Positions 1-54,205 of a stretch of 54,205 bases of DNA are shown piece by piece (the stretch's first letter is position 1; each line of letters opens with the position of its first letter). The notes under the pieces were generated by a model. That model was not told the DNA's origin, ran no database searches, and saw only the letters and a program-made list of their open reading frames with translations. The stretch is from Ilumatobacteraceae bacterium (lineage in GTDB: Bacteria > Actinomycetota > Acidimicrobiia > Acidimicrobiales > Ilumatobacteraceae). The position numbers were made by a program, and so were the translations under genes. The stretch is from positions 1 to 54,205 of the forward strand of contig JBDQKN010000001.1 of NCBI GenBank assembly GCA_040263235.1, written 5' to 3'.

Positions 1-251
1 GAGAAGTCGAGACCGGCACAGAACGATCGACCAACACCATGAAGCACGACTGCTCGTACGCCGCTCATGGCCTTGACGCGTTCGCCGGCAGCGGCAATCG
101 CAGCGAACTGCTCCCCGTCAAGGGCGTTGCGCTTATCTGCCCGGTCGAAGGAGACCAATGCTACGTGGTCCTTGAGACTCACTCGAACACGACCGTCACC
201 GTGTGCGGTGTCAAAGGTGAAATCGTCGGGAATGCTGAGGTCAACAGGCAT
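1..251 (-). CDS. enoyl-CoA hydratase/isomerase (crotonase) family protein, N-terminal part; the gene runs off the left edge
   Basis: Hand translation of the minus strand from ATG (251..249) gives MPVDLSIPDDFTFDTAHGDGRVRVSLKDHVALVSFDRADKRNALDGEQFAAIAAAGERVKAMSGVRAVVLHGVGRSFCAGLDF. DRADKRNAL and G-x-x-FCAG-x-D are crotonase-fold signatures. It is absent from the ORF track because it is open at the window edge. Confidence 0.75.
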   Translation of the reverse strand, partial: MPVDLSIPDDFTFDTAHGDGRVRVSLKDHVALVSFDRADKRNALDGEQFAAIAAAGERVKAMSGVRAVVLHGVGRSFCAGLDF

Positions 252-325
252 AAATACATCGTGCCACAGTCAGCACTCGACCGATGCAGTCGCTCCGTTG
301 CAGGAATCTGACCCCGCTTCATGGA

Positions 326-997
326 ATGATGATCTCCATGAGCGATCATCTGAACCTGTCCGCCGACGAGGTATTGACCACAACCCGCAGTGTCCGCAAG
401 CGTCTCGACTTTGACCGACCAGTCTCAACTGAGACGATTATGGAGTGCCTCGAGATTGCGTTGCAGGCGCCGACCGGCTCGAACCGTCAGGGTTGGCAAT
501 GGGTATTCGTGAGCGACGACGCCAAGAAGCTCGAACTCCAGAAGCTCTACTCCGAGAACTTCGAGATGTACCGCCAAGTCCCTCGACCCGAATATGCGCC
601 CGATGACCCTCGGGCCCAAGCCGCTCCCCGGGTGGTCGACTCAGCGCAGTACCTGGCTGACCATTTTCATCGCGCACCGGTACTCCTCGTGCCCTGCCTA
701 GAGGGCCGGCCAGACGCGGCCAACTCTGCCGCCTTCTGGGGGTCGCTCCTCCCCGCCGTCTGGAGCTTCATGCTCGCACTTCGCGAGCGCGGGCTCGGAT
801 CTGCATGGACCACGCTCCACCTCCCGAACGGCGGAGAGCAGAAGGCTGCAGATTTGCTGGGAATTCCATTTGATCGCTATAGCCAGGCCGGATTGTTTCC
901 CATTGCCCACACCGTCGGAACCGATTTCAAGCTCGCCTCTCGGCTCCCAGCTTCGCAGGTCAGCCACTGGGACGAATGGGGTACAACTCCGAGTTGA
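326..997 (+). CDS. nitroreductase family protein
   Basis: ORF 284..997; first in-frame ATGs are at 326/329 (MMISMSDHL...). LTTTRSVRKRLDFDRPV and APTGSNRQGWQWVFV are typical of the nitroreductase fold. Divergent from the crotonase gene. Confidence 0.8.
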   Translation: MMISMSDHLNLSADEVLTTTRSVRKRLDFDRPVSTETIMECLEIALQAPTGSNRQGWQWVFVSDDAKKLELQKLYSENFEMYRQVPRPEYAPDDPRAQAAPRVVDSAQYLADHFHRAPVLLVPCLEGRPDAANSAAFWGSLLPAVWSFMLALRERGLGSAWTTLHLPNGGEQKAADLLGIPFDRYSQAGLFPIAHTVGTDFKLASRLPASQVSHWDEWGTTPS

Positions 998-1051
998 GCA
1001 TCGCTTGCTCTGGCCACTTGGTCTGCGCGCCTCAGTTCGTATAGTGGGCCT

Positions 1052-3316
1052 ATGACCGTCAGCGCCAGCACCCCCATCGCACTTGTCAAACAGGTCTACT
1101 CCGCTCTACCCGCACGGGTTGTCCTCGGACGCGAACGCCTCGGCCGACCTCTGACACTGGCAGAGAAGGTTCTCATCAACCACCTCGTCGACCCTGCGGG
1201 CCAAGAGATGATCCGAGGCGAGTCGTATGCAGACTTCGCGCCTGATCGTGTCGCCATGCAGGACGCAACGGCTCAGATGGCCTTGCTTCAATTCATGACA
1301 GCAGGACTTGACGAGGCTGCGGTTCCGTCCACAGTCCACTGCGATCACCTGATTCAGGCGAAAGTCGGCGCCCAGATCGACCTCGGCGTGGCCGTCGAGA
1401 CGAACAACGAGGTGTACGAATTCCTTCGAACCGTGTCGGCACGATACGGCCTCGGATTCTGGGGGCCTGGTTCAGGGATCATCCACCAAGTCGTCCTTGA
1501 GAACTATGCATTCCCCGGCGGGATGATGATCGGTACTGACTCCCACACGCCGAATGCCGGAGGGCTCGGAATGGTGGCAATCGGCGTGGGCGGGGCAGAC
1601 GCAGTGGACGTCATGACCGGATTCCCGTGGAACGTTCGTTGGCCCCGAGTCATCGGCATCAGGCTCACCGGAACGTTGAGCGGATGGACTTCACCTAAGG
1701 ACGTCATTCTCGAGGTGGCCCGTCGTCTCACAGTCGAAGGCGGAACTGGCGCCATTGTCGAATATTTCGGCCCCGGCGCCGACAGCATCTCGGCAACCGG
1801 CAAGGCGACCATCTGCAATATGGGTGCCGAAATCGGAGCTACGACATCAATTTTTGGCTACGACTCCAATATGGCCGACTATCTCCGTGCCACCGGACGC
1901 TCCGATATCGCTGATGCAGCCGACGAGGTCGCTAGTGACCTCCGGCCTGATGATGGGGCCGCATACGACGAGGTGGTCGAAATCAACCTCGACGATCTCC
2001 GCCCGATGATTAATGGCCCCCACAGCCCAGATCGAGCGCATCGCGTCGGCGCCGAGGTGCAACAGGCTGCGCTCTCTAATGAGTGGCCGACTGAGGTTTC
2101 GGCGGCTCTGATCGGATCGTGCACCAACTCGTCGTACGAGGATCTCACCCGAGCCGCCTCGATTGCCCGCCAAGCAGCCGCCCATGGCATCACGTGTGCA
2201 ACTGAACTGCTCATCACCCCAGGTTCCGAGCAAACCCGAGCCACCATTGAACGTGATGGCATCCTCGCTGACCTCGAGGCCGTCGGTGCCACCGTGCTCG
2301 CGAATGCCTGCGGGCCATGTATCGGCCAGTGGAGCCGACCCGATTCAGTCACGGGGACGCCCAACACCATCGTTAACTCCTTCAATAGGAACTTTCCGAA
2401 GCGGAATGACGGAAGCCCAAACACCCTGTCGTTCGTGACCTCCCCAGACACGGTGATGGCGATCGCATTGTCGGGCCGCCTCGATTTCGACCCGCTGACC
2501 GATGCGCTCATTGCCCCCGATGGCACCGAAGTACGGCTAGCTCCTCCAGTTGGCGAGGTCCTCCCTGCCGATGGTTACGACCCGGGGGCCGACACGTTCA
2601 CTCCCCCACCTTCGGACCGATCGTCAGTAGCGGTCAGTGTTGCTTCCTCAAGTGACCGCCTTCAGGTCTTGCAGCCGTTCCTCCCGTGGGATGGGGCTGA
2701 CTACCTCGGGCTCCCGATTCTCATGAAGGCCAAAGGCAAGTGCACCACCGATCACATCTCTGCGGCGGGGCCGTGGCTGAAGTACCGCGGACACCTTGAG
2801 AACATTTCAGGAAACCTGTTTGCCGGGGCAGTCAATGCCTTTGACGACGCTGTCGGTATCGGCCTTGATATCACCGACGGGCAGCGACGTACCTACCCCG
2901 AGATCGCCCGCAGATACCACGAGGCAGCAATCCGATGGGTGGCCATTGGAGACCGGAACTACGGCGAGGGGTCGAGTCGGGAGCACGCCGCTATGGAGCC
3001 GCGTTTCCGCAACGGTGTTGTGGTGATTGCTCGTTCGTTCGCCCGAATTCATGAGACGAACCTCAAGAAGCAGGGGATGTTGCCACTTACCTTCAGCGAC
3101 CCTGATGTCTACGATCAGATCGGGGAATCAGATCGCGTCGATGTCTTGAATCTGCCACCAGTCCCGGGACGACCCGTTAGCTGTCGAATCGTGAGAGGTG
3201 ATGGTTCGACCTTCGACTTCGAATGCTCTCACACCTTCAGCGATGAGCAGGTCGAGTGGTTCCAAGCCGGATCGGCCCTCAATATTGTGCGGCAGAAGGT
3301 TGCCGCCGCCGACTGA
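1052..3316 (+). CDS. acn: aconitate hydratase, mitochondrial-type (about 754 aa)
   Basis: 754-aa ORF with PDRVAMQDATAQMA, GTDSHTPNAGGLG, GSCTNSSYEDL, NACGPCIGQW, KGKCTTDHISAAGPWLKYRGHL, NYGEGSSREHAA and ARIHETNLKKQG. These are aconitase Fe-S ligand and substrate motifs. The domain order and length match the mitochondrial ACO2 type. Confidence 0.95.
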   Translation: MTVSASTPIALVKQVYSALPARVVLGRERLGRPLTLAEKVLINHLVDPAGQEMIRGESYADFAPDRVAMQDATAQMALLQFMTAGLDEAAVPSTVHCDHLIQAKVGAQIDLGVAVETNNEVYEFLRTVSARYGLGFWGPGSGIIHQVVLENYAFPGGMMIGTDSHTPNAGGLGMVAIGVGGADAVDVMTGFPWNVRWPRVIGIRLTGTLSGWTSPKDVILEVARRLTVEGGTGAIVEYFGPGADSISATGKATICNMGAEIGATTSIFGYDSNMADYLRATGRSDIADAADEVASDLRPDDGAAYDEVVEINLDDLRPMINGPHSPDRAHRVGAEVQQAALSNEWPTEVSAALIGSCTNSSYEDLTRAASIARQAAAHGITCATELLITPGSEQTRATIERDGILADLEAVGATVLANACGPCIGQWSRPDSVTGTPNTIVNSFNRNFPKRNDGSPNTLSFVTSPDTVMAIALSGRLDFDPLTDALIAPDGTEVRLAPPVGEVLPADGYDPGADTFTPPPSDRSSVAVSVASSSDRLQVLQPFLPWDGADYLGLPILMKAKGKCTTDHISAAGPWLKYRGHLENISGNLFAGAVNAFDDAVGIGLDITDGQRRTYPEIARRYHEAAIRWVAIGDRNYGEGSSREHAAMEPRFRNGVVVIARSFARIHETNLKKQGMLPLTFSDPDVYDQIGESDRVDVLNLPPVPGRPVSCRIVRGDGSTFDFECSHTFSDEQVEWFQAGSALNIVRQKVAAAD

Positions 3317-4052
3317 GGAGTTGGTCAAACCGCGAATACTGCCGCACAGCAGCGGTGAGCAGCGCCGCTGCAGCAGCATCTATCCACCAATGGTTCGCCG
3401 TGGCGATAATGGCCAAGAGCATCACGACGGGATGCACGAGCACCAGGGTTCGAAGGCGACCGGCTGTCAGCCGTAAAAACCACAATGCAGCAAGTAGCGC
3501 CCACCCGAAATGCAGGGACGGCATGGCCGCAATTTGGTTGGCCGTCCCTTCGAGCGCACTGCGCGGGTAGATCGATGGCCCAAATCGCATCATCGTGTCG
3601 ACGAAACCAGGCATCATCCGTGGAGGGGCCAGCGGAAATACGACATGAAGTACAAGCGCCGCGAAGGTGAGAAGGGCCATCTCGGTGCGCACCACTGAAT
3701 ACTTCTGTGGGTGGCGACAGTAGACCCACAGCAACAACCCCACTGCAATGGGAAAGTGCATCCAGAGGTAGTAGTGATTCAGTCCGCGGATCAGATCGGG
3801 ATGGTGCAACAGCATCGACTGGATGTCATCTTCGATGAACGCTCCGAGCCAATGTTCGAGCTCCACCACCAAGCGGGCGTGCCGAAAGGCATCGCTGAGA
3901 TCAGTGCGGGTGAACGAGCGGACCCCCCGGTACATCAGCAATAGTCCTGAAGCGATGGCCAATTCGGCGATGAATGGTCCACCAGCGCGACTCGTCCACC
4001 AAGCCTTAAGGCGCGAGGTGCGCTCGTTTGCCGACGACGTGTTATCAGTCAT
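3279..4052 (-). CDS. PAP2-superfamily integral membrane protein (inositol-phosphorylceramide-synthase-like PAP2_3 type)
   Basis: ORF 3279..4334. The N-terminal 94 codons are R/P/C-rich and non-protein-like, so I take the start at MTDNTSSANERTS (4052). Multiple TM segments. PSLHFGW and ATANHWWID resemble PAP2 C2/C3 motifs. The 3' end overlaps the aconitase 3' end by 38 nt (convergent). Confidence 0.7.
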   Translation of the reverse strand: MTDNTSSANERTSRLKAWWTSRAGGPFIAELAIASGLLLMYRGVRSFTRTDLSDAFRHARLVVELEHWLGAFIEDDIQSMLLHHPDLIRGLNHYYLWMHFPIAVGLLLWVYCRHPQKYSVVRTEMALLTFAALVLHVVFPLAPPRMMPGFVDTMMRFGPSIYPRSALEGTANQIAAMPSLHFGWALLAALWFLRLTAGRLRTLVLVHPVVMLLAIIATANHWWIDAAAAALLTAAVRQYSRFDQLLSRRRQPSAAQY

Positions 4053-4237
4053 GATTAGGCAGCGATCAAGGTCTTCAGAGCCAGAGGTTAAAGTTCGTGT
4101 GCTCGTGATGGCAACACATCGGTCACGTTCTGAAAACGGGAAACGCCCCGGTGGGGGACCGGGGCATCTCAACCTGGGATTTCTAATCCCACGAGCGGAA
4201 CATGGGGGGTGTGCCGCTACGTCTTGCTTGTGAAAGT

Positions 4238-4257
4238 ATGCACGTGTTCTCGTGCAT
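4238..4257. promoter_or_regulatory. inverted repeat ATGCACG-N6-CGTGCAT, candidate LysR-type box
   Basis: 7-bp perfect arms, 43-62 bp upstream of the lysR ATG, in the divergent lysR / PAP2-like intergenic region. Confidence 0.3.
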
Positions 4258-4299
4258 CTCGCAAGTCGAACATGGCGATAGTGGCTATCGTTTTGAGAG

Positions 4300-5211
4300 A
4301 TGGACCTCCGGCAACTCAATACCCTCATCGCCATCGCTGATCACGGCAGTTTCAGTGCAGCTGCTAGGTCACTGTTCACCGTTCAATCAAACGTGTCTGG
4401 GCATATCGCCCGCCTCGAACGAGAACTCGGTGTCCCGCTAGTCGATCGCGCAACAGGCCGAATGACTGAGCACGGTGATCGGGTGCTCGAACGTGCGCGC
4501 CGAATCATGCACGAACTCGAGGACATCGTCTCGGACATCCAAAGCAACGAACACGACATCGCAGGCGATGTCAGAATTGGCGTGATCGGCACCGTTGCCC
4601 GATGGGTAATGCCCCTTCTGCTCGCCAGCGTCAACCGTCTCCACCCTCATGTCCACACCATTGTCAGCGAGGGCAGCTCCTCTGCATTGGTTCCGAACGT
4701 CTCGAGTGGTTTGCTCAACGGAGCGATCGTTCATCTGCCCGTTGATGACCCAGACCTCCACGTGCTTCCCCTTTTCGACGAGGAACTCCTGCTGATGGCC
4801 CCCCCGGGACATCCACTAGCAGAACGCGAACGAGTCGAGATTCGAGATCTCGACAGTCGTCCCCTACTCCTTCCTCCCGATGGTGCTGCGCTGCGAAGAA
4901 TCCTCGACCGAGCTGCGGCCGACTACGGAGTGTCGCTCGTTGCACAAACCGAGGTTGACGGTGTTCGCCTACTCGCCTCTCTGGCGCGCGATGGACACGG
5001 CGCAGCAATTGTCCCCGCAACCGCTCTCAGAGCGGAGGCCACCGCAGACCTTCGGTTGATCCCGGTCGACGGCCTGCCCCGTCGAAGGGTTGCCTGGATT
5101 CGCCGACGACGGCCAAATCCCACCCCGGCGACAGTGGCCGTGGTGAAGTGCCTCGAAGCCGCCGTGTCCGACCATGTCGCCCTCCAGATGGGACTTCACC
5201 GACCAGAGTGA
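4300..5211 (+). CDS. LysR family transcriptional regulator
   Basis: MDLRQLNTLIAIADHGSFSAAARSLFTVQSNVSGHIARLERELGVPLVDR is a canonical LysR wHTH, followed by a substrate-binding domain of about 200 aa. Confidence 0.9.
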   Translation: MDLRQLNTLIAIADHGSFSAAARSLFTVQSNVSGHIARLERELGVPLVDRATGRMTEHGDRVLERARRIMHELEDIVSDIQSNEHDIAGDVRIGVIGTVARWVMPLLLASVNRLHPHVHTIVSEGSSSALVPNVSSGLLNGAIVHLPVDDPDLHVLPLFDEELLLMAPPGHPLAERERVEIRDLDSRPLLLPPDGAALRRILDRAAADYGVSLVAQTEVDGVRLLASLARDGHGAAIVPATALRAEATADLRLIPVDGLPRRRVAWIRRRRPNPTPATVAVVKCLEAAVSDHVALQMGLHRPE

Positions 5212-5252
5212 GTTTGACTCGGGGGACTCCTCCGCGATCTAGTCTCGTCTCA

Positions 5253-6602
5253 GTGACTCTCGACGATCTCGACTTCCACGCCGGCGTACCTGGCTCAACC
5301 CGAGCAGGATTTCGTCTCGTCGCCGAACGTCGAGTCGTCTGTGTCGAGTTCGATCACGCAGATCCCGCCCCTCCCCTGCGGTCAGAGATGACGCTCGTCA
5401 TGACCGAGGGTTGTCGTCTGGCCCTCGAAGAACAAGTTCCGCTAGTCCTCATCATCAACAGCGCAGGAGCAGATATCCGCGAAGGCATCGCTCCTCTCGA
5501 CGGATGGGGCCGAGCGGCGCGAATTCTCACTCGTTGTTCCGGTCGGATCCCGACCTTCGCCATCGTCGACGGCCCGGCAGTGTCTGGGCCGGCGCTACTT
5601 CTTGGGTTGGTCGACCACGTCGTCATGACGCGCCGCTCGTATGCATTCGTGAACGGACCGGTGATGGTTGAACAATTCACCGGGATCGAAATCTCCAAGG
5701 ACGATCTCGGCAGTGCAGAGACAATGGAGCGGGTCGCAGGACTTGCCACATGTGTGGTCGATACCCGCGACGAAGCACTCGAGACCTTGGGCGAGCTCCT
5801 TGAATTTCTCCCCGACCATTGCGATCGACCCTCGCTTATCAGCCAAACCGGTGATTCATCCTCAAGGTTGACCCCAGAGGCTGGTGAAACGATCCCTGAC
5901 TCCCCGACCGGGAGCTACGACGTGAGACATGTCATCGAAGCGCTCGTCGACGATGGCCACGTGTGTGAGGTGAGGGGGCGATGGGCGCCAAACGTGGTGA
6001 CGGCACATGCTCGAATCGGTGGACGGTCAATTGGGATTATCGCAAATCAACCGCTCGCACTTGCCGGCACGCTTGACATTCCCGGATCTCAGAAGGCAGC
6101 TCGATTCGTCAATTTCTGCGATGCCCTCGGCATTCCACTCTTGACACTCGTCGACACCCCTGGCTTTTATCCAGGCAAGGACCTTGAGTGGCGAGGAATG
6201 ATCCGACACGGAGCCCAATTGGTGTACGCCTACGGCCAGGCAACGGTTCCACGGGTGTGCGTCATCCTTCGAAAGAGTTATGGCGGTGCCTACATCGTGA
6301 TGGACTCGAAGCGAATGGGTAACGACATCTGTTTTGCGTGGCCCTGGGCTGAGCTTGCTGTCATGGGCGCTGGGCAGGCATCAGCGATCCTTCGTCGAGG
6401 CGCCGACGACGCCGAGAAGTCTCGTTTCGAAACCGACTACACAGAGCGTCTGCTCAATCCATATGTTGCTGCTGAACGGGGCTACGTCGACGACGTGATC
6501 GATCCAAGCGACACCAGACGAGAAGTGATCTCCGCCTTCACGATGCTCTCCGAGAAGCGAGATCAACGCCCGAGTCGCCGACACGGCAACTCTCCGCTCT
6601 GA
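5253..6602 (+). CDS. carboxyltransferase-domain protein (acyl-CoA carboxylase beta-subunit-like)
   Basis: ORF 5148..6602. The first 35 codons overlap lysR and are R/P-rich, so I take the GTG at 5253 (VTLDDLDF...). Motifs: AIVDGPAVSGPALL, GIIANQPLALAGTLDIPGSQKAARFV, TLVDTPGFYPG and RKSYGGAYIVM (AccD/PccB family). Its N-terminus is shorter than in typical PccB. Confidence 0.8.
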   Translation: MTLDDLDFHAGVPGSTRAGFRLVAERRVVCVEFDHADPAPPLRSEMTLVMTEGCRLALEEQVPLVLIINSAGADIREGIAPLDGWGRAARILTRCSGRIPTFAIVDGPAVSGPALLLGLVDHVVMTRRSYAFVNGPVMVEQFTGIEISKDDLGSAETMERVAGLATCVVDTRDEALETLGELLEFLPDHCDRPSLISQTGDSSSRLTPEAGETIPDSPTGSYDVRHVIEALVDDGHVCEVRGRWAPNVVTAHARIGGRSIGIIANQPLALAGTLDIPGSQKAARFVNFCDALGIPLLTLVDTPGFYPGKDLEWRGMIRHGAQLVYAYGQATVPRVCVILRKSYGGAYIVMDSKRMGNDICFAWPWAELAVMGAGQASAILRRGADDAEKSRFETDYTERLLNPYVAAERGYVDDVIDPSDTRREVISAFTMLSEKRDQRPSRRHGNSPL

Positions 6603-6689
6603 GTTCGAGACAAGCGACCACCATTGGTCTGGTGACGATCCGAGCCAGTACATTGAGGGCGCCACCTTGTAGCGACCCGGAGGACCTTC

Positions 6690-7961
6690 GTGCCCGAGAC
6701 CATCACCATCACAGACGATCGCACCGGACAAACGGTCACCGTTCCTATTGAGGGCGGGGTCTTCCCTGCCTCGGCGGTTCGCTCCCTCGATCCATCGCTT
6801 TTTGTCTATGACCCGGCGTACATGCAGACGGCTTCCTGCAAATCAGCAATCACGTATCTCGACGGTGACAACGGCATTCTTCGTTACCGCGGCTATCCCA
6901 TCGAGCAACTCGCCGAAAAGTCCTCCTTCCTCGAAGTTGCCTACCTCCTTCTCGAAGGCGAACTGCCCACCGCAGCGCAGCTTGAACAGTGGCGACACGA
7001 CGTCACACACCACACCTTCATTCACGAGAACATGCGCAAGCGTTTTGTCGATGGATTCCACTACGACGCCCACCCAATGGGCATGTTCGTCTCAGCCCTG
7101 GCAGCACTCGGAACCTTCTATGACGGCGCAAAGGACATCGACGATCCAGAAAGTCGGCACAAGCAGGTACTCCGACTGATCGCTAAGACACCGACGATCG
7201 CCGCCATGTGTTACCGATTCTCCGTGGGTCTTCCCTTCAACTATCCAGACAACGACCTGTCCTTCCCTGCCAACTTCCTCTCGATGATGTGGAAAGTCGG
7301 CGCAGAGCACGCGGTTGACCCAGTTCTCGAGCGAGCAATGGACGTGTTGTTCATCCTTCACGCAGATCATGAGCAGAACTGCGGGACGACAGCCATGCGG
7401 GTGGTCGGTTCGTCTAACGCCGACCCCTACTCCTCAGCTGCGGCGGCGGCCAGCGCGCTCTACGGGCCGTTGCACGGTGGCGCAAACGAAGCGGTCGTGC
7501 GGATGCTGAGCGAGATCGGAAGTATCGAGAACGTTCCAGCGTTCATCGACGATGTGAAGGCCGGCAAGGGACGCCTCATGGGATTCGGCCACCGCGTATA
7601 CAAGAACTACGACCCCCGGGCAACCATTATCAAGAAGACCGCCTACGACGTCTTCGAAGTGACCGGCAAGAACCCCCTCCTCGATATCGCCTTGAAACTT
7701 GAAGAGGTGGCACTGCAGGACCCGTACTTCGTCGACCGGCGCCTCTACCCGAACGTCGACTTCTATTCGGGGCTGATCTATCAAGCCATGGGATTCCCTG
7801 TTGAGATGTTCACGGTCCTCTTTGCAATTCCGCGAACCGCCGGGTGGCTCGCCCACTGGCAAGAACTTCTTGCTGATGGCGACCAGAAGATCTCACGTCC
7901 GCGCCAGTGGTACGTGGGCCCCGATGAGCGCGACTACCAAGCGATCGCTTCCCGAGGCTGA
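6690..7961 (+). CDS. gltA: citrate synthase
   Basis: 423-aa ORF (GTG start) with ILHADHEQNCGT, GPLHGGANE and GFGHRVYKNYDPR citrate synthase motifs. Confidence 0.95.
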   Translation: MPETITITDDRTGQTVTVPIEGGVFPASAVRSLDPSLFVYDPAYMQTASCKSAITYLDGDNGILRYRGYPIEQLAEKSSFLEVAYLLLEGELPTAAQLEQWRHDVTHHTFIHENMRKRFVDGFHYDAHPMGMFVSALAALGTFYDGAKDIDDPESRHKQVLRLIAKTPTIAAMCYRFSVGLPFNYPDNDLSFPANFLSMMWKVGAEHAVDPVLERAMDVLFILHADHEQNCGTTAMRVVGSSNADPYSSAAAAASALYGPLHGGANEAVVRMLSEIGSIENVPAFIDDVKAGKGRLMGFGHRVYKNYDPRATIIKKTAYDVFEVTGKNPLLDIALKLEEVALQDPYFVDRRLYPNVDFYSGLIYQAMGFPVEMFTVLFAIPRTAGWLAHWQELLADGDQKISRPRQWYVGPDERDYQAIASRG

Positions 7962-7963
7962 AC

Positions 7964-9070
7964 ATGGAGTTCGGCTGGACGCCCGAACAGATCGAACTTC
8001 GGTCCGAGGCCAGGTCTGTTGCAGAAGACGCCGTCCGTCGTTTCGGTCGCTCGAATGACTCGTGGATCAACGGCTTCTCCCAAGAATTCGCTCTCGAACT
8101 CGGTGAACGAGGCTGGATCGGCCTGACCTGGCCAACTGAATTCGGAGGAGGCGGGCGGCCAGCCATTGATCGTCTGATCATCGGAGAGGAACTCATCGCC
8201 GCAGGCGCACCCATTGCCGCCATGTGGTTTGCTGATCGCCAGATGGGCCCGACCCTCATCACCTATGGGCGTCCAGACCAGCAGGCCGAATTCCTGCCGG
8301 CGATGCTCCGCGGCGAGAGTACGTGGTGTATCGGCATGTCCGAACCGAACGCCGGCAGCGACCTTGCATCGCTCGCTACATCTGCTCGCCGAGACGGAGA
8401 CGACTTCGTTATCAATGGTCAGAAGATCTGGACCAGTTTTGGCGCGATCGCAGACTATTGCTACCTGATCTGCAGGACATCTAGCGATGGGCCGCCTCAC
8501 ACAGGAATCAGCGAGATCATCGTTCCCATGTCGACTCCTGGCATCGAAGTGCGGACCATCAAAGACATGACCACCAATCGGCATTTCTCCGAGGTCTTCT
8601 ATTCCGACGTGCGAGTTCCGGCGGAGAACCTGGTTGGCGTGGAGGGGAACGCGTTCAAACAGACGATGCGGCAGTTGGAACACGAGCGCGGTGGAATCGA
8701 CCGTCTCGTCTCCAATCAGGCGCTGTATCTTCTGGCCCTTGAACAGGCCGATCGTTCAGATCCCATCATCAGGCAACGCATCGCAGAGATTGAGACCGGC
8801 TACCGAATTGGCAGAATCCTCGTCACGCGCGAGGTCCTTCATCAAGCGCCATCGGGATTCTCGGCCGCAACTAAGTGCTTCTGCACTGAACACGAAGTGC
8901 GCGTAGCCGAATTCGTATTGAACGTGCTCGGTGCCGATGCGATGCTCTGGGATGACGTGACTCGCGGCCTCGCCTATGCCCCTGGCTACACCATTATGGG
9001 TGGCACCTCGAACGTCATGAGAAATATCCTCGGCGAACGGGTCCTTGGCCTGCCACGAGAGCCACGCTAA
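7964..9070 (+). CDS. acyl-CoA dehydrogenase family protein
   Basis: 368 aa; GWIGLTWPTEFGGGG, CIGMSEPNAGSDLASL, KIWTS. The start lies 3 nt after the gltA stop. Confidence 0.9.
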   Translation: MEFGWTPEQIELRSEARSVAEDAVRRFGRSNDSWINGFSQEFALELGERGWIGLTWPTEFGGGGRPAIDRLIIGEELIAAGAPIAAMWFADRQMGPTLITYGRPDQQAEFLPAMLRGESTWCIGMSEPNAGSDLASLATSARRDGDDFVINGQKIWTSFGAIADYCYLICRTSSDGPPHTGISEIIVPMSTPGIEVRTIKDMTTNRHFSEVFYSDVRVPAENLVGVEGNAFKQTMRQLEHERGGIDRLVSNQALYLLALEQADRSDPIIRQRIAEIETGYRIGRILVTREVLHQAPSGFSAATKCFCTEHEVRVAEFVLNVLGADAMLWDDVTRGLAYAPGYTIMGGTSNVMRNILGERVLGLPREPR

Positions 9071-9077
9071 GCGTTCG

Positions 9078-10124
9078 TCAGCCCAGAATCTGCCGCAGTG
9101 CCTCGACCGTTGCCACTGGGTCACCGCCAACAGGGGTGACGGATAGGTGGGTGACACCTGCCTCGCGGTATGCAGCCAGTCGCTCACGGATCTCTCCGGC
9201 CGGGCCAACGAGATTGGTACGTTCGAGCATCTGGGACGGAACCGCAGCAGCCGCTCCGTCCTTGTCGCCGGACAAATACCGATCTTGGATCTCGATGGCC
9301 TCGTCGACGTAGCCGTACTTTCGGCAAATCGTGTTGGAGAAGTTCGTGTCTCGGGCACCCATACCACCGACGTAGAGAGCAACGTTTGGTCGAGCCATGT
9401 CGAGGATCTGCTGACGTCGTTCGCCAACGAACTCGTCGCCGATTGCGACCATTCCACCGGCTGAGATCTGAAGCCGATCCAAGTTTGAGTCCCGTTGCGC
9501 TGTTCCCGCCTTCAATTCGTCGCCCCACACGTCGTGGAATTTCTCAGGATCAAAGAAGATCGGTAGCCAACCATCTGCGTATTGAGCAGTCGCCGTGACT
9601 GAGAGCCCCATCAGCGAGGCCCAGAAAATGGGGATATCGCTCCTGACCGGATGGTTGATGAGTTTGAGGGCCTTACCGAGGCCAGTTCCCTCCCCTTCCG
9701 GTAGCGGAATCTGAACCGTCGGACCGTCATAGACAACGGGCTCACGGCGCCACACCATCCGACAGACGTTGATGTAGTCGCGAATTCGAGCCATCGGCTT
9801 CTCGTAGGGCTCACCGTGGAAGCCTTCAATGACCTGCGGGCCCGAGGCGCCAAGTCCTAGAACAAAGCGACCTCCACTTACATAATCAAGACCCGCTGCC
9901 GTCTGCGCTACGCACGTGGCAGTTCGCGAGTACACGTTGATGATTCCGGTACCGATCTGGATCGTCGATGTTCGAGCCGCAAGAAAGCCGAGCTGACTGA
10001 TCGCATCAAAACTGTAGGCCTCTGGAACCCAGACCAGGTCGAGTCCGGCAGCTTCGAGCTCGCGAACACGTTCCACGTCGGCATGAAAGTCGCCTGAATA
10101 GCTGATCATCATTGAGAGCTTCAC
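9078..10124 (-). CDS. LLM-class (luciferase-like) F420-dependent oxidoreductase
   Basis: MKLSMMISYSG...AGLDLVWVPEAYSFDAISQLGFLAARTSTIQIGTGIINVYSRT. Typical LLM/F420 family N-terminus; 348 aa. Confidence 0.85.
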   Translation of the reverse strand: MKLSMMISYSGDFHADVERVRELEAAGLDLVWVPEAYSFDAISQLGFLAARTSTIQIGTGIINVYSRTATCVAQTAAGLDYVSGGRFVLGLGASGPQVIEGFHGEPYEKPMARIRDYINVCRMVWRREPVVYDGPTVQIPLPEGEGTGLGKALKLINHPVRSDIPIFWASLMGLSVTATAQYADGWLPIFFDPEKFHDVWGDELKAGTAQRDSNLDRLQISAGGMVAIGDEFVGERRQQILDMARPNVALYVGGMGARDTNFSNTICRKYGYVDEAIEIQDRYLSGDKDGAAAAVPSQMLERTNLVGPAGEIRERLAAYREAGVTHLSVTPVGGDPVATVEALRQILG

Positions 10125-10196
10125 GTTGGCAGGCTAATTCCAATCGCCGCAGTGGCCGAAGTCCTACTCCGACGCCGTCAGCACCCAATTCGTTTG

Positions 10197-10967
10197 TCAG
10201 CCCCGCGGTGGTCGAGGAATGAACGAACTCGTCCGCGCGATGTAGGCCTCATAGTCGGGCTTGCGCCGTTTGAGGGACTTCTCAAGGAGGGCAACCCCTG
10301 AGACCCGCACCAGCAGCAGGTTCATCAATGCTGCTCCGATCAGCCCCCAACGAGCGTCAGGAAATGTCGACGCGGCGATTGCGATACCCCACCAGATACA
10401 CGCGTTTCCGAAATAGTTGGGATGACGGGTGTAGCGCCACAGCCCGGACTCCATCACCTTGCCCTCATTCGCCGGATCTGACTTGAACCGCGCAAGTTGG
10501 AAATCACCAACCGTCTCGAAGACCATGCCGACCATCCACAACACCACTCCAACCAGGGCCACAACACCAAGACCAGGATCGTCCGACCCGTGGACGAGGT
10601 GGACCGGGAGCGAAACCACCCACATGATCAGACCCTGAAAGGCAAAGACGGTTCCAAGGCTGATCAAACCAAAACGAGACCCCCATCGCTTGCGCATCGC
10701 CCGATAGCGAAAATCTTCTCCGTGCCCAATGTTGCGCCACCCGAGATACGCAGTGAGTCGCAATCCCCACGCAATCGCCATCAGAGAGACGAGCACAACC
10801 AGAGAATTCGAGGACCCCTTCGAGACCCACAGGACAGCCGCAACAAGGGCAAAGCCAAGTCCCCAGGTGATGTCCACGATCGAGGCGTTGCGTATCGCCA
10901 GACTGACAAGCCAAGTAGACAGCATCAGCCCAACGATCACGATTGCAGCTAGCAACGAACTGTTCAT
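10197..10967 (-). CDS. DUF1295 / steroid-5-alpha-reductase- or ICMT-like membrane protein
   Basis: ORF 10197..11015. I take the start at MNSSLLAAIV (10967), whose ATG overlaps the upstream stop (ATGA at 10964..10967). Polytopic membrane protein with WRYTRHPNYFGN near the C-terminus. Confidence 0.75.
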   Translation of the reverse strand: MNSSLLAAIVIVGLMLSTWLVSLAIRNASIVDITWGLGFALVAAVLWVSKGSSNSLVVLVSLMAIAWGLRLTAYLGWRNIGHGEDFRYRAMRKRWGSRFGLISLGTVFAFQGLIMWVVSLPVHLVHGSDDPGLGVVALVGVVLWMVGMVFETVGDFQLARFKSDPANEGKVMESGLWRYTRHPNYFGNACIWWGIAIAASTFPDARWGLIGAALMNLLLVRVSGVALLEKSLKRRKPDYEAYIARTSSFIPRPPRG

Positions 10968-11953
10968 GATCCCTCTCCTAGCGCGAGCGCAATCTCCCCG
11001 TCCATTCGGGCCCATTGCTCATCGAGCCACGGGACCACATCGACGGGCACCTCAGAACGCTGCACCCTTCTCATCACGAAGCGACCCGGGTCTCCCCCAT
11101 GTCGCAGCATCGACAGGATTCCGGAGAATGTGTCGAGCCCGTCAAAGCCTGTGTGCCACGCGAAGACGAGGTCGGCATCCGGGGCTCCCTCCATCAGCGC
11201 CAACGCGCCAGATGGCCGTATTGGGAGCAGTCGCCTGAGATCTCCTACTCGAGGGACTCGGTCCGGGTCGCGTTGTGAGATCGACTCGATGGCACGCTGA
11301 CGCTTCGCTTCTGATGACCGAGTGCCCTCAGGGAAAATAACGGCCACTGATCGCTCGTCAAGGTCGCTCGAGAGCGAACGCAGCGCCACGAGGTCTGACG
11401 CTGAGTCCGCGGCTCCGCGGTCTACGAAATGGTTGGGAACGCGAAGTCCGACCACGTCCAGACACGGATCGAGAATGAGCTCCTTCTTCAGGACATAGCG
11501 AGTCCAAAGACCAGCATTCGTGCACATCACCCAAGCGGAAACGAGCGAATCAGCAAGGCTCGCATGACGACACAACACAATCAGTCGACCTCCCTCAAGT
11601 GCCTCTTCCCCCTCGACCTTCATCGACAACCTGAGAGACCGCGACATGAACCCCATCAGACGTCCGGCCCACCATCCCATGAGGCGATAGTGGAGAGCAT
11701 GGTTCCTCCCCTGGCCCGTGAGCCACAGGCCAAACGCGCCGAGAACGCCAGCGCATTCGATGAGGCACCATGCCCAGCCAAAGAGGGCCAACCGGGTGTA
11801 GGGCCGTTGCCGAGGGGCGGTTAGCAGGTCGACCACGAGGAGCAGGGAAATCCAGATCGGGGCGGAAATCGTCGCAACGCAGGTGACAACCACAAGTGCA
11901 GACACCGTGCCCGCTCGCCGTCGGAGCCGGTTCATCATCTGCCGATATCTCAT
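10964..11953 (-). CDS. lysophospholipid / 1-acyl-glycerol-3-phosphate acyltransferase family protein (PlsC-like)
   Basis: N-terminal TM segments, an H-x4-D box (CRHASLADSL) and FPEGTRS, which are acyltransferase motifs I and III. ATGA overlaps at both ends (11950..11953 and 10964..10967). Confidence 0.8.
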   Translation of the reverse strand: MRYRQMMNRLRRRAGTVSALVVVTCVATISAPIWISLLLVVDLLTAPRQRPYTRLALFGWAWCLIECAGVLGAFGLWLTGQGRNHALHYRLMGWWAGRLMGFMSRSLRLSMKVEGEEALEGGRLIVLCRHASLADSLVSAWVMCTNAGLWTRYVLKKELILDPCLDVVGLRVPNHFVDRGAADSASDLVALRSLSSDLDERSVAVIFPEGTRSSEAKRQRAIESISQRDPDRVPRVGDLRRLLPIRPSGALALMEGAPDADLVFAWHTGFDGLDTFSGILSMLRHGGDPGRFVMRRVQRSEVPVDVVPWLDEQWARMDGEIALALGEGS

Positions 11954-12783
11954 TTTGGACGCACCGGATTCATCGACCCACTCCGAAATCCACCGAGGTC
12001 AAGAGTCACATACCGGTAGCCAAGTCCCTGCAGAGCATCCTCAATCGAAGAACGCATCTCAAGGAGTGCGCCCATCGCAGACGGTTCAACCTCAATTCTG
12101 GCGATGTCGCCATGATCACGGACACGGACCTGTCCAAGATGGAGAGCATGCAAGACCTCCTCGGCTCTCTCCACCCGTCGGAGAAGTCGGATTGACACCT
12201 CCGTCCCATGGGGAATCCGACTCGCCAGACATGCTGCCGCCGGCTTGTCCCACGTCCGTAGCCCAATCATCTGAGAAGCCGCCCGCACCATCTGTTTGTC
12301 AATCCCAAGCTCCACATAGGGGAATCGAGCCCCAGCCATGCTCGCTGCTGCCTGCCCAGGTCGATGGTCGCCCAGGTCATCGGTGTTGACGCCGAGCACA
12401 ACCGTTCCAGCTGCAAGCGGGAGCAACGCATCCATGAGAGCGTCCTTGCAGTGCCGACAGCGGTCGGGGTCATTTTTTCGGTACGCAGCTTCCTCCATCT
12501 CAGAGGTTTCGACAGTCGACCAGTTGAGCCGCCATTCCACAGCCAAGCTCTGGCAGTCTTCGGCTTCACGACCAGCCAACGATGGCGATGCCGCCGTGAC
12601 GATCGATGCCCCCTCACCAAGGACAGAGTTCGCTACCCATGCCAAGAGAGCCGAATCTGCTCCGCCACTGAACGCGACCGTCACCGAACCTTCCTTGCGG
12701 AACCAATTCTCGAGTAGCGAGATGGCCTCGGCCACCATTACGGCAGGTGGGTCAGCGTCGATGAGCTGGTCGTGCGCCGTCAT
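11950..12783 (-). CDS. larE: LarE-type PP-loop ATP-dependent sulfur transferase (TIGR00268-like)
   Basis: PP-loop VAFSGGADSALL; ACLASRIPHG matches the Cys-bearing loop of LarE; C-terminal GYRYVTLDLGGFRSGSMN is nearly identical to the LarE C-terminal motif as I remember it. Confidence 0.8.
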   Translation of the reverse strand: MTAHDQLIDADPPAVMVAEAISLLENWFRKEGSVTVAFSGGADSALLAWVANSVLGEGASIVTAASPSLAGREAEDCQSLAVEWRLNWSTVETSEMEEAAYRKNDPDRCRHCKDALMDALLPLAAGTVVLGVNTDDLGDHRPGQAAASMAGARFPYVELGIDKQMVRAASQMIGLRTWDKPAAACLASRIPHGTEVSIRLLRRVERAEEVLHALHLGQVRVRDHGDIARIEVEPSAMGALLEMRSSIEDALQGLGYRYVTLDLGGFRSGSMNPVRPK

Positions 12784-12810
12784 CTTGACAGTGTGGCACG
12801 ACTAGCAGCG

Positions 12811-14649
12811 CTACTGGCCAGCCTGCCGACGGGTGTTGCGAATTCGTTCCTGGGGGTCGAGGAACACCTTTCGCAGCCGCACGGACTTCGGCGTCACTTC
12901 AACGCATTCGTCAGAGGCGATGAACTCGAGGGCCTGCTCCAGGGAAAGTTGTCGGGGTGGCGTCAGCTTCACCGTTTCGTCCGAGGATGATGCTCGCATG
13001 TTCGTCAACTTCTTTTCACGACAGATGTTGACGTCCATGTCATCAGCTCGAGAGTTCTCGCCGACGATCATCCCGCAGTACACCTCGGAACCGGGCGGCA
13101 ACATCATGGTGCAGCGTTCCTGGAGGTTGACCATGGCGTATGTGGTGGCGGGTCCGCTTCGGTCCGCGATGATCGAACCACGTTCACGGGGCCGGATCTC
13201 ACCCGCCCACGGCTCCTAGCCCTCAAAGACATGGGTGATCACTCCTGTGCCCCGCGTCTCGGTGAGGAACTCCGTCCGAAAGCCAATGAGTCCACGGGCG
13301 GGCACGAGGTAATCGAGTCGGACCCAGCCGAGTCCATGATTCGCCATGTTCTCCATGCGTCCACGACGAACCGCCAGAAGCTGCGTGACGGTGCCGAGGT
13401 GCTCCTCGGGAACGTCAACCGTCACCCGTTCAACCGGCTCGTGCCGACGGCCGTCGATCTCCCGGGTAACGACCTCTGGCTTCCCCACCGTCAACTCGAA
13501 GCCCTCTCGGCGCATCGTCTCGACGAGAACTGCGAGTTGCAGTTCTCCTCGAGCGAGCACCTCCCAGGTGTCAGGTCGATCGGTGTTGCGGACTCGCAGC
13601 GACACGTTGCCCACCAATTCTGCGTCGAGGCGATTCCTGACGAGTCGCGCAGTGAGACGGTTGCCTTCGCGACCGGCGAGCGGTGATGTGTTAATCCCGA
13701 TTGTCATCGAGAGCGCAGGCTCATCCACGACGATCACTGGCAGAGGACGAGGGTCGTCGATGTCAGCGAGGGTGTCACCAATGGTCACTTCCTCAAGTCC
13801 CGCAACCGCCACGAGGTCACCAGCACGGGCGCTCTGAACCGGATTCCGCACCAAGTGCTCGGTGAGGAGAAGTTCGGTCACCTTTGCCCGGGTCACACTT
13901 CCGTCTGCCCGGCACCACGCGATCTGTTGTCCGCGCGAAATCTCGCCCGAGACCACACGGCACAGCGCAAGACGTCCGAGATAGGCGTTCGAGTCGAGGT
14001 TTGTCACCCAAGCCTGCAGGGGCATCGAAGGGTCGTAAGACGGCGCTGGCACCGTCTGGAGGATCGTCTCAAAGAGCGGAGACAAGTCCTCTCCGGTGGT
14101 GTCAGCATCAAGGGACGCCCAGCCGTCACGACCTGAGCAGTACAGGATCGGAAACTCAACCTGCGAGTCGTCGGCATCGAGGTCGATGAACAGCTCGTAG
14201 ACCTCGTCGATGACCTCTGAGACACGAGCGTCCGGCCGATCGACCTTGTTGACCACCAAAATCACTGGAAGATGACGGCTGAGGGCCTTGCGAAGGACGA
14301 ACCTGGTCTGAGGCAGTGGCCCCTCAGCGGCGTCGACGAGAAGCACAATTCCGTCAACCATGGTCAATGCCCGTTCAACTTCTCCACCGAAATCTGCGTG
14401 GCCGGGAGTGTCGACGATGTTGAGACGTACACCGTCGCGCATCAACGACGTGTTCTTTGCGAGGATCGTGATCCCCTTCTCACGCTCGAGATCCATCGAG
14501 TCCATGACCCTCTCGGTCACTGCCTCATGAGCACTGAACGCGCCGCTCTGTCGGAGCATGGCATCGACCAGTGTGGTCTTTCCGTGATCGACGTGAGCGA
14601 CGATCGCTAGGTTGCGGATGTCGGAACGTCGGGTGAGGGTCTCAGGCAC
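12811..14649 (-). pseudogene. typA: translational GTPase TypA/BipA interrupted by one in-frame TAG (13216..13218)
   Basis: ORFs 13216..14649 (477 aa; [34 protein letters not shown]) and 12811..13134 are in the same frame. Hand translation across the gap gives ...[44 protein letters not shown]... Actinobacterial TypA has FDGYEPW here, so the TAG replaces a conserved Tyr codon. Total length is 613 codons, the normal BipA size. Confidence 0.85.
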
Positions 14650-14677
14650 GAATACCGGACGCTATCGGGCGAATCGA

Positions 14678-15322
14678 TCAGCGCTTCTCGCCCCACCGAT
14701 CGTAATGAATTGCCTGCTCGACCGGCCGGCGAGGTGCTCGACCAAACGAACCTGTCGGGTATCCAACAGGGACCAGTGCGGCGATTTCAAACCGTCCGTC
14801 TGGTGCGCCAATCGCCTGAAGGGCCTCGGCCTGCAACACCCGTATCACCGTGGTCAGCGTGGTTCCGAGCCCTAATGAGCGGGCAGCCACGCAAAAGTTC
14901 TGGACCGCCGGATACACACTTGCATCGAGTCTTCCGATATCGAGCGGACCGTCATCATCGATGCCACCCCATGGGATAATTGGTTGGAGGAACATGATGA
15001 GTACGGGGGCCTCGCTGATGTGCTCGGCCAGATGCCTGCTTGCGTTCCGAGTCCGGAGATACGACTCGAGTCGACTTCCGGTCATTCCTGCTGGCTCTGG
15101 CAGGGTTGCCTCGTAACGGTCATAGGCCCGCCGGTACACATCACCCACCAGCTCGCGCATCTGCTGATCGCGAATCACCACATACTGCTGGGGTTGAACG
15201 TTCCCGCCAGAGGGTGCCTGCTGCGCGGCTTCGAGGCAGAGCCTGATGTCGCTCTCGGTCACCTCGCGATCGCTCAATCTGCGCATCGCTCGAGTCGTCA
15301 TGAGTGCTTCGAGGGCGTCCAT
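14678..15322 (-). CDS. nitroreductase family protein
   Basis: 214 aa; MTTRAMRRLSDREV, APSGGNVQPQQYVVI. The start lies 3 nt after the stop of the upstream gene. Confidence 0.8.
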   Translation of the reverse strand: MDALEALMTTRAMRRLSDREVTESDIRLCLEAAQQAPSGGNVQPQQYVVIRDQQMRELVGDVYRRAYDRYEATLPEPAGMTGSRLESYLRTRNASRHLAEHISEAPVLIMFLQPIIPWGGIDDDGPLDIGRLDASVYPAVQNFCVAARSLGLGTTLTTVIRVLQAEALQAIGAPDGRFEIAALVPVGYPTGSFGRAPRRPVEQAIHYDRWGEKR

Positions 15323-15324
15323 AG

Positions 15325-16449
15325 CTAAATCATCCCATCGTCAAGTGGCAGTCCAACCAGATGTCGACCGAGACTCTCGTGCAGACGATCCGCAACCATG
15401 ATGTGCTGGTTCACGACATGCACGTCTCGTAAACAGCGTCCAAGATCACTGCTCTCGTACACCGCTGCCCCTCCAGCAATACTGAAGAGTGCGTCGACCA
15501 CGTTTTTGGATACAGCAGCGAGGTGAGCGGCTCCCGAGCGAAGCGCCACCCGTTCGGAGAGGCCCGGGCGAACACCTCGGAGAGTTAATTCCCACATCTG
15601 AGCGATCAGGTCCTCGAGGAATCTGCTGGCCGCGTCCAACTCCACCCGCCGGCGAGACATGCTGGCCTGAACCCCGGTGTGCTCCGCCAGAACTTTGCTC
15701 GAAAACTGCGGAGCCCTGGCACCGACAAGCGCGAGCACCTCGTCGAATGCGTGCTCCGCTATGCCAGCAGCGACAGCAGCGACAGATGAGGCAAGTAGCG
15801 CAAAATTTGGAAAGCGGCTGATCGGGTCTGTGGTGACGACCTCAGGACGAACCTGAGCAACACTGTGAGCGATGTCGACTGGCAGCCTGTTGACAGCGAA
15901 ATCAACCGAGCCGCTTCCACGCATTCCGACCGTATGCCAAGTGTCCTCGATCATCACGGCGCCAGCCGGAAGGACAAAGGTTCGTCTCTCCCCTTCGACA
16001 CCAACGGCCCCGGCAACGATGTAGTCGCAATGGTGAAGCCCACTGCCCCACTGCCACCGTCCGGTTAGGAGAGTCTCGTTCCCCACCGCCTCGAACCGAC
16101 CGTTCGGCGCGAAGACTCCGCCGAATGCCCTGCCAGAGCCGAAGGTTGCCATTGCGACCTCATCAGGGAGGAACCCTGCCAATGCACAGGTCGTCGACGA
16201 GATCATCGAGCACCAGCCCGCTGCACCATCGATCCGGGACACCGCCGAGATCGCCGCTACGACATCCATAGGCGTGATCCCGGGTCCGCCAAATTCTCGG
16301 GGCAGACAGAGCCGCAGAAGACCGCCAGCATCGAGTGCATCCACCGAGGCGGGCGGCAATCTCCGATCACGATCAGCGGCCGATGAGCCATCTCGGAGGA
16401 CGTCGGCAAGATCATCGTCTAATGGCCACTCATAACGTGTACTCGACAC
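15325..16449 (-). CDS. acyl-CoA dehydrogenase family protein (possibly a flavin-dependent monooxygenase type)
   Basis: 374 aa; LCLPREFGGPG, TGRWQWGSG and the C-terminal helical domain follow the ACAD-fold pattern. Ends in TAG, which shows TAG is an ordinary stop codon here. Confidence 0.8.
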   Translation of the reverse strand: MSSTRYEWPLDDDLADVLRDGSSAADRDRRLPPASVDALDAGGLLRLCLPREFGGPGITPMDVVAAISAVSRIDGAAGWCSMISSTTCALAGFLPDEVAMATFGSGRAFGGVFAPNGRFEAVGNETLLTGRWQWGSGLHHCDYIVAGAVGVEGERRTFVLPAGAVMIEDTWHTVGMRGSGSVDFAVNRLPVDIAHSVAQVRPEVVTTDPISRFPNFALLASSVAAVAAGIAEHAFDEVLALVGARAPQFSSKVLAEHTGVQASMSRRRVELDAASRFLEDLIAQMWELTLRGVRPGLSERVALRSGAAHLAAVSKNVVDALFSIAGGAAVYESSDLGRCLRDVHVVNQHIMVADRLHESLGRHLVGLPLDDGMI

Positions 16450-16465
16450 CTCATGAACATAGCCA

Positions 16466-18142
16466 GTGCCGTCGGCCGAATCGGACCCGACCCGCGGGGC
16501 TGGCTACCGTCGGGGTGTGACCACTGGATGGAACATCGCCGACATTTTCGATGAAATCGCACACGCGATTCCCGATGCTCCGGCCTTGTCTCATGGCAGC
16601 GAAAGCCGATCTTGGACCGAGATGTCGGCCCGAGCCTCCTCGGTGGCGGCGGTGATGTTGGCGTCGGGAGTTGGCGAGCAGGCCAAGGTCGCCCAGTACC
16701 TCTACAACTGTCCCGAGTACATCGAAAGTGTCTACGCCGCCTTCGGAGCGGGTCTGGCGGTCGTGAACACGAACTATCGATATGCCGCCGACGAATTGGT
16801 CTACCTGTGGGACAACGCCGATACGGAGATTGTGGTCTTCCACGGAGCATTCACCGATCGAGTGGATGAGATTCGCCTTCGCGTGCCCCGGGTCAAACTC
16901 TGGCTCAGGGTCGACGATGGCACCGCACCTCTACCGCAGTGGGCAACCGACTACGAGCAAGTAGCCACGGGTCTGCCGCAGGGACCGTCAAGAGGTTCTT
17001 GGGGGCGGTCGGGAGACCACCTCCTTCTGCTCTACACGGGCGGCACAACCGGAATGCCCAAGGGAGTCATGTGGCGTCAGGATGATCTGGTCGGGGCCCT
17101 CGACGCGTCGAATCGACGTCGGCTTCCCGAAGTCGCCGAGAGTGGTGCCGTCAGTGAACGCCTCAACGGTGCAGGTCCGCGCGGGTTGCCGGGTGCCCCG
17201 CTCATGCACGGCACGGGCTTCTTCAACGCTGTCTCGACGATGATGCTTGGGGGGTCGACTACCACTCTGACCGGCCGCCACTTTGACGTGATCGAGCTAC
17301 TCGACACCATTCAAGATCAGCACATCAACTCGATCTCGATCGTGGGCGACGCATTTGCTAAACCGATGCTCCGAGCCCTTGACGACGAACCCGGTCGATG
17401 GGATCTCTCCTCGTTGCGAGTAATCGTGTCCTCAGGAGTCATGTGGGCTCGCGAGACCAAGGAGGGACTGCTTCGACATAACCCTCGTTTGATCATGGTT
17501 GACACCCTTGGCTCAAGCGAGGCAATCGGTATGGCGAGCAATGTTTCCACGACCGCAACAATTGGCAACGGCTCTGAAACTGCCAGGTTTGCGCTTGGAC
17601 CGAATACCCGGGTCATCACCGAGGACGGGCACGATGTCACCCCGGGTTCGGGGGAGCGCGGACGTGTGGCTCTTCGAGGTCGGACACCTATTGGGTACTA
17701 CAAGGACCCGGAGAAGAGCGCAGCGACCTTCCAGCTCATTGAGGGCATTCGCTATTCGATTCCTGGAGATTGGGCCGAAGTGGCCGCCGATGGCACCGTG
17801 ATCCTCCTCGGGCGCGGAAGCCAGTGCATCAATACCGGTGGCGAGAAGGTCTATCCCGAAGAAGTTGAGGAAGCCATCAAGACGATGGACGGGGTCCTCG
17901 ACTGCGCGGTTGTCGGGGTCCCTGACGACCGGTTCGGTGAGGCGATCTGCGCGATTGTCGAGACATCGGGATCAGACGTTCCAGATGCGGATGCCGTGTC
18001 GACTCACGTTCGCCGCCATCTGGCCGGGTACAAGAGCCCACGCCACCTGATCCACGTGCCGACCATCGGTCGGGCGGTCAACGGGAAGCTCGACTACCGG
18101 GCCCTTCGACAACTGGCGCTTGATCAGCTTGATGCGTCCTGA
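16466..18142 (+). CDS. AMP-dependent acyl-CoA synthetase/ligase
   Basis: LLLYTGGTTGMPKGV (AMP motif I), YGSSE-like LGSSEA, GDWAEV, GGEKVYPEEVE, GKLDYR. The start is uncertain: ATG 16466 or GTG 16517 (VTTGWNIADIF). Confidence 0.85.
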   Translation: MPSAESDPTRGAGYRRGVTTGWNIADIFDEIAHAIPDAPALSHGSESRSWTEMSARASSVAAVMLASGVGEQAKVAQYLYNCPEYIESVYAAFGAGLAVVNTNYRYAADELVYLWDNADTEIVVFHGAFTDRVDEIRLRVPRVKLWLRVDDGTAPLPQWATDYEQVATGLPQGPSRGSWGRSGDHLLLLYTGGTTGMPKGVMWRQDDLVGALDASNRRRLPEVAESGAVSERLNGAGPRGLPGAPLMHGTGFFNAVSTMMLGGSTTTLTGRHFDVIELLDTIQDQHINSISIVGDAFAKPMLRALDDEPGRWDLSSLRVIVSSGVMWARETKEGLLRHNPRLIMVDTLGSSEAIGMASNVSTTATIGNGSETARFALGPNTRVITEDGHDVTPGSGERGRVALRGRTPIGYYKDPEKSAATFQLIEGIRYSIPGDWAEVAADGTVILLGRGSQCINTGGEKVYPEEVEEAIKTMDGVLDCAVVGVPDDRFGEAICAIVETSGSDVPDADAVSTHVRRHLAGYKSPRHLIHVPTIGRAVNGKLDYRALRQLALDQLDAS

Positions 18143-18842
18143 CCGGGAGTTGATCGACTGGTCGTCTGTCGACGGCGTGCTATTCGACCTCGACGGTGTG
18201 ATCACGCCTACCGCTGATCTGCATCGTCGCGCATGGGCCGAGACCTTCGCACAGTACGAATTCACCACTACCGACTACGAGACTTACGTCGATGGTCGAC
18301 CCCGGTTTGACGGTGTCGCGCACTTTCTCTCCTCACGCGGGGTGACGCTCCCCTGGGGACAAACCGATGATCCCCCGAGTTCGAACACCATCTGCGCCCT
18401 TGGCAACTCCAAGAATCAATTCTTCCTCGGCTTGCTTCAGCAAGGAGAGTTGGCCCCCTACCCCGACGCAATAGCGCTTCTCGATCACCTCGATGGCCTC
18501 GAGATCACCTATGGCTTGGTCAGCTCATCGAGGAACGCCCGTGCTGTATTGGACAGCGCAGGCCTTCTCACTCGGTTTGCCTGCATCGTCGACGGCGTCT
18601 CCGCCGAGCGCGACCAACTGCCGGGAAAACCGTCAGGAGCGACATACGTTCGAGGAGCTGAACTCATCGGTGTGACCCCGTCACGATGCGCGGTCGTCGA
18701 AGACGCCATCGCCGGGGTGCAGGCCGGCCTCGACGGACGATTCGGGTTGGTCATAGGGGTCGATCGCGGGTCCAATTCCCGGGCACTCAAAACCGCCGGA
18801 GCACACGTCGTTCTGAACGACCTGGCCAACTCGATCCGATGA
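18132..18842 (+). CDS. pgmB: beta-phosphoglucomutase family HAD hydrolase
   Basis: VLFDLDGVITPT (HAD motif I), GLVSSSRNA, VVEDAIAGVQAG. ATG 18132 overlaps the end of the ligase gene. Immediately upstream of a GH65 phosphorylase. Confidence 0.8.
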   Translation: MRPDRELIDWSSVDGVLFDLDGVITPTADLHRRAWAETFAQYEFTTTDYETYVDGRPRFDGVAHFLSSRGVTLPWGQTDDPPSSNTICALGNSKNQFFLGLLQQGELAPYPDAIALLDHLDGLEITYGLVSSSRNARAVLDSAGLLTRFACIVDGVSAERDQLPGKPSGATYVRGAELIGVTPSRCAVVEDAIAGVQAGLDGRFGLVIGVDRGSNSRALKTAGAHVVLNDLANSIR

Positions 18843-18855
18843 CAGACTGAGGATC

Positions 18856-21222
18856 GTGATGCGTCACGTTCCTTCGCTCGACCCCCAACGGTTCCCCATC
18901 GACCCGTGGCGCCTCGTCGACCTCGATCCTTTTTCTGATGACCTCGGCGCCGCAGAAACGTTGTTCAGTTTGGGCAACGGCTACCTCGGAATCCGGGACA
19001 ACCCTCCAGAAGGAGAGCCAGCCCACACGCATGGCACCTTCATCAACGGTTTCCACGAGACGTGGGAGATCCACCACGCTGAATCAGCGCACGCTTTTGC
19101 CCGTGTCGGCCAGACCATTGTGAATGTGCCTGACGCCAAGCTGATGCGGATCCATGTCGACAACCAGCCGGCTCCAACGGACCAAGTTGACCTTGATCAC
19201 CACAATCGAATCCTCGATTTCAAAGAAGGCAACCATCGCCGAACAATGGTCTGGAGGACTCCAGCAGGTCACAGAGTCTCGATGACCGCCACTCGGATCA
19301 TCAGCATGGAGGACCGGCATCTCGCATTGTTCAGAATGGAACTACAGATGCTTGAGGGTCGAGCTCACATCGCTGTCAACTCGGAGATTCTGAACCGGGA
19401 GGACGGAACCGGCGGCTCCCTATCGGAGGAGACTGCTGCCGGAGAGGAACTCGACCCACGCCAGGCCCGCCGCTTTGATCAACGAGTGCTGGTGCCCGAA
19501 GCACAGTCCAACCAGCCAGAACTCGGCAATGGAGGCGAGATTGCGCTCGGTCATCGCACTGCTACGAGTGGAATGCGAATTGCGACGGCGTGCAGGCACA
19601 TGGTCACCGGTGACGTTGAGCCAACGACGACGACACTCGTACAACCCGATCATGCCGAGGTGGCTCTGTCCTTCAACCTCGACGTGGGGCAGAAGGTAAC
19701 GATCGACAAGTGGGTCACGTATCACACCTCTGCTGACGCACACTGTGAAGAACTCATCAGTCGATGCCACCAAACGCTCAGTCGGTCGATTGCTGGTCCG
19801 GATCGGTTGTTCAGCAGCCAACGCGAGTGGATGAGCCGTTTCTGGTCTGCGACCGATGTCGTCATTGAAGGTGACCATCGGGCTCAACAGTCCGTCCGCT
19901 GGAACCTCTTCCAGTTGGCCCAAGCCACCGCCGCTTGCGACAACAGCGGGGTCGCAGCCAAAGGTGTCAGCGCTGCCGGCTACGACGGCCACTATTTCTG
20001 GGACACCGAGATCTACGTGGTCCCCTTCCTTGCGCGCACCAATCCCGCATCAGCGCGAGAGCTCCTCGTATTTCGCCATGGCCTCCTTGACGCCGCCCGA
20101 CGGCGAGCAGCTGAGCTCAGCCAAATCGGCGCCCTCTACCCGTGGAGGACGATTAGCGGCGAGGAAGCGTCGGCCTACTACCCCGCAGGAACAGCTCAAT
20201 ATCACATCAACGCTGCAGTCGCGTATGCGATTGAGCAGTACATGAAAGCAACGGGAGATCAAGAGTTTCTCCTTCACGAAGGAGTTGAAATTCTCATCGA
20301 GACGGCCCGTTTGTGGCACGACCTCGGATTCATAGGGCGAGACGGAGCGTTCCACATCCACCAAGTCACCGGGCCGGACGAGTACACGGCAGTAGTGAAC
20401 GACAACTTCTATACAAATGTGATGGCTCGGTTCAACCTTCGGTATGCGGCCAGCGTCCTACGAGAGTGCGCTCGCGGCGATTCAGATGCCTTCACGCTCC
20501 TCAGGGCTCGAACTGGAGTGACCCTCGAAGAAGCCGACAACTGGGAGTCTGCCGCCGATCTGATGTACCTGCCGTTTGACGAACAACTGGGTATCCACCC
20601 TCAAGACGGCACCTTCCTCGACCTAGAGCCCTGGGACTTCGACGGTACGCCCGACGACTGTTACCCCCTCCTGCTCAACTTCCATCCTCTCGTGATCTAT
20701 CGGCATCAAGTACTGAAACAGGCTGACGTCGTCCTTGCCATGTATCTGCGAGGCGAACACTTCGACATCGACCAGAAACGACGAAACTTCGACTTCTACG
20801 ACCCAATCACCACTGGTGACTCATCGTTGTCAGCGTGCGTTCAATCCATCGCCGCCAGCGAGATTGGTCGCCATGATCTTGCACTGACGTATTTCGAGCA
20901 GGCGCTGTTTCTCGATTTGGCGAACACCCATCAGAACACGGCAGACGGAGTACATATCGCTAACGCCGGTGGCGTGTGGGCCGCACTCGTTCACGGATTC
21001 GGTGGCGTCAGATTCACCGATGTCGGCCTCACGATAGAACCAGCTCTCCCCCCTCAGTGGACGTCGCTCAGCATCGGATTCCTGCTTCGCGAGTCAGCCT
21101 GTCGACTGGATGTCAACCACAGCCGATGGACGGTGTCGGTGATCCGCGGCCCAGATGTCACTGTCGAATTCAGGGGCGAATCTCATCCAGTAACTGTCGG
21201 GGAGTCCTTCACCTCGTCCTGA
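18856..21222 (+). CDS. glycoside hydrolase family 65 (alpha-glucoside phosphorylase: trehalose/maltose/kojibiose type)
   Basis: 788 aa; LFSLGNGYLGIR at the N-terminus, GYDGHYFWDTEIY in the catalytic (alpha/alpha)6 region, and pairing with beta-PGM. Confidence 0.85.
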   Translation: MMRHVPSLDPQRFPIDPWRLVDLDPFSDDLGAAETLFSLGNGYLGIRDNPPEGEPAHTHGTFINGFHETWEIHHAESAHAFARVGQTIVNVPDAKLMRIHVDNQPAPTDQVDLDHHNRILDFKEGNHRRTMVWRTPAGHRVSMTATRIISMEDRHLALFRMELQMLEGRAHIAVNSEILNREDGTGGSLSEETAAGEELDPRQARRFDQRVLVPEAQSNQPELGNGGEIALGHRTATSGMRIATACRHMVTGDVEPTTTTLVQPDHAEVALSFNLDVGQKVTIDKWVTYHTSADAHCEELISRCHQTLSRSIAGPDRLFSSQREWMSRFWSATDVVIEGDHRAQQSVRWNLFQLAQATAACDNSGVAAKGVSAAGYDGHYFWDTEIYVVPFLARTNPASARELLVFRHGLLDAARRRAAELSQIGALYPWRTISGEEASAYYPAGTAQYHINAAVAYAIEQYMKATGDQEFLLHEGVEILIETARLWHDLGFIGRDGAFHIHQVTGPDEYTAVVNDNFYTNVMARFNLRYAASVLRECARGDSDAFTLLRARTGVTLEEADNWESAADLMYLPFDEQLGIHPQDGTFLDLEPWDFDGTPDDCYPLLLNFHPLVIYRHQVLKQADVVLAMYLRGEHFDIDQKRRNFDFYDPITTGDSSLSACVQSIAASEIGRHDLALTYFEQALFLDLANTHQNTADGVHIANAGGVWAALVHGFGGVRFTDVGLTIEPALPPQWTSLSIGFLLRESACRLDVNHSRWTVSVIRGPDVTVEFRGESHPVTVGESFTSS

Positions 21223-21258
21223 CTCCGGAGTTACGACTGATGCTGCGCGCTCAGTAAC

Positions 21259-22164
21259 GTGCGGGGCATGACAGACGCTTTGGGTTTTGACGGCAAGGTT
21301 GCGATTATCACCGGTGCAGGTGGCGGGCTCGGTCGCCAGCACGCACTGTTAATGGCCTCTCGTGGCGCCCTCGTGGTGGTGAACGATCTGGGCGGTGCCG
21401 TCGACGGAACCGGCTCCGATAAGGGTGCCGCAGACCGGGTGGTGGACGAGATCAAGTCATTGGGCGGCGATGCCGTGAGTGATACCAACTCGGTCGCAAC
21501 CCCCGACGGCGGTGCAGCGATTGTGCAGACCGCGCTCGATGCCTTCGGCACAGTCGACATCGTGATCAACAACGCTGGAATTCTCCGCGACAAGGCATTT
21601 CACAACATGGGCCCTGAACTGGTCGATCCCGTGCTCGACGTGCACCTGCGAGGAGCCTTCAATGTCACTGGCCCGGCGTTTCGCGTCATGCGAGAGAAGG
21701 GCTACGGGCGTATCGTCTCGACCTCCTCCGCCGCAGGGATCTTCGGGAACTTCGGTCAGGCCAACTACGGCGCAGCGAAGATGGGGCTCGTTGGATTCAC
21801 GCGAGTCCTTGCCGTGGAAGGCGCTCGTTTCAACATCAAGGCGAATGCGATTGCTCCCATTGCGCTCACCCGTATGACCGAGGACCTCCTCGGCGATCTG
21901 GGCCAGAAGCTCCAGCCCGAATTCGTTGCTCCTCTTGTTACGTACCTCGCTCATGAAGACTGCGAGGCGACCGGGCGCACATTCTCGGTTGGAGGAGGCC
22001 GCGTGGCCGAAATTTTCATCGGCGAAGCCCAAGGGTTCACTGATCCAAATCTCACCCCGGAGTCGCTGCGCGACAACTGGGCAACCGTCTGCGACCGCGA
22101 GGGTTACGCCGTGCCCGCGCAGATCGCGGAGGAGACCAAGATGTTCGTGGATGCGCTCAGGTGA
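21259..22164 (+). CDS. SDR family oxidoreductase (MFE-2-like 3-hydroxyacyl-CoA dehydrogenase type)
   Basis: GKVAIITGAGGGLG, NNAGILRD, catalytic Y-x3-K in NYGAAKMG. Confidence 0.85.
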   Translation: MRGMTDALGFDGKVAIITGAGGGLGRQHALLMASRGALVVVNDLGGAVDGTGSDKGAADRVVDEIKSLGGDAVSDTNSVATPDGGAAIVQTALDAFGTVDIVINNAGILRDKAFHNMGPELVDPVLDVHLRGAFNVTGPAFRVMREKGYGRIVSTSSAAGIFGNFGQANYGAAKMGLVGFTRVLAVEGARFNIKANAIAPIALTRMTEDLLGDLGQKLQPEFVAPLVTYLAHEDCEATGRTFSVGGGRVAEIFIGEAQGFTDPNLTPESLRDNWATVCDREGYAVPAQIAEETKMFVDALR

Positions 22165-23006
22165 CTGATGCCCGCCTCATCGAGCGGGCTGACGGGTCAC
22201 AGATTGCACTGCACCACCTCGCTGGTGATGGCCCCGACCCACTTCTGATCTCGCACGCAACAGGCTTTCACGGACGTTGCTACACCGAACTTGCAGAGGG
22301 ATTGTCTTCGCGTTGGACCGTCTGGGCGCTCGACTACAGCGGCCACGGAATCTCGCCTGCTCCGTCGTCGCCCCTCACCGACTGGTCCCCTTTTGCCGAT
22401 GATGTCTTGGCCGTTGCTCGGACGCTCGCTCCTGAGGGCGGACTTGCTGCGTTTGGCCATTCCATGGGAGGGGCGGCAGTGCTGCTAGCTCACTTGCGCG
22501 ACCGTTCGGCATTTGCCCGACTCGTCGCATTTGAGCCCATCGCCCCACCCCCAACTCCCGGTATCGACCCCGACGAACTTCCCATCGTGAAGGGAGCAAT
22601 CCGTAGGCGTCCCGGGTTCGAGTCGAAGATCATCGCTCGTGAGAACTACGGCTCGAAGCCTCCGCTCTCCACATTCACTGAACGATGCCTCAGCGACTAT
22701 GTCGAATACGGGATGCATGACACTTCTCAGGCCGGTGCCCTTCTCAACTGCACCCCAGAATTCGAGGCATCGGTCTTTCGAGGTGCCCATACGAATGACC
22801 TGTGGGACCGACTTCCCACTATCCATCTTCGGACGGATGTGATTATGGGCATCGCAGCCGAACATCAGCCATCCGCGTTCGCTCCCGCCGTTGCACAACG
22901 ACTGCCCAATGGCTCCCTGCACGAGCACCCAGAGATGGACCACTTCGGTCCATTTGTCGTCCCGCAGGCCTGCGCCGCTCTCGTTGAGGGTCTGCTCGGC
23001 GGCTGA
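22161..23006 (+). CDS. alpha/beta hydrolase
   Basis: 281 aa; nucleophile elbow AFGHSMGGAA; GTGA overlap with the SDR stop. Confidence 0.75.
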   Translation: MTDARLIERADGSQIALHHLAGDGPDPLLISHATGFHGRCYTELAEGLSSRWTVWALDYSGHGISPAPSSPLTDWSPFADDVLAVARTLAPEGGLAAFGHSMGGAAVLLAHLRDRSAFARLVAFEPIAPPPTPGIDPDELPIVKGAIRRRPGFESKIIARENYGSKPPLSTFTERCLSDYVEYGMHDTSQAGALLNCTPEFEASVFRGAHTNDLWDRLPTIHLRTDVIMGIAAEHQPSAFAPAVAQRLPNGSLHEHPEMDHFGPFVVPQACAALVEGLLGG

Positions 23007-23035
23007 CTGTCACACGCCCATGAGATACTGAGCCC

Positions 23036-23860
23036 ATGACGGTGTACGAGATCCCTACAACGCTGTCGCCATCGCGCGTTGAAGCCTTCCTCTCGTGCCC
23101 GCTTGCCTTCAGGTTTCGAAGTCTCGACGGCCTACCTGATCCACCAACCGTCCCTGCTCTGCGCGGCACGATGGTTCATCGGGCTCTGGAGCTCTTCCAC
23201 TCTGATCTCGACTCTGCTCGCGACCAAGCTCGCTTGAAACGATCTGTCGACGAGATGTTGAAGGAATTCATCGATCACCCCGATCTCACTCAACTCAATC
23301 TCGTCGGGCCCGCTTACGAGGATCTCTCCAAGCAGTGCCATCGCCTCGCCATCGGCATCCTCGAGATGGAAGATCCCGAATCGGTTGATCCGGTGGGCCT
23401 CGAGATGCGTGTCGAAGCCACGGTTGGCCCGGTATCCCTGCGCGGAATCATCGACCGTCTGGAACGTGCCGAGGACGGATCGCTCATCGTCACTGATTAC
23501 AAGACAGGCCGGGCCCCTGGCGCGGGCTACGAGCGCAAGGCACTCGGCGGTGTTCACCTGTATTCACTCTTATGCGAACTGACGATGAACGAGCGACCAG
23601 GGCTTGTTCGCCTCATGTACGTGAGTTCCAAGGAGACGATCACCGATCGCCCAACGGAGCAGTCGAATAGATATATGGCACAACGGGTAACCGCGGTCCA
23701 CGGCGCTATTGAACAGTCCTGCCGCAGCGGTGAATTTCGCGCCAAGAAGAGTGCGTTGTGCAAATTCTGCGCCTATCAACCTTGGTGTCCGGCATTCGGC
23801 GGCGACCCTGAGCGTGCGACGATCGAGGCTCCTGTCGTGCTCTCGGCGCGATCATCATGA
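23036..23860 (+). CDS. PD-(D/E)XK nuclease (RecB-family / Cas4-like with 4-Cys cluster)
   Basis: GIIDRLER...LIVTDYKTG (D...D/E-x-K core). One N-terminal Cys (FLSCPL) plus C-terminal CKFCAYQPWC give the Cas4/AddB-type Fe-S ligand pattern. Confidence 0.75.
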   Translation: MTVYEIPTTLSPSRVEAFLSCPLAFRFRSLDGLPDPPTVPALRGTMVHRALELFHSDLDSARDQARLKRSVDEMLKEFIDHPDLTQLNLVGPAYEDLSKQCHRLAIGILEMEDPESVDPVGLEMRVEATVGPVSLRGIIDRLERAEDGSLIVTDYKTGRAPGAGYERKALGGVHLYSLLCELTMNERPGLVRLMYVSSKETITDRPTEQSNRYMAQRVTAVHGAIEQSCRSGEFRAKKSALCKFCAYQPWCPAFGGDPERATIEAPVVLSARSS

Positions 23861-24414
23861 CTTCTGACTCCACGGCACCTAGCGGAGTCGACCACCTCGG
23901 TGGAACCATCGCCCGTTTCGACACCTGGTCAGACAATGTGCTCGATCAACTTCGTGGACACCGCAACGTTGACCTCGTCATGCTTTCGGCGAGTACCGCC
24001 GGAGATTGGAGCCTGATCTGGCACGGCATTGCCCTAGCTAGAGCCATCGTGCTGAGGCGTCCTCACGAATTCATCAGATTTGCAGTGCTGATTGGAGCCG
24101 AGAGCCTGATCGTCAATCAGGGCGTCAAACGCGTCTTCCGTCGCGAACGACCGACCGAGGATGGTGACCCAACCCTTCGCGTCAGGCGACCCTCAACATC
24201 ATCATTTCCGAGCGGCCATGCAAGCGCAGCCACTGTCGCCGCTGCTGCGTTTACGGCTAAGTCCCCTCGCTTCGCTCCATTGTGGTGGGCACTTGCGGGA
24301 GTTGTCGGCCTGAGCAGAGTTCACGTGCGCATCCACCACATGAGCGACGTCGTCGGTGGGATTGCCACCGGGGCGGTGCTATGGCGTCTCATTGGACGCC
24401 GAATACTCCGCTGA
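23857..24414 (+). CDS. phosphatase PAP2 family protein
   Basis: KRVFRRERP, SFPSGHAS and SRVHVRIHHMSDVVGG are PAP2 motifs C1-C3. ATGA overlap with the nuclease gene. Confidence 0.8.
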   Translation: MTSDSTAPSGVDHLGGTIARFDTWSDNVLDQLRGHRNVDLVMLSASTAGDWSLIWHGIALARAIVLRRPHEFIRFAVLIGAESLIVNQGVKRVFRRERPTEDGDPTLRVRRPSTSSFPSGHASAATVAAAAFTAKSPRFAPLWWALAGVVGLSRVHVRIHHMSDVVGGIATGAVLWRLIGRRILR

Positions 24415-24615
24415 TCAGCTCGCCGGAGTCAGCAGTGCTGACCGAACATCGAGGAGCACATCGGTCACCTCGTCAGCTGACACCAACTCGCGTTGGAGCA
24501 ACGTCGACAGGGCTTGGTCGATGACCAAAACAGCAGCGTCGATGACCCCGTGACCATCGGTCAGTTCGGGGCCCTCAGCCAAGAGTGTGGTCGTGTCGTG
24601 AGTGCTCTCTCCCAT
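24415..24615 (-). CDS. small hypothetical protein (66 aa)
   Basis: ORF 24415..24663; start taken at MGESTHD. Third-position GC is high like neighbouring genes and it fills an otherwise empty gap. No family recognised. Confidence 0.35.
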   Translation of the reverse strand: MGESTHDTTTLLAEGPELTDGHGVIDAAVLVIDQALSTLLQRELVSADEVTDVLLDVRSALLTPAS

Positions 24616-24669
24616 CCCGTGACACGGTACCGCTCCAATTGGAGGAGCGCGCGCATCTAACATCAGGAC

Positions 24670-25449
24670 ATGGAACTTTCTGATCGAAACGTCGTTGTTA
24701 CCGGAGCCGCGGGAGGTATCGGTTCAGCGCTCGCTCGCCGGTTCCATGCGGCGGGCGCGCGGCTCGTCCTCGCAGACCGTGTTGCGCCATCTGCGGTGGC
24801 AGCCTCGTTGCCTGGTTCGGTCGCCGTTCAGGTTGACCTTGGGACAGAAGAGGGCAATATCGAACTCATCGATCGTGCCGAGGCCGAGTTCGGCACCATT
24901 GATCTGTATTTCGCTAATGCTGGAGTCGCTCTTGGTACCGACCCCATGGACGATGAAGAGATCTGGGATCTCTCGTTCGCCATCAACACACACGCCCACC
25001 GGTGGGCAGCCAGGCGACTTCTGCCGGCCTGGCTAGAGCGAGGCGAGGGCTACTTCTGTTCAACGGCATCGGCAGCAGGGCTCCTCGCACAGATCGGATC
25101 GGCGCCGTACTCACTGACGAAACATGCGGCCGTCGCCTTCGCCGAATGGATGTCAATCACGTATGGAGCGCGAGGAGTTCGCGTCAGCTGTCTCTGCCCA
25201 CAGGGTGTCAACACAGCAATGCTCGCCCAGAGTTCACCAATCGGCGACGGCGGCGAAGTCGTCAAGTCGGTGGGGGCGGTGCTCGAACCTGACGACGTGG
25301 CCGAGGTCGTTCATCAGGCCATCGTCGATGAGCGTCTCCTCATCCTTCCCCATCCTGAGGTGGCGGACTACCTGAAGTTCAAGGCCACTGAACCTGAGAA
25401 GTGGGTGGCAGGCATGCAGCGACTGCAGCGGCGAGTATTGGGTTACTGA
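24670..25449 (+). CDS. SDR family oxidoreductase
   Basis: VVVTGAAGGIGSAL, NAGV, Y-x3-K in YSLTKHA. Confidence 0.85.
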   Translation: MELSDRNVVVTGAAGGIGSALARRFHAAGARLVLADRVAPSAVAASLPGSVAVQVDLGTEEGNIELIDRAEAEFGTIDLYFANAGVALGTDPMDDEEIWDLSFAINTHAHRWAARRLLPAWLERGEGYFCSTASAAGLLAQIGSAPYSLTKHAAVAFAEWMSITYGARGVRVSCLCPQGVNTAMLAQSSPIGDGGEVVKSVGAVLEPDDVAEVVHQAIVDERLLILPHPEVADYLKFKATEPEKWVAGMQRLQRRVLGY

Positions 25450-25463
25450 TTCACGATCCTCAG

Positions 25464-25733
25464 ATGGTGCCTGCCCAGCCTCTGTCTTCCATTGGACTCC
25501 GCGAGGGAGAACGACTCCGTTTCCTTCCTCTGGGTCGACACAGGTGGGTTTCGGCTGTTGCGGTCGCACTTGGCTCAGATGGGAGCGTCTTAGTCCACGA
25601 TGAGCAAGGGGCAGCCCGATCGCTGCGAACGTCGAGCCTTCAGGCTCGACGACCTGCCGAGCGAGGCCGGCTTCGCTGGATTCCCGTCGACACCCTGGCG
25701 ACCGAGGTCCTTCAACTCGAACTCTTCGAGTGA
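25464..25733 (+). CDS. hypothetical protein (weak call)
   Basis: The only non-overlapping ORF in the 25450..25743 gap (MVPAQPLSS...). Codon bias is only moderate and no motif was recognised. Confidence 0.2.
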   Translation: MVPAQPLSSIGLREGERLRFLPLGRHRWVSAVAVALGSDGSVLVHDEQGAARSLRTSSLQARRPAERGRLRWIPVDTLATEVLQLELFE

Positions 25734-25743
25734 CCGATACCAA

Positions 25744-26193
25744 TCACTTCGTCAGCGGAAATCCCTCACTGCCCCATGCAAGGACGCCTCCGTCGAGCTC
25801 AACGAGTGAGCTGAATCCAAGGTCGACCATCAGCGCAGTTGCAGCAGCAGACCGATTGCCGGACCGGCAGTAGACGAAATATGTGCCGGCGCGATCTAGC
25901 GCTTCAACTCTGGACTTGAAGTCAGACGATGAAATGTCAATCAGCTGGGCGCCCGCAATGTGCCCAGCTGCAAACTCCTCAGCCGTTCTGACATCAATGA
26001 TCACCGGCGAACCATCCCCAATCCGGCCAGCGAAGGTTTTTGGTGCGACCAATTCCAGGGCACCGTCCACGACGATTGCCTGATCCGGTGAGGAGGTACT
26101 CGGCGAGCTGCAAGCCGATCCAACGAGTGTGAGGCTGGCAATGACCACCGCCATCGAGGAGCAGCAAAGCGGGTTCTTCATATGTCCGGACAT
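25744..26193 (-). CDS. rhodanese-domain sulfurtransferase, predicted lipoprotein/secreted
   Basis: Signal peptide with a Cys (ASLTLVGSAC) and the rhodanese active-site loop YCRSGNRS. The alternative start, MKNPL at 26181, would place the 26182..26193 palindrome just upstream. Confidence 0.8.
   Translation of the reverse strand: MSGHMKNPLCCSSMAVVIASLTLVGSACSSPSTSSPDQAIVVDGALELVAPKTFAGRIGDGSPVIIDVRTAEEFAAGHIAGAQLIDISSSDFKSRVEALDRAGTYFVYCRSGNRSAAATALMVDLGFSSLVELDGGVLAWGSEGFPLTK
26182..26193. promoter_or_regulatory. perfect 12-bp palindrome ATGTCCGGACAT (candidate operator, site 1)
   Basis: Self-complementary as read. It lies at the rhodanese start / sulP upstream region. The same core recurs at 26219..26230 and 27961..27972. 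Confidence 0.45.
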
Positions 26194-26202
26194 TAGCCAT
26201 CG

Positions 26203-26231
26203 TTGACGACGAACTCAAATGTCCGTACATT
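26203..26231 (+). promoter_or_regulatory. candidate sulP promoter with embedded operator (site 2)
   Basis: TTGACG (26203..26208), a 17-bp spacer, then TACATT (26226..26231). ATG 26239 is 7 nt downstream, which implies a leaderless mRNA. ATGTCCGTACAT (26219..26230) overlaps the -10. Confidence 0.45.
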
Positions 26232-26238
26232 GCGACTG

Positions 26239-27954
26239 ATGTTCGCCACCCTGCCAGCCTTGCGCTGGCTCCGCCACTATGAGCGTTCTGACCTTCGCGG
26301 CGATGCCGCCGCTGGCATCACCGTTGCCGCCATGCTCGTACCCCAGGCGATGGCCTACGCCCTACTCGCAGGTCTGCCTCCCCAAGTTGGACTCTATGCG
26401 GCCACTATTCCGCTCCTCGTCTATGCCGTTCTCGGCACCAGTAGGCAACTGGCGGTGGGCCCGGTGGCAATCGTGTCGCTCCTCACAGCATCGGCACTTG
26501 CGCCAATCGCTACCGGGGAAACCAGCGCCTACATTGCGGCTGCGGCGCTCCTCGCATTGCTAGTAGGCGTCATCCATCTGGTGCTCGGAATCGCCCGTCT
26601 TGGCTGGGTGGTCAATCTGCTCTCTCACTCCGTGCTCATTGGGTTCACGGCTGCAGCGGCCGCAATCATCGGTGTTTCTCAGATCAAGCATCTGCTCGGC
26701 ATCGAGGTGCCAAGACGAGATCATGTCTACGAGACCTTGATCGACATCGCTCGGACGATGGAATCCACGCACCTAACAACGCTCGCCATCGGCCTTGGCT
26801 CTGTCGTAGCCCTCGTGTTCATGCGACGTTTCGTGCCTCGAATACCAGGAGCGCTCCTCATCGTGGTTCTCTCAACCGCAATCTCAACTCTCGCTGATCT
26901 GCCGAGCCGCGGAGTTCGAGTGGTCGGCGACATTCCTGCTGGGCTGCCCGCCTTCGCCATCCCGTCTGTTGGTGCCGGCACCATCCGCGATCTGGCCCCT
27001 ACTGCGATCGTCATCACGTTGATTGGTTTCGTTGAGTCGATTGCCGTCGCCAAGGTGTATGCGCGCCGACATCGCTACGAGATCGATCCGAATGCAGAGC
27101 TAATCGCGCTCGGTTCGGCGAATATCGCTGCTGGGCTCACGGGCGCCTATCCAGTCGGAGGTGGCTTCGCCAGAACAGCGGTGAATGACAGTGCTGGGGC
27201 CCGAACACCGATGGCAGCAGTGTTCACCGCAGCACTCGTCATCGTCGTACTAGCCATCTTCACGCCAGCATTCGAACAGCTTCCCCAAGCAGCACTGGCC
27301 GCAATCATTCTGGTCGCCGTTCGGAATCTCATCGACGTCGCAGAAATGCGCCACGTTCTCACCGTCAAGCGCACCGACGGAATCGGCATGGTCGTGGCAA
27401 CCGTGGCAACACTGGCCCTTGGCATCGAGACCGGAATAGCCATCGCAGTGATTAGTTCCATGCTGGTGGTCTTCGCCCGGATGTCGAGGCCACATACTGC
27501 GCTCCTCGGTCGAATTCCCGGAACTACGAGCTACCGAAACATCAATCGGTTCCCGGGTGCCGAGCAAGTTGACGGGATTCGCATGATTCGAATCGATGCT
27601 GCGGTGTCCTTCGTCAATGCCCAGTGGGTCAAACGCCTGTTGCTCAACGCCGCGAACGAGGAGCCCAGGCCAGAACATGTGGTCCTCGACTGCTCAGGGA
27701 TCAACGACCTCGATGCAACCGGCGCAGATGCCCTATCGGAGGTCATCGAAGAGTTCGAGTCCCTGTCAACTGCGTTCCACCTCTGCGACATCAAGGGCCC
27801 GGTCCGCGATGTGTTGCATCGTTCCGGAATCTGGGGCCGCCTTGAGGGTCGGATCCACGCCACTGCCGAGTCCGCAAGGATCATGATCGAAAAGGGCGCA
27901 CCGAACATCGACCTGAACGAATTGGGAATAGATGAACCGCGTATTGGTTCTTGA
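26239..27954 (+). CDS. SulP family inorganic anion (sulfate) permease with C-terminal STAS domain
   Basis: ORF 26203..27954. I take ATG 26239 (MFATLPALRWL...), because 26203..26231 reads as a promoter. DAAAGITVAAMLVPQAMAYALLAGLPP is the SulP signature region. STAS domain is at the C-terminus (VLDCSGINDLDATGADAL). Confidence 0.9.
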   Translation: MFATLPALRWLRHYERSDLRGDAAAGITVAAMLVPQAMAYALLAGLPPQVGLYAATIPLLVYAVLGTSRQLAVGPVAIVSLLTASALAPIATGETSAYIAAAALLALLVGVIHLVLGIARLGWVVNLLSHSVLIGFTAAAAAIIGVSQIKHLLGIEVPRRDHVYETLIDIARTMESTHLTTLAIGLGSVVALVFMRRFVPRIPGALLIVVLSTAISTLADLPSRGVRVVGDIPAGLPAFAIPSVGAGTIRDLAPTAIVITLIGFVESIAVAKVYARRHRYEIDPNAELIALGSANIAAGLTGAYPVGGGFARTAVNDSAGARTPMAAVFTAALVIVVLAIFTPAFEQLPQAALAAIILVAVRNLIDVAEMRHVLTVKRTDGIGMVVATVATLALGIETGIAIAVISSMLVVFARMSRPHTALLGRIPGTTSYRNINRFPGAEQVDGIRMIRIDAAVSFVNAQWVKRLLLNAANEEPRPEHVVLDCSGINDLDATGADALSEVIEEFESLSTAFHLCDIKGPVRDVLHRSGIWGRLEGRIHATAESARIMIEKGAPNIDLNELGIDEPRIGS

Positions 27955-27979
27955 CGACAAATGTCCGTACAACTAGCGT
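27951..27979 (+). promoter_or_regulatory. candidate promoter of the persulfide dioxygenase gene with embedded operator (site 3)
   Basis: TTGACGAC-AAATGTCCGTACA repeats the 26203 module. TTGACG (27951..27956), a 17-bp spacer, then TAGCGT (27974..27979). It overlaps the sulP stop codon (27952..27954). Confidence 0.45.
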
Positions 27980-28004
27980 TCACATACACACGAACGGAGA
28001 AGCC

Positions 28005-29384
28005 ATGAAGTTCAAGCAGTACTACCTCGAGTGTCTCTCGCACGCCTCCTATCTCATTGGAGACGAGTCATCAGGACAGGCGGTCATCATCGACCCACAG
28101 CGAGATATCGCTGACTACCTCGCAGATGCCTCCGCAGATGGCCTGACCATCACCATGGTGATCGAAACCCATTTCCACGCTGACTTCCTCTCCGGCCACC
28201 TTGAACTTGCTGCAGCCACGGGTGCAGAGATCTGTTACTCGTCGGTCGCACAGCCTGAATTTGCTCATCGCTCGATAGCCGATGGCGAGCGCGTCACTCT
28301 CGGTGATGTCGAATTGCTGTTTCTCCACACCCCTGGACACACGCCTGAGTCAATGAGCATCGTCGCGTACGCCAAGACCAACGATGAGGTGCCGTTCGGA
28401 GTTTTTACCGGAGACACCTTGTTCATTGGTGATGTCGGCCGGCCCGACCTCCTGGCATCGATTGGGTTCACGCGAGAAGAACTTGCCGAGAGTTTGTACG
28501 ACTCCCTGCACAACAAATTGATGCCACTCCCCGATTCCACACGGGTCTTCCCCGCGCATGGGGCAGGGTCAGCATGTGGAAAGAACCTGTCGACCGAACT
28601 CTCATCAACAATCGGCGAGCAGAAGGCCACGAACTACGCGCTCCGGGCCCCCGACAAGAAGACCTTCCTCGATCTCGTCACCGAGGGACAACCCCCAGCC
28701 CCCGGATACTTCGTGTATGACGCAGTGCTCAACCGCAAGGAGCGTGAACTCCTCGACGAGACGACACCGCCACAGCCGCTCACTCTCGAAGCAGCGATGA
28801 CTGCGGTCGCGAGTGGAGCGATGATGATCGATGGACGCGACCCCGAGGATTTTGCTCGTGGACATCTCGCCGGAGCGGTCAACGTCGGTATGGCGGGCCG
28901 CTACGCAGAATTCGCGGGATCCGTCATTCCCTCCGATGTCGACATCATCCTCTTCGTCGAACCGGGATACGAATTGGAAGCGAAGAACCGTTTGGCTCGC
29001 ATCGGCTTCGACCGGGTAGTCGGCGTAATCGACAACCCATACGGCACCCTGCAGGCGCACCCCGACCTCGTTCAAATTGCCAGTCGACTCACGGCAGACG
29101 GTTTCAGCGAGCGGCTTCGAAACGTCGATGGGCTTCAGATTGTCGATGTTCGAAACCCGGGTGAAGTTGAAGCGGGAATGGTGCCACAGGCCACCAACAT
29201 CCCAGTTGGGCAGCTTCCAACTCGGGCGACCGAACTCGAACCAGCCGTGCCAACCGTCGTCTACTGTGCGGGTGGATATCGGTCATCAGTCGCCGCAAGC
29301 GTGCTCCGCCAGCGAGGTTTCACCGATGTGAGTGACCTCATCGGTGGCTATGCCGCATGGGCCGAAACGACACAAACGACCTGA
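28005..29384 (+). CDS. MBL-fold persulfide dioxygenase fused to two rhodanese modules (CstB-like)
   Basis: ORF 27951..29384; ATG 28005 is preceded by GGAGA. ETHFHADFLSGH and HTPGHT are metallo-beta-lactamase motifs. The C-terminal rhodanese has the active loop YCAGGYRS. Confidence 0.85.
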   Translation: MKFKQYYLECLSHASYLIGDESSGQAVIIDPQRDIADYLADASADGLTITMVIETHFHADFLSGHLELAAATGAEICYSSVAQPEFAHRSIADGERVTLGDVELLFLHTPGHTPESMSIVAYAKTNDEVPFGVFTGDTLFIGDVGRPDLLASIGFTREELAESLYDSLHNKLMPLPDSTRVFPAHGAGSACGKNLSTELSSTIGEQKATNYALRAPDKKTFLDLVTEGQPPAPGYFVYDAVLNRKERELLDETTPPQPLTLEAAMTAVASGAMMIDGRDPEDFARGHLAGAVNVGMAGRYAEFAGSVIPSDVDIILFVEPGYELEAKNRLARIGFDRVVGVIDNPYGTLQAHPDLVQIASRLTADGFSERLRNVDGLQIVDVRNPGEVEAGMVPQATNIPVGQLPTRATELEPAVPTVVYCAGGYRSSVAASVLRQRGFTDVSDLIGGYAAWAETTQTT

Positions 29385-29471
29385 GCGCCACAATGCTCGG
29401 CGGAGGGGGCCCTGCCGAGGATCAAGACGAGAACAACAGAGCAAGCAACAACGAATCTTCTGGGGGAGACC

Positions 29472-30662
29472 ATGAAACACCGCATCGTGATCATTGGAGG
29501 TGGCTCAGCGGGAATCACCGTTGCGGCTCGACTGGCACGCAAAGGCGAATCCGATATCGCCGTCGTGGAACCCTCTGATAAGCACTACTACCAACCCCTG
29601 TGGACGTTGGTTGGTGGAGGAAAGTCCGTAGCTACAGCCACAGAGCGCAACGAAGCCTCGGTCATGCCAAAGGGCGTCACCTGGATCCGCAAGGCCGCTG
29701 CATCATTCCACCCAAACGACAACGCAGTTGAGATGGCTGACGGAACTCGGGTGGAGTACGACGCCCTAATCGTCTGTCCTGGCATTCAGCTCGACTGGGA
29801 TGAGATGCCTGGGCTCACCGAAACCCTCGGACAATCCGGGGTGTCGTCGAACTACCGCTTTGACCTCGCACCCAAGACCTGGGAATTCATCAGGGGCCTC
29901 ACGTCTGGGTCGGCCGTGTTCACCATGCCCGTTGGCCCAATCAAATGCGCAGGTGCGCCTCAGAAGATTGCGTACTTGGCAGCCGATCACTGGCGCCGAG
30001 AGGGGGTGCTTGGCAACATCGATGTTCACCTCGTGCTTCCCACTCCCCGAACATTTGGCATTCCGGCAATCGCTGACCAGCTTGACAAAGTCGTGTCGAG
30101 TTATGGCATCAACCTTCACCTCGCGTCAGAGGTGACCGCCATCGATTCGACGAACGGCTCGATGACGGTCAGCTCGACGAGTGGAGACGGGGCATCCACC
30201 ACCCTCGATTACGACATGGCACACATCACTCCAAGGCAGTCAGCTCCGGATTGGATCAAGTCGAGTCCATTGTCAACCGGAGACGCAAAGGGTTACGTCG
30301 AGGTCGACAAATTTACGATGCAGCATGTCCGTCACCCGAACGTCTTTGCGTTAGGCGACGCTGGTTCCACACCGAATTCGAAGACGGGTGCAGCAATTCG
30401 CAAGCAAGCACCGGTGGTTGTGGCGAATCTTCTTGATCATCTCAACGGACGTCAACTCTCGGCAACCTACGACGGCTATGCCTCCTGCCCAATCGTGACC
30501 TCAGATCACGAGATGCTGCTGGCCGAATTCAACTACGACCTTGAACTCACGCCATCATTTCCAATCATCGATCAGGTCAAACCTCGCCGAGACATGTGGT
30601 ATCTGAAGAAGTACGGACTTCCGTTCATCTACTGGAACCTCATGCTCAAAGGCCTCGCCTGA
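29472..30662 (+). CDS. sqr: sulfide:quinone oxidoreductase, type II (SQRDL-like)
   Basis: IVIIGGGSAGITVAA (FAD fold), PIKCAGAPQKIAYL and YASCPIV carry the conserved redox cysteines of type II SQR. Preceded by GGGGGAGA. Confidence 0.85.
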   Translation: MKHRIVIIGGGSAGITVAARLARKGESDIAVVEPSDKHYYQPLWTLVGGGKSVATATERNEASVMPKGVTWIRKAAASFHPNDNAVEMADGTRVEYDALIVCPGIQLDWDEMPGLTETLGQSGVSSNYRFDLAPKTWEFIRGLTSGSAVFTMPVGPIKCAGAPQKIAYLAADHWRREGVLGNIDVHLVLPTPRTFGIPAIADQLDKVVSSYGINLHLASEVTAIDSTNGSMTVSSTSGDGASTTLDYDMAHITPRQSAPDWIKSSPLSTGDAKGYVEVDKFTMQHVRHPNVFALGDAGSTPNSKTGAAIRKQAPVVVANLLDHLNGRQLSATYDGYASCPIVTSDHEMLLAEFNYDLELTPSFPIIDQVKPRRDMWYLKKYGLPFIYWNLMLKGLA

Positions 30663-30698
30663 TCTGATGCATCATTCTCACCCAAACAGGGAGGTCCT

Positions 30699-32222
30699 AT
30701 GACTCGCCTCGGATTCGTTCTCGCCAGCGATTCGTGTATCGGCTGCCACGCCTGCACAGTCGCGTGTAAGAGCGAACATGACGTCCCCCTTGGGGTCAAC
30801 CGCACATGGGTGAAGTACGTCGAAACTGGAAGTTTCCCGAACACTGGTCGGTCCTTCACGGTGATGCGCTGCAATCAGTGCGAGGACGCCCCGTGCGTCA
30901 CCATCTGCCCGACGAGCGCCCTCCATAAGGCAAGCAACGGCGTCGTCGACTTCGACGACTCGCGATGTATCGGATGTAAGGCGTGCATGAACGCGTGCCC
31001 GTACGACGCTCTCTACATCAACCCAGCTACCAACACGGCCCACAAGTGCAACTTCTGTAATCACCGGGTTGAGGTGGGCCTCGAACCCGCTTGCGTCGTC
31101 GTCTGCCCCACCCACGCGATCATCACCGGAGATCTCGATGATCCAACCTCCGAGATCTCCAAGATCGTCGCCCGCGACAAGGTCTCAGTTCGGGCCCCAG
31201 AACAAGGCACCAATCCCAAGGTCTTCTATCGGGGTGTCGATCAGGCAGCCCTAGACCCAACCAGAAGTCGAATTGCTGACGACGGCATGATCTGGGCAGA
31301 TACAACCCCCGATCACCCGACTATCTCGCCCGTCATGGCAGAGCACTCTGGCAATGGCGTAATCGGGCGTACTGCCTACACGACGAGCCATCCCATGACC
31401 TGGAAATCGAAGGTCTCTGGATATCTCGTCACCAAGGCGATCGCCGCCGGCGTGATGGGAATCGCTGCATTGCTTGTTGTTCTCGGACACGGAGGCTCAA
31501 GCAGTGCCGTGGGCATTCTCCCGGCGGTCGTCGCTGGGCTTTTCATTGCCATTACTGGAGTGCTGCTCATCGCTGACCTCAAACAACCGAAACGATTCCT
31601 GTACATCCTCACCAAGTCCAACACTGATTCCTGGCTCGTTAGGGGGGCCTGGATTCTCGGCGCATTTGCTGCGGTCACCGGGCTGTGGGGACTCCTCGAT
31701 CTACTCGGAGCAGAGGGCGCATATCCGTGGCTTGCGCTCCCACAAGTGGTGCTCGCCGCAGGAGTTGCCGGATACACCGCATTTCTATTCGGGCAATGTG
31801 AGGGTCGGGATCTCTGGCAGACCCCGCTGCTGCTGCCGACTCTGCTTGCTCAAGCGGTCGTCGCTGGAGGTTCCACCTATGGCGTGTTGGACCTCGTTAT
31901 CGACGTACCCGATCAGTCGGCCGTGCGAATTGCAACTCTCGGAGGTCTCGGAGCACTCACACTCCTCATCGGTACAGAGTTGGTCTCCCACGGTTCGCGT
32001 TCTGTCGAACTGGCTACTCTCGAGATGACTCGAGGTGCATATGCACGGCGCTTTTGGGCTGGCGGGGTGGCCCTCGGACTGTTAGCCCCGATCGTCATCT
32101 TGGCCACACCTGCCGGATCGACATCGGTTGGAACATCACTTGCGGGGGCCTGCGCTCTCGTGGGCCTCTTCGCCTACGAGGATGCCTACGTTCGCGCTGG
32201 CCAGTCAGTGCCCCTGTCCTGA
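30699..32222 (+). CDS. fusion of a four-[4Fe-4S] ferredoxin subunit (PsrB/SoeB/DmsB-like) with an NrfD/PsrC-type membrane anchor
   Basis: The N-terminal 190 aa or so carry CIGCHACTVAC, CNQCEDAPCVTICP, CIGCKACMNACP and CNFCNHR...ACVVVCP. The C-terminal 300 aa or so are a run of hydrophobic helices (NrfD-like). No signal or Tat motif. Confidence 0.85.
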   Translation: MTRLGFVLASDSCIGCHACTVACKSEHDVPLGVNRTWVKYVETGSFPNTGRSFTVMRCNQCEDAPCVTICPTSALHKASNGVVDFDDSRCIGCKACMNACPYDALYINPATNTAHKCNFCNHRVEVGLEPACVVVCPTHAIITGDLDDPTSEISKIVARDKVSVRAPEQGTNPKVFYRGVDQAALDPTRSRIADDGMIWADTTPDHPTISPVMAEHSGNGVIGRTAYTTSHPMTWKSKVSGYLVTKAIAAGVMGIAALLVVLGHGGSSSAVGILPAVVAGLFIAITGVLLIADLKQPKRFLYILTKSNTDSWLVRGAWILGAFAAVTGLWGLLDLLGAEGAYPWLALPQVVLAAGVAGYTAFLFGQCEGRDLWQTPLLLPTLLAQAVVAGGSTYGVLDLVIDVPDQSAVRIATLGGLGALTLLIGTELVSHGSRSVELATLEMTRGAYARRFWAGGVALGLLAPIVILATPAGSTSVGTSLAGACALVGLFAYEDAYVRAGQSVPLS

Positions 32223-32250
32223 TTGACGACGTAACACAAGGAACGATTCC

Positions 32251-35064
32251 ATGACACTGATCAATCATCCGCCATACGAGCGCTGGCACGACTGGACTGA
32301 ACTCGACGCCAAGGCGTGGCCAGAACGCGTCGAACGTCACTATGCCCTCGTGCCAACAACCTGCTTCAACTGTGAAGCAGCCTGTGGCCTTGTCGCCTTC
32401 ATCGATAAAGAAAGTGGCACTATCACCAAGTTCGAAGGAAACCCTGAACATCCAGCGAGCCGCGGACGCAATTGTGCAAAAGGTCCTGCCACCATCAACC
32501 AGGTCAACGACCCCGAGCGCATCCTCCATCCACTTCGGCGAGTTGGCGAACGCGGATCAGGGAATTGGGAGCGCATTTCGTGGGATGAGGCTCTCGAGGC
32601 AATCGGCGCTCGGATCAGAACTGCTATCACCGAGGGACGCGGCAACGAGGTCATGTACCACGTCGGTCGGCCGGGTGAAGATGGCTACACCGAACGTGTG
32701 CTTTCAGCCTGGGGGGTCGATGGCCACAACTCTCACACCAACATCTGTTCATCGAATGCGAGGATCGGATATCAGTCATGGATGGGCCTCGATCGCCCGT
32801 CATCTGATTTTGCAAACGCCGAGGTCATCTTCTTGATCTCGTCGCATCTCGAGGCAGGCCACTACTTCAACCCACATGCCCAACGGATCATCGAGGGCCA
32901 AGCGGCGGGGGCGACCGTCATCTGTGTCGATCCGCGCCTCTCGAACACTGGAGCGAAGGCAGATCATTGGCTTGCGCCTTGGCCAGGAACAGAAGCATTC
33001 ATGCTCCTCGCCATCGCCCGACTCCTCATTGAGAACGGCACGTGGGACCGCGAGTTCGTCCGTCGGTGGGTGAACTGGGAAACGTATCTCACCGAAACGC
33101 GACCCGATCTCCCGTGCGAGTTCGCATCGCTCGAACAGGCGCTCCTCGACGCCTACTCGGAGTACACGCCCGAACAGGCTGAATACATCTGCGGAATCGA
33201 TGCGACGCAGTTGCGCGAAATCGCCGGAATCATCGGCAAGCACCTCTCTAAGTTCGCATCACATAACTGGCGTTCTGCCGGTGCCGGCAATCTCGGTGGT
33301 TGGCAGGTGGCACGGTGCCTCTTCTTTATCAATGTGCTCACCGGCTCAGTTGGCACCCCCGGCGGAACCAGCGGCAACGGTTGGAATAAGTTCACCCCGG
33401 CACCGCCGAAAGGTGGGCAGCCGATCAAGGAATGGAACGAGATGAATTGGCCGGTGGAGTACCCACTGGCCTACCACGAACTGTCGATTCTGCTCCCCCA
33501 CTTCCTCAATGAAGGACGAGGCCGCCTCGACACGTATTTCACCCGCGTCTACAACCCGATCTGGACCAATCCAGATGGCTTCAGCTGGTTGGAAGCGCTG
33601 AGCGATACCGACAAGGTTGGGTGCCACGTTGCGCTCACGCCGACCTGGTCCGAAACAGCATGGTTTGCCGACTACGTGCTCCCCATGGGAATCGGATCGG
33701 AACGCCATGACATTGCGAGTTACGAGACCCACGCCGGACGTTGGATCGGCTTCCGTCAACCAGTGATGCGGCGCTACGCCGAGCTCAACGGCGAAGATGT
33801 GGGTCCCGATAACCGAACACACGAATACAACATGGGCGAAGTGTGGGAGGAGAACGAATTTTGGGTTGATCTTTCATGGCGGATCGACCCCGACGGCGAG
33901 CTCGGTATCCGCCAGTACTTCGAGAGCGACGAGCGGCCCGGAACCCCTATGGGCGTCGATGAGTACTACGGCCGGATGTTCGCTGAAAGCGTTCCCGGCC
34001 TCGCCGAAGCAGCAGCAGCAGCGAATCAATCGCCCCTCGAGTACATGAGGGACAGAGGCGCCTATGCCGTGCCTGGAGATCCCTATCGCCCCTACGAGCG
34101 GCCGGTTGACCCCTCAGCAATCGACGGCTGCGTGCGCGATGAGTCAGGCGTGTACCGCAAGCCAAATACGGAGGGCACCTGGGACGGTTCAAAGGAGTCC
34201 TTGCAAGAGCTTCACCTCGCAAAACTCGGTGACGGCTCACCCGCCGTTGAAGTCGACGGGGAACTGAAGGAGGGGTTCCCAACCCCTTCGAAGAAGCTGG
34301 AGCTGTTCTCCTCAACGCTGAAAGATTGGGGTTGGCCCGAGTACGCGACGCCCACATGGATCCCGTCACATGTTCACTGGGAAGACCTCGACCTTGAGGG
34401 CGATGAGCGCATCCTGCTCCCGACCTTCCGGATCCCCACGCTCATCCACACCCGCTCAGCAAACTCAAAATGGCTGAACGAAATCTCGCACCGACATCCC
34501 CTATGGGTCCATCCAAGTGATGCTGAACGACTCGGCATCGCCGAGAACGGACTTGTTCGCGTCACTACTCGCATCGGTCATTTCGTGATCTCAGCGTGGC
34601 GAACCGAGGGCATCAGACCAGGGGTCGTAGCCGCTTCTCACCACATGGGCCGCTGGCGGCTCGAAGATGCGAAGGCCCGCTCGTGGGGGGCGGGTCTAGC
34701 CAAAATCAGCAATGAGGGCTCGCAGTGGACCCTGAACCGATCGAAGGGGATGAACGCCTACGAGTCGAGCGACCCAGACACTGAACGCATCTGGTGGAAC
34801 GACACCGGTGTTCACCAGAACCTCACCTTCGCTGTGCAGCCTGATCCAATTTCTGGGATGCAGTGTTGGCATCAGCGAGTCAAGGTTGGACCAGCCCAAG
34901 TCGGAGATGAGTACGGAGACGTTGTCGTCGATACCGAGAAGTCACGCGAGGCCTACCTCGACTGGCTCTCCAAGACACGGCCAGCGCCGGGTCCACATGG
35001 CCTGCGGCGACCGATGTGGTACGCCAGGCCGCTCAAGCCAGTCCCTGAGGCCTATCTTCTCTGA
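32251..35064 (+). CDS. molybdopterin (bis-MGD) oxidoreductase catalytic subunit, no Tat signal (SoeA-like candidate)
   Basis: 937 aa. N-terminal CFNCEAACG...RNCAKG is the C-x2-C-x3-C...C FS0 motif. No RRxF(L/V)K precedes it (MTLINHPPYERWHDW...). Length and order fit DMSO-reductase-family catalytic subunits. Confidence 0.9.
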   Translation: MTLINHPPYERWHDWTELDAKAWPERVERHYALVPTTCFNCEAACGLVAFIDKESGTITKFEGNPEHPASRGRNCAKGPATINQVNDPERILHPLRRVGERGSGNWERISWDEALEAIGARIRTAITEGRGNEVMYHVGRPGEDGYTERVLSAWGVDGHNSHTNICSSNARIGYQSWMGLDRPSSDFANAEVIFLISSHLEAGHYFNPHAQRIIEGQAAGATVICVDPRLSNTGAKADHWLAPWPGTEAFMLLAIARLLIENGTWDREFVRRWVNWETYLTETRPDLPCEFASLEQALLDAYSEYTPEQAEYICGIDATQLREIAGIIGKHLSKFASHNWRSAGAGNLGGWQVARCLFFINVLTGSVGTPGGTSGNGWNKFTPAPPKGGQPIKEWNEMNWPVEYPLAYHELSILLPHFLNEGRGRLDTYFTRVYNPIWTNPDGFSWLEALSDTDKVGCHVALTPTWSETAWFADYVLPMGIGSERHDIASYETHAGRWIGFRQPVMRRYAELNGEDVGPDNRTHEYNMGEVWEENEFWVDLSWRIDPDGELGIRQYFESDERPGTPMGVDEYYGRMFAESVPGLAEAAAAANQSPLEYMRDRGAYAVPGDPYRPYERPVDPSAIDGCVRDESGVYRKPNTEGTWDGSKESLQELHLAKLGDGSPAVEVDGELKEGFPTPSKKLELFSSTLKDWGWPEYATPTWIPSHVHWEDLDLEGDERILLPTFRIPTLIHTRSANSKWLNEISHRHPLWVHPSDAERLGIAENGLVRVTTRIGHFVISAWRTEGIRPGVVAASHHMGRWRLEDAKARSWGAGLAKISNEGSQWTLNRSKGMNAYESSDPDTERIWWNDTGVHQNLTFAVQPDPISGMQCWHQRVKVGPAQVGDEYGDVVVDTEKSREAYLDWLSKTRPAPGPHGLRRPMWYARPLKPVPEAYLL

Positions 35065-35088
35065 GACCCGACGATCCAAGGAGCCCAA

Positions 35089-35901
35089 ATGGGCACGACC
35101 GGAACCACCACGTTTGACATCGACGGCTTCCCTCTTGACCGGGAGGGAGCCGACCCCCTCTGGCTGCAACTGGAGCGGGAACTTCGACGTCGACTCGCCC
35201 TCGGACATTTTGTCGATCGATTCCCCACCGACCGCGAATTGATGCAGGTGTATGGCGTGAGTCGCCATACCGCTCGGCATGCCGTTGATCGGCTCGGCAG
35301 CGATGGAATCGTTCGACGCTCGCGCGGTATTGGCACTTCCGTGGACAATGACCGGATCGAACAATCGCTCGGGTCGCTGTACAGCCTCTTTCAGGTCGTT
35401 GAGGCCGCCGGAATCGAGCAGGAGAGCGTCGTGCTCGCTCTCGAGGTGACCACCGACAGTGCGGCTGCATCCCACCTCAATGTTGCGCCAGAAACAGCCT
35501 TGGTTCACCTCTCTCGCCTGCGGCTAGCCGGGGGCGATCCACTTGCACTCGACCGAGCGTGGATGCCCGCCTCAATTGCTAGCGATCTCCTCGGTTTGGA
35601 TTTCTCTCGGACCTCGCTCTACGACGAGCTGGAGCGTTGCACCGGAAGGCGCCCCACCGCTGGGCGTGAACAGATACGCGCCGTGGTCCCAGAACCCGAG
35701 GAGCGTCGCGTCCTTGGGATCGAAACCTCCGACGCCGTTTTCTGCATCAACAGGCTGGGTCTCTCAGATGGCGTTGAGATCGAATGGCGCACCACGCTGA
35801 TCAGGAGCGATCGATTTTCATTCGTTGCCGACTGGACCGTTGGCCAACGCTCCGAGCTACGCCCAGAGCACCGGCCAATAGTTTCGACTGACCGCCGATG
35901 A
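35089..35901 (+). CDS. GntR family transcriptional regulator (HutC/UTRA subfamily)
   Basis: FPTDRELMQVYGVSRHTARHAVDRLGSDGIVRRSRGIGTSV (GntR wHTH) plus a C-terminal domain of about 170 aa of UTRA type. AAGGAG RBS at 35078..35083. Confidence 0.85.
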   Translation: MGTTGTTTFDIDGFPLDREGADPLWLQLERELRRRLALGHFVDRFPTDRELMQVYGVSRHTARHAVDRLGSDGIVRRSRGIGTSVDNDRIEQSLGSLYSLFQVVEAAGIEQESVVLALEVTTDSAAASHLNVAPETALVHLSRLRLAGGDPLALDRAWMPASIASDLLGLDFSRTSLYDELERCTGRRPTAGREQIRAVVPEPEERRVLGIETSDAVFCINRLGLSDGVEIEWRTTLIRSDRFSFVADWTVGQRSELRPEHRPIVSTDRR

Positions 35902-35918
35902 AGCCCTAGCCTGCGGAC

Positions 35919-37121
35919 ATGAGCAACACCTCACGTCCCTCAGGCCGCGACGTCGTCATCGTTGATGCCCTGCGCTCCCCGATCGGTCGCCGCAACGGCG
36001 GTCTGGCGGGGGTCCATCCTGCCCGACTACTCGGTTCAATCCAGAGCGCCCTCGTCGAACGGAGCGGCATTGATCCCAACGAGATCGAACAGGTTGTCGG
36101 GGGATGCGTCAGCCAAGTTGGGGAGCAGAGTTTCAACGTCACCAGAACCGCCTGGCTTGCGGCCGGCCTACCAATCTCAACGGCGGCGACGACCGTCGAC
36201 ACCCAGTGCGGCTCTAGTCAGCAGGCCACGAACCTCGCCACGTCGCTCATCGCAGGCGGCACCGTCGATGTGGCGATGGCATGTGGAGTCGAGGTCATGA
36301 GCCGGATCCCCATCGGAATCAACTCTTCCAAGAAGTTGGGGCTCGGCGTACCAATTCCCAAGGAGTACTTCGCTCGCCTTGAGATGACATCGCAATTCGA
36401 GGGTGCTGAGCGAATCGCGGAACAATGGGGCGTTACCCGCGCCGACACCGATGCCTTCGGCCTCGAGTCGCAGAGACGTGCGGCTCAGGCCTGGAATGAG
36501 GACCGCTTCGCTGGACAGTGGATTCCAATTGAAGCCCCGGTTCTCGATGCCGAGGGTTCGCCGACCGATGAATTCCAGACCATCTCTCGAGACGAGGGCA
36601 TCCGTGACACATCCCTCGAGAAGCTCTCACAACTCAAGCCCGTCGCTAGAGAGAACGGCGTCCACACGGCAGGCAACTCCTCTCAGATCTCTGATGGAGC
36701 GTCAGCGGTCCTCATGATGACTGCGGAACGAGCCGAGGAACTCGGACTGACTCCCCGCGCGAGGGTGGTCGACACCTGCATTGTCGGGGTTGATCCGGTT
36801 CTCATGCTCACCGGCCCAATGGACGCAACAAAGCGGCTCCTTTCTCGAAGCGGACTCAACATCGATGACATTGACACGTTCGAGATCAATGAAGCCTTCG
36901 CATCGGTTGTCCTGGCTTGGGCCAAGGAGGTCGGTGCCGATCTCTCCAAGACCAATCCCAACGGTGGAGCAATTGCGCTCGGCCACCCACTTGGTGCCAC
37001 CGGGGCGTTCCTCATGACCAAGGCGCTCTACGAACTCGAACGAACCTCGGGCCGCTATGGCCTCATCTCGATGTGCTGTGGCGGGGGCCTTGGCACGGGA
37101 ACCCTGATCGAACGAATCTGA
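35919..37121 (+). CDS. acetyl-CoA C-acyltransferase (thiolase)
   Basis: VDTQCGSSQQA (active Cys), NPNGGAIALGHPLGATG and CCGGGLG are thiolase signatures. Confidence 0.9.
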   Translation: MSNTSRPSGRDVVIVDALRSPIGRRNGGLAGVHPARLLGSIQSALVERSGIDPNEIEQVVGGCVSQVGEQSFNVTRTAWLAAGLPISTAATTVDTQCGSSQQATNLATSLIAGGTVDVAMACGVEVMSRIPIGINSSKKLGLGVPIPKEYFARLEMTSQFEGAERIAEQWGVTRADTDAFGLESQRRAAQAWNEDRFAGQWIPIEAPVLDAEGSPTDEFQTISRDEGIRDTSLEKLSQLKPVARENGVHTAGNSSQISDGASAVLMMTAERAEELGLTPRARVVDTCIVGVDPVLMLTGPMDATKRLLSRSGLNIDDIDTFEINEAFASVVLAWAKEVGADLSKTNPNGGAIALGHPLGATGAFLMTKALYELERTSGRYGLISMCCGGGLGTGTLIERI

Positions 37122-37609
37122 GTTCGTCTCTTTTCCTCAGCACACTGCTGACTGCATCCCTCCTAGTTCAGGGGTGCAGCCAAGATGAACTGCCATCGTC
37201 GGTCACGGCAGTGGTTGAGTACATAGTCGATGGCGACACCATCGACGTCATGGTCAATGGGTCGATTGAACGGGTGAGACTGATCGGCATCGACACCCCC
37301 GAGATCGCTCATGGATCGGAACCTGCTGACTGCGGCGGAGAGGAGGCAACGCGGTTTCTCGCTCGAAACCTGCCGATTGGGACTCCGGTGGTGATCTCTC
37401 GCGATGTGGTCGCCCGGGACCATTACGGACGCCTGCTGGGCTACATCACTCGTGCTACCGATGAGGTCAGTGTGAATCTGCTCCTCGCTGCCGCAGGGTA
37501 TGCCCGCCCCCTGAGCATCACGCCAAACGTCAAACTTGCATCTGAGATCGCCGATGCATATTCGATCGCCCGCCGTGAACGAGTCGGAATCTGGGGATCC
37601 TGCCCCTAG
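37073..37609 (+). CDS. thermonuclease (SNase) family lipoprotein
   Basis: ORF 36917..37609 overlaps the thiolase gene. The only plausible start is GTG 37073 (VLWRGPWHG...LLTASLLVQGC lipobox-like). VDGDTIDV and RLIGIDTPE are SNase motifs. The start is uncertain. Confidence 0.7.
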   Translation: MLWRGPWHGNPDRTNLSSSLFLSTLLTASLLVQGCSQDELPSSVTAVVEYIVDGDTIDVMVNGSIERVRLIGIDTPEIAHGSEPADCGGEEATRFLARNLPIGTPVVISRDVVARDHYGRLLGYITRATDEVSVNLLLAAAGYARPLSITPNVKLASEIADAYSIARRERVGIWGSCP

Positions 37610-37615
37610 GACTCA

Positions 37616-38467
37616 ATGCGTAATAGGTTCTGGCAGGTGAGCGAACTCGCAGAACGACTGGGACTCGGCGCTGATGGGCGGGCTCTGATCGTGTCCTGCG
37701 ATGACCTCGGGCTCTCGCACGGGTCGAACATCGGGGTGCTGAGCGCACTCCACGAGGGCGATGCGACATGTGCGTCAATCATGGTGCCAGCTCCGTGGGC
37801 CAGACATGCCGCAACCCTGACACATCCAGGCGATGACATCGGCGTTCACCTCACACTCAACGCCGAACACGCCATGTATCGCTGGGGACCGCTCACCCAT
37901 TCGCCATCCCTCCTGTCGGGAGATGGCGGGTTTCCAGCGACCATTGATGACCTGTGGGAACACGCTGACCCTGACGAGGTTCACCGAGAACTGCGCGCGC
38001 AGATCACACGAGCAACAGCCTGGGGCCTCGACGTCACTCACCTCGCTCCCCATCTGAGCGCCATCACGCTTCGCCCAGAGTTCTTCGATATCTATCTCGG
38101 ATTGGCGGTTGAGTTCGCACTCCCCATCCGGCTCCCGTCAACCGTGTCCGCCGCTGGAGCCGGATTTCCATTCCGGAAACTTGCCGCAGATGAGGGCGTC
38201 ATATTCCCCGATCACTTCGATCACGACTGGCGACCCGGATCGAGGCAGCGCGTGACTGAGGCGTTGGCGAATTTGCCCGCTGGTGTCACCGAGATACACC
38301 TACAGCCTGCGATAGATACCGAAGAAGTGAGAGCCCTCAGCGATGCAGCACCGGGGTGGATCGACGACCTCAACCTCCTCATGAGCGGTGAGATCACACA
38401 ATTAGCCACAGCAGCAGGCGTGACCGTGCTTGGCTATCGGCCACTCAGAGATCTGATGCGAGCTTGA
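37616..38467 (+). CDS. ChbG/HpnK (YdjC) family carbohydrate deacetylase
   Basis: LIVSCDDLGLSHGSNIGV and GVHLTLNAEH are YdjC-family motifs. Confidence 0.75.
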   Translation: MRNRFWQVSELAERLGLGADGRALIVSCDDLGLSHGSNIGVLSALHEGDATCASIMVPAPWARHAATLTHPGDDIGVHLTLNAEHAMYRWGPLTHSPSLLSGDGGFPATIDDLWEHADPDEVHRELRAQITRATAWGLDVTHLAPHLSAITLRPEFFDIYLGLAVEFALPIRLPSTVSAAGAGFPFRKLAADEGVIFPDHFDHDWRPGSRQRVTEALANLPAGVTEIHLQPAIDTEEVRALSDAAPGWIDDLNLLMSGEITQLATAAGVTVLGYRPLRDLMRA

Positions 38468-38687
38468 TCAACTCTGCCCGAGCAGAGCCATCTGACAGCA
38501 CGGTGAACAATATTCCGGTGTGGCCGGACGCCTTCAGGCGTCCCCGCATGTACTCAGCAGTTGGGTCGAAACCTTCGGCCCCTACCACGGCGATTGGCAC
38601 CGACACCACGAGAACTGCCCCATCGGGACCAGAGACTCGTTCGTCACCCTTGGCCACGACGACCCGATACTGAACCTCAGCGGACAT
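38445..38687 (-). CDS. small SCP2-like protein (80 aa), tentative
   Basis: Only the last 80 codons of ORF 38445..39167 lie outside mca. MSAEVQYRV...AEYMRGRLKASGHTGILFTVL resembles the SCP2 sterol-carrier C-terminal pattern (G-x-L-K-x-x-G). The ATG at 38687 overlaps the mca end by 11 nt. Confidence 0.4.
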   Translation of the reverse strand: MSAEVQYRVVVAKGDERVSGPDGAVLVVSVPIAVVGAEGFDPTAEYMRGRLKASGHTGILFTVLSDGSARAELIKLASDL

Positions 38688-39573
38688 CTGCGATCGCTGC
38701 CCAGGTCGTTCGCTCGAGGAGATCGGTCTCGTGCGAGGAAGGATCGGCATCACCGACACGAGAAGCGGCCAACACCCAGTCTTCGGTCGGATAGGTCCGG
38801 GCAAGTTCGTCCTCGTCGAGACCGAACCAGAAGAGTTCCTCTGGGTTGACTTGAGTCGCGTGGGCGCGAAGAGCGCCGGTTCGGGCCCACATGTAGTCGC
38901 GAACATCAACCCGGGTGGTGATGCGATCGTCCTGACCAGGCCGGTCGAACCAATGCTCTTCAAAAGGGGATCTCCCGTGCTTGTCGAGAAGAGCCTGATG
39001 CACAGCCAGCATGCGGTCTCGCGACCATACCGAGTAGTACAACTTCGAAATCTCGTGCGCCGCCCCCAGATCCTGGCGATGCGAGGGATCTGCTGCTCGG
39101 TCAAATGCAACAACCGAGATCTCGTGAACTCGGAGGTGGTCTGGATGCGGGTAGCCAGACTGCTCATCGGAGTACGTGATCAACACATCAGGGCGATGGA
39201 CACGGATAAGACGAACGAGCCGGTCAACCGCTTCATCGAGGTCCGCCATGTGAAAGCAATCTGGGTGTGAATTGGCGGGAGAATCAGCCATACCTGAGTC
39301 TCGGTATCCGAGCATCTCAATCGTGCCAAAACCTATGACGGCAGCCGATTCCGCCAATTCTCGGGGACGCACCGACGCTAAGAGATCGCGCTCCTGACCT
39401 TCATCGAGGCCGTGGAACGGTTGGCCTGGCTCTCGCAGAGATGGATTCTGCAGATCGCCCTCTTCGCCACCGGTGCAGCAAACCAACACGGTCCGGCACC
39501 CTTGCGCCGCATACCGGGCAAGCGTCGGGGCCCCCTTCGACGCCTCGTCATCGGGGTGCGCATGCACCGTCAT
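38677..39573 (-). CDS. mca: mycothiol S-conjugate amidase
   Basis: MTVHAHPDDEASKGAPTLARY, GYPHPDH, KLYY, ALRAHATQ and YPTEDWVLA closely follow Mca as I remember the M. tuberculosis protein. The upstream 125 codons of ORF 38677..39948 are R/S/P-rich and rejected. An alternative GTG start exists at 39615. Confidence 0.85.
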   Translation of the reverse strand: MTVHAHPDDEASKGAPTLARYAAQGCRTVLVCCTGGEEGDLQNPSLREPGQPFHGLDEGQERDLLASVRPRELAESAAVIGFGTIEMLGYRDSGMADSPANSHPDCFHMADLDEAVDRLVRLIRVHRPDVLITYSDEQSGYPHPDHLRVHEISVVAFDRAADPSHRQDLGAAHEISKLYYSVWSRDRMLAVHQALLDKHGRSPFEEHWFDRPGQDDRITTRVDVRDYMWARTGALRAHATQVNPEELFWFGLDEDELARTYPTEDWVLAASRVGDADPSSHETDLLERTTWAAIADVR

Positions 39574-39644
39574 GATGGTTGGGCTGTCGGCGGTCTCACG
39601 TGGGTGCCCGGTCACCTTCCCGAGGCTAGCGGTAGCCTGACAGG

Positions 39645-39788
39645 GTGCGCCGGACGCTGCCGTTGGGCCTTCTGCTGATTCTCTCTGGACTGGTCGTCGC
39701 GTGCGATACCGGCGATGGTCGGGAGATGAAGGTGCCCTCGGTCCCGTATGTCGCACCCACTGACCCGCCATCGACATCCGCCCCATGA
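39645..39788 (+). CDS. small predicted lipoprotein (47 aa), not in the ORF track
   Basis: Hand translation from GTG 39645 gives VRRTLPLGLLLILSGLVVACDTGDGREMKVPSVPYVAPTDPPSTSAP*. It has a positive n-region, a hydrophobic core and the lipobox LVVAC. By hand count 34 of 47 third positions are G/C. Its TGA overlaps the ATG of the DUF971 gene (ATGA 39785..39788). Confidence 0.35.
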   Translation: MRRTLPLGLLLILSGLVVACDTGDGREMKVPSVPYVAPTDPPSTSAP

Positions 39789-40090
39789 ACCACCCGAGCC
39801 TGACACCAGCACGGATCGAAGTGAGCCGCACCAGCGGTATCAGCGTCGAGTTTGAGGACGGGTCGACGGTGATGGCGTCAGCATCTCGACTCCGAGAGCA
39901 ATGCCCCTGCGCAGACTGCCGAGGAATACGAGAGCGCGGAGTGGTCATCGCCTCGGAAGCGATCTCGATAATCGATGCTGAACTTCATGGCGCGCTCGGT
40001 CTCGCACTGACGTGGAGCGATGGACATGGAACCGGCATCCACTCATGGGGCCTTATCCGTGAGCTTGGGGAGCCCAGCGCGCGCCAGTGA
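39785..40090 (+). CDS. DUF971 domain protein
   Basis: 101 aa; LREQCPCADCRG ... LTWSDGHGTGIHSWGLIRELG matches the DUF971 (gamma-butyrobetaine-hydroxylase N-terminal-like) pattern. Confidence 0.75.
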   Translation: MNHPSLTPARIEVSRTSGISVEFEDGSTVMASASRLREQCPCADCRGIRERGVVIASEAISIIDAELHGALGLALTWSDGHGTGIHSWGLIRELGEPSARQ

Positions 40091-40935
40091 GCACTCTTCC
40101 GCCTCCCCCACCACCGACGGCTGACGCGGTGCATTGCCGTCGCCACCCGACGCGGGCTGCCGGTCGGCGGTGCACCAGGTGCGGTTCACCCGCTTGTGCT
40201 GAATGTCTCAAGCCCGCCTCGGTCGGGAGTCTTTGCCCAGACTGCGTCGCCGCTGGTCGACCGGTGCTATCCGAACGCGCTCGCCACTGGCAAGCATCAC
40301 AGGCACTCCTTGTGACCAGGTTCTTGATCGGTATCAACGTTGGTCTCTTTGTTCTCATGGCACTTGCCGATCCGGGCGCACTCTCAGGCCGTACGACTGC
40401 GCTCCATATCGATCTCGGACTGAGTTCAGGGCTTGTTGGGGGTCCGGCTGATCTTGTGCGCCTCATGACAGCCGGATTCATCCACTTCGGACTCATCCAT
40501 CTCGGATTCAACATGTATCTCTTGAATCAACTGGGAGCACTTCTCGAACCAAGCCTCGGCCGTATTCGGTTCGCAATCGTCTACATCGTCAGCCTCCTCG
40601 GCGGATCCGCTGGGGCATTGCTGCTCCAACCGTCTGGACTGCACGGAGGGGCTTCGGGAGCGGTCTTTGGGCTCATGGGATTTGCAGCGATCGGTTATTG
40701 GCGTCAAGGGGTGAACCCCATGCGCACACCAATCGGCTCCCTGCTGATGCTGAATCTCTTCATCACATTCGTAGTTCCTGGAATCTCGGTGGGTGGCCAT
40801 CTCGGCGGGGCGGCATTGGGCGCAGCATCTGGATTCATCGCCACCGAGCGAAGTCTCCGAGGCCAGGCTGAATGGCTGCTCTTTGCGGTGCTGGCCTGTG
40901 GTGCAGTTGGGGTTGCTGGGGTGCTCACGCGCTGA
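40087..40935 (+). CDS. rhomboid family intramembrane serine protease with N-terminal zinc ribbon
   Basis: CRRHP...CTRCGSPACAECL...CPDC zinc ribbon. HFGLIHLGFNM, GASGAVFGLMG (catalytic Ser) and GGHLGGAALG (catalytic His). GTGA overlap with the DUF971 gene. Confidence 0.85.
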   Translation: MSTLPPPPPPTADAVHCRRHPTRAAGRRCTRCGSPACAECLKPASVGSLCPDCVAAGRPVLSERARHWQASQALLVTRFLIGINVGLFVLMALADPGALSGRTTALHIDLGLSSGLVGGPADLVRLMTAGFIHFGLIHLGFNMYLLNQLGALLEPSLGRIRFAIVYIVSLLGGSAGALLLQPSGLHGGASGAVFGLMGFAAIGYWRQGVNPMRTPIGSLLMLNLFITFVVPGISVGGHLGGAALGAASGFIATERSLRGQAEWLLFAVLACGAVGVAGVLTR

Positions 40936-40964
40936 CTGTCACACCCCTCGCCGATCATGGAGGC

Positions 40965-41132
40965 ATGGAGAATGACGGTGCAGACAACAGCAGGCAGTTG
41001 ACACTTCTTCCAGCCGAGCGGGTTCCCGAGTGTCTCCGGCTCGATGCCGATACCTGTCGACGTGGCCGATCGGAGATCGCTCGACTTCGAGCCGAACTGG
41101 AACGGCGCCGCCAACGACGCACGGCGGCGTGA
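40965..41132 (+). CDS. small hypothetical protein (55 aa), weak call
   Basis: MENDGADNSRQLTLLPAERVPECLRLDADTCRRGRSEIARLRAELERRRQRRTAA. It fits exactly between the rhomboid gene and the convergent LLM gene. No family recognised. Confidence 0.25.
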   Translation: MENDGADNSRQLTLLPAERVPECLRLDADTCRRGRSEIARLRAELERRRQRRTAA

Positions 41133-41133
41133 A

Positions 41134-42120
41134 CTACTGCTGCGGAGCGAGGCTGCGCATTGCCGTCCATTGGTCTAACTCCCGATCCAGAGGGAGCACC
41201 GCCAATGCTGCAGTCGTGACCCCGTTGGCGAAGTAGTCGTTGATCCGTGCCCGGCAGTGTTCCGCGCTGCCATGGATTACCAAGGCGTCTACTACCTCAT
41301 CGCTGATCTCGTTGAGTGCTTGCTTGCGGTCGCCCGCACGCCACGCCTCCCACATTCCTTCGAGTGCTGGGCCACGACCAAGCCACTCCTGGAAACGTGC
41401 ATACACAGGTACGTTCATGTAGGCAGCAATCGCATACCGAGCTGCTGCTCTTACAACCTCATGATTCTCGCTCGGACAGACGAAGATCCGAGCGACGACC
41501 TCCCGCTGCTCGCCGCCAGCAGCATCATCGACTACCGATACGACCTGAGAAACATCTTCAGGGGCTAGCCAATTGATGATGACCCCATCCCCCTCGCGTC
41601 CAGCGAGTCGCAGCATCTGCTCTCGTAATGCGGCCACCAGAATTGGCGGCGTCACCTCGGGGCGCACCCCAAGTCGGAAGCCATCTACTGAGAACGTGTC
41701 ATAGGCGGTAGCAACCTTCTCCCCAGTTAAGGCCTCCCTCAGAAATCTGACCGTGTCCCGCACCCGCCGATACGGCTGGTCGAACGGAATACCGTTCCAA
41801 CGTTCGACGATCACATTGCTCGACGACCCGATGCCGATGGCAAAACGTCCAGGCGCAGCATCGGCAAGGGACGCAACCGACTGTGCAAGACATGCAGGGC
41901 CACGCGTGTAGGCCGGGATGATTGCGGTACCGAGCCTCAGACGAGGTTCCCACGCCGCCGCCAAAGCGAGCGGGGTAAACCCATCTGCTCCGTCGGACTC
42001 AGCACTCCAGACATCGCTGAAGCCAAGATCTGCCAACTCAGATAAGCCAGCTTGATGCTGATGAAGCGGACCCGGAAGCGGGATCGTCATCCCGAGGCGA
42101 TGTTCTAGAGGGTTGGCCAT
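41134..42120 (-). CDS. LLM-class F420-dependent oxidoreductase
   Basis: Start taken at MANPLEHRLGMTIPL (42120). GFSDVWSAESDG, RLGTAIIPAYTRGP and RFAIGIGSSS are LLM-family features. Confidence 0.8.
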   Translation of the reverse strand: MANPLEHRLGMTIPLPGPLHQHQAGLSELADLGFSDVWSAESDGADGFTPLALAAAWEPRLRLGTAIIPAYTRGPACLAQSVASLADAAPGRFAIGIGSSSNVIVERWNGIPFDQPYRRVRDTVRFLREALTGEKVATAYDTFSVDGFRLGVRPEVTPPILVAALREQMLRLAGREGDGVIINWLAPEDVSQVVSVVDDAAGGEQREVVARIFVCPSENHEVVRAAARYAIAAYMNVPVYARFQEWLGRGPALEGMWEAWRAGDRKQALNEISDEVVDALVIHGSAEHCRARINDYFANGVTTAALAVLPLDRELDQWTAMRSLAPQQ

Positions 42121-42158
42121 GGGATCACCGTAGCCCCAGACCACCACCGGCCTCTCAC

Positions 42159-42172
42159 GTGACCGAGGTCAC
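42159..42172. promoter_or_regulatory. inverted repeat GTGACC-GA-GGTCAC in a divergent promoter region
   Basis: Perfect 6-bp arms between the LLM gene (minus) and the acyl-CoA ligase gene (plus). Confidence 0.3.
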
Positions 42173-42207
42173 CCGCACCGACTAGATTTCATTCTGTGAG
42201 AGTTCCG

Positions 42208-43731
42208 ATGACCGTCAATGACTTCCTACGTCGAGCCGAACTGGTGTACCCGGACCGTGTGGCAATCGTCGACGAGCCTGACCAGCCTGCCTCGTCGTGG
42301 GGCACCATCGACTATCGAGAGATGGCCCGGCGGGCAAAGGCCATTGCCGCAGGGCTCGACCGACTGGGCATTGCCCAGGGCGAGCGAGTTGCAATGGTCT
42401 CCCACAACTCGGCTCGTCTGCTCACCGCCCTCTACGGCGTGTCGGGTTCCGGACGAATACTCGTTCCGGTGAACTTCCGACTCGTTGCCGAGGAAGTCTC
42501 GTACATCGTCGAACACTCCGGCGCGCGCGTACTCCTCATTGACCCGGAACTCACCGATGCAATGGCTCCGGTGTCATGCGAAATGAAGTGGATCATCGGC
42601 GATGAGTCCGACTCGGTCCTGATGGACTTTGATACCGAACCTCGGGTTTGGGAGCCTGACGAGGGAGCAACAGCGACGATCAACTACACCTCGGGTACCA
42701 CTGCTCGGCCCAAAGGCGTTCAGTTGACGCACCGAAATCTCTGGACGAATGCCGCCATTTTTGGCTGGCACATGGGTGTGAACGACCGCGATGTGTATCT
42801 CCACACACTGCCCCAATTCCACTGCAACGGCTGGGGAATGCTCTACGCCGTAACAGGCATGGGTGGACGTCATGTGATCCAGCGAAAGATCGACGGTCCC
42901 CAAATTCTTCAGCGCGTCCAGCACGAGGGTGTCACGTTGATGTGTGCTGCTCCAGCCGTGTTGAACATGGTTCTCGATGCTGCCGCCGACTGGAACGGAC
43001 CGATCCCAGGTTCAGGAACGACCCGAATCGTCGTTGCAGGGGCGCCACCGCCTACCCGGACTATCGAGCGTTGCGAAACCGAGCTCGGCTGGGAGTTCTG
43101 TCAGATCTACGGGCTGACCGAAACGGCTCCGTTGCTGACCATCAACCGGAACCGCCAAGAATGGGACGACCTCGACTCAGCCGAGCGTGCCACGATGCTC
43201 AATCGCGCTGGAGCGCCGGTCGTTGGATGCACCATGGACATCAGCCCCGATGGCGAGGTGCTCGCTGCGGGCAACATGATCATGGAGGGCTATTGGGAGC
43301 AGCCCGAAGCCACCTCGGCAGCAATTCACGACGGGTTCTTCCACACAGGTGACGGTGGGCTGATCGACGACGCGAATTACGTGACGATCTCCGACCGAAA
43401 GAAGGATGTCATCATCTCTGGGGGCGAAAACGTCTCGTCAATTGAGGTGGAGGATGCGATCTTCCAGCACCCTGAGGTGACCGAGGTGGCGGTGATTGGG
43501 ATCCCCGATGAGAAGTGGGGCGAACTGGTCACAGCGCTCGTCGTCACGAGCCCCGGCTCTGCGCTCACCGAAGCAGAGGTCATCGCATGGACAAAGCAGA
43601 AGTTGGCCGGCTACAAGTGCCCCAAGCGAGTCGAGTTCAGAACCGAGTTGGCGCGAACGGCAACCGGCAAGCTTCAGAAGTTCAAGCTGCGCGAGCCGTT
43701 CTGGTCTGGGCACGAACGACTCGTCAACTGA
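42208..43731 (+). CDS. AMP-dependent acyl-CoA synthetase/ligase
   Basis: Start taken at MTVNDFLRRAE. INYTSGTTARPKGV, YGLTET, GDGG, ISGGENVSSIEVE, GKLQKF. Confidence 0.85.
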   Translation: MTVNDFLRRAELVYPDRVAIVDEPDQPASSWGTIDYREMARRAKAIAAGLDRLGIAQGERVAMVSHNSARLLTALYGVSGSGRILVPVNFRLVAEEVSYIVEHSGARVLLIDPELTDAMAPVSCEMKWIIGDESDSVLMDFDTEPRVWEPDEGATATINYTSGTTARPKGVQLTHRNLWTNAAIFGWHMGVNDRDVYLHTLPQFHCNGWGMLYAVTGMGGRHVIQRKIDGPQILQRVQHEGVTLMCAAPAVLNMVLDAAADWNGPIPGSGTTRIVVAGAPPPTRTIERCETELGWEFCQIYGLTETAPLLTINRNRQEWDDLDSAERATMLNRAGAPVVGCTMDISPDGEVLAAGNMIMEGYWEQPEATSAAIHDGFFHTGDGGLIDDANYVTISDRKKDVIISGGENVSSIEVEDAIFQHPEVTEVAVIGIPDEKWGELVTALVVTSPGSALTEAEVIAWTKQKLAGYKCPKRVEFRTELARTATGKLQKFKLREPFWSGHERLVN

Positions 43732-43732
43732 T

Positions 43733-44659
43733 TCACCCGGCCAGAACTGCTCGGGCAACCAGATCTGTGCCGAATGCGCTGAGAATGGCGAGGTAGAGCA
43801 GGCCCGTCGCTGCCATCACGGCCGAGTATTGCTTTTCGGCGAGTGCCGCAACGGTGACGCGAACCAGCACGATGGTGGTGATTGCACATGCGACCCAGAA
43901 CCACCCGAGGGTGCCGTTCCAGCCGTCATCAATCGTCCCGTTCAACACGCTGACCATTCCCGTCGGCACGAGAAGCACCCCTACCTCGAGCGGCCAGGTC
44001 ACACCCACAATTCGAACCAATTCGTTGAGATGCCGTCGTGGAAGTCCCGGTTGGACCAGATACCAATGACCGAGGAGCATGGCATCGGTGATCGCCCCCA
44101 GGAACACTGCTCCAACGAGGACTCGAGCAACCGAGAGCATGGTGTCCAAACCACCCTCGGCGGCAGCCATACCCGCTGCAACCAACCCGAACGAACCGAC
44201 AATCACCGGGATGAGATCAAGTCGAGGATCAAATTCGCTCATGCCGTCCTGATCGGGTTCGATCTCAACAAGGTCAACTCGACGATCGATTCCCGTCATC
44301 TCTCGAACCCGAGCGCTACGCCGGTCGTGCTCTGTGGAGGAACCGCGCACACCGACGCGCCGCCTATGGATTGAGGAGCCGAGGGCTACCGCAGTAGCGC
44401 AAATTACCGCTGCGCAGGCAACCTCTCTCACCGGCACCGAGCCATACCGGAGCCCTACGATGAGTGCTCCGACTGCCATCAGCCCGTAGGTGATTCGAAG
44501 CATCCAGCCGTAGCCGAGTCCGACCTCACGACGACGGGTCGTCACCCACCCAATGAAAAGGCCGCCGACCGCCCACTGGAGAAGAACGGTCGCTGCGTCA
44601 AGGTCGATGACAGCAGCAATCACGCACGGGAGGGTACCGGCGTAGCCTGAGTGACGCAT
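43733..44659 (-). CDS. polytopic membrane protein of unknown function
   Basis: ORF 43733..44860. The first 67 codons overlap the better-supported divergent lipoprotein gene, so the start is placed at MRHSGYAG (44659). Two blocks of TM helices are separated by a charged loop. Confidence 0.55.
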   Translation of the reverse strand: MRHSGYAGTLPCVIAAVIDLDAATVLLQWAVGGLFIGWVTTRRREVGLGYGWMLRITYGLMAVGALIVGLRYGSVPVREVACAAVICATAVALGSSIHRRRVGVRGSSTEHDRRSARVREMTGIDRRVDLVEIEPDQDGMSEFDPRLDLIPVIVGSFGLVAAGMAAAEGGLDTMLSVARVLVGAVFLGAITDAMLLGHWYLVQPGLPRRHLNELVRIVGVTWPLEVGVLLVPTGMVSVLNGTIDDGWNGTLGWFWVACAITTIVLVRVTVAALAEKQYSAVMAATGLLYLAILSAFGTDLVARAVLAG

Positions 44660-45296
44660 GAACCACAAGAGACTCCGAGCGCCGAGGGCCATTGCAGCCA
44701 TGCTCCTCGGATCGTTGATCAGCGTGGCTTGTGCCACCGGACCGCGACCAACACTCGTGGATACTCCCGTCGTCGAGGATCCTGCAATCTCGACCGTCAT
44801 CGAGTCGCTCGAGGCCGCGGAATCTGCTGAATTCACGGCGGAGTACCGAATCACCGTCAACTACGGCGGGCTGGTCACCGAGGCCTCAGTCAGCCAGGAG
44901 GATGGGCGCCGTTCGGTCACCATTGGCGAGATCAGATTCATCTCAGATGAGTTCGGTCAACGGACCTGTGACATCGCCACGGGAGCCTGTCAGTCTGGAC
45001 TCGACGACACCCGGATCAGCGACATTCAGATCACGCATCAGTTCTGGTCACGCGCCATGGTCAATCGACTTCGTACCGATGCCGACCGCAACATCGCACC
45101 GGCTCGTGCTAGCCAGGCAACACAGGCCGGCGAACCAGCAGTCTGCGCAGTAGTGCCAGTGGCTGGAGGCGAGAAGAGTTACTGCGCGCTGACAGCGGGC
45201 CCATTGAGTCTCTACGCCGGACCTGATGTTCTGGTGGAACTCATCAACTGGCGACCGACATCTGACCCCGCACTATTCGGGGCTGTAGGCGCCTGA
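44658..45296 (+). CDS. predicted lipoprotein of unknown function
   Basis: MNHKRLRAPRAIAAMLLGSLISVAC: basic n-region, hydrophobic core and lipobox ISVAC. Confidence 0.6.
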   Translation: MNHKRLRAPRAIAAMLLGSLISVACATGPRPTLVDTPVVEDPAISTVIESLEAAESAEFTAEYRITVNYGGLVTEASVSQEDGRRSVTIGEIRFISDEFGQRTCDIATGACQSGLDDTRISDIQITHQFWSRAMVNRLRTDADRNIAPARASQATQAGEPAVCAVVPVAGGEKSYCALTAGPLSLYAGPDVLVELINWRPTSDPALFGAVGA

Positions 45297-46415
45297 TTAG
45301 GCGCTAACGCTGACCAGTTCCCGGGAGGCCTCGTTCAGGCGGACCGGCCCGTCAGGCGTGGCCACAACAATGTCTTCGAGACGCATCCCCCATCGACCCG
45401 GGATGTAGATGCCTGGTTCGACGCTGTACGCGTGTCCAGCCACAAGAGGCACCGTTGAGCCCTCGACCATGTACGGGTCCTCGTGCTCCTCCATACCAAT
45501 GCCATGGCCGGTGCGATGGACGAAATAGTCGCCGAATCCATCATTGACAAGCACCGACCTCGCTGCCCGATCAACCTCAGAACACAGGGCGCCCACAACA
45601 CCAGCTCTCACGCCGGCCTCCTGCGCCCGTTGAAGCGATTCCCAGGCGGCGGCGAGATCGGAATCCACCGTTCCGGTCACTACACACCGGGTGATGTCCG
45701 AGCAGTAGCCGTCCATCGTGCCCCCGAAATCGCATAACACGATCTCATTCGGCTCGATTACCCGACTCCCCGGATGATGGTGAGGACTTGCAGCATTTGG
45801 ACCCGCAGCCACAATCGCGAAATTCACCCGTGAATGTCCTTCAGCCACGATCAAGGAGGACAGTTCGGCAGAGACCTCGGCCTCGGTGCGCCCGATGAGC
45901 GGGATCGCCCCCGACTGCAGGCGGTAGGCGATGCGGTCGACTGCCTGGGCGGCCGCCCGAAGGGCATCGATCTCCGCCGGTCCTTTCACCATCCGTGCAG
46001 GCCCAACCACTTCAGTCGATCGGCGCCATTCCACGCCCGGGAGTCGCTGGACAAGGCCGACGAGGAATCGAGACCACATCTGATCTCCGACCGCGATCCG
46101 CCCTGCCCCAACACATTCATCTGCAACTAGATCAAGCGGCTCGACGGTTTCGCCCCAGGGCACGATCTCAAATATCTCAGCGTGGGGCGTTACACGCGGT
46201 GCTTCCAACTCAGGCACGAACAGCCGAAGTGGTCCCGACATCGGAACGACCAGCATGGTGAGTCGTTCAAGCGGCATCGCTTCGTAGCCCACCAGGTACG
46301 GAAGGTCACGGCCCACTGATACGAGGAGAAGATCGATTGAGTTGCTCGCCATGCACTCACGCACTGCGTTGATACGCCGTTGGTACTCCGCTTCGAGGGC
46401 CATGGACATAGTCAA
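45297..46415 (-). CDS. M24 family metallopeptidase (Xaa-Pro aminopeptidase/dipeptidase)
   Basis: CDFGG...DGYCSDITR, HRTGHGIGMEEHE and SVEPGIY...G.RLED are pita-bread-fold metal ligand motifs. Confidence 0.85.
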   Translation of the reverse strand: MTMSMALEAEYQRRINAVRECMASNSIDLLLVSVGRDLPYLVGYEAMPLERLTMLVVPMSGPLRLFVPELEAPRVTPHAEIFEIVPWGETVEPLDLVADECVGAGRIAVGDQMWSRFLVGLVQRLPGVEWRRSTEVVGPARMVKGPAEIDALRAAAQAVDRIAYRLQSGAIPLIGRTEAEVSAELSSLIVAEGHSRVNFAIVAAGPNAASPHHHPGSRVIEPNEIVLCDFGGTMDGYCSDITRCVVTGTVDSDLAAAWESLQRAQEAGVRAGVVGALCSEVDRAARSVLVNDGFGDYFVHRTGHGIGMEEHEDPYMVEGSTVPLVAGHAYSVEPGIYIPGRWGMRLEDIVVATPDGPVRLNEASRELVSVSA

Positions 46416-48079
46416 GCAGTCGGCACGTGCTTCTGCTGCCGCCTGCTGAGGTGAACCGCCACCGACTCGAAAGCAGACGACGCGTGATGGCTTGAGCGAG
46501 TCAACGGGGAGGCCTCCACATGCGCGATGCCAAGTTGAGTACCAATCTCCGCCCAGCGCTCAAAGTGCTCAGGCTCAACCCAGCGAGCAACAGGCAAGTG
46601 GTGGCTCGTCGGCCTCAGATACTGGCCAATCGTGACGATGTTGCACCCCACCGAGGCGAGATCGGCCAAGGCCCCCTCCACTTCGGCATCTGTCTCACCC
46701 ATTCCCACGATGATTCCTGATTTTGTCACCACTGCCCTAGCGGCAGAACGGGCAAGCAATGCAAGGCTTCGTGCGTAGCCGGCAGATGGCCGAGCGGCTC
46801 GTTGGAGCCGCGCGACTGTCTCAAGATTGTGGTTGAGGACATCGGGTCGTGCATCGAGAAGGACATTGAGTGATGTTTCGTCACCACGAACGTCTGAGAT
46901 GAGCGTCTCGATGGTGACCGAGGGTGTGAGCGATCGAATCTCGGAGACACAGTCGGCCATATGCGACATACCTCCGTCGGGGAGATCGTCGCGAGCAACC
47001 ATGGTCAACACGGCGTGATTGAGGTTCATCCTCCTTACGGCCTCGGCCACGCGCTGTGGTTCGTCGGGGTTCGGTGGAAGTGGCCGACTCGTGTCGACCA
47101 AGCAGAATCCGCAGGCCCGGGTGCAGCGATCGCCAAGAACCATGAGTGTCGCCGTCCCCTCAGACCAACACTCGCTGAGGTTCGGACAACCAGCGTCCTC
47201 GCACACGGTCACGAGATCGAGTTCACGGACGGTGCGTCGAACTTCGAGTACCTCAGCGCTGTGTCGGACGACGGATCGCAACCACTCTGGCTTGCGGTCC
47301 TCGAGAGCTACCGCCGAGCCAATACCTGCAGCCTGCGCTCGCATCGACAATCGGACTGGCTCGCCGGGGCCATCACCACGCGAAAACGGACTGAGGTCCT
47401 CTGGCGTAACACGCCAGTGGACATCTTGTCGCTCCATCTGTGATCCCCATTGAATTCCAGCAACCTCAGCAACCACATCGACCACCTCGTGGAGCGATAC
47501 GTCAATTCCTTCCTCGGCGAGTGAGGTCACTGGGCGGTCCGAGATTCCGCAGGCAACGATGTGTCTACGCATGTAGGCCATATCGGGAGAAATATTGAGG
47601 GAGAAGCCATGAAGGCTTCTCCCCTGCGCTAGCCGCACCCCAATTGCGGCGATCTTTCGGGGATTTTCAGTGTCGACCCCAAGCCACACTCCTGGGTACC
47701 CGTCAAGGCGGCCTGGACCATGCGCCCCGAGTCGGCCTAGAACCTCGATAAGCACCTGCTCAACTGCTCGAACATGCTCGATCGATGCTTTGCCGTTTGG
47801 AAGGCTCAGGATTGGATAGCCCACCAGCTGTCCGGGGCCGTGGTAGGTGATGTCCCCTCCGCGATCTACCTCAATCAGTGTGGCGTCGACCTCGGAAGGA
47901 TCGCACCGCAGATTTGTGGCGAGATCTGCATGACGGCCATAGGTGAACACATGATCGTGCTCAAGGAGCAGAAGGTGGTTCCCTCGGCCATGACGATGGA
48001 TGCCACGCTGAAGCGCCAACGCCTCGATATACGGCACGCGACCCAGCCATCGGACCCTCAATGGGGTCTCGACGCTCAC
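46412..48079 (-). CDS. lipB-lipA: fused octanoyltransferase LipB / lipoyl synthase LipA
   Basis: Single uninterrupted ORF 46412..48163. The N-terminal half has LLLLEHDHVFTYGR, DRGGDITYHGPGQLVGYPI and RKIAAIGVR...HGFSLN (LipB). The C-terminal half has RKPEWLR, TVCEDAGCPNLSECW, CTRACGFCLV (radical-SAM CxxxCxxC), NHNLETV and TIGQYLRP (LipA). The preferred start is GTG 48079, 5 nt after the E2 stop and preceded by GGAGAG. The largest possible start is TTG 48163. Confidence 0.85.
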   Translation of the reverse strand: MSVETPLRVRWLGRVPYIEALALQRGIHRHGRGNHLLLLEHDHVFTYGRHADLATNLRCDPSEVDATLIEVDRGGDITYHGPGQLVGYPILSLPNGKASIEHVRAVEQVLIEVLGRLGAHGPGRLDGYPGVWLGVDTENPRKIAAIGVRLAQGRSLHGFSLNISPDMAYMRRHIVACGISDRPVTSLAEEGIDVSLHEVVDVVAEVAGIQWGSQMERQDVHWRVTPEDLSPFSRGDGPGEPVRLSMRAQAAGIGSAVALEDRKPEWLRSVVRHSAEVLEVRRTVRELDLVTVCEDAGCPNLSECWSEGTATLMVLGDRCTRACGFCLVDTSRPLPPNPDEPQRVAEAVRRMNLNHAVLTMVARDDLPDGGMSHMADCVSEIRSLTPSVTIETLISDVRGDETSLNVLLDARPDVLNHNLETVARLQRAARPSAGYARSLALLARSAARAVVTKSGIIVGMGETDAEVEGALADLASVGCNIVTIGQYLRPTSHHLPVARWVEPEHFERWAEIGTQLGIAHVEASPLTRSSHHASSAFESVAVHLSRRQQKHVPTA

Positions 48080-48083
48080 TGGC

Positions 48084-49400
48084 TCAGAGCTCTCCTGACC
48101 AGTCACGGTGTTCGAGAATCTCCTTGACACGTACCAAGAAGCCTGCTGCATACGCTCCGTCAAAAGCCCGGTGATCCCAGCTCATAGCCAGATTGCCCAC
48201 TGGGTGTACCACGATCGCCTCAGTCCCATCAGCCATCCGCGCCACCACCGGTCGTCGAACCACGGCGTCGGTCGAGATGATCGCAACCTGAGGTTGGTTG
48301 ATGATCGGCATGGTGAGAACAGACCCGGCCGAGCCGTTATTCGAGATGGTGAAGGTTCCACCTTGGATCTCGTCGGGAGCGAGTCGTCTGGCCCGTGCAC
48401 GATCGGCCAAGTCTCGGATCTCGTGGGCTATCGCTCGAAGTCGCTTTGTTTCGGCGCTTCGGATAACCGGTGCGAGTAGCCCGTCGTGGTCGAGGTCCAC
48501 CGCGATACCGAGGTCGACATAACCGTGAATCACTAAATCATCGCCGACCACGCTGGCGTTCATGTGAGGGAACTCTCCCAACGCATCAACGATGGCCCGG
48601 GCGACGAAGGGCAGATATGTCAGGGAGAACCCCTCTTGACTTCGGAATTCCGCCTTCACCACCGACCGAGCAACATCCACGTTCGCAAAGTCGATCTCAA
48701 CCACGCTGAAGGCATGAGGTGACGTCGCCTTGCTCGCAATCATGTGAGAGCCGGTCACCTTGCGAATCTTCGAGAGCGCAACGACAGTCTCACGCTCGCC
48801 TGTTGGAACAGGCGCTGGCGCTGGCGCAGGCGCAGAAGCCGGAGCAGGAGCAGGAGCCGGCGCAGGAGCCGGCGCAGGAGCAGGAGCAGAGACAGGAGTG
48901 GGCGCTGCAGCAACCGAGCGGCCATCGATGTGATCGAGAACATCCTCTCGGGTGATACGACCGCCAGCACCCGTAGCGCGGATGGCAGACGGATCGAGAC
49001 CGTGTTCGTTGACAAGTCGGCGTACAACCGGCGACAGCAAACGCCCATCATTGGTTACAGGAGTAACGCCGCCAGCAGCAGTCACGGGCGGAGGAGCCGG
49101 AGCCGGAGCAGGAGCCGGAGCAGGAGCAGGAGCCGGAGCAGGAGCCGGAGCAGCGGTGGCATCCGATGCCTCACCAACTACCGCCACTACCGTTCCAACA
49201 TCGATGGTGTCACCCTCAGGAACCCGAATCTCTGTCACCACACCGGCGATTGGACTCGGAACCTCGGTGTCAACCTTGTCGGTCGACACCTCGAAGAGCG
49301 GCTCGTCCGCAGCAACCGTGTCGCCCACGTTCTTGAACCATTGAGTGATCGTGCCCTCGGTAACGGTCTCGCCGAGTTGGGGAAGCGTCACATCTGCCAT
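48084..49400 (-). CDS. sucB: dihydrolipoamide acyltransferase (E2) of a 2-oxoacid dehydrogenase complex
   Basis: Lipoyl domain ([14 protein letters not shown]), two Pro-Ala linkers, a PSBD ([14 protein letters not shown]) and a catalytic domain with SWDHRAFDG. Confidence 0.9.
   Translation of the reverse strand: [438 protein letters not shown]
48805..48905 (-). repeat. imperfect GCN-CCN hexanucleotide tandem repeat encoding E2 Pro-Ala linker 2
   Basis: Plus strand reads ggcgctggcgctggcgcaggcgcagaagccggagcaggagcaggagccggcgcaggagcc... It encodes [29 protein letters not shown]. Confidence 0.8.
49088..49156 (-). repeat. imperfect hexanucleotide tandem repeat (ggagcc/ggagca) encoding E2 Pro-Ala linker 1
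   Basis: ggagccggagccggagcaggagccggagcaggagcaggagccggagcaggagccggagca encodes [24 protein letters not shown]. Confidence 0.8.
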
Positions 49401-49418
49401 TGTTCCTCCGTCGTGGGT

Positions 49419-50816
49419 TCAGCCGTTGAACGAACGGCCGGTCAGGGAGAGCATCGTCTCTCCAAAGAGTTCACTAAGACTGGGGTGCGGTTGGATGAAT
49501 TCAGCGATCTCGTCGACCGTTGCTTCCCAGTTCACCGCCAGGTATCCCCCTGAGAGCTGTTCCGTCACCCACGGCCCAACCATGTGCACACCAATGACCT
49601 GTCCGGCGCGACCATCGGGCGAGCGCAGCGCAATCACCTTCACCATTCCCTCGGTCTCACCAAGAATCTGCGCCCGGCTGTTGTACTTGAAGGGGTGCTT
49701 GCCAACTACGACGTCTAGGCCGTCGGCTTTGGCCTGCTCCTCGCCGGGGCCAGCCCAGGCGACCTCAGGGTGGCAATAGATAGCCCACGGGACTCGGCCA
49801 TAGTCGACCGGTATGGGCGACTCGCCGAGAAGGTGCTTGATGACCATGACAGCCTCGGCGTAGGCCACGTGGGCCAACTGAGGGGTATTGATCAGGTCGC
49901 CGATGGCGTAAACACCGTCGTCTCCTGTGCGGCAGTATTCGTCTACCTCGACGAAACCTCGGTCGTCTACTGACACCAAGGTGGCTTCAAGCCCCAGTTC
50001 ATCGGCAAATGGGCGACGGCCGACCGACACCACCACCGCGTCCACCGTCACGTCGTCGCTGCCCTCGAGGTGCACGGTCGTCGTTGAACCGTCCGGGGTA
50101 TGGCCAGCAACTCGAACACCGGTGCGGATGTCAATGCCCTTGCGCTTGAAGCTCTTCACCACGACGTTCGCAACGTCAGCATCTAGTCCGGGCAGGATCT
50201 TCGGTAGGCCCTCAAGCAAAGTGACAGACGCCCCGAGATCAGCGAAGGTCGACGCAAATTCGCAACCGATCGCGCCGCCGCCGATCACAGCGATGCGCTC
50301 GGGAATGTGCTCGAGTTCAAGCACCTCGTCGCTCGTCATGACCGGGCCACCTCGATCAAACCCCGGAATCGTCCGAGGCACCGATCCGGCGGCCAACAAC
50401 ACGAAGCGTCCTTCGATATCGGTGGAGGTCCCGTCTGCATGGTCAACGTGAACACGGCGTCCGGGCCGCAACGATCCCGACCCGTTGAGAACTGTGACCT
50501 TGCGTGCCTTGCACATGCCGGCGATGCCGGCGACGAGTCCATCGACAATTCGTTGTTTACGGCTCTGTGTCACACCAAAGTCGACGGTTGGGTCAGAGGT
50601 CTGAATTCCGAACTCGGCTGCGTGGCTCACGTGACGATGAACCGCTGCAGTCTCAAGGAACGCCTTGGCAGGGATGCAACCCCTATTGAGACAGGTTCCA
50701 CCGAGGCGGTCTTTCTCAACGAGCGCCACAGAGAGCCCGGCGGCTGCGGCATACAGGGCGGCGGAGTAGCCGCCGGGACCACCGCCGATGACGACCAGGT
50801 CAAAGGTGTCAGACAT
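49419..50816 (-). CDS. lpdA: dihydrolipoyl dehydrogenase (E3)
   Basis: VVIGGGPGGY, redox disulfide GGTCLNRGCIPAK, C-terminal HPSLSE-type interface motif (QPHPSLSEL). Confidence 0.95.
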   Translation of the reverse strand: MSDTFDLVVIGGGPGGYSAALYAAAAGLSVALVEKDRLGGTCLNRGCIPAKAFLETAAVHRHVSHAAEFGIQTSDPTVDFGVTQSRKQRIVDGLVAGIAGMCKARKVTVLNGSGSLRPGRRVHVDHADGTSTDIEGRFVLLAAGSVPRTIPGFDRGGPVMTSDEVLELEHIPERIAVIGGGAIGCEFASTFADLGASVTLLEGLPKILPGLDADVANVVVKSFKRKGIDIRTGVRVAGHTPDGSTTTVHLEGSDDVTVDAVVVSVGRRPFADELGLEATLVSVDDRGFVEVDEYCRTGDDGVYAIGDLINTPQLAHVAYAEAVMVIKHLLGESPIPVDYGRVPWAIYCHPEVAWAGPGEEQAKADGLDVVVGKHPFKYNSRAQILGETEGMVKVIALRSPDGRAGQVIGVHMVGPWVTEQLSGGYLAVNWEATVDEIAEFIQPHPSLSELFGETMLSLTGRSFNG

Positions 50817-50837
50817 CGGGGCACACGGTAGCGGCCA

Positions 50838-51251
50838 TCAGTCGACTGGCAATACCCAGCGCCTCACTTGTTCGCCTCTCTTCACCGCAAGGACGTGAGA
50901 ATCTGCACCGAGGTCGGCGAACACCACCTCACAACGACGACCCGAAACGGTGACTGGATCGCAGTCACCGTCGAGGACAGGCTGAGCCTCACCAGCTGCA
51001 AGCAGCGTCATCCCATCGGTGGCAAGGGCATCGTCCACTCCCCCTAATTCGAGCCCAACTCGGATTTCCCCGGCGCCACGAAGCGCCGTGAGCACCGTCA
51101 CCGAGAGATCCCCTACCACGACAGCATCGCCTATCGCAGCAACCGGAGAGACCTCTTGATCACCGCGCACCTGCCAGAGAAGCCCGATCCCGGCCCCAGC
51201 GATCGCGAGAGCACACGCCAGCGACAAAAGGAGTAGCGTTCTCGTCTTCAC
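50838..51251 (-). CDS. hypothetical secreted/membrane-anchored protein
   Basis: MKTRTLLLLSLACALAIAGAG is an N-terminal signal/anchor. 137 aa; no family recognised. First gene of the lpd-E2-lipBA strand. Confidence 0.5.
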   Translation of the reverse strand: MKTRTLLLLSLACALAIAGAGIGLLWQVRGDQEVSPVAAIGDAVVVGDLSVTVLTALRGAGEIRVGLELGGVDDALATDGMTLLAAGEAQPVLDGDCDPVTVSGRRCEVVFADLGADSHVLAVKRGEQVRRWVLPVD

Positions 51252-51292
51252 CGGCCGACAGGTTAGGCACCACGACCGAGCGAGCCACCACG

Positions 51293-51898
51293 TTGCCCAC
51301 TACGGTTCGTCATGTGCTTCGGAACGCCGTCGGCCAGATATTTGCGCTTTCAGTAGTGCTGACCGCCTGCGGTACCGACTTGCCTGACGAGATCAGCACA
51401 TCGGTCGAGACAATCCCAACAACATCAGAGCCCGCCTCATTGGATCTGACGGACTCCTCGGCCGTTCCCGCTCCGTCGGTAGCACAAGCGACTGCACCTG
51501 ACAGCCCCCAAGCCCTTCGTTGGACGGCGCCCCTCATCGGCGGCGGCCAGATTGATATGGAGGAGTTCGCTGGCAAGCAGGTGCTGCTGTGGTTCTGGGC
51601 TCCATATTGAACGACCTGTATGCGAGAAGCCCCCTCGGTCGAGGAGGCATGGTTGAGTGCCCCGCCCGGGACAGTCGTGGTTGGAGTTGGCTGGTCTGGC
51701 GACTCCGCGATCTATCAGGATTTCATTGACGATGGTGGACTGACGTTCCCGCAGATTGATGACACCTCCGGAGAGGTCTACTCCCGATTCGAAATCCCTT
51801 ACCAGCCTGCAGCGGTGCTCATCTCGGTTGGAGGAGATGTGACCACGATCAGAGGCGCCCTCGACAGGGCGACGCTTGCGGATTTGCTCAATTCCTGA
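51293..51898 (+). CDS. TlpA/ResA-like thioredoxin-fold thiol:disulfide oxidoreductase lipoprotein, with in-frame TGA (51608..51610) read as selenocysteine (UxxC)
   Basis: ORFs 51293..51610 and 51620..51898 share a frame and are separated only by the TGA. Joined translation: ...GKQVLLWFWAPY-U-TTCMREAPSVEEAWLSAPPGTVVVGVGWSGD...FEIPYQPAAVLIS... This matches the FWA-x-WC-x-x-C...E-x-P...P(cis-Pro) layout of TlpA/ResA/DsbE, with the TGA at the first Cys. Lipoprotein signal ALSVVLTAC. A SECIS-like hairpin lies downstream. The start is TTG 51293 or GTG 51314. Confidence 0.65.
51629..51648 (+). promoter_or_regulatory. candidate bacterial SECIS hairpin
   Basis: GCCCCCTC (51629..51636), GGTC loop (51637..51640), GAGGAGGC (51641..51648): 7 base pairs plus one C.A mismatch. 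The loop starts 29 nt after the U of the UGA. The GGUC apical loop is what I recall for the E. coli fdhF SECIS. Confidence 0.5.
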
Positions 51899-51947
51899 TT
51901 CAGAGCAGAGTCGGCTGATCGGAACAAACACGCCGTAGGTTTGCCCA

Positions 51948-52859
51948 ATGCGTATCGCAATCTCTGGTTCAACCGGGCTCATTGGACGTCGTCTCTGCGA
52001 GACGCTGAAGAGTCGAGGCGACGAAGTCGTTCCGATCGTGCGCCGGGCAGCCATCGATTCAGAAATTTCGTGGGATCCGAGCGCTGGGCAACTTGATGCC
52101 AAGCAATTGATTGGCATCGATGCTGTCGTCAATCTCTCGGGCGCCGGGATCGGAGATCGTCGCTGGACCACCAGTTACAAGCGCATCGTCCTTGAGAGTC
52201 GCACGTTCACCACTGAATTGCTGTCAACTCGCCTTGCCGAGGTTCGAGCCGATGGGGGGCCGTCACGGCTGCTCAGCGGTTCAGCAATCGGCTTCTACGG
52301 CGCACGAGGCGACGAGGTGCTTGACGAAGCCTCGGCAACTGGCGACGGGTTCCTCGCCGAGGTCTGTCGTGAGTGGGAACATGCGACTGCACCGGCCGAA
52401 GAGGCGGGAGTCTCAGTAGCTCACCTTCGCACCGGCATCGTGTTGAGCCCCAAAGGCGGGGCCTTGAAGAAGTTGCTCCCGCTCTTCAAACTGGGTCTCG
52501 GTGGGCGAATGGGGTCTGGGAACCAATGGCAGAGTTGGATTTCGATTGACGATGAAGTGGCCGCCATCATCCATCTCCTCACGAGTGATCTCGTCGGCCC
52601 GGTCAACCTCACCGCCCCTACGCCGGTAACCAATTCCGAGTTCACCACCACCCTCGCCCGCGCTGTTCGCCGACCTGCACTGTTCCCCGTCCCTGGCTTC
52701 GGTCCAAAAATTCTTCTCGGATCCGAACTGGCCGAGGCACTGCTGCTCACCGGCCAACGGGTACATCCAACGGCGTTGCAGGGCAATGGGTTCTCGTTTA
52801 ACCATCCCGACCTAGCAGCTGCATTGAGCGGCGTGCTCGCCTCTGGCTCAACCCGGTGA
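51948..52859 (+). CDS. TIGR01777 (SDR39U1-like) epimerase-family protein with DUF1731 C-terminus
   Basis: MRIAISGSTGLIGRRL and a C-terminal region typical of the family (303 aa). Confidence 0.8.
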   Translation: MRIAISGSTGLIGRRLCETLKSRGDEVVPIVRRAAIDSEISWDPSAGQLDAKQLIGIDAVVNLSGAGIGDRRWTTSYKRIVLESRTFTTELLSTRLAEVRADGGPSRLLSGSAIGFYGARGDEVLDEASATGDGFLAEVCREWEHATAPAEEAGVSVAHLRTGIVLSPKGGALKKLLPLFKLGLGGRMGSGNQWQSWISIDDEVAAIIHLLTSDLVGPVNLTAPTPVTNSEFTTTLARAVRRPALFPVPGFGPKILLGSELAEALLLTGQRVHPTALQGNGFSFNHPDLAAALSGVLASGSTR

Positions 52860-54106
52860 TGGCTTCAGCGAGTCGGCCCGTCGTCATCATCGGGGCTGGC
52901 CTCGCAGGCCTCGCATGTGCAGCCGAGTTGACCGCTGCACAGATTGACACCCTTGTCGTTGAAGCCTCCGACGAGGTTGGGGGTCGAGTTCGCACCGATC
53001 AGGTCGATGGATTCCTCCTCGACCGAGGCTTCCAAGTACTCCTCACTGCATATCCGGAGTTGGGGCGACGCGTTGATCTCGCCGAACTCGAACTCGGGGT
53101 GTTCGAACCGGGCGCAACCGTTCTCCGCGGTAGCAGAACAGATGTGGTCGCCGATCCGTTCAGGGCACCTCGGAGCCTTCCGGCCACGATTCGAAGCGCC
53201 CTTCCTGGAGGCATCGCGAATCCGGGTGACCTTCTGCGCCTCTGGACCCTGCGACGAAGACTGTCCGCCACTCCACCGAATGTCCTCCTACGTGGAAGTG
53301 ATGTCAGGACTTCAGAATCTCTGCCAATCATGGGATTCTCGCCCAAATTCATTCGTTCGTTTCTTGCGCCGTTCGTCGGCGGTGTTCAACTCGACCCTGC
53401 CCTGTCGACGAGTGTCCGCATGTTCGACGTCATCATGAGAATGTTGCTCGAGGGATCCGTCGGACTCCCGGCTCGCGGCATGGGTGAAATCCCAGCAGCC
53501 ATCTCGCGCACGCTGCCAGATAATTCCATCAGGCTGAATGAGCGGGTGCTCGAAATCCGTGGAAACCAGGTCCGGACGGAGAACGGTCTGATTGATGCTC
53601 ACCGGATCGTCGTCGCCACCGAAGGGCCAACCGCTTCTGCTCTCCTTGATCTTCCCCAACCGGGATCCCGTCCCGTTGGGTGCCTCTGGTTTGACATCCC
53701 CGCTCCCCCGGTAACTGGTCGACGAATCATTCTGGCTGGAGATTCGACCGGACCGGTGTTGAACGCTGCTGTCGTCAGCGAGGTGGCTCCAACCTATGCG
53801 CCTCCTGGTAGGCATCTCATCGGACTCGCAACCCCAGGCGACATTGGGAATGACCTTGAAGCCCGGGCGTTAGCTCAAGCCAGGGAGTGGTGGGGGGATC
53901 AGGTCGATTCGTGGCGTCACTTGCGTACGGATCGAATCGCTCATGGCCAGCCAGATCAGTCCCCGCCGTTCGCTCCTCGCCGCCGCGTGCAGATTGCCGA
54001 TCACCTCTTCGTCTGCGGAGATCATCGCGACACTGGGTCGATACAGGGAGCCCTCTTCTCAGGCAGACGTTGCGCTCTTTCGGTGATCAACTCGCTCACC
54101 GGTTGA
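52856..54106 (+). CDS. NAD(P)/FAD-dependent amine-oxidase-like oxidoreductase
   Basis: VVIIGAGLAGLACA...EASDEVGGRVRT is a dinucleotide fold plus GG motif. GTGA (GTGATG) overlap with the upstream gene. Confidence 0.8.
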   Translation: MMASASRPVVIIGAGLAGLACAAELTAAQIDTLVVEASDEVGGRVRTDQVDGFLLDRGFQVLLTAYPELGRRVDLAELELGVFEPGATVLRGSRTDVVADPFRAPRSLPATIRSALPGGIANPGDLLRLWTLRRRLSATPPNVLLRGSDVRTSESLPIMGFSPKFIRSFLAPFVGGVQLDPALSTSVRMFDVIMRMLLEGSVGLPARGMGEIPAAISRTLPDNSIRLNERVLEIRGNQVRTENGLIDAHRIVVATEGPTASALLDLPQPGSRPVGCLWFDIPAPPVTGRRIILAGDSTGPVLNAAVVSEVAPTYAPPGRHLIGLATPGDIGNDLEARALAQAREWWGDQVDSWRHLRTDRIAHGQPDQSPPFAPRRRVQIADHLFVCGDHRDTGSIQGALFSGRRCALSVINSLTG

Positions 54107-54205
54107 GCGGAGGCCTCGACAGTATCCTTCGGCGAATGGGCAGCCTGCCGACGAAGAACAACACCCCCTCGAACGACCTTCCGCAGGGCTTCCACGGTCT
54201 GGTGA

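Follow-up and report, generated by a model that had tools for sequence, protein, structure and literature searches.

The window examined here, a 54,205-nucleotide stretch of contig JBDQKN010000001.1 from an Ilumatobacteraceae bacterium (GCA_040263235.1), contains a real sulfide-detoxification gene cluster, within which lies a pair of genes for a predicted membrane-bound molybdenum complex (the Mo pair). Sequence comparison places the catalytic (Mo) subunit in a separate, widespread and unstudied clade that is not SoeABC. With moderate confidence, we propose that the complex is a new, non-Soe, cytoplasm-facing sulfite:quinone oxidoreductase. It would then be an analogue of SoeABC in function, with an independent origin in the Psr-like branch of the DMSO-reductase superfamily.

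The sulfide gene cluster

An ORF check of the window recovered all seven open reading frames exactly at the positions in Table 1. The gene and domain calls of the first-pass annotation, including the type II SQR and the CstB-like persulfide dioxygenase (PDO), agree with Pfam and PDB matches, and the motifs that it quoted (KCAGAPQK, HFHADFLSGH and CAGGYRS) are all present in the translations.

Table 1. Features of the cluster, with position in the window, strand and supporting details
Feature	Position	Strand	Details
Rhodanese, single-domain	25744..26193	-	Divergent from rest of cluster; PF00581 4.6e-19
Sigma-70-like promoter match TTGACG-17-TACATT	26203..26231	+	Just 5' of probable SulP start 26239
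SulP-family anion permease with C-terminal STAS	26239..27954 (ORF open from 26203)	+	PF00916 2.1e-113
CstB-like persulfide dioxygenase (PDO)	28005..29384 (ORF open from 27951)	+	MBL and two rhodanese domains
Type II (mitochondrial-type) SQR	29472..30662	+	Human SQOR match
4Fe-4S/NrfD fusion	30699..32222	+	PF13247 and PF03916
Mo/W-bis-MGD catalytic subunit, 937 aa	32251..35064	+	PF04879, PF00384, PF01568
GntR/HutC-type regulator	35089..35901	+	PF00392 and PF07702 (UTRA)

The order SulP...PDO-SQR-FeS/NrfD-Mo-GntR is kept in two relatives (L001 and L009), where the Mo subunit is 80% identical, and this recurrence argues that the cluster is not a chance arrangement. Close spacing in itself says little about operon membership, because the thiolase, SNase and YdjC genes downstream match the sulfur genes in both tight packing and synteny. 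The promoter match, the sole one in 13.6 kb against 3.6 expected in shuffled sequences, is a weak hint only.

The rhodanese has a hydrophobic, signal-like N-terminus and is plausibly secreted, although the residues before its cysteine (V-G-S-A-C) do not fit a classical lipobox. Public gene calls on identical contigs begin at MAVV (136 aa), and the true start is likely to be internal, at MKNPL... or MAVV.... The same gene calls start SulP at 26239 (571 aa) and the PDO at 28005 (459 aa). SulP scores 486.6 with TIGR00815 (cutoff 380.45) and its STAS domain matches PF01740 at 1.4e-16. A SulP-rhodanese(YgaP)-PDO triad is also found in L001, L009, L035, L048, L055 and L084. A role for SulP with sulfate is unproven; in relatives it is followed by a β-carbonic anhydrase. 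In the PDB, the PDO best matches 3tp9 (9.2e-96) and the CstB of S. aureus, 3r2u (1.4e-66). Its metallo-β-lactamase (MBL) domain has the HFHADF metal motif and is joined to two rhodanese domains, a middle one without the cysteine and a C-terminal one that carries the catalytic loop, CAGGYRS. The SQR is assigned to type II because its match to human mitochondrial SQOR (6oi5/6mo6; 2.9e-95 over residues 3–394) is far stronger than that to type I SQR (~1e-7); both catalytic cysteine contexts, KCAGAPQK and YASCPIV, are present.

The cluster resembles the S. aureus cst operon (cstR-cstA-cstB-sqr, tauE) and the sqr-pdo operons of heterotrophs, in which a type II SQR likewise adjoins a CstB-type PDO with two rhodanese domains, together with an accessory rhodanese and an anion transporter, and which presumably serve to detoxify sulfide and reactive sulfur species. 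It differs from these operons in having no CstA and no CstR, BigR, SqrR or FisR sensor; the earlier observation that the cluster contains no ArsR/CstR/SqrR gene was confirmed. In addition, SulP replaces the TauE of the cst operon, the neighbouring regulator is of the GntR/HutC type, and a respiratory Mo complex is linked downstream, an arrangement of which no description was found in the literature searched.

The regulator consists of a winged helix-turn-helix and a UTRA ligand domain. Homologues with 41–54% identity are neighbours of the Mo pair at 11 other loci from Acidimicrobiia, without the thiolase and in varying positions (upstream, downstream or divergent), and the protein probably regulates the Mo pair or the cluster in Acidimicrobiia. 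No conserved cysteine was found among the homologues compared. Speculatively, it might control the Mo genes through a small-molecule ligand and not through thiol chemistry.

Architecture and neighbourhoods of the Mo pair

The FeS/NrfD protein is a fusion without a signal peptide, in which a four-cluster 4Fe-4S electron-transfer module (residues ~1–200; PF13247, 8.7e-23) is N-terminal to an eight-helix NrfD/PsrC-type quinone-interacting membrane anchor (~235–507; PF03916, 1.1e-19). The positive charge of lysine- and arginine-rich loops at residues 292–318 and 427–451 fits an N-in topology, with the FeS module on the cytoplasmic side. In every locus where the 5' flank of the Mo gene was recovered, the fusion gene is its immediate neighbour on that side. 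The N-terminus of the Mo subunit, MTLINHPPYERWHDW, has no twin-arginine motif; the subunit carries an FS0 [4Fe-4S] motif (C38-x2-C41-x3-C45...C75) and a predicted metal ligand, Cys166. In an alignment, the intact FS0 motif and the cysteine ligand are kept across the core Mo family. From the missing RR motif, the missing signal on the FeS-NrfD protein and the charged loops, the complex is predicted to face the cytoplasm, as the first-pass annotation had correctly proposed.

The clade is present in at least 595 GTDB species from many phyla. The Mo subunit is 75–92% identical across Acidimicrobiia, and the clade at 57–80% identity covers Acidimicrobiia, Chloroflexota, Acidobacteriota, Gemmatimonadota, Planctomycetota, Binatia, Dormibacterota and Micrococcales (GTDB names). 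Orthologues with 50–58% identity occur in Rhodococcus, Thermomicrobium and haloarchaea, in the last case on plasmids.

The two genes of the Mo pair form a module that is separable from the rest, being found by themselves in marine relatives, in taurine clusters and with other partners. All seven genes of the cluster are present as described, but the description of them as one pathway was overstated. A PDO gene lies within the flanks of the pair in 24 of 80 species loci (17 of the 44 with full flanks), variously upstream, downstream or divergent; for a 4-Mb genome, we estimate the probability of such proximity (within 20 kb) arising by chance at ~0.5%. In Rhodococcus jostii RHA1, pRHL3 carries DsrE-TusA-FeSNrfD-Mo-Mrp, with Rhd-MBL, two DUF202, ArsR, a CstB-like gene and TrxA divergent from the pair. 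Thermomicrobium roseum has a CsoR/CstR-family repressor directly 5' of the pair, and a Halomicrococcus locus contains Rhd-MBL, a TauE sulfite exporter, FeSNrfD, Mo, MobA and an anion permease. DsrE and TusA adjoin the pair in 9 of the 80 loci as well as in RHA1, and YeeE/YedE half-proteins flank it in five loci. In 18 loci, the Mo gene is followed by one for a NarJ/TorD-type maturation chaperone, which would be expected if the Mo subunit is a catalytic enzyme loaded with a cofactor.

The most telling neighbourhood for a link to sulfite is that of L037 (Acidimicrobiales, OY762975.1), with the order tauA-tauB-tauC-pta-TetR-FeSNrfD-Mo-xsc, where Xsc scores 995 bits against the TIGR03457 cutoff of 676. 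Its Tpa-like/TauABC/Pta/TetR context is common to L036, L038, L039 and L042. The pair lies inside taurine-catabolism clusters in five Acidimicrobiales species, once with xsc directly after it. Sulfite is the common denominator, being all that PDO, Xsc and TauE share.

Family placement and alternative functions

The first-pass annotation described the enzyme as Soe-like, and its plan is indeed that of SoeABC (A. vinosum, Aquifex aeolicus, Ruegeria pomeroyi; K21307-9). Both are membrane-bound complex iron-sulfur molybdoenzymes with a cytoplasmic catalytic side, no Tat signal, an FS0 cluster, a predicted cysteine ligand, a four-cluster FeS relay and a haem-free eight-helix anchor, and both are found beside sulfite-producing enzymes (Xsc in L037 and PDO in many loci for the Mo pair; xsc for the Azospirillum soeABC used as reference). 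The sequences, however, argue against common membership. The Mo subunit is only 22.9% identical to validated proteobacterial SoeA, with a score (140 bits) no better than that for E. coli PhsA (139 bits), compared with 280–380 bits for Tat-exported Psr-like enzymes. In a neighbour-joining tree of 33 sequences, which did not include A. vinosum and Aquifex SoeA, TtrA, SrrA or SreA, it falls in its own clade with a bootstrap of 99. The FeS part shares 48% identity with a Psr-like FeS subunit, against 36–39% with SoeB. For the NrfD part there is a match to Psr-type NrfD (2e-16), while its similarity to SoeC is not significant (E 0.09). SoeC is DmsC-type (PF04976), whereas the anchor here is NrfD-type (PF03916) and forms one polypeptide with the FeS subunit, with gene order (BC)-A instead of ABC. 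The Mo family ranges over Actinomycetota, Chloroflexota, Acidobacteriota, Gemmatimonadota and haloarchaea, whereas SoeC was recorded from Proteobacteria, Aquificae and a few Clostridia in a survey based on KEGG (PMC8076601). The KO-based naming of JGI labels relatives of the Azospirillum reference 'SoeA', but does so for none of the 120 relatives of the window protein that were compared. With all three modules closer to the Psr/Phs type than to SoeA, SoeB and SoeC, a SoeABC-type complex was rejected, and it is highly improbable that this is a genuine member of that family with subunits B and C merely fused.

The closest characterised relatives of the Mo subunit are PsrA (2vpw, 1e-33) and PhsA (NCBIfam, 189 bits against a cutoff of 694), and each of the three modules has its best match, by sequence and in structural databases, in PsrABC/PhsABC (T. 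thermophilus 2VPZ; Salmonella/E. coli Phs), which share the NrfD-type anchor (PsrC), the cysteine ligand and a sulfur-compound context. Grouping with polysulfide or thiosulfate reductases, which the first-pass annotation had said would count against its reading, is literally what the sequence comparisons gave, yet the clade is a separate one. The complex might accordingly be a cytoplasm-facing Psr/Phs-type enzyme that acts on sulfane sulfur or thiosulfate alongside SQR and PDO and does not oxidise free sulfite, either reducing polysulfide, persulfide or thiosulfate at the expense of quinol, or acting as an oxidoreductase of thiosulfate or of protein-bound thiosulfonate from TusA, DsrE or rhodanese; in both forms it would control sulfane-sulfur levels. 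The DsrE and TusA neighbours fit a sulfane-sulfur or thiosulfonate substrate equally well, and CstB-type enzymes are said, in work by Shen and colleagues from 2015, to give thiosulfate rather than free sulfite; we count both points against the sulfite reading, together with the facts that the nearest relatives are Tat-exported Psr/Phs-like reductases and not sulfite dehydrogenases and that no sulfur gene is near the pair in roughly half of the loci with full flanks. Even SoeABC of R. pomeroyi is reported to be more important for thiosulfate than for sulfite (bioRxiv 10.1101/2022.12.07.519552). Against this, the taurine/xsc/pta clusters (L036–L039 and L042) involve sulfite only, with no sulfane sulfur or thiosulfate, TauE adjoins the pair in Halomicrococcus, and the scores are far below curated cutoffs. 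Psr and Phs are Tat-exported and face the periplasm, whereas the window complex has no signal; its Mo subunit is longer by ~170 residues and begins with a conserved extension, 'YPPxExWxDW', at the N-terminal end, and complexes of its type occur in aerobic heterotrophs beside an O2-dependent PDO. Reduction of thiosulfate by quinol is endergonic, and PhsABC can tap the proton-motive force for it only from an outward-facing site. We regard a Psr/Phs-type activity as unlikely. It is quite improbable that the substrate contains no sulfur (formate, arsenite, selenate, nitrate or an organic compound) and that the sqr/pdo neighbourhood is inherited synteny without functional meaning. 'Formate dehydrogenase' is among the names given to relatives in NCBI and UniRef, the unrelated downstream genes are equally syntenic, about half of the full-flank loci have no sulfur gene nearby, and in the marine relatives and L010 the pair sits among unrelated genes; but sulfur or sulfite genes recur independently and in different orders in Actinomycetota, Chloroflexota, Acidobacteriota, Binatia and haloarchaea, and no score with the Fdh, Arr, Nar or Nap models comes anywhere near its cutoff.

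Proposed pathway

On the sulfite:quinone oxidoreductase reading, the cluster would encode a cytoplasmic route for the detoxification and oxidation of sulfide and sulfane sulfur. The type II SQR would oxidise H2S, passing two electrons to the quinone pool and leaving sulfane sulfur on a thiol acceptor. The CstB-like enzyme would use O2 to convert persulfide to sulfite, and perhaps also to thiosulfate via its rhodanese domain, while rhodaneses would shuttle sulfane sulfur. Strong homology underlies these predicted steps. At the Mo centre, as suggested by architecture and neighbourhood and not by family membership, sulfite would be oxidised to sulfate, its two electrons passing through FS0 and the four FeS clusters to (mena)quinone reduced at the NrfD module. 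More speculatively, SulP or another carrier might export the anion. Our hypothesis is that the Mo pair handles sulfite as a general module; this lineage would have recruited it to a place beside sqr and pdo, and in others it lies beside taurine/xsc genes or DsrE/TusA.

The earlier guess of a sulfite-oxidising step after the PDO is thus supported by comparative gene context, and the idea of a sulfide-to-sulfate module survives although the Soe assignment falls. Contrary to the earlier suggestion, the pathway would not be fully quinone-coupled, because the PDO step uses O2. Nor is the concept new, since a route from SQR through PDO to SoeABC has already been tested genetically in a heterotroph, Ruegeria pomeroyi (bioRxiv 10.1101/2022.12.07.519552). 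In crab-gill Ilumatobacter metatranscriptomes, SQR transcripts are present and 'psrA' (K08352) transcripts were not found (PMC10463870), which argues against co-expression with sqr if the K08352 label covers the window Mo gene. If the sulfite reading is true, this Mo family may supply the sulfite oxidiser so far missing from these organisms.

The sulfur gene cluster and its regulation

The seven genes of the cluster are listed in the table below. The first-pass annotation had placed them at exactly the right coordinates, and all of its domain assignments were upheld and all of its quoted motifs found. The rhodanese, the SulP permease and the persulfide dioxygenase (PDO) are given internal starts in the public gene calls for identical contigs. 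Judging by the names of its close homologues, the organism belongs to the Acidimicrobiia, near Ilumatobacteraceae.

Genes of the sulfur cluster, with the main evidence for each assignment
Product	Position	Strand	Evidence or feature
Single-domain rhodanese, 149 aa	25744..26193	- (divergent)	Hydrophobic N-terminus
SulP permease with STAS domain	26203/26239-27954	+	TIGR00815, 486.6, exceeds its cutoff
MBL-fold enzyme with two rhodanese domains (CstB-like PDO)	27951/28005-29384	+	3tp9, 9.2e-96; 3r2u, 1.4e-66
Type II SQR	29472-30662	+	Human mitochondrial SQOR, 2.9e-95; type I SQR, 1e-7
Four-cluster ferredoxin module fused to NrfD membrane anchor	30699-32222	+	PF03916, 1.1e-19
Bis-MGD Mo subunit, 937 aa	32251-35064	+	FS0 motif; no twin-arginine signal
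GntR/UTRA regulator	35089-35901	+	Domain search

The assignment of the sulfide:quinone oxidoreductase (SQR) to type II is confirmed, as the match to human SQOR extends over the full length, and the contexts of both Cys159 and Cys349 are found together with the KCAGAPQK region. The description of the PDO as CstB-like also holds: the match to 3tp9 spans residues 11-471, and 3r2u is the CstB of S. aureus. The protein has the HFHADF motif of an MBL/ETHE1-like Fe site, a middle pseudo-rhodanese domain that lacks the loop cysteine, and then a catalytic rhodanese loop with the sequence CAGGYRS. Scanning for promoters and terminators was uninformative, with 5 terminator-like sites against 8.6 expected, every one of them intragenic. 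The downstream genes for a thiolase, an SNase-like nuclease, YdjC and a PIG-L/MshB-like deacetylase (35919-39948) match the sulfur genes in tightness of spacing and in synteny among relatives, and the first three have no link to sulfur; therefore tight spacing and within-lineage synteny are weak evidence for an operon. The deacetylase is the sole hint of mycothiol-type chemistry in the window.

Operons of the cst type have a CstR (CsoR-family) or ArsR-type repressor, whereas here the only adjacent regulator is the GntR/UTRA gene. The absence of an ArsR/CstR-type sensor, remarked on earlier, is borne out by tblastn at 1e-8, which gave no match in the window to the CsoR-like repressor of Thermomicrobium roseum or to the ArsR of Rhodococcus jostii RHA1. 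Homologues of the GntR gene adjoin the Mo pair (the genes for the FeS-NrfD fusion and the Mo subunit) in 11 further Acidimicrobiia loci, in three orientations and without a thiolase; its membership of the downstream thiolase operon was rejected for this reason, and the gene is probably relevant to the Mo pair. There is no conserved cysteine among the homologues. A role as a thiol-based persulfide sensor was therefore also rejected, and a ligand-binding mode is likelier than a thiol switch. At one related locus (L009, 1-86) there is an ArsR-family (HTH_5) gene some 1.5 kb 5' of SulP, with a class-III aminotransferase gene in between. It has no equivalent in the window, and could be a thiol-based sensor that the window lacks.

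SulP recurs with rhodanese and PDO at several loci. In two close relatives (L001, 2483-5467, and L009, 1614-4650) the genes after SulP encode a beta-carbonic anhydrase (Pro_CA) and a membrane-anchored rhodanese with a YgaP-like transmembrane region; the window has neither of these, and has the divergent, signal-bearing rhodanese instead. The pairing of SulP with carbonic anhydrase elsewhere suggests bicarbonate transport, and because the two genes are adjacent in close relatives, the substrate of this SulP is uncertain.

Affiliation of the molybdenum complex

The Mo subunit and its partner had been read as a Soe-type sulfite dehydrogenase, and this assignment does not survive comparison. The SoeABC references were plasmid operons of Azospirillum argentinense and Paraburkholderia graminis. 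The former encodes SoeA (998 aa), SoeB (251 aa) and SoeC (314 aa) and adjoins xsc, and its SoeA was validated by the fact that proteins 70-72% identical to it bear the JGI name 'sulfite dehydrogenase (quinone) subunit SoeA', a name borne by no protein among the 120 that are closest to the window Mo protein. Three further candidate references were rejected, those from Thioclava p4 and Phaeobacter pP66_c as unrelated Mo enzymes and that from an Azoarcus KH32C plasmid as part of a Tat-type Psr-like operon with TorD.

In blastp, the Mo subunit is 22.9% identical to Azospirillum SoeA (140 bits) and scores 114 bits against P. graminis SoeA. The E. coli thiosulfate reductase PhsA scores 139 bits, and the SoeA score is thus no better. 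Tat-exported proteins resembling polysulfide reductase (Psr) are considerably closer, with 27-30% identity over the full length and 280-380 bits. In a bootstrapped neighbour-joining tree, from which several reference families are absent, the Mo subunit falls in a clade of its own (bootstrap 99) apart from SoeA, with the Psr-like clade as, at best, a weakly supported sister group (bootstrap 51). The best PDB match is PsrA (2vpw, 1e-33). A search of NCBIfam, which apparently has no SoeA model, gave nothing above cutoff, with the PhsA model NF012032 reaching 189 bits against a cutoff of 694.

The membrane anchor points in the same direction. The NrfD domain (residues 230-493) is similar to Psr-type NrfD proteins (2e-16 and 1e-10), and has no significant similarity to SoeC (E 0.09), which in Azospirillum belongs to the DmsC family (PF04976). 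The FeS module is likewise nearer to Psr/Phs partners than to SoeB. SoeABC consists of three separate polypeptides, encoded in the order soeA-soeB-soeC and with a DmsC/YnfH-type anchor, whereas the window complex has a fused FeS-NrfD protein encoded upstream of the Mo subunit. The anchor is of the eight-helix, haem-free NrfD/PsrC type, as in PsrABC and PhsABC, its fusion with the FeS subunit being the difference.

The orientation is a different matter. PsrABC and PhsABC are exported by the Tat system and face the periplasm, and all three Psr-like representatives P0175, P0219 and Azoarcus L019 bear the motif RRxF[LIV]K. In contrast, no twin-arginine motif is present in the N-terminus of the window Mo subunit (MTLINHPPYERWHDW) or in the FeS-NrfD fusion. 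The earlier suggestion of a cytoplasm-facing complex is thus supported, there being no signal peptides and the positive-inside loops fitting an N-in topology; as in SoeABC, the catalytic and FeS parts would lie on the cytoplasmic (N) side. Alignment indicates that the predicted Mo-ligand cysteine and the FS0 cysteines are kept in the core family. The comparisons place the window Mo complex outside the SoeABC family: because sequence, tree, anchor and FeS module all differ, the two have just their general plan and cytoplasmic orientation in common.

The wider clade is more varied. The predicted Mo-ligand cysteine is lost in the representative proteins P0123, P0125 and P0160, and in P0125 the cysteine motif of FS0 is incomplete as well; such proteins may be paralogues that have no catalytic activity or a different metal ligand. 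Twin-arginine signals are found on P0129 and P0190 (about 1115-1123 aa) and on P0160 (915 aa), which also have a 'YPPFEKW'-type N-terminal extension in common. The clade therefore has members that face the periplasm and members that face the cytoplasm, and would offer a natural example of switched orientation.

Distribution and neighbourhoods of the Mo pair

Orthologues with 50-58% identity are found on replicons of R. jostii RHA1, T. roseum and several haloarchaea, and a search of GTDB, with each species represented by one genome, gave at least 595 confirmed relatives. The best 80 of these (57-80% identity) come from Acidimicrobiia, Chloroflexota, Acidobacteriota, Gemmatimonadota, Planctomycetota, Binatia, Dormibacterota and Micrococcales. 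The FeS-NrfD gene is directly 5' of the Mo gene at every locus where the upstream flank was recovered. The full gene order, SulP-(carbonic anhydrase)-(rhodanese/YgaP)-PDO-SQR-FeSNrfD-Mo-GntR-thiolase-SNase-YdjC, is conserved in close relatives only, and in abundant marine Acidimicrobiia (79% identity) and at locus L010 the Mo pair lies amid unrelated genes. The idea of seven genes forming a single pathway is therefore not sustained by the synteny survey, and the Mo pair is a separable module.

Neighbours were counted by tblastn with a chosen protein panel over the best 80 loci, one per species, neighbours outside the panel being only partly explored. A PDO (CstB-type or Rhd-MBL) accompanies the Mo pair in 24 loci, 17 of them among the 44 that have full flanks; its gene may be upstream, downstream or divergent, and it is seen in several phyla. 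GntR homologues are found in 11, DsrE plus TusA in nine, SulP in nine, YeeE/YedE half-proteins in five, taurine-catabolism genes in five and SQR in two. Around half of the full-flank loci have no sulfur gene nearby.

Individual loci fill out this picture. Plasmid pRHL3 of R. jostii RHA1 has the order DsrE-TusA-FeSNrfD-Mo-Mrp, with divergent genes for Rhd-MBL, two DUF202 proteins, ArsR, a CstB-like PDO and thioredoxin. A second unit of ArsR, an MBL-fold (PDO-like) protein and an MFS transporter follows 3 kb after the Mo complex (L011, 14372-17802), so that there are two persulfide-type modules around these Mo genes. T. roseum has a CsoR/CstR-family repressor gene immediately 5' of the pair, and Halomicrococcus has Rhd-MBL, the sulfite exporter TauE, FeSNrfD, Mo, MobA and an anion permease. 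The most informative neighbourhoods are the taurine clusters of five Acidimicrobiales/Microthrix species, with class-III aminotransferase, TauABC and phosphotransacetylase, followed by TetR, FeSNrfD and Mo. At one of these (L037) sulfoacetaldehyde acetyltransferase (Xsc; 995 bits, cutoff 676) is encoded directly 3' of the Mo gene. Sulfite is the one metabolite common to PDO, Xsc and TauE.

Other neighbours recur. A NarJ/TorD-like maturation chaperone of about 280 aa (PF02613) is encoded immediately 3' of the Mo gene in 18 of the 80 loci, mostly outside Acidimicrobiia (L056, L060, L062, L067-L071, L073, L083-L086, L089, L092, L094, L095 and L103); its identity, like that of the YeeE proteins, was assigned by Pfam. 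No such gene was found by tblastn anywhere in the 54-kb window, and the organism therefore has its maturation factor elsewhere or manages without one. In five Acidobacteriota loci (Pyrinomonadaceae and related; L081, L082, L088, L098 and L104) Mo and PDO genes, in that order, precede the gene for a conserved membrane protein with a DUF445 domain (about 520 aa), and in L062, L067, L070, L073 and L095 a DUF445 gene lies downstream of the Mo gene, with no PDO detected. The DUF445 protein is a candidate additional component. Finally, a Sulfurovum mangrovi plasmid (L018, 8001-11139) has a 38%-identical homologue between nrfD and TorD chaperone genes. Its match is split in two and no CDS is annotated there, so that it may be a selenocysteine-containing or frameshifted gene.

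Proposed pathway and its implications

SQR-PDO clusters are well known, and the homology of the first two steps here is strong. SQR would oxidise sulfide and reduce quinone, and the CstB-like enzyme would convert persulfide and O2 to sulfite, possibly also thiosulfate. The cytoplasm-facing Mo complex would then oxidise sulfite to sulfate, passing two electrons along FS0 and the four FeS clusters to the NrfD module for the reduction of quinone, and the product would be removed by an anion carrier, perhaps SulP. The pathway logic of the first-pass annotation is thus plausible and is strengthened by the comparative data, although its Soe assignment, its single-pathway claim and several details find no support. 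The orientation of the Mo complex, its intact cofactor motifs and its recurrent neighbourhood lead us to favour, by a modest degree, its role as the sulfite-oxidising step. It is a complex iron-sulfur molybdoenzyme, and is likely to be functionally analogous to SoeABC and of independent origin.

The main alternative is that the Mo complex acts on sulfane sulfur or thiosulfate. Its Psr-like ancestry and its DsrE/TusA neighbours would fit such a substrate, as would the formation of thiosulfate in CstB chemistry, but the presence of the Mo pair in taurine clusters argues against it, and we consider it unlikely. In a published study, Ilumatobacter dominated the gills of fiddler crabs, where SQR and 'psrA' genes were enriched; SQR transcripts were detected in these communities, whereas 'psrA' (K08352) transcripts were not (PMC10463870). 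If the K08352 label refers to the window Mo gene, this pattern may count against co-expression of sqr and the Mo genes. The window Mo subunit has an identical counterpart in a crustacean metagenome (SRR3138948, locus L008), and the window may come from such a host-associated lineage.

The route from SQR through PDO to SoeABC and sulfate has been tested genetically in Ruegeria pomeroyi (bioRxiv 10.1101/2022.12.07.519552), and the new element appears to be the enzyme family, not the pathway concept. No description of the function of this family was found in the literature covered, which lay largely outside subscription journals. In a survey based on KEGG, SoeC was confined to Proteobacteria, Aquificae and a few Clostridia (PMC8076601), and a recent North Sea bloom study drew attention to the use of taurine and sulfonates by Acidimicrobiia and Ilumatobacter, naming no Soe or other sulfite dehydrogenase for them (bioRxiv 10.1101/2024.12.10.627767).

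We propose, as a hypothesis for and against which the balance is about even, that the FeS-NrfD and Tat-less Mo proteins form a multi-phylum, so far unrecognised group of cytoplasm-facing sulfite:(mena)quinone oxidoreductases, of Psr-like origin independent of SoeABC. Actinomycetota, Chloroflexota, Acidobacteriota, Gemmatimonadota and haloarchaea would thereby have their 'missing' sulfite dehydrogenase, with the Acidimicrobiia members controlled by a GntR/UTRA protein that senses a sulfur metabolite. Sulfite is toxic, and is made in quantity by PDOs and during degradation of taurine, isethionate, DHPS and alkanesulfonates. Annotation pipelines presumably label the family as polysulfide reductase (psrA, K08352), and other labels found on it are formate dehydrogenase and generic molybdopterin oxidoreductase. 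If the proposal is true, a missing step would be filled in aerobic sulfur cycling in soils, oceans, hypersaline systems and the symbionts of sponges and crabs, and heterotrophic oxidation of sulfide and organosulfonates would gain two respiratory electrons per sulfur atom. Metagenome surveys that score 'polysulfide or thiosulfate reduction potential' from K08352-like hits may then partly count an oxidative enzyme.

Follow-up and report, generated by a model that had tools for sequence, protein, structure and literature searches.

Introduction

DsbF (Rv1677) and DsbE, or MPT53 (Rv2878c), of Mycobacterium tuberculosis are exported actinobacterial proteins with a thioredoxin fold, and both aid oxidative folding in vitro (PMC3853704). 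The same superfamily includes ResA of Bacillus subtilis and TlpA of Bradyrhizobium, membrane-tethered extracytoplasmic reductases of cytochrome maturation. [quoted passage not shown] UxxC selenoproteins of the Prx-like and Trx-like types have long been known in metagenomes and are among the commonest there (PMC1088965, PMC2398784, PMC1794560); that thioredoxin-like ones are known from metagenomes had also been remarked in an initial annotation of the DNA studied here. The same surveys list predicted selenocysteine (Sec) proteins of Dsb type, namely DsbA-like, DsbG-like and thiol:disulfide interchange proteins. A domain and a motif are all that define the Prx-like class, its reference member (WP_010940744.1) comes from Geobacter, and the papers cited here on the class describe neither a lipoprotein signal nor kinship with DsbE/DsbF, an actinobacterial setting or a conserved gene neighbourhood.

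In this work we analysed positions 51293..51898 of a 54,205-nucleotide stretch of DNA (contig JBDQKN010000001.1 of an Ilumatobacteraceae bacterium), called the window below. The comparison of this locus with its relatives makes it very probable that 51293..51898 is one gene, whose product is a thiol:disulfide oxidoreductase that belongs to the actinobacterial DsbE/DsbF (MPT53) type, has a thioredoxin fold, is held outside the cytoplasm by a lipid anchor and carries Sec in place of the nucleophilic cysteine (U106-T-T-C109).

Gene layout and read-through product

The list of open reading frames and their translation show that 51293..51898 (+ strand) is a single reading frame with the TGA at 51608-51610 as its sole internal stop. 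As initially annotated, this TGA alone parts two ORFs of the same frame, 51293..51610 (TTG start, 105 aa) and 51620..51898 (92 aa). The features of the read-through gene are the following.

51293..51898, + strand: predicted selenoprotein gene, 201 codons, TTG start, in-frame UGA as codon 106, stop TGA at 51896-51898
51293..51370, + strand: predicted lipoprotein signal peptide, with an n-region made positive by R, H and R, hydrophobic core AVGQIFALSVVL and lipobox L-T-A-C
51368-51370, + strand: lipobox Cys26, from the translation, with predicted processing
51371..51511, + strand: low-complexity linker rich in Ser, Thr, Pro and Ala, joining the lipid anchor to the catalytic domain, from the translation
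51608..51610, + strand: UGA codon of U106, at the nucleophilic position of U-x-x-C by alignment to the first Cys of homologues
51617..51619, + strand: TGT codon of Cys109, resolving Cys of UxxC, aligned to the second CxxC Cys of the PDB homologues

The TTG start is the call of a gene finder on the same-species contig L136, and a GTG a few codons downstream is an alternative start. The read-through product carries the motifs VVLTAC(26)GTD...LLWFWAPY-U(106)-TTC(109)MREAPSVEE...YQPAAVLIS. Written with C in place of U, it passed the Pfam gathering scores of AhpC-TSA (PF00578, the top match; 37.9 against 26), Redoxin (32.6 against 26.6) and Thioredoxin (28.9 against 23.5), and the match to the thioredoxin-fold domain, with Pfam as with PDB, begins at about residue 68-74. 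These matches and the lipobox bear out the initial proposal of one thioredoxin-fold lipoprotein on read-through. The lipobox LTAC behind a hydrophobic core predicts an extracytoplasmic location for the protein. A crude pattern picked up a lipobox behind a hydrophobic stretch in 92 or more of the 117 family members, and most of the others show one by eye, while the linker varies between members in length and sequence.

Relatives of the read-through product

The top PDB matches are M. tuberculosis DsbF (3ios) and DsbE/MPT53 (1lu4), both with an E value of 8e-20 over residues 68-194; ResA (5e-10) and TlpA (2.5e-4) are more distant. By sequence, then, the closest characterised relatives are the mycobacterial DsbF and DsbE (MPT53), and not ResA or TlpA proper. 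The initial label of TlpA/ResA-like thus holds at the level of the superfamily, where a thioredoxin-like domain carries U-x-x-C at the N-terminus of helix 1 as in TlpA, ResA and DsbE, and it gives way to DsbE/DsbF within it. The whole catalytic domain aligns with DsbF and DsbE, including LWFWAPWC-PTC-xxEAP. The two mycobacterial proteins differ from the window protein in having Cys and no SECIS element, Trp instead of Tyr before the active site, and C-P-x-C instead of U-T-T-C. A role in cytochrome maturation of the ResA, TlpA or CcmG kind was considered and ruled out: the NCBIfam ResA model NF002854 gives 54.8 bits against a cut-off of 170, and the gene neighbourhood does not fit, with no ccdA, resB, resC or other cytochrome c maturation gene in the part examined.

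By the domain-and-motif definition of PMC9312934, that is PF00578 together with the predicted U-T-T-C, the window gene belongs to the Prx-like class. It shares with this class the PF00578 domain, a UxxC motif with Sec as nucleophile, the existence of Cys homologues, abundance in aquatic metagenomes and a hairpin with G in its apical loop just past the UGA. UxxC Prx-like selenoproteins being already among the commonest in metagenomes, the window gene adds to a known type of selenoprotein. Our literature search found no paper joining selenocysteine with DsbE, DsbF or MPT53; the lipoprotein build, the actinobacterial setting, the neighbourhood and a GGUC SECIS element backed by covariation are therefore descriptive additions and not a new kind of system.

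Conservation of the UGA at the catalytic codon

The first question is whether the UGA lies where a Sec codon would be expected. In the PDB alignment, U106 faces the leading Cys of each mycobacterial motif, CPTC in DsbF and CPFC in MPT53. Because LWFWAPWC-PTC of DsbF and LWFWTPWC-PFC of MPT53 align residue by residue with the window protein, the TGA falls exactly on the first, nucleophilic Cys, as the initial annotation had placed it. In the Cys-form orthologues (L006 and L131-L135), too, the residue opposite U106 is the leading Cys of CxxC.

A first homology search, word-indexed and with the read-through product as query, returned two proteins only, both ending in ...LLWFWAPY. Their contigs (L001-L004) carry TAT-TGA-xxx-ACx-TGT followed by the hairpin of the window, and the surrounding genes are the same. 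A scan of a genome collection added the same split gene in L005, a metagenome-assembled genome (MAG) labelled Actinomycetota bacterium, and a Cys homologue in the Microthrixaceae MAG L006, likewise a lipoprotein, which reads WFWAPYCPTC. The TGA is shared with the window by L001, L004, L005 and L009, whose proteins are 46-74% identical to the window protein. In an exhaustive HMMER search for which the C-terminal 92 aa served as query, the nearest relatives are fragments of 92-100 aa that open at the position following U or one codon later (MTCAREAPSVE, VTCNAEAASVE, VICNHEAPSVE), and the full-length relatives carry CxxC (WFWAPTCSVC, WFWAPWCSVC, WFWAPGCATC).

Metagenome DNA was scanned for the pattern W-F-W-x-P-x-TGA-x-x-C-x-x-E-A, which gave at least 120 contigs from marine, freshwater and soil metagenomes. 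All the listed contigs are true homologues, open over 76-130 or more codons upstream of the TGA and about 95-100 downstream. In total, TGA is kept at the catalytic codon in at least 128 loci, 115 distinct sequences of which entered the alignment, where the TG of the second Cys codon is invariant because the scan pattern demanded it. A family this abundant makes "unusual", the word initially used for an exported actinobacterial lipoprotein of this kind, an overstatement. The Cys homologues at this codon and the further TGA homologues that the initial annotation had proposed to look for thus both exist, and three of the Cys orthologues are syntenic (L131, L132, L133), with WFWAP[WTG]C..C, TGC or TGT at the U codon and no good hairpin.

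The part of the gene downstream of the TGA is under purifying selection, with dN/dS of 0.11-0.27 against the nearest relatives, a comparison in which dS is near saturation. On a shorter time scale, the TGA and an intact SECIS element are kept in L136-L138, which come from three independent metagenome assemblies of this species (99% identity), and their differences from the window past the TGA are synonymous at five of five sites in L136 and in L137 and at seven of eight in L138. The species occurs in the ENA assemblies ERZ24794600 and ERZ24794615, and the MAG JAQCGT01 is a close relative. The presence of the TGA in three independent assemblies of one species shows that it is no read error, which disposes of the sequencing error that had been named as a possible refutation.

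Only the closest relatives have the ATG at 51620, and most members encode Asn or Arg at that point (AAC, AAT or CGN); the C-terminal half therefore has no conserved start codon of its own and is not a separate gene. Reassignment of TGA to Trp or Gly was ruled out, as ordinary genes here end in TGA: an lpdA-like gene stops at TGA 49421 and the gene itself at TGA 51896. Taken together, the comparative evidence on the TGA leaves no room for a sequencing error, for a nonsense mutation that arose at random, for a split gene or for a reassigned code.

A probable SECIS hairpin

A hairpin had initially been proposed just downstream of the TGA, with seven base pairs and one mismatch, and it is found in the minimum-free-energy fold.

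51629..51648, + strand: putative SECIS hairpin within the coding sequence, stem 51629-51636/51641-51648, loop GGUC at 51637-51640, from the minimum-free-energy fold

Its sequence is GCCCCCUC-GGUC-GAGGAGGC, with seven pairs and one C.A mismatch (51632/51645), 18 nt from the TGA. Taken singly, this hairpin proves little. The fold of 63 nt has a z score of -0.05 against shuffled sequences, so that single-sequence folding was rejected as evidence on its own. At least seven of eight pairs around a 4-nt loop follow 15% of the TGA triplets in the window, and a hairpin of this kind with a GGTC loop follows only four of 1959. Since the hairpin is within chance in one sequence, the case rests on comparison of related sequences.

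For this comparison we used the first 48 nt past the TGA, which align without gaps in the 115 distinct sequences. Of the loop columns G36-G37-U38-C39, the last three are more than 90% conserved and G36 slightly less. Stem cells are paired in 75.7% of cases against 63.7% in shuffled alignments, cells with both partners changed number 111 against 36.7, and the covariation score is 0.352 against 0.157; in none of these three measures did any of 500 shuffles reach the observed value, and sliding the partners by 1-3 columns lowers the score to 0.04-0.14. The double substitutions also alter the amino acids, as in CCUC/GAGG (S-V-E), CUGC/GCAG (A-V-A) and CGAC/GUCG (T-V-V), and AGUUC/GAACU and GGUGC/GCAUC are further covarying stems. 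At the fourth position of the stem, 96 of the 115 sequences lack a pair, which makes it a conserved 1x1 internal loop. The hairpin of the window is identical to the commonest variant in the family.

Codon choice in the stem and loop points the same way. Among the 56 distinct sequences that encode E-A-P-S-V-E, Ser is UCG in all 56 (31% elsewhere in the same genes), Val is GUC in all 56 (39% elsewhere) and Pro is CCC or CCU in all 56, though CCG and CCA together make up 52% elsewhere. In the six Cys forms examined the hairpin is degraded, with only three to five of the eight stem positions able to pair. A subgroup of about 20 members (WFWAPH-U...EQFAR) is without this hairpin and is the source of many of the unpaired cells; it seems to use a different hairpin further downstream. 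On this comparative evidence, the conservation of TGA at the catalytic codon and the family-wide covariation lift the hairpin above chance. The initial argument that a TGA at the redox Cys followed by such a hairpin is not a coincidence is therefore upheld through the family, and not through the hairpin alone.

Scanned over the whole window at gathering scores, Rfam matched no family, and a permissive scan of 51560..51720 gave meaningless miRNA and lncRNA matches only; to our knowledge, bacterial SECIS elements are essentially absent from the Rfam models. A more direct comparison is with the SECIS element of E. coli fdhF, whose sequence we fetched: UGA is codon 140 and is followed by GGUUGCA-GGUC-UGCACC, so that GGUC had been correctly named as its loop. 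Both elements lie in the coding region directly past the UGA and have a GGUC apical loop above an irregular stem, with a bulged U in fdhF and a 1x1 mismatch in the window hairpin. They differ in the start of the loop, 26 nt after the UGA in the window and 18 nt in fdhF, and their stem sequences are unrelated. The range allowed for the loop by bSECISearch is about 16-37 nt, within which 26 nt falls.

Discussion

The conserved TGA, the covarying hairpin and the Cys orthologues support the selenoprotein reading that was initially put forward. On the model of the established bacterial pathway, SelB-GTP carrying Sec-tRNA(Sec) would bind the apical part of the hairpin as the ribosome meets the UGA, and Sec would be inserted instead of termination. 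The pre-protein would then be exported unfolded, lipidated at Cys26 and cleaved (Lgt/LspA), leaving a lipoprotein that may be held at the membrane's outer face through its flexible Ser/Thr/Pro linker. There, the selenolate of U106 would attack disulfides or thiols of substrates and form a selenenylsulfide with Cys109, U106 and C109 alternating between the selenol/thiol and selenenylsulfide states. We favour a role in the formation or isomerisation of disulfides in envelope proteins, by homology, because the closest relatives act in this way in vitro (PMC3853704) and because no cytochrome-maturation genes are linked. We can put forward the direction of catalysis (as an oxidase, an isomerase or a reductase) and the client only by inference.

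Insertion of Sec requires a dedicated machinery, and the search for it bears on the rival reading that survives best, in which the family is truly one of selenoproteins and this organism has lost the Sec machinery, the UGA now terminating translation or being read at a low level by a near-cognate tRNA (Trp or Cys). With E. coli SelA, SelB and SelD as tblastn queries, and ARAGORN for tRNA-Sec, no selA, selB, selD or tRNA-Sec was found in the 54-kb window and about 0.9 Mb of mostly short contigs, a coverage (window and family loci) that says little. The roughly 8.6 kb past the right end of the window contain no sel genes either, and two crude scans for a second selenoprotein gene, one of the window and one of all loci, gave non-coding-looking frames only. 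The lone selB-like match was TypA, a gene that is frameshifted in the window. In the course of their evolution bacteria have, moreover, commonly lost the Sec trait and selenoproteins (PMC1794560). Against a relic, the three same-species strains differ at 5-8 sites past the TGA, all but one synonymous, with the SECIS element intact; the long-term dN/dS is that of a constrained protein (0.11-0.27); and lineages that lose Sec normally turn TGA into TGC or TGT, as the syntenic Cys orthologues did. We consider a relic improbable. Within the class Acidimicrobiia, the Actinomarinales are reported in a 2026 preprint to have selA, selB, selC and selD, with some five selenoproteins in each genome (bioRxiv 10.64898/2026.04.03.716425), so that one order of Actinomycetota of similar habitats, at the least, has the Sec trait; the window, with a G+C content of 60%, is not Actinomarina.

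A random change of TGC or TGT to TGA in an ordinary DsbE/DsbF-like gene, whether a pseudogene mutation or an assembly or sequencing error, followed by a chance hairpin, is far less probable still. The frameshift in TypA shows that errors do occur in this assembly, and a hairpin of such quality is no rarity after TGA triplets (the 15% given above), but the TGA recurs in the three same-species assemblies, in L001, L004, L005 and L009 and in more than 110 further distinct sequences, with a downstream frame that is always open and under selection and with a hairpin that covaries across the family, and on these sequence comparisons we regard this explanation as already refuted for practical purposes. 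Equally slim are the chances of two small proteins, a 105-aa lipoprotein and a 92-aa protein starting at ATG 51620, with the hairpin serving translational coupling or attenuation: gene callers do predict genes of 105 aa and of 92 or 81 aa, and an ATG lies 9 nt past the TGA, but the split would cut the thioredoxin fold within its active-site motif, the ATG occurs in the closest relatives only while most members have AAC, AAT or CGN, and the full-length Cys orthologues are single proteins.

A Sec-containing lipoprotein thus remains the preferred reading of 51293..51898, and it has consequences for annotation. In the database records examined the gene is split into two hypothetical proteins, as the initial annotation had anticipated of an ORF caller; since gene callers split the gene, the whole family, at least 120 contigs, is mis-annotated. 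The combination of TGA and SECIS signature offers an easy marker of Sec-using lineages among uncultured Actinomycetota, whose selenoproteome would gain an exported, lipid-anchored thiol-disulfide enzyme. Selenoprotein biology itself is unchanged, UxxC selenoproteins of thioredoxin fold and SECIS hairpins in coding regions being already well established. Orthologues of the Sec and the Cys kind, paired by a common gene neighbourhood, provide a natural experiment on why Sec is used rather than Cys in an oxidising extracytoplasmic setting. More tentatively, and with rather more doubt than confidence, we propose that the Sec-containing DsbE/DsbF-like lipoproteins may form a distinct, widespread and hitherto undescribed surface-tethered clade in uncultured aquatic and soil Actinomycetota, with its own fdhF-like GGUC SECIS element and a conserved two-Cys membrane-protein partner, and with a conserved place beside lpdA-sucB-lipBA. 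If so, the use of Sec, also outside the cytoplasm, would be common and overlooked in these abundant lineages.

Gene neighbourhood

The gene next to the predicted selenoprotein gene is transcribed divergently from it.

50838..51251, - strand: 137-aa protein anchored in the membrane at its N-terminus, its outward-facing part carrying two invariant Cys

This neighbour matches no Pfam or NCBIfam model. It adjoins Sec forms (window, L001, L004, L009) and Cys forms (L131, L132, L133) alike, and, speculatively, the two-Cys protein is possibly a partner, client or substrate of the oxidoreductase. The shared gene order is an lpdA-like gene, the small divergent gene, the selenoprotein gene, a YfcH-like epimerase and an amine oxidase, and the neighbours also include sucB and lipB-lipA.

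SECIS variation

Among the matches listed, a subgroup of the family carries the motif WFWAPH-U-P-x-C-R-R-E-A-P-G-V-E-Q-F-A-R and lacks the GGUC hairpin; it comprises the metagenomic contigs L019, L023, L034, L039, L040, L057, L066, L083, L096, L102, L105, L106, L113, L120 and L130. In place of that hairpin, two adjoining hairpins lie 3' of the UGA, the first CCGGG-(A/G)AGCC-CCCGG and the second CGAGC-AGUU(C/U)-GCUCG, the latter with a G-U in its loop, some 35 nt past the UGA. The arrangement looks like a second SECIS layout inside one protein family.

The GGUC hairpin itself varies within the species of the window. One strain (assembly L138) has a C-to-T change at the site equivalent to 51632, the mismatched stem position. 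The change puts a U-A pair where the C.A mismatch was and replaces the encoded Pro by Ser (EASSVE); across the population, at least, there is thus no strict need for the internal mismatch. The Cys-form orthologue in L131 has a different and shifted hairpin, CCGAC-CGUCGA-GUCGG, at the SECIS site 3' of its TGC codon; this hairpin may be left over from a recent Sec-to-Cys conversion, or may have arisen by chance.

A divergent two-Cys neighbour

The DsbE/F-like gene adjoins a gene for a small membrane-anchored protein with two Cys residues, found at the following positions.

Positions of the two-Cys protein gene
Window, 50838..51251, minus strand
Sec-form loci: L001, 9574-9987; L004, 644-1036; L009, 2185-2736
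Cys-form loci: L131, 775-1203; L132, 1058-1468; L133, 89-517

Alignment of the neighbour proteins places the membrane anchor at the N-terminus (KTRTLLLLS...), and the Cys pair, spaced by about 10-14 residues, is invariant in the window protein and its relatives; the protein has no match in Pfam or NCBIfam. At all seven loci the gene is divergent from the DsbE/F-like gene, with Sec and Cys forms alike, and this constant pairing suggests that the two-Cys protein may be a partner or client of the enzyme.

Other genes in the window

46412..48163, minus strand: LipB and LipA in one long ORF
12811..14649, minus strand: broken TypA/BipA gene, by TypA model match and a frame change

The first ORF, which adjoins sucB and lpdA, joins two enzymes: the octanoyl transferase LipB spans residues ~30-232 and the lipoyl synthase LipA residues ~290-568. 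The same fusion is called in L001 and in the same-species assembly L136 (LplA-B_cat plus Radical_SAM). Because the start given for the window ORF runs into the end of sucB, the true one probably lies further downstream.

In the TypA/BipA gene, the match of ORF 13216..14649 (minus strand) to the 594-position TypA model spans positions 1-466; the rest of the C-terminal part continues in another frame (ORF 12811..13134, minus strand). The break falls between ~13134 and 13216, and its source is an indel in the assembly or else a genuine frameshift/pseudogene.
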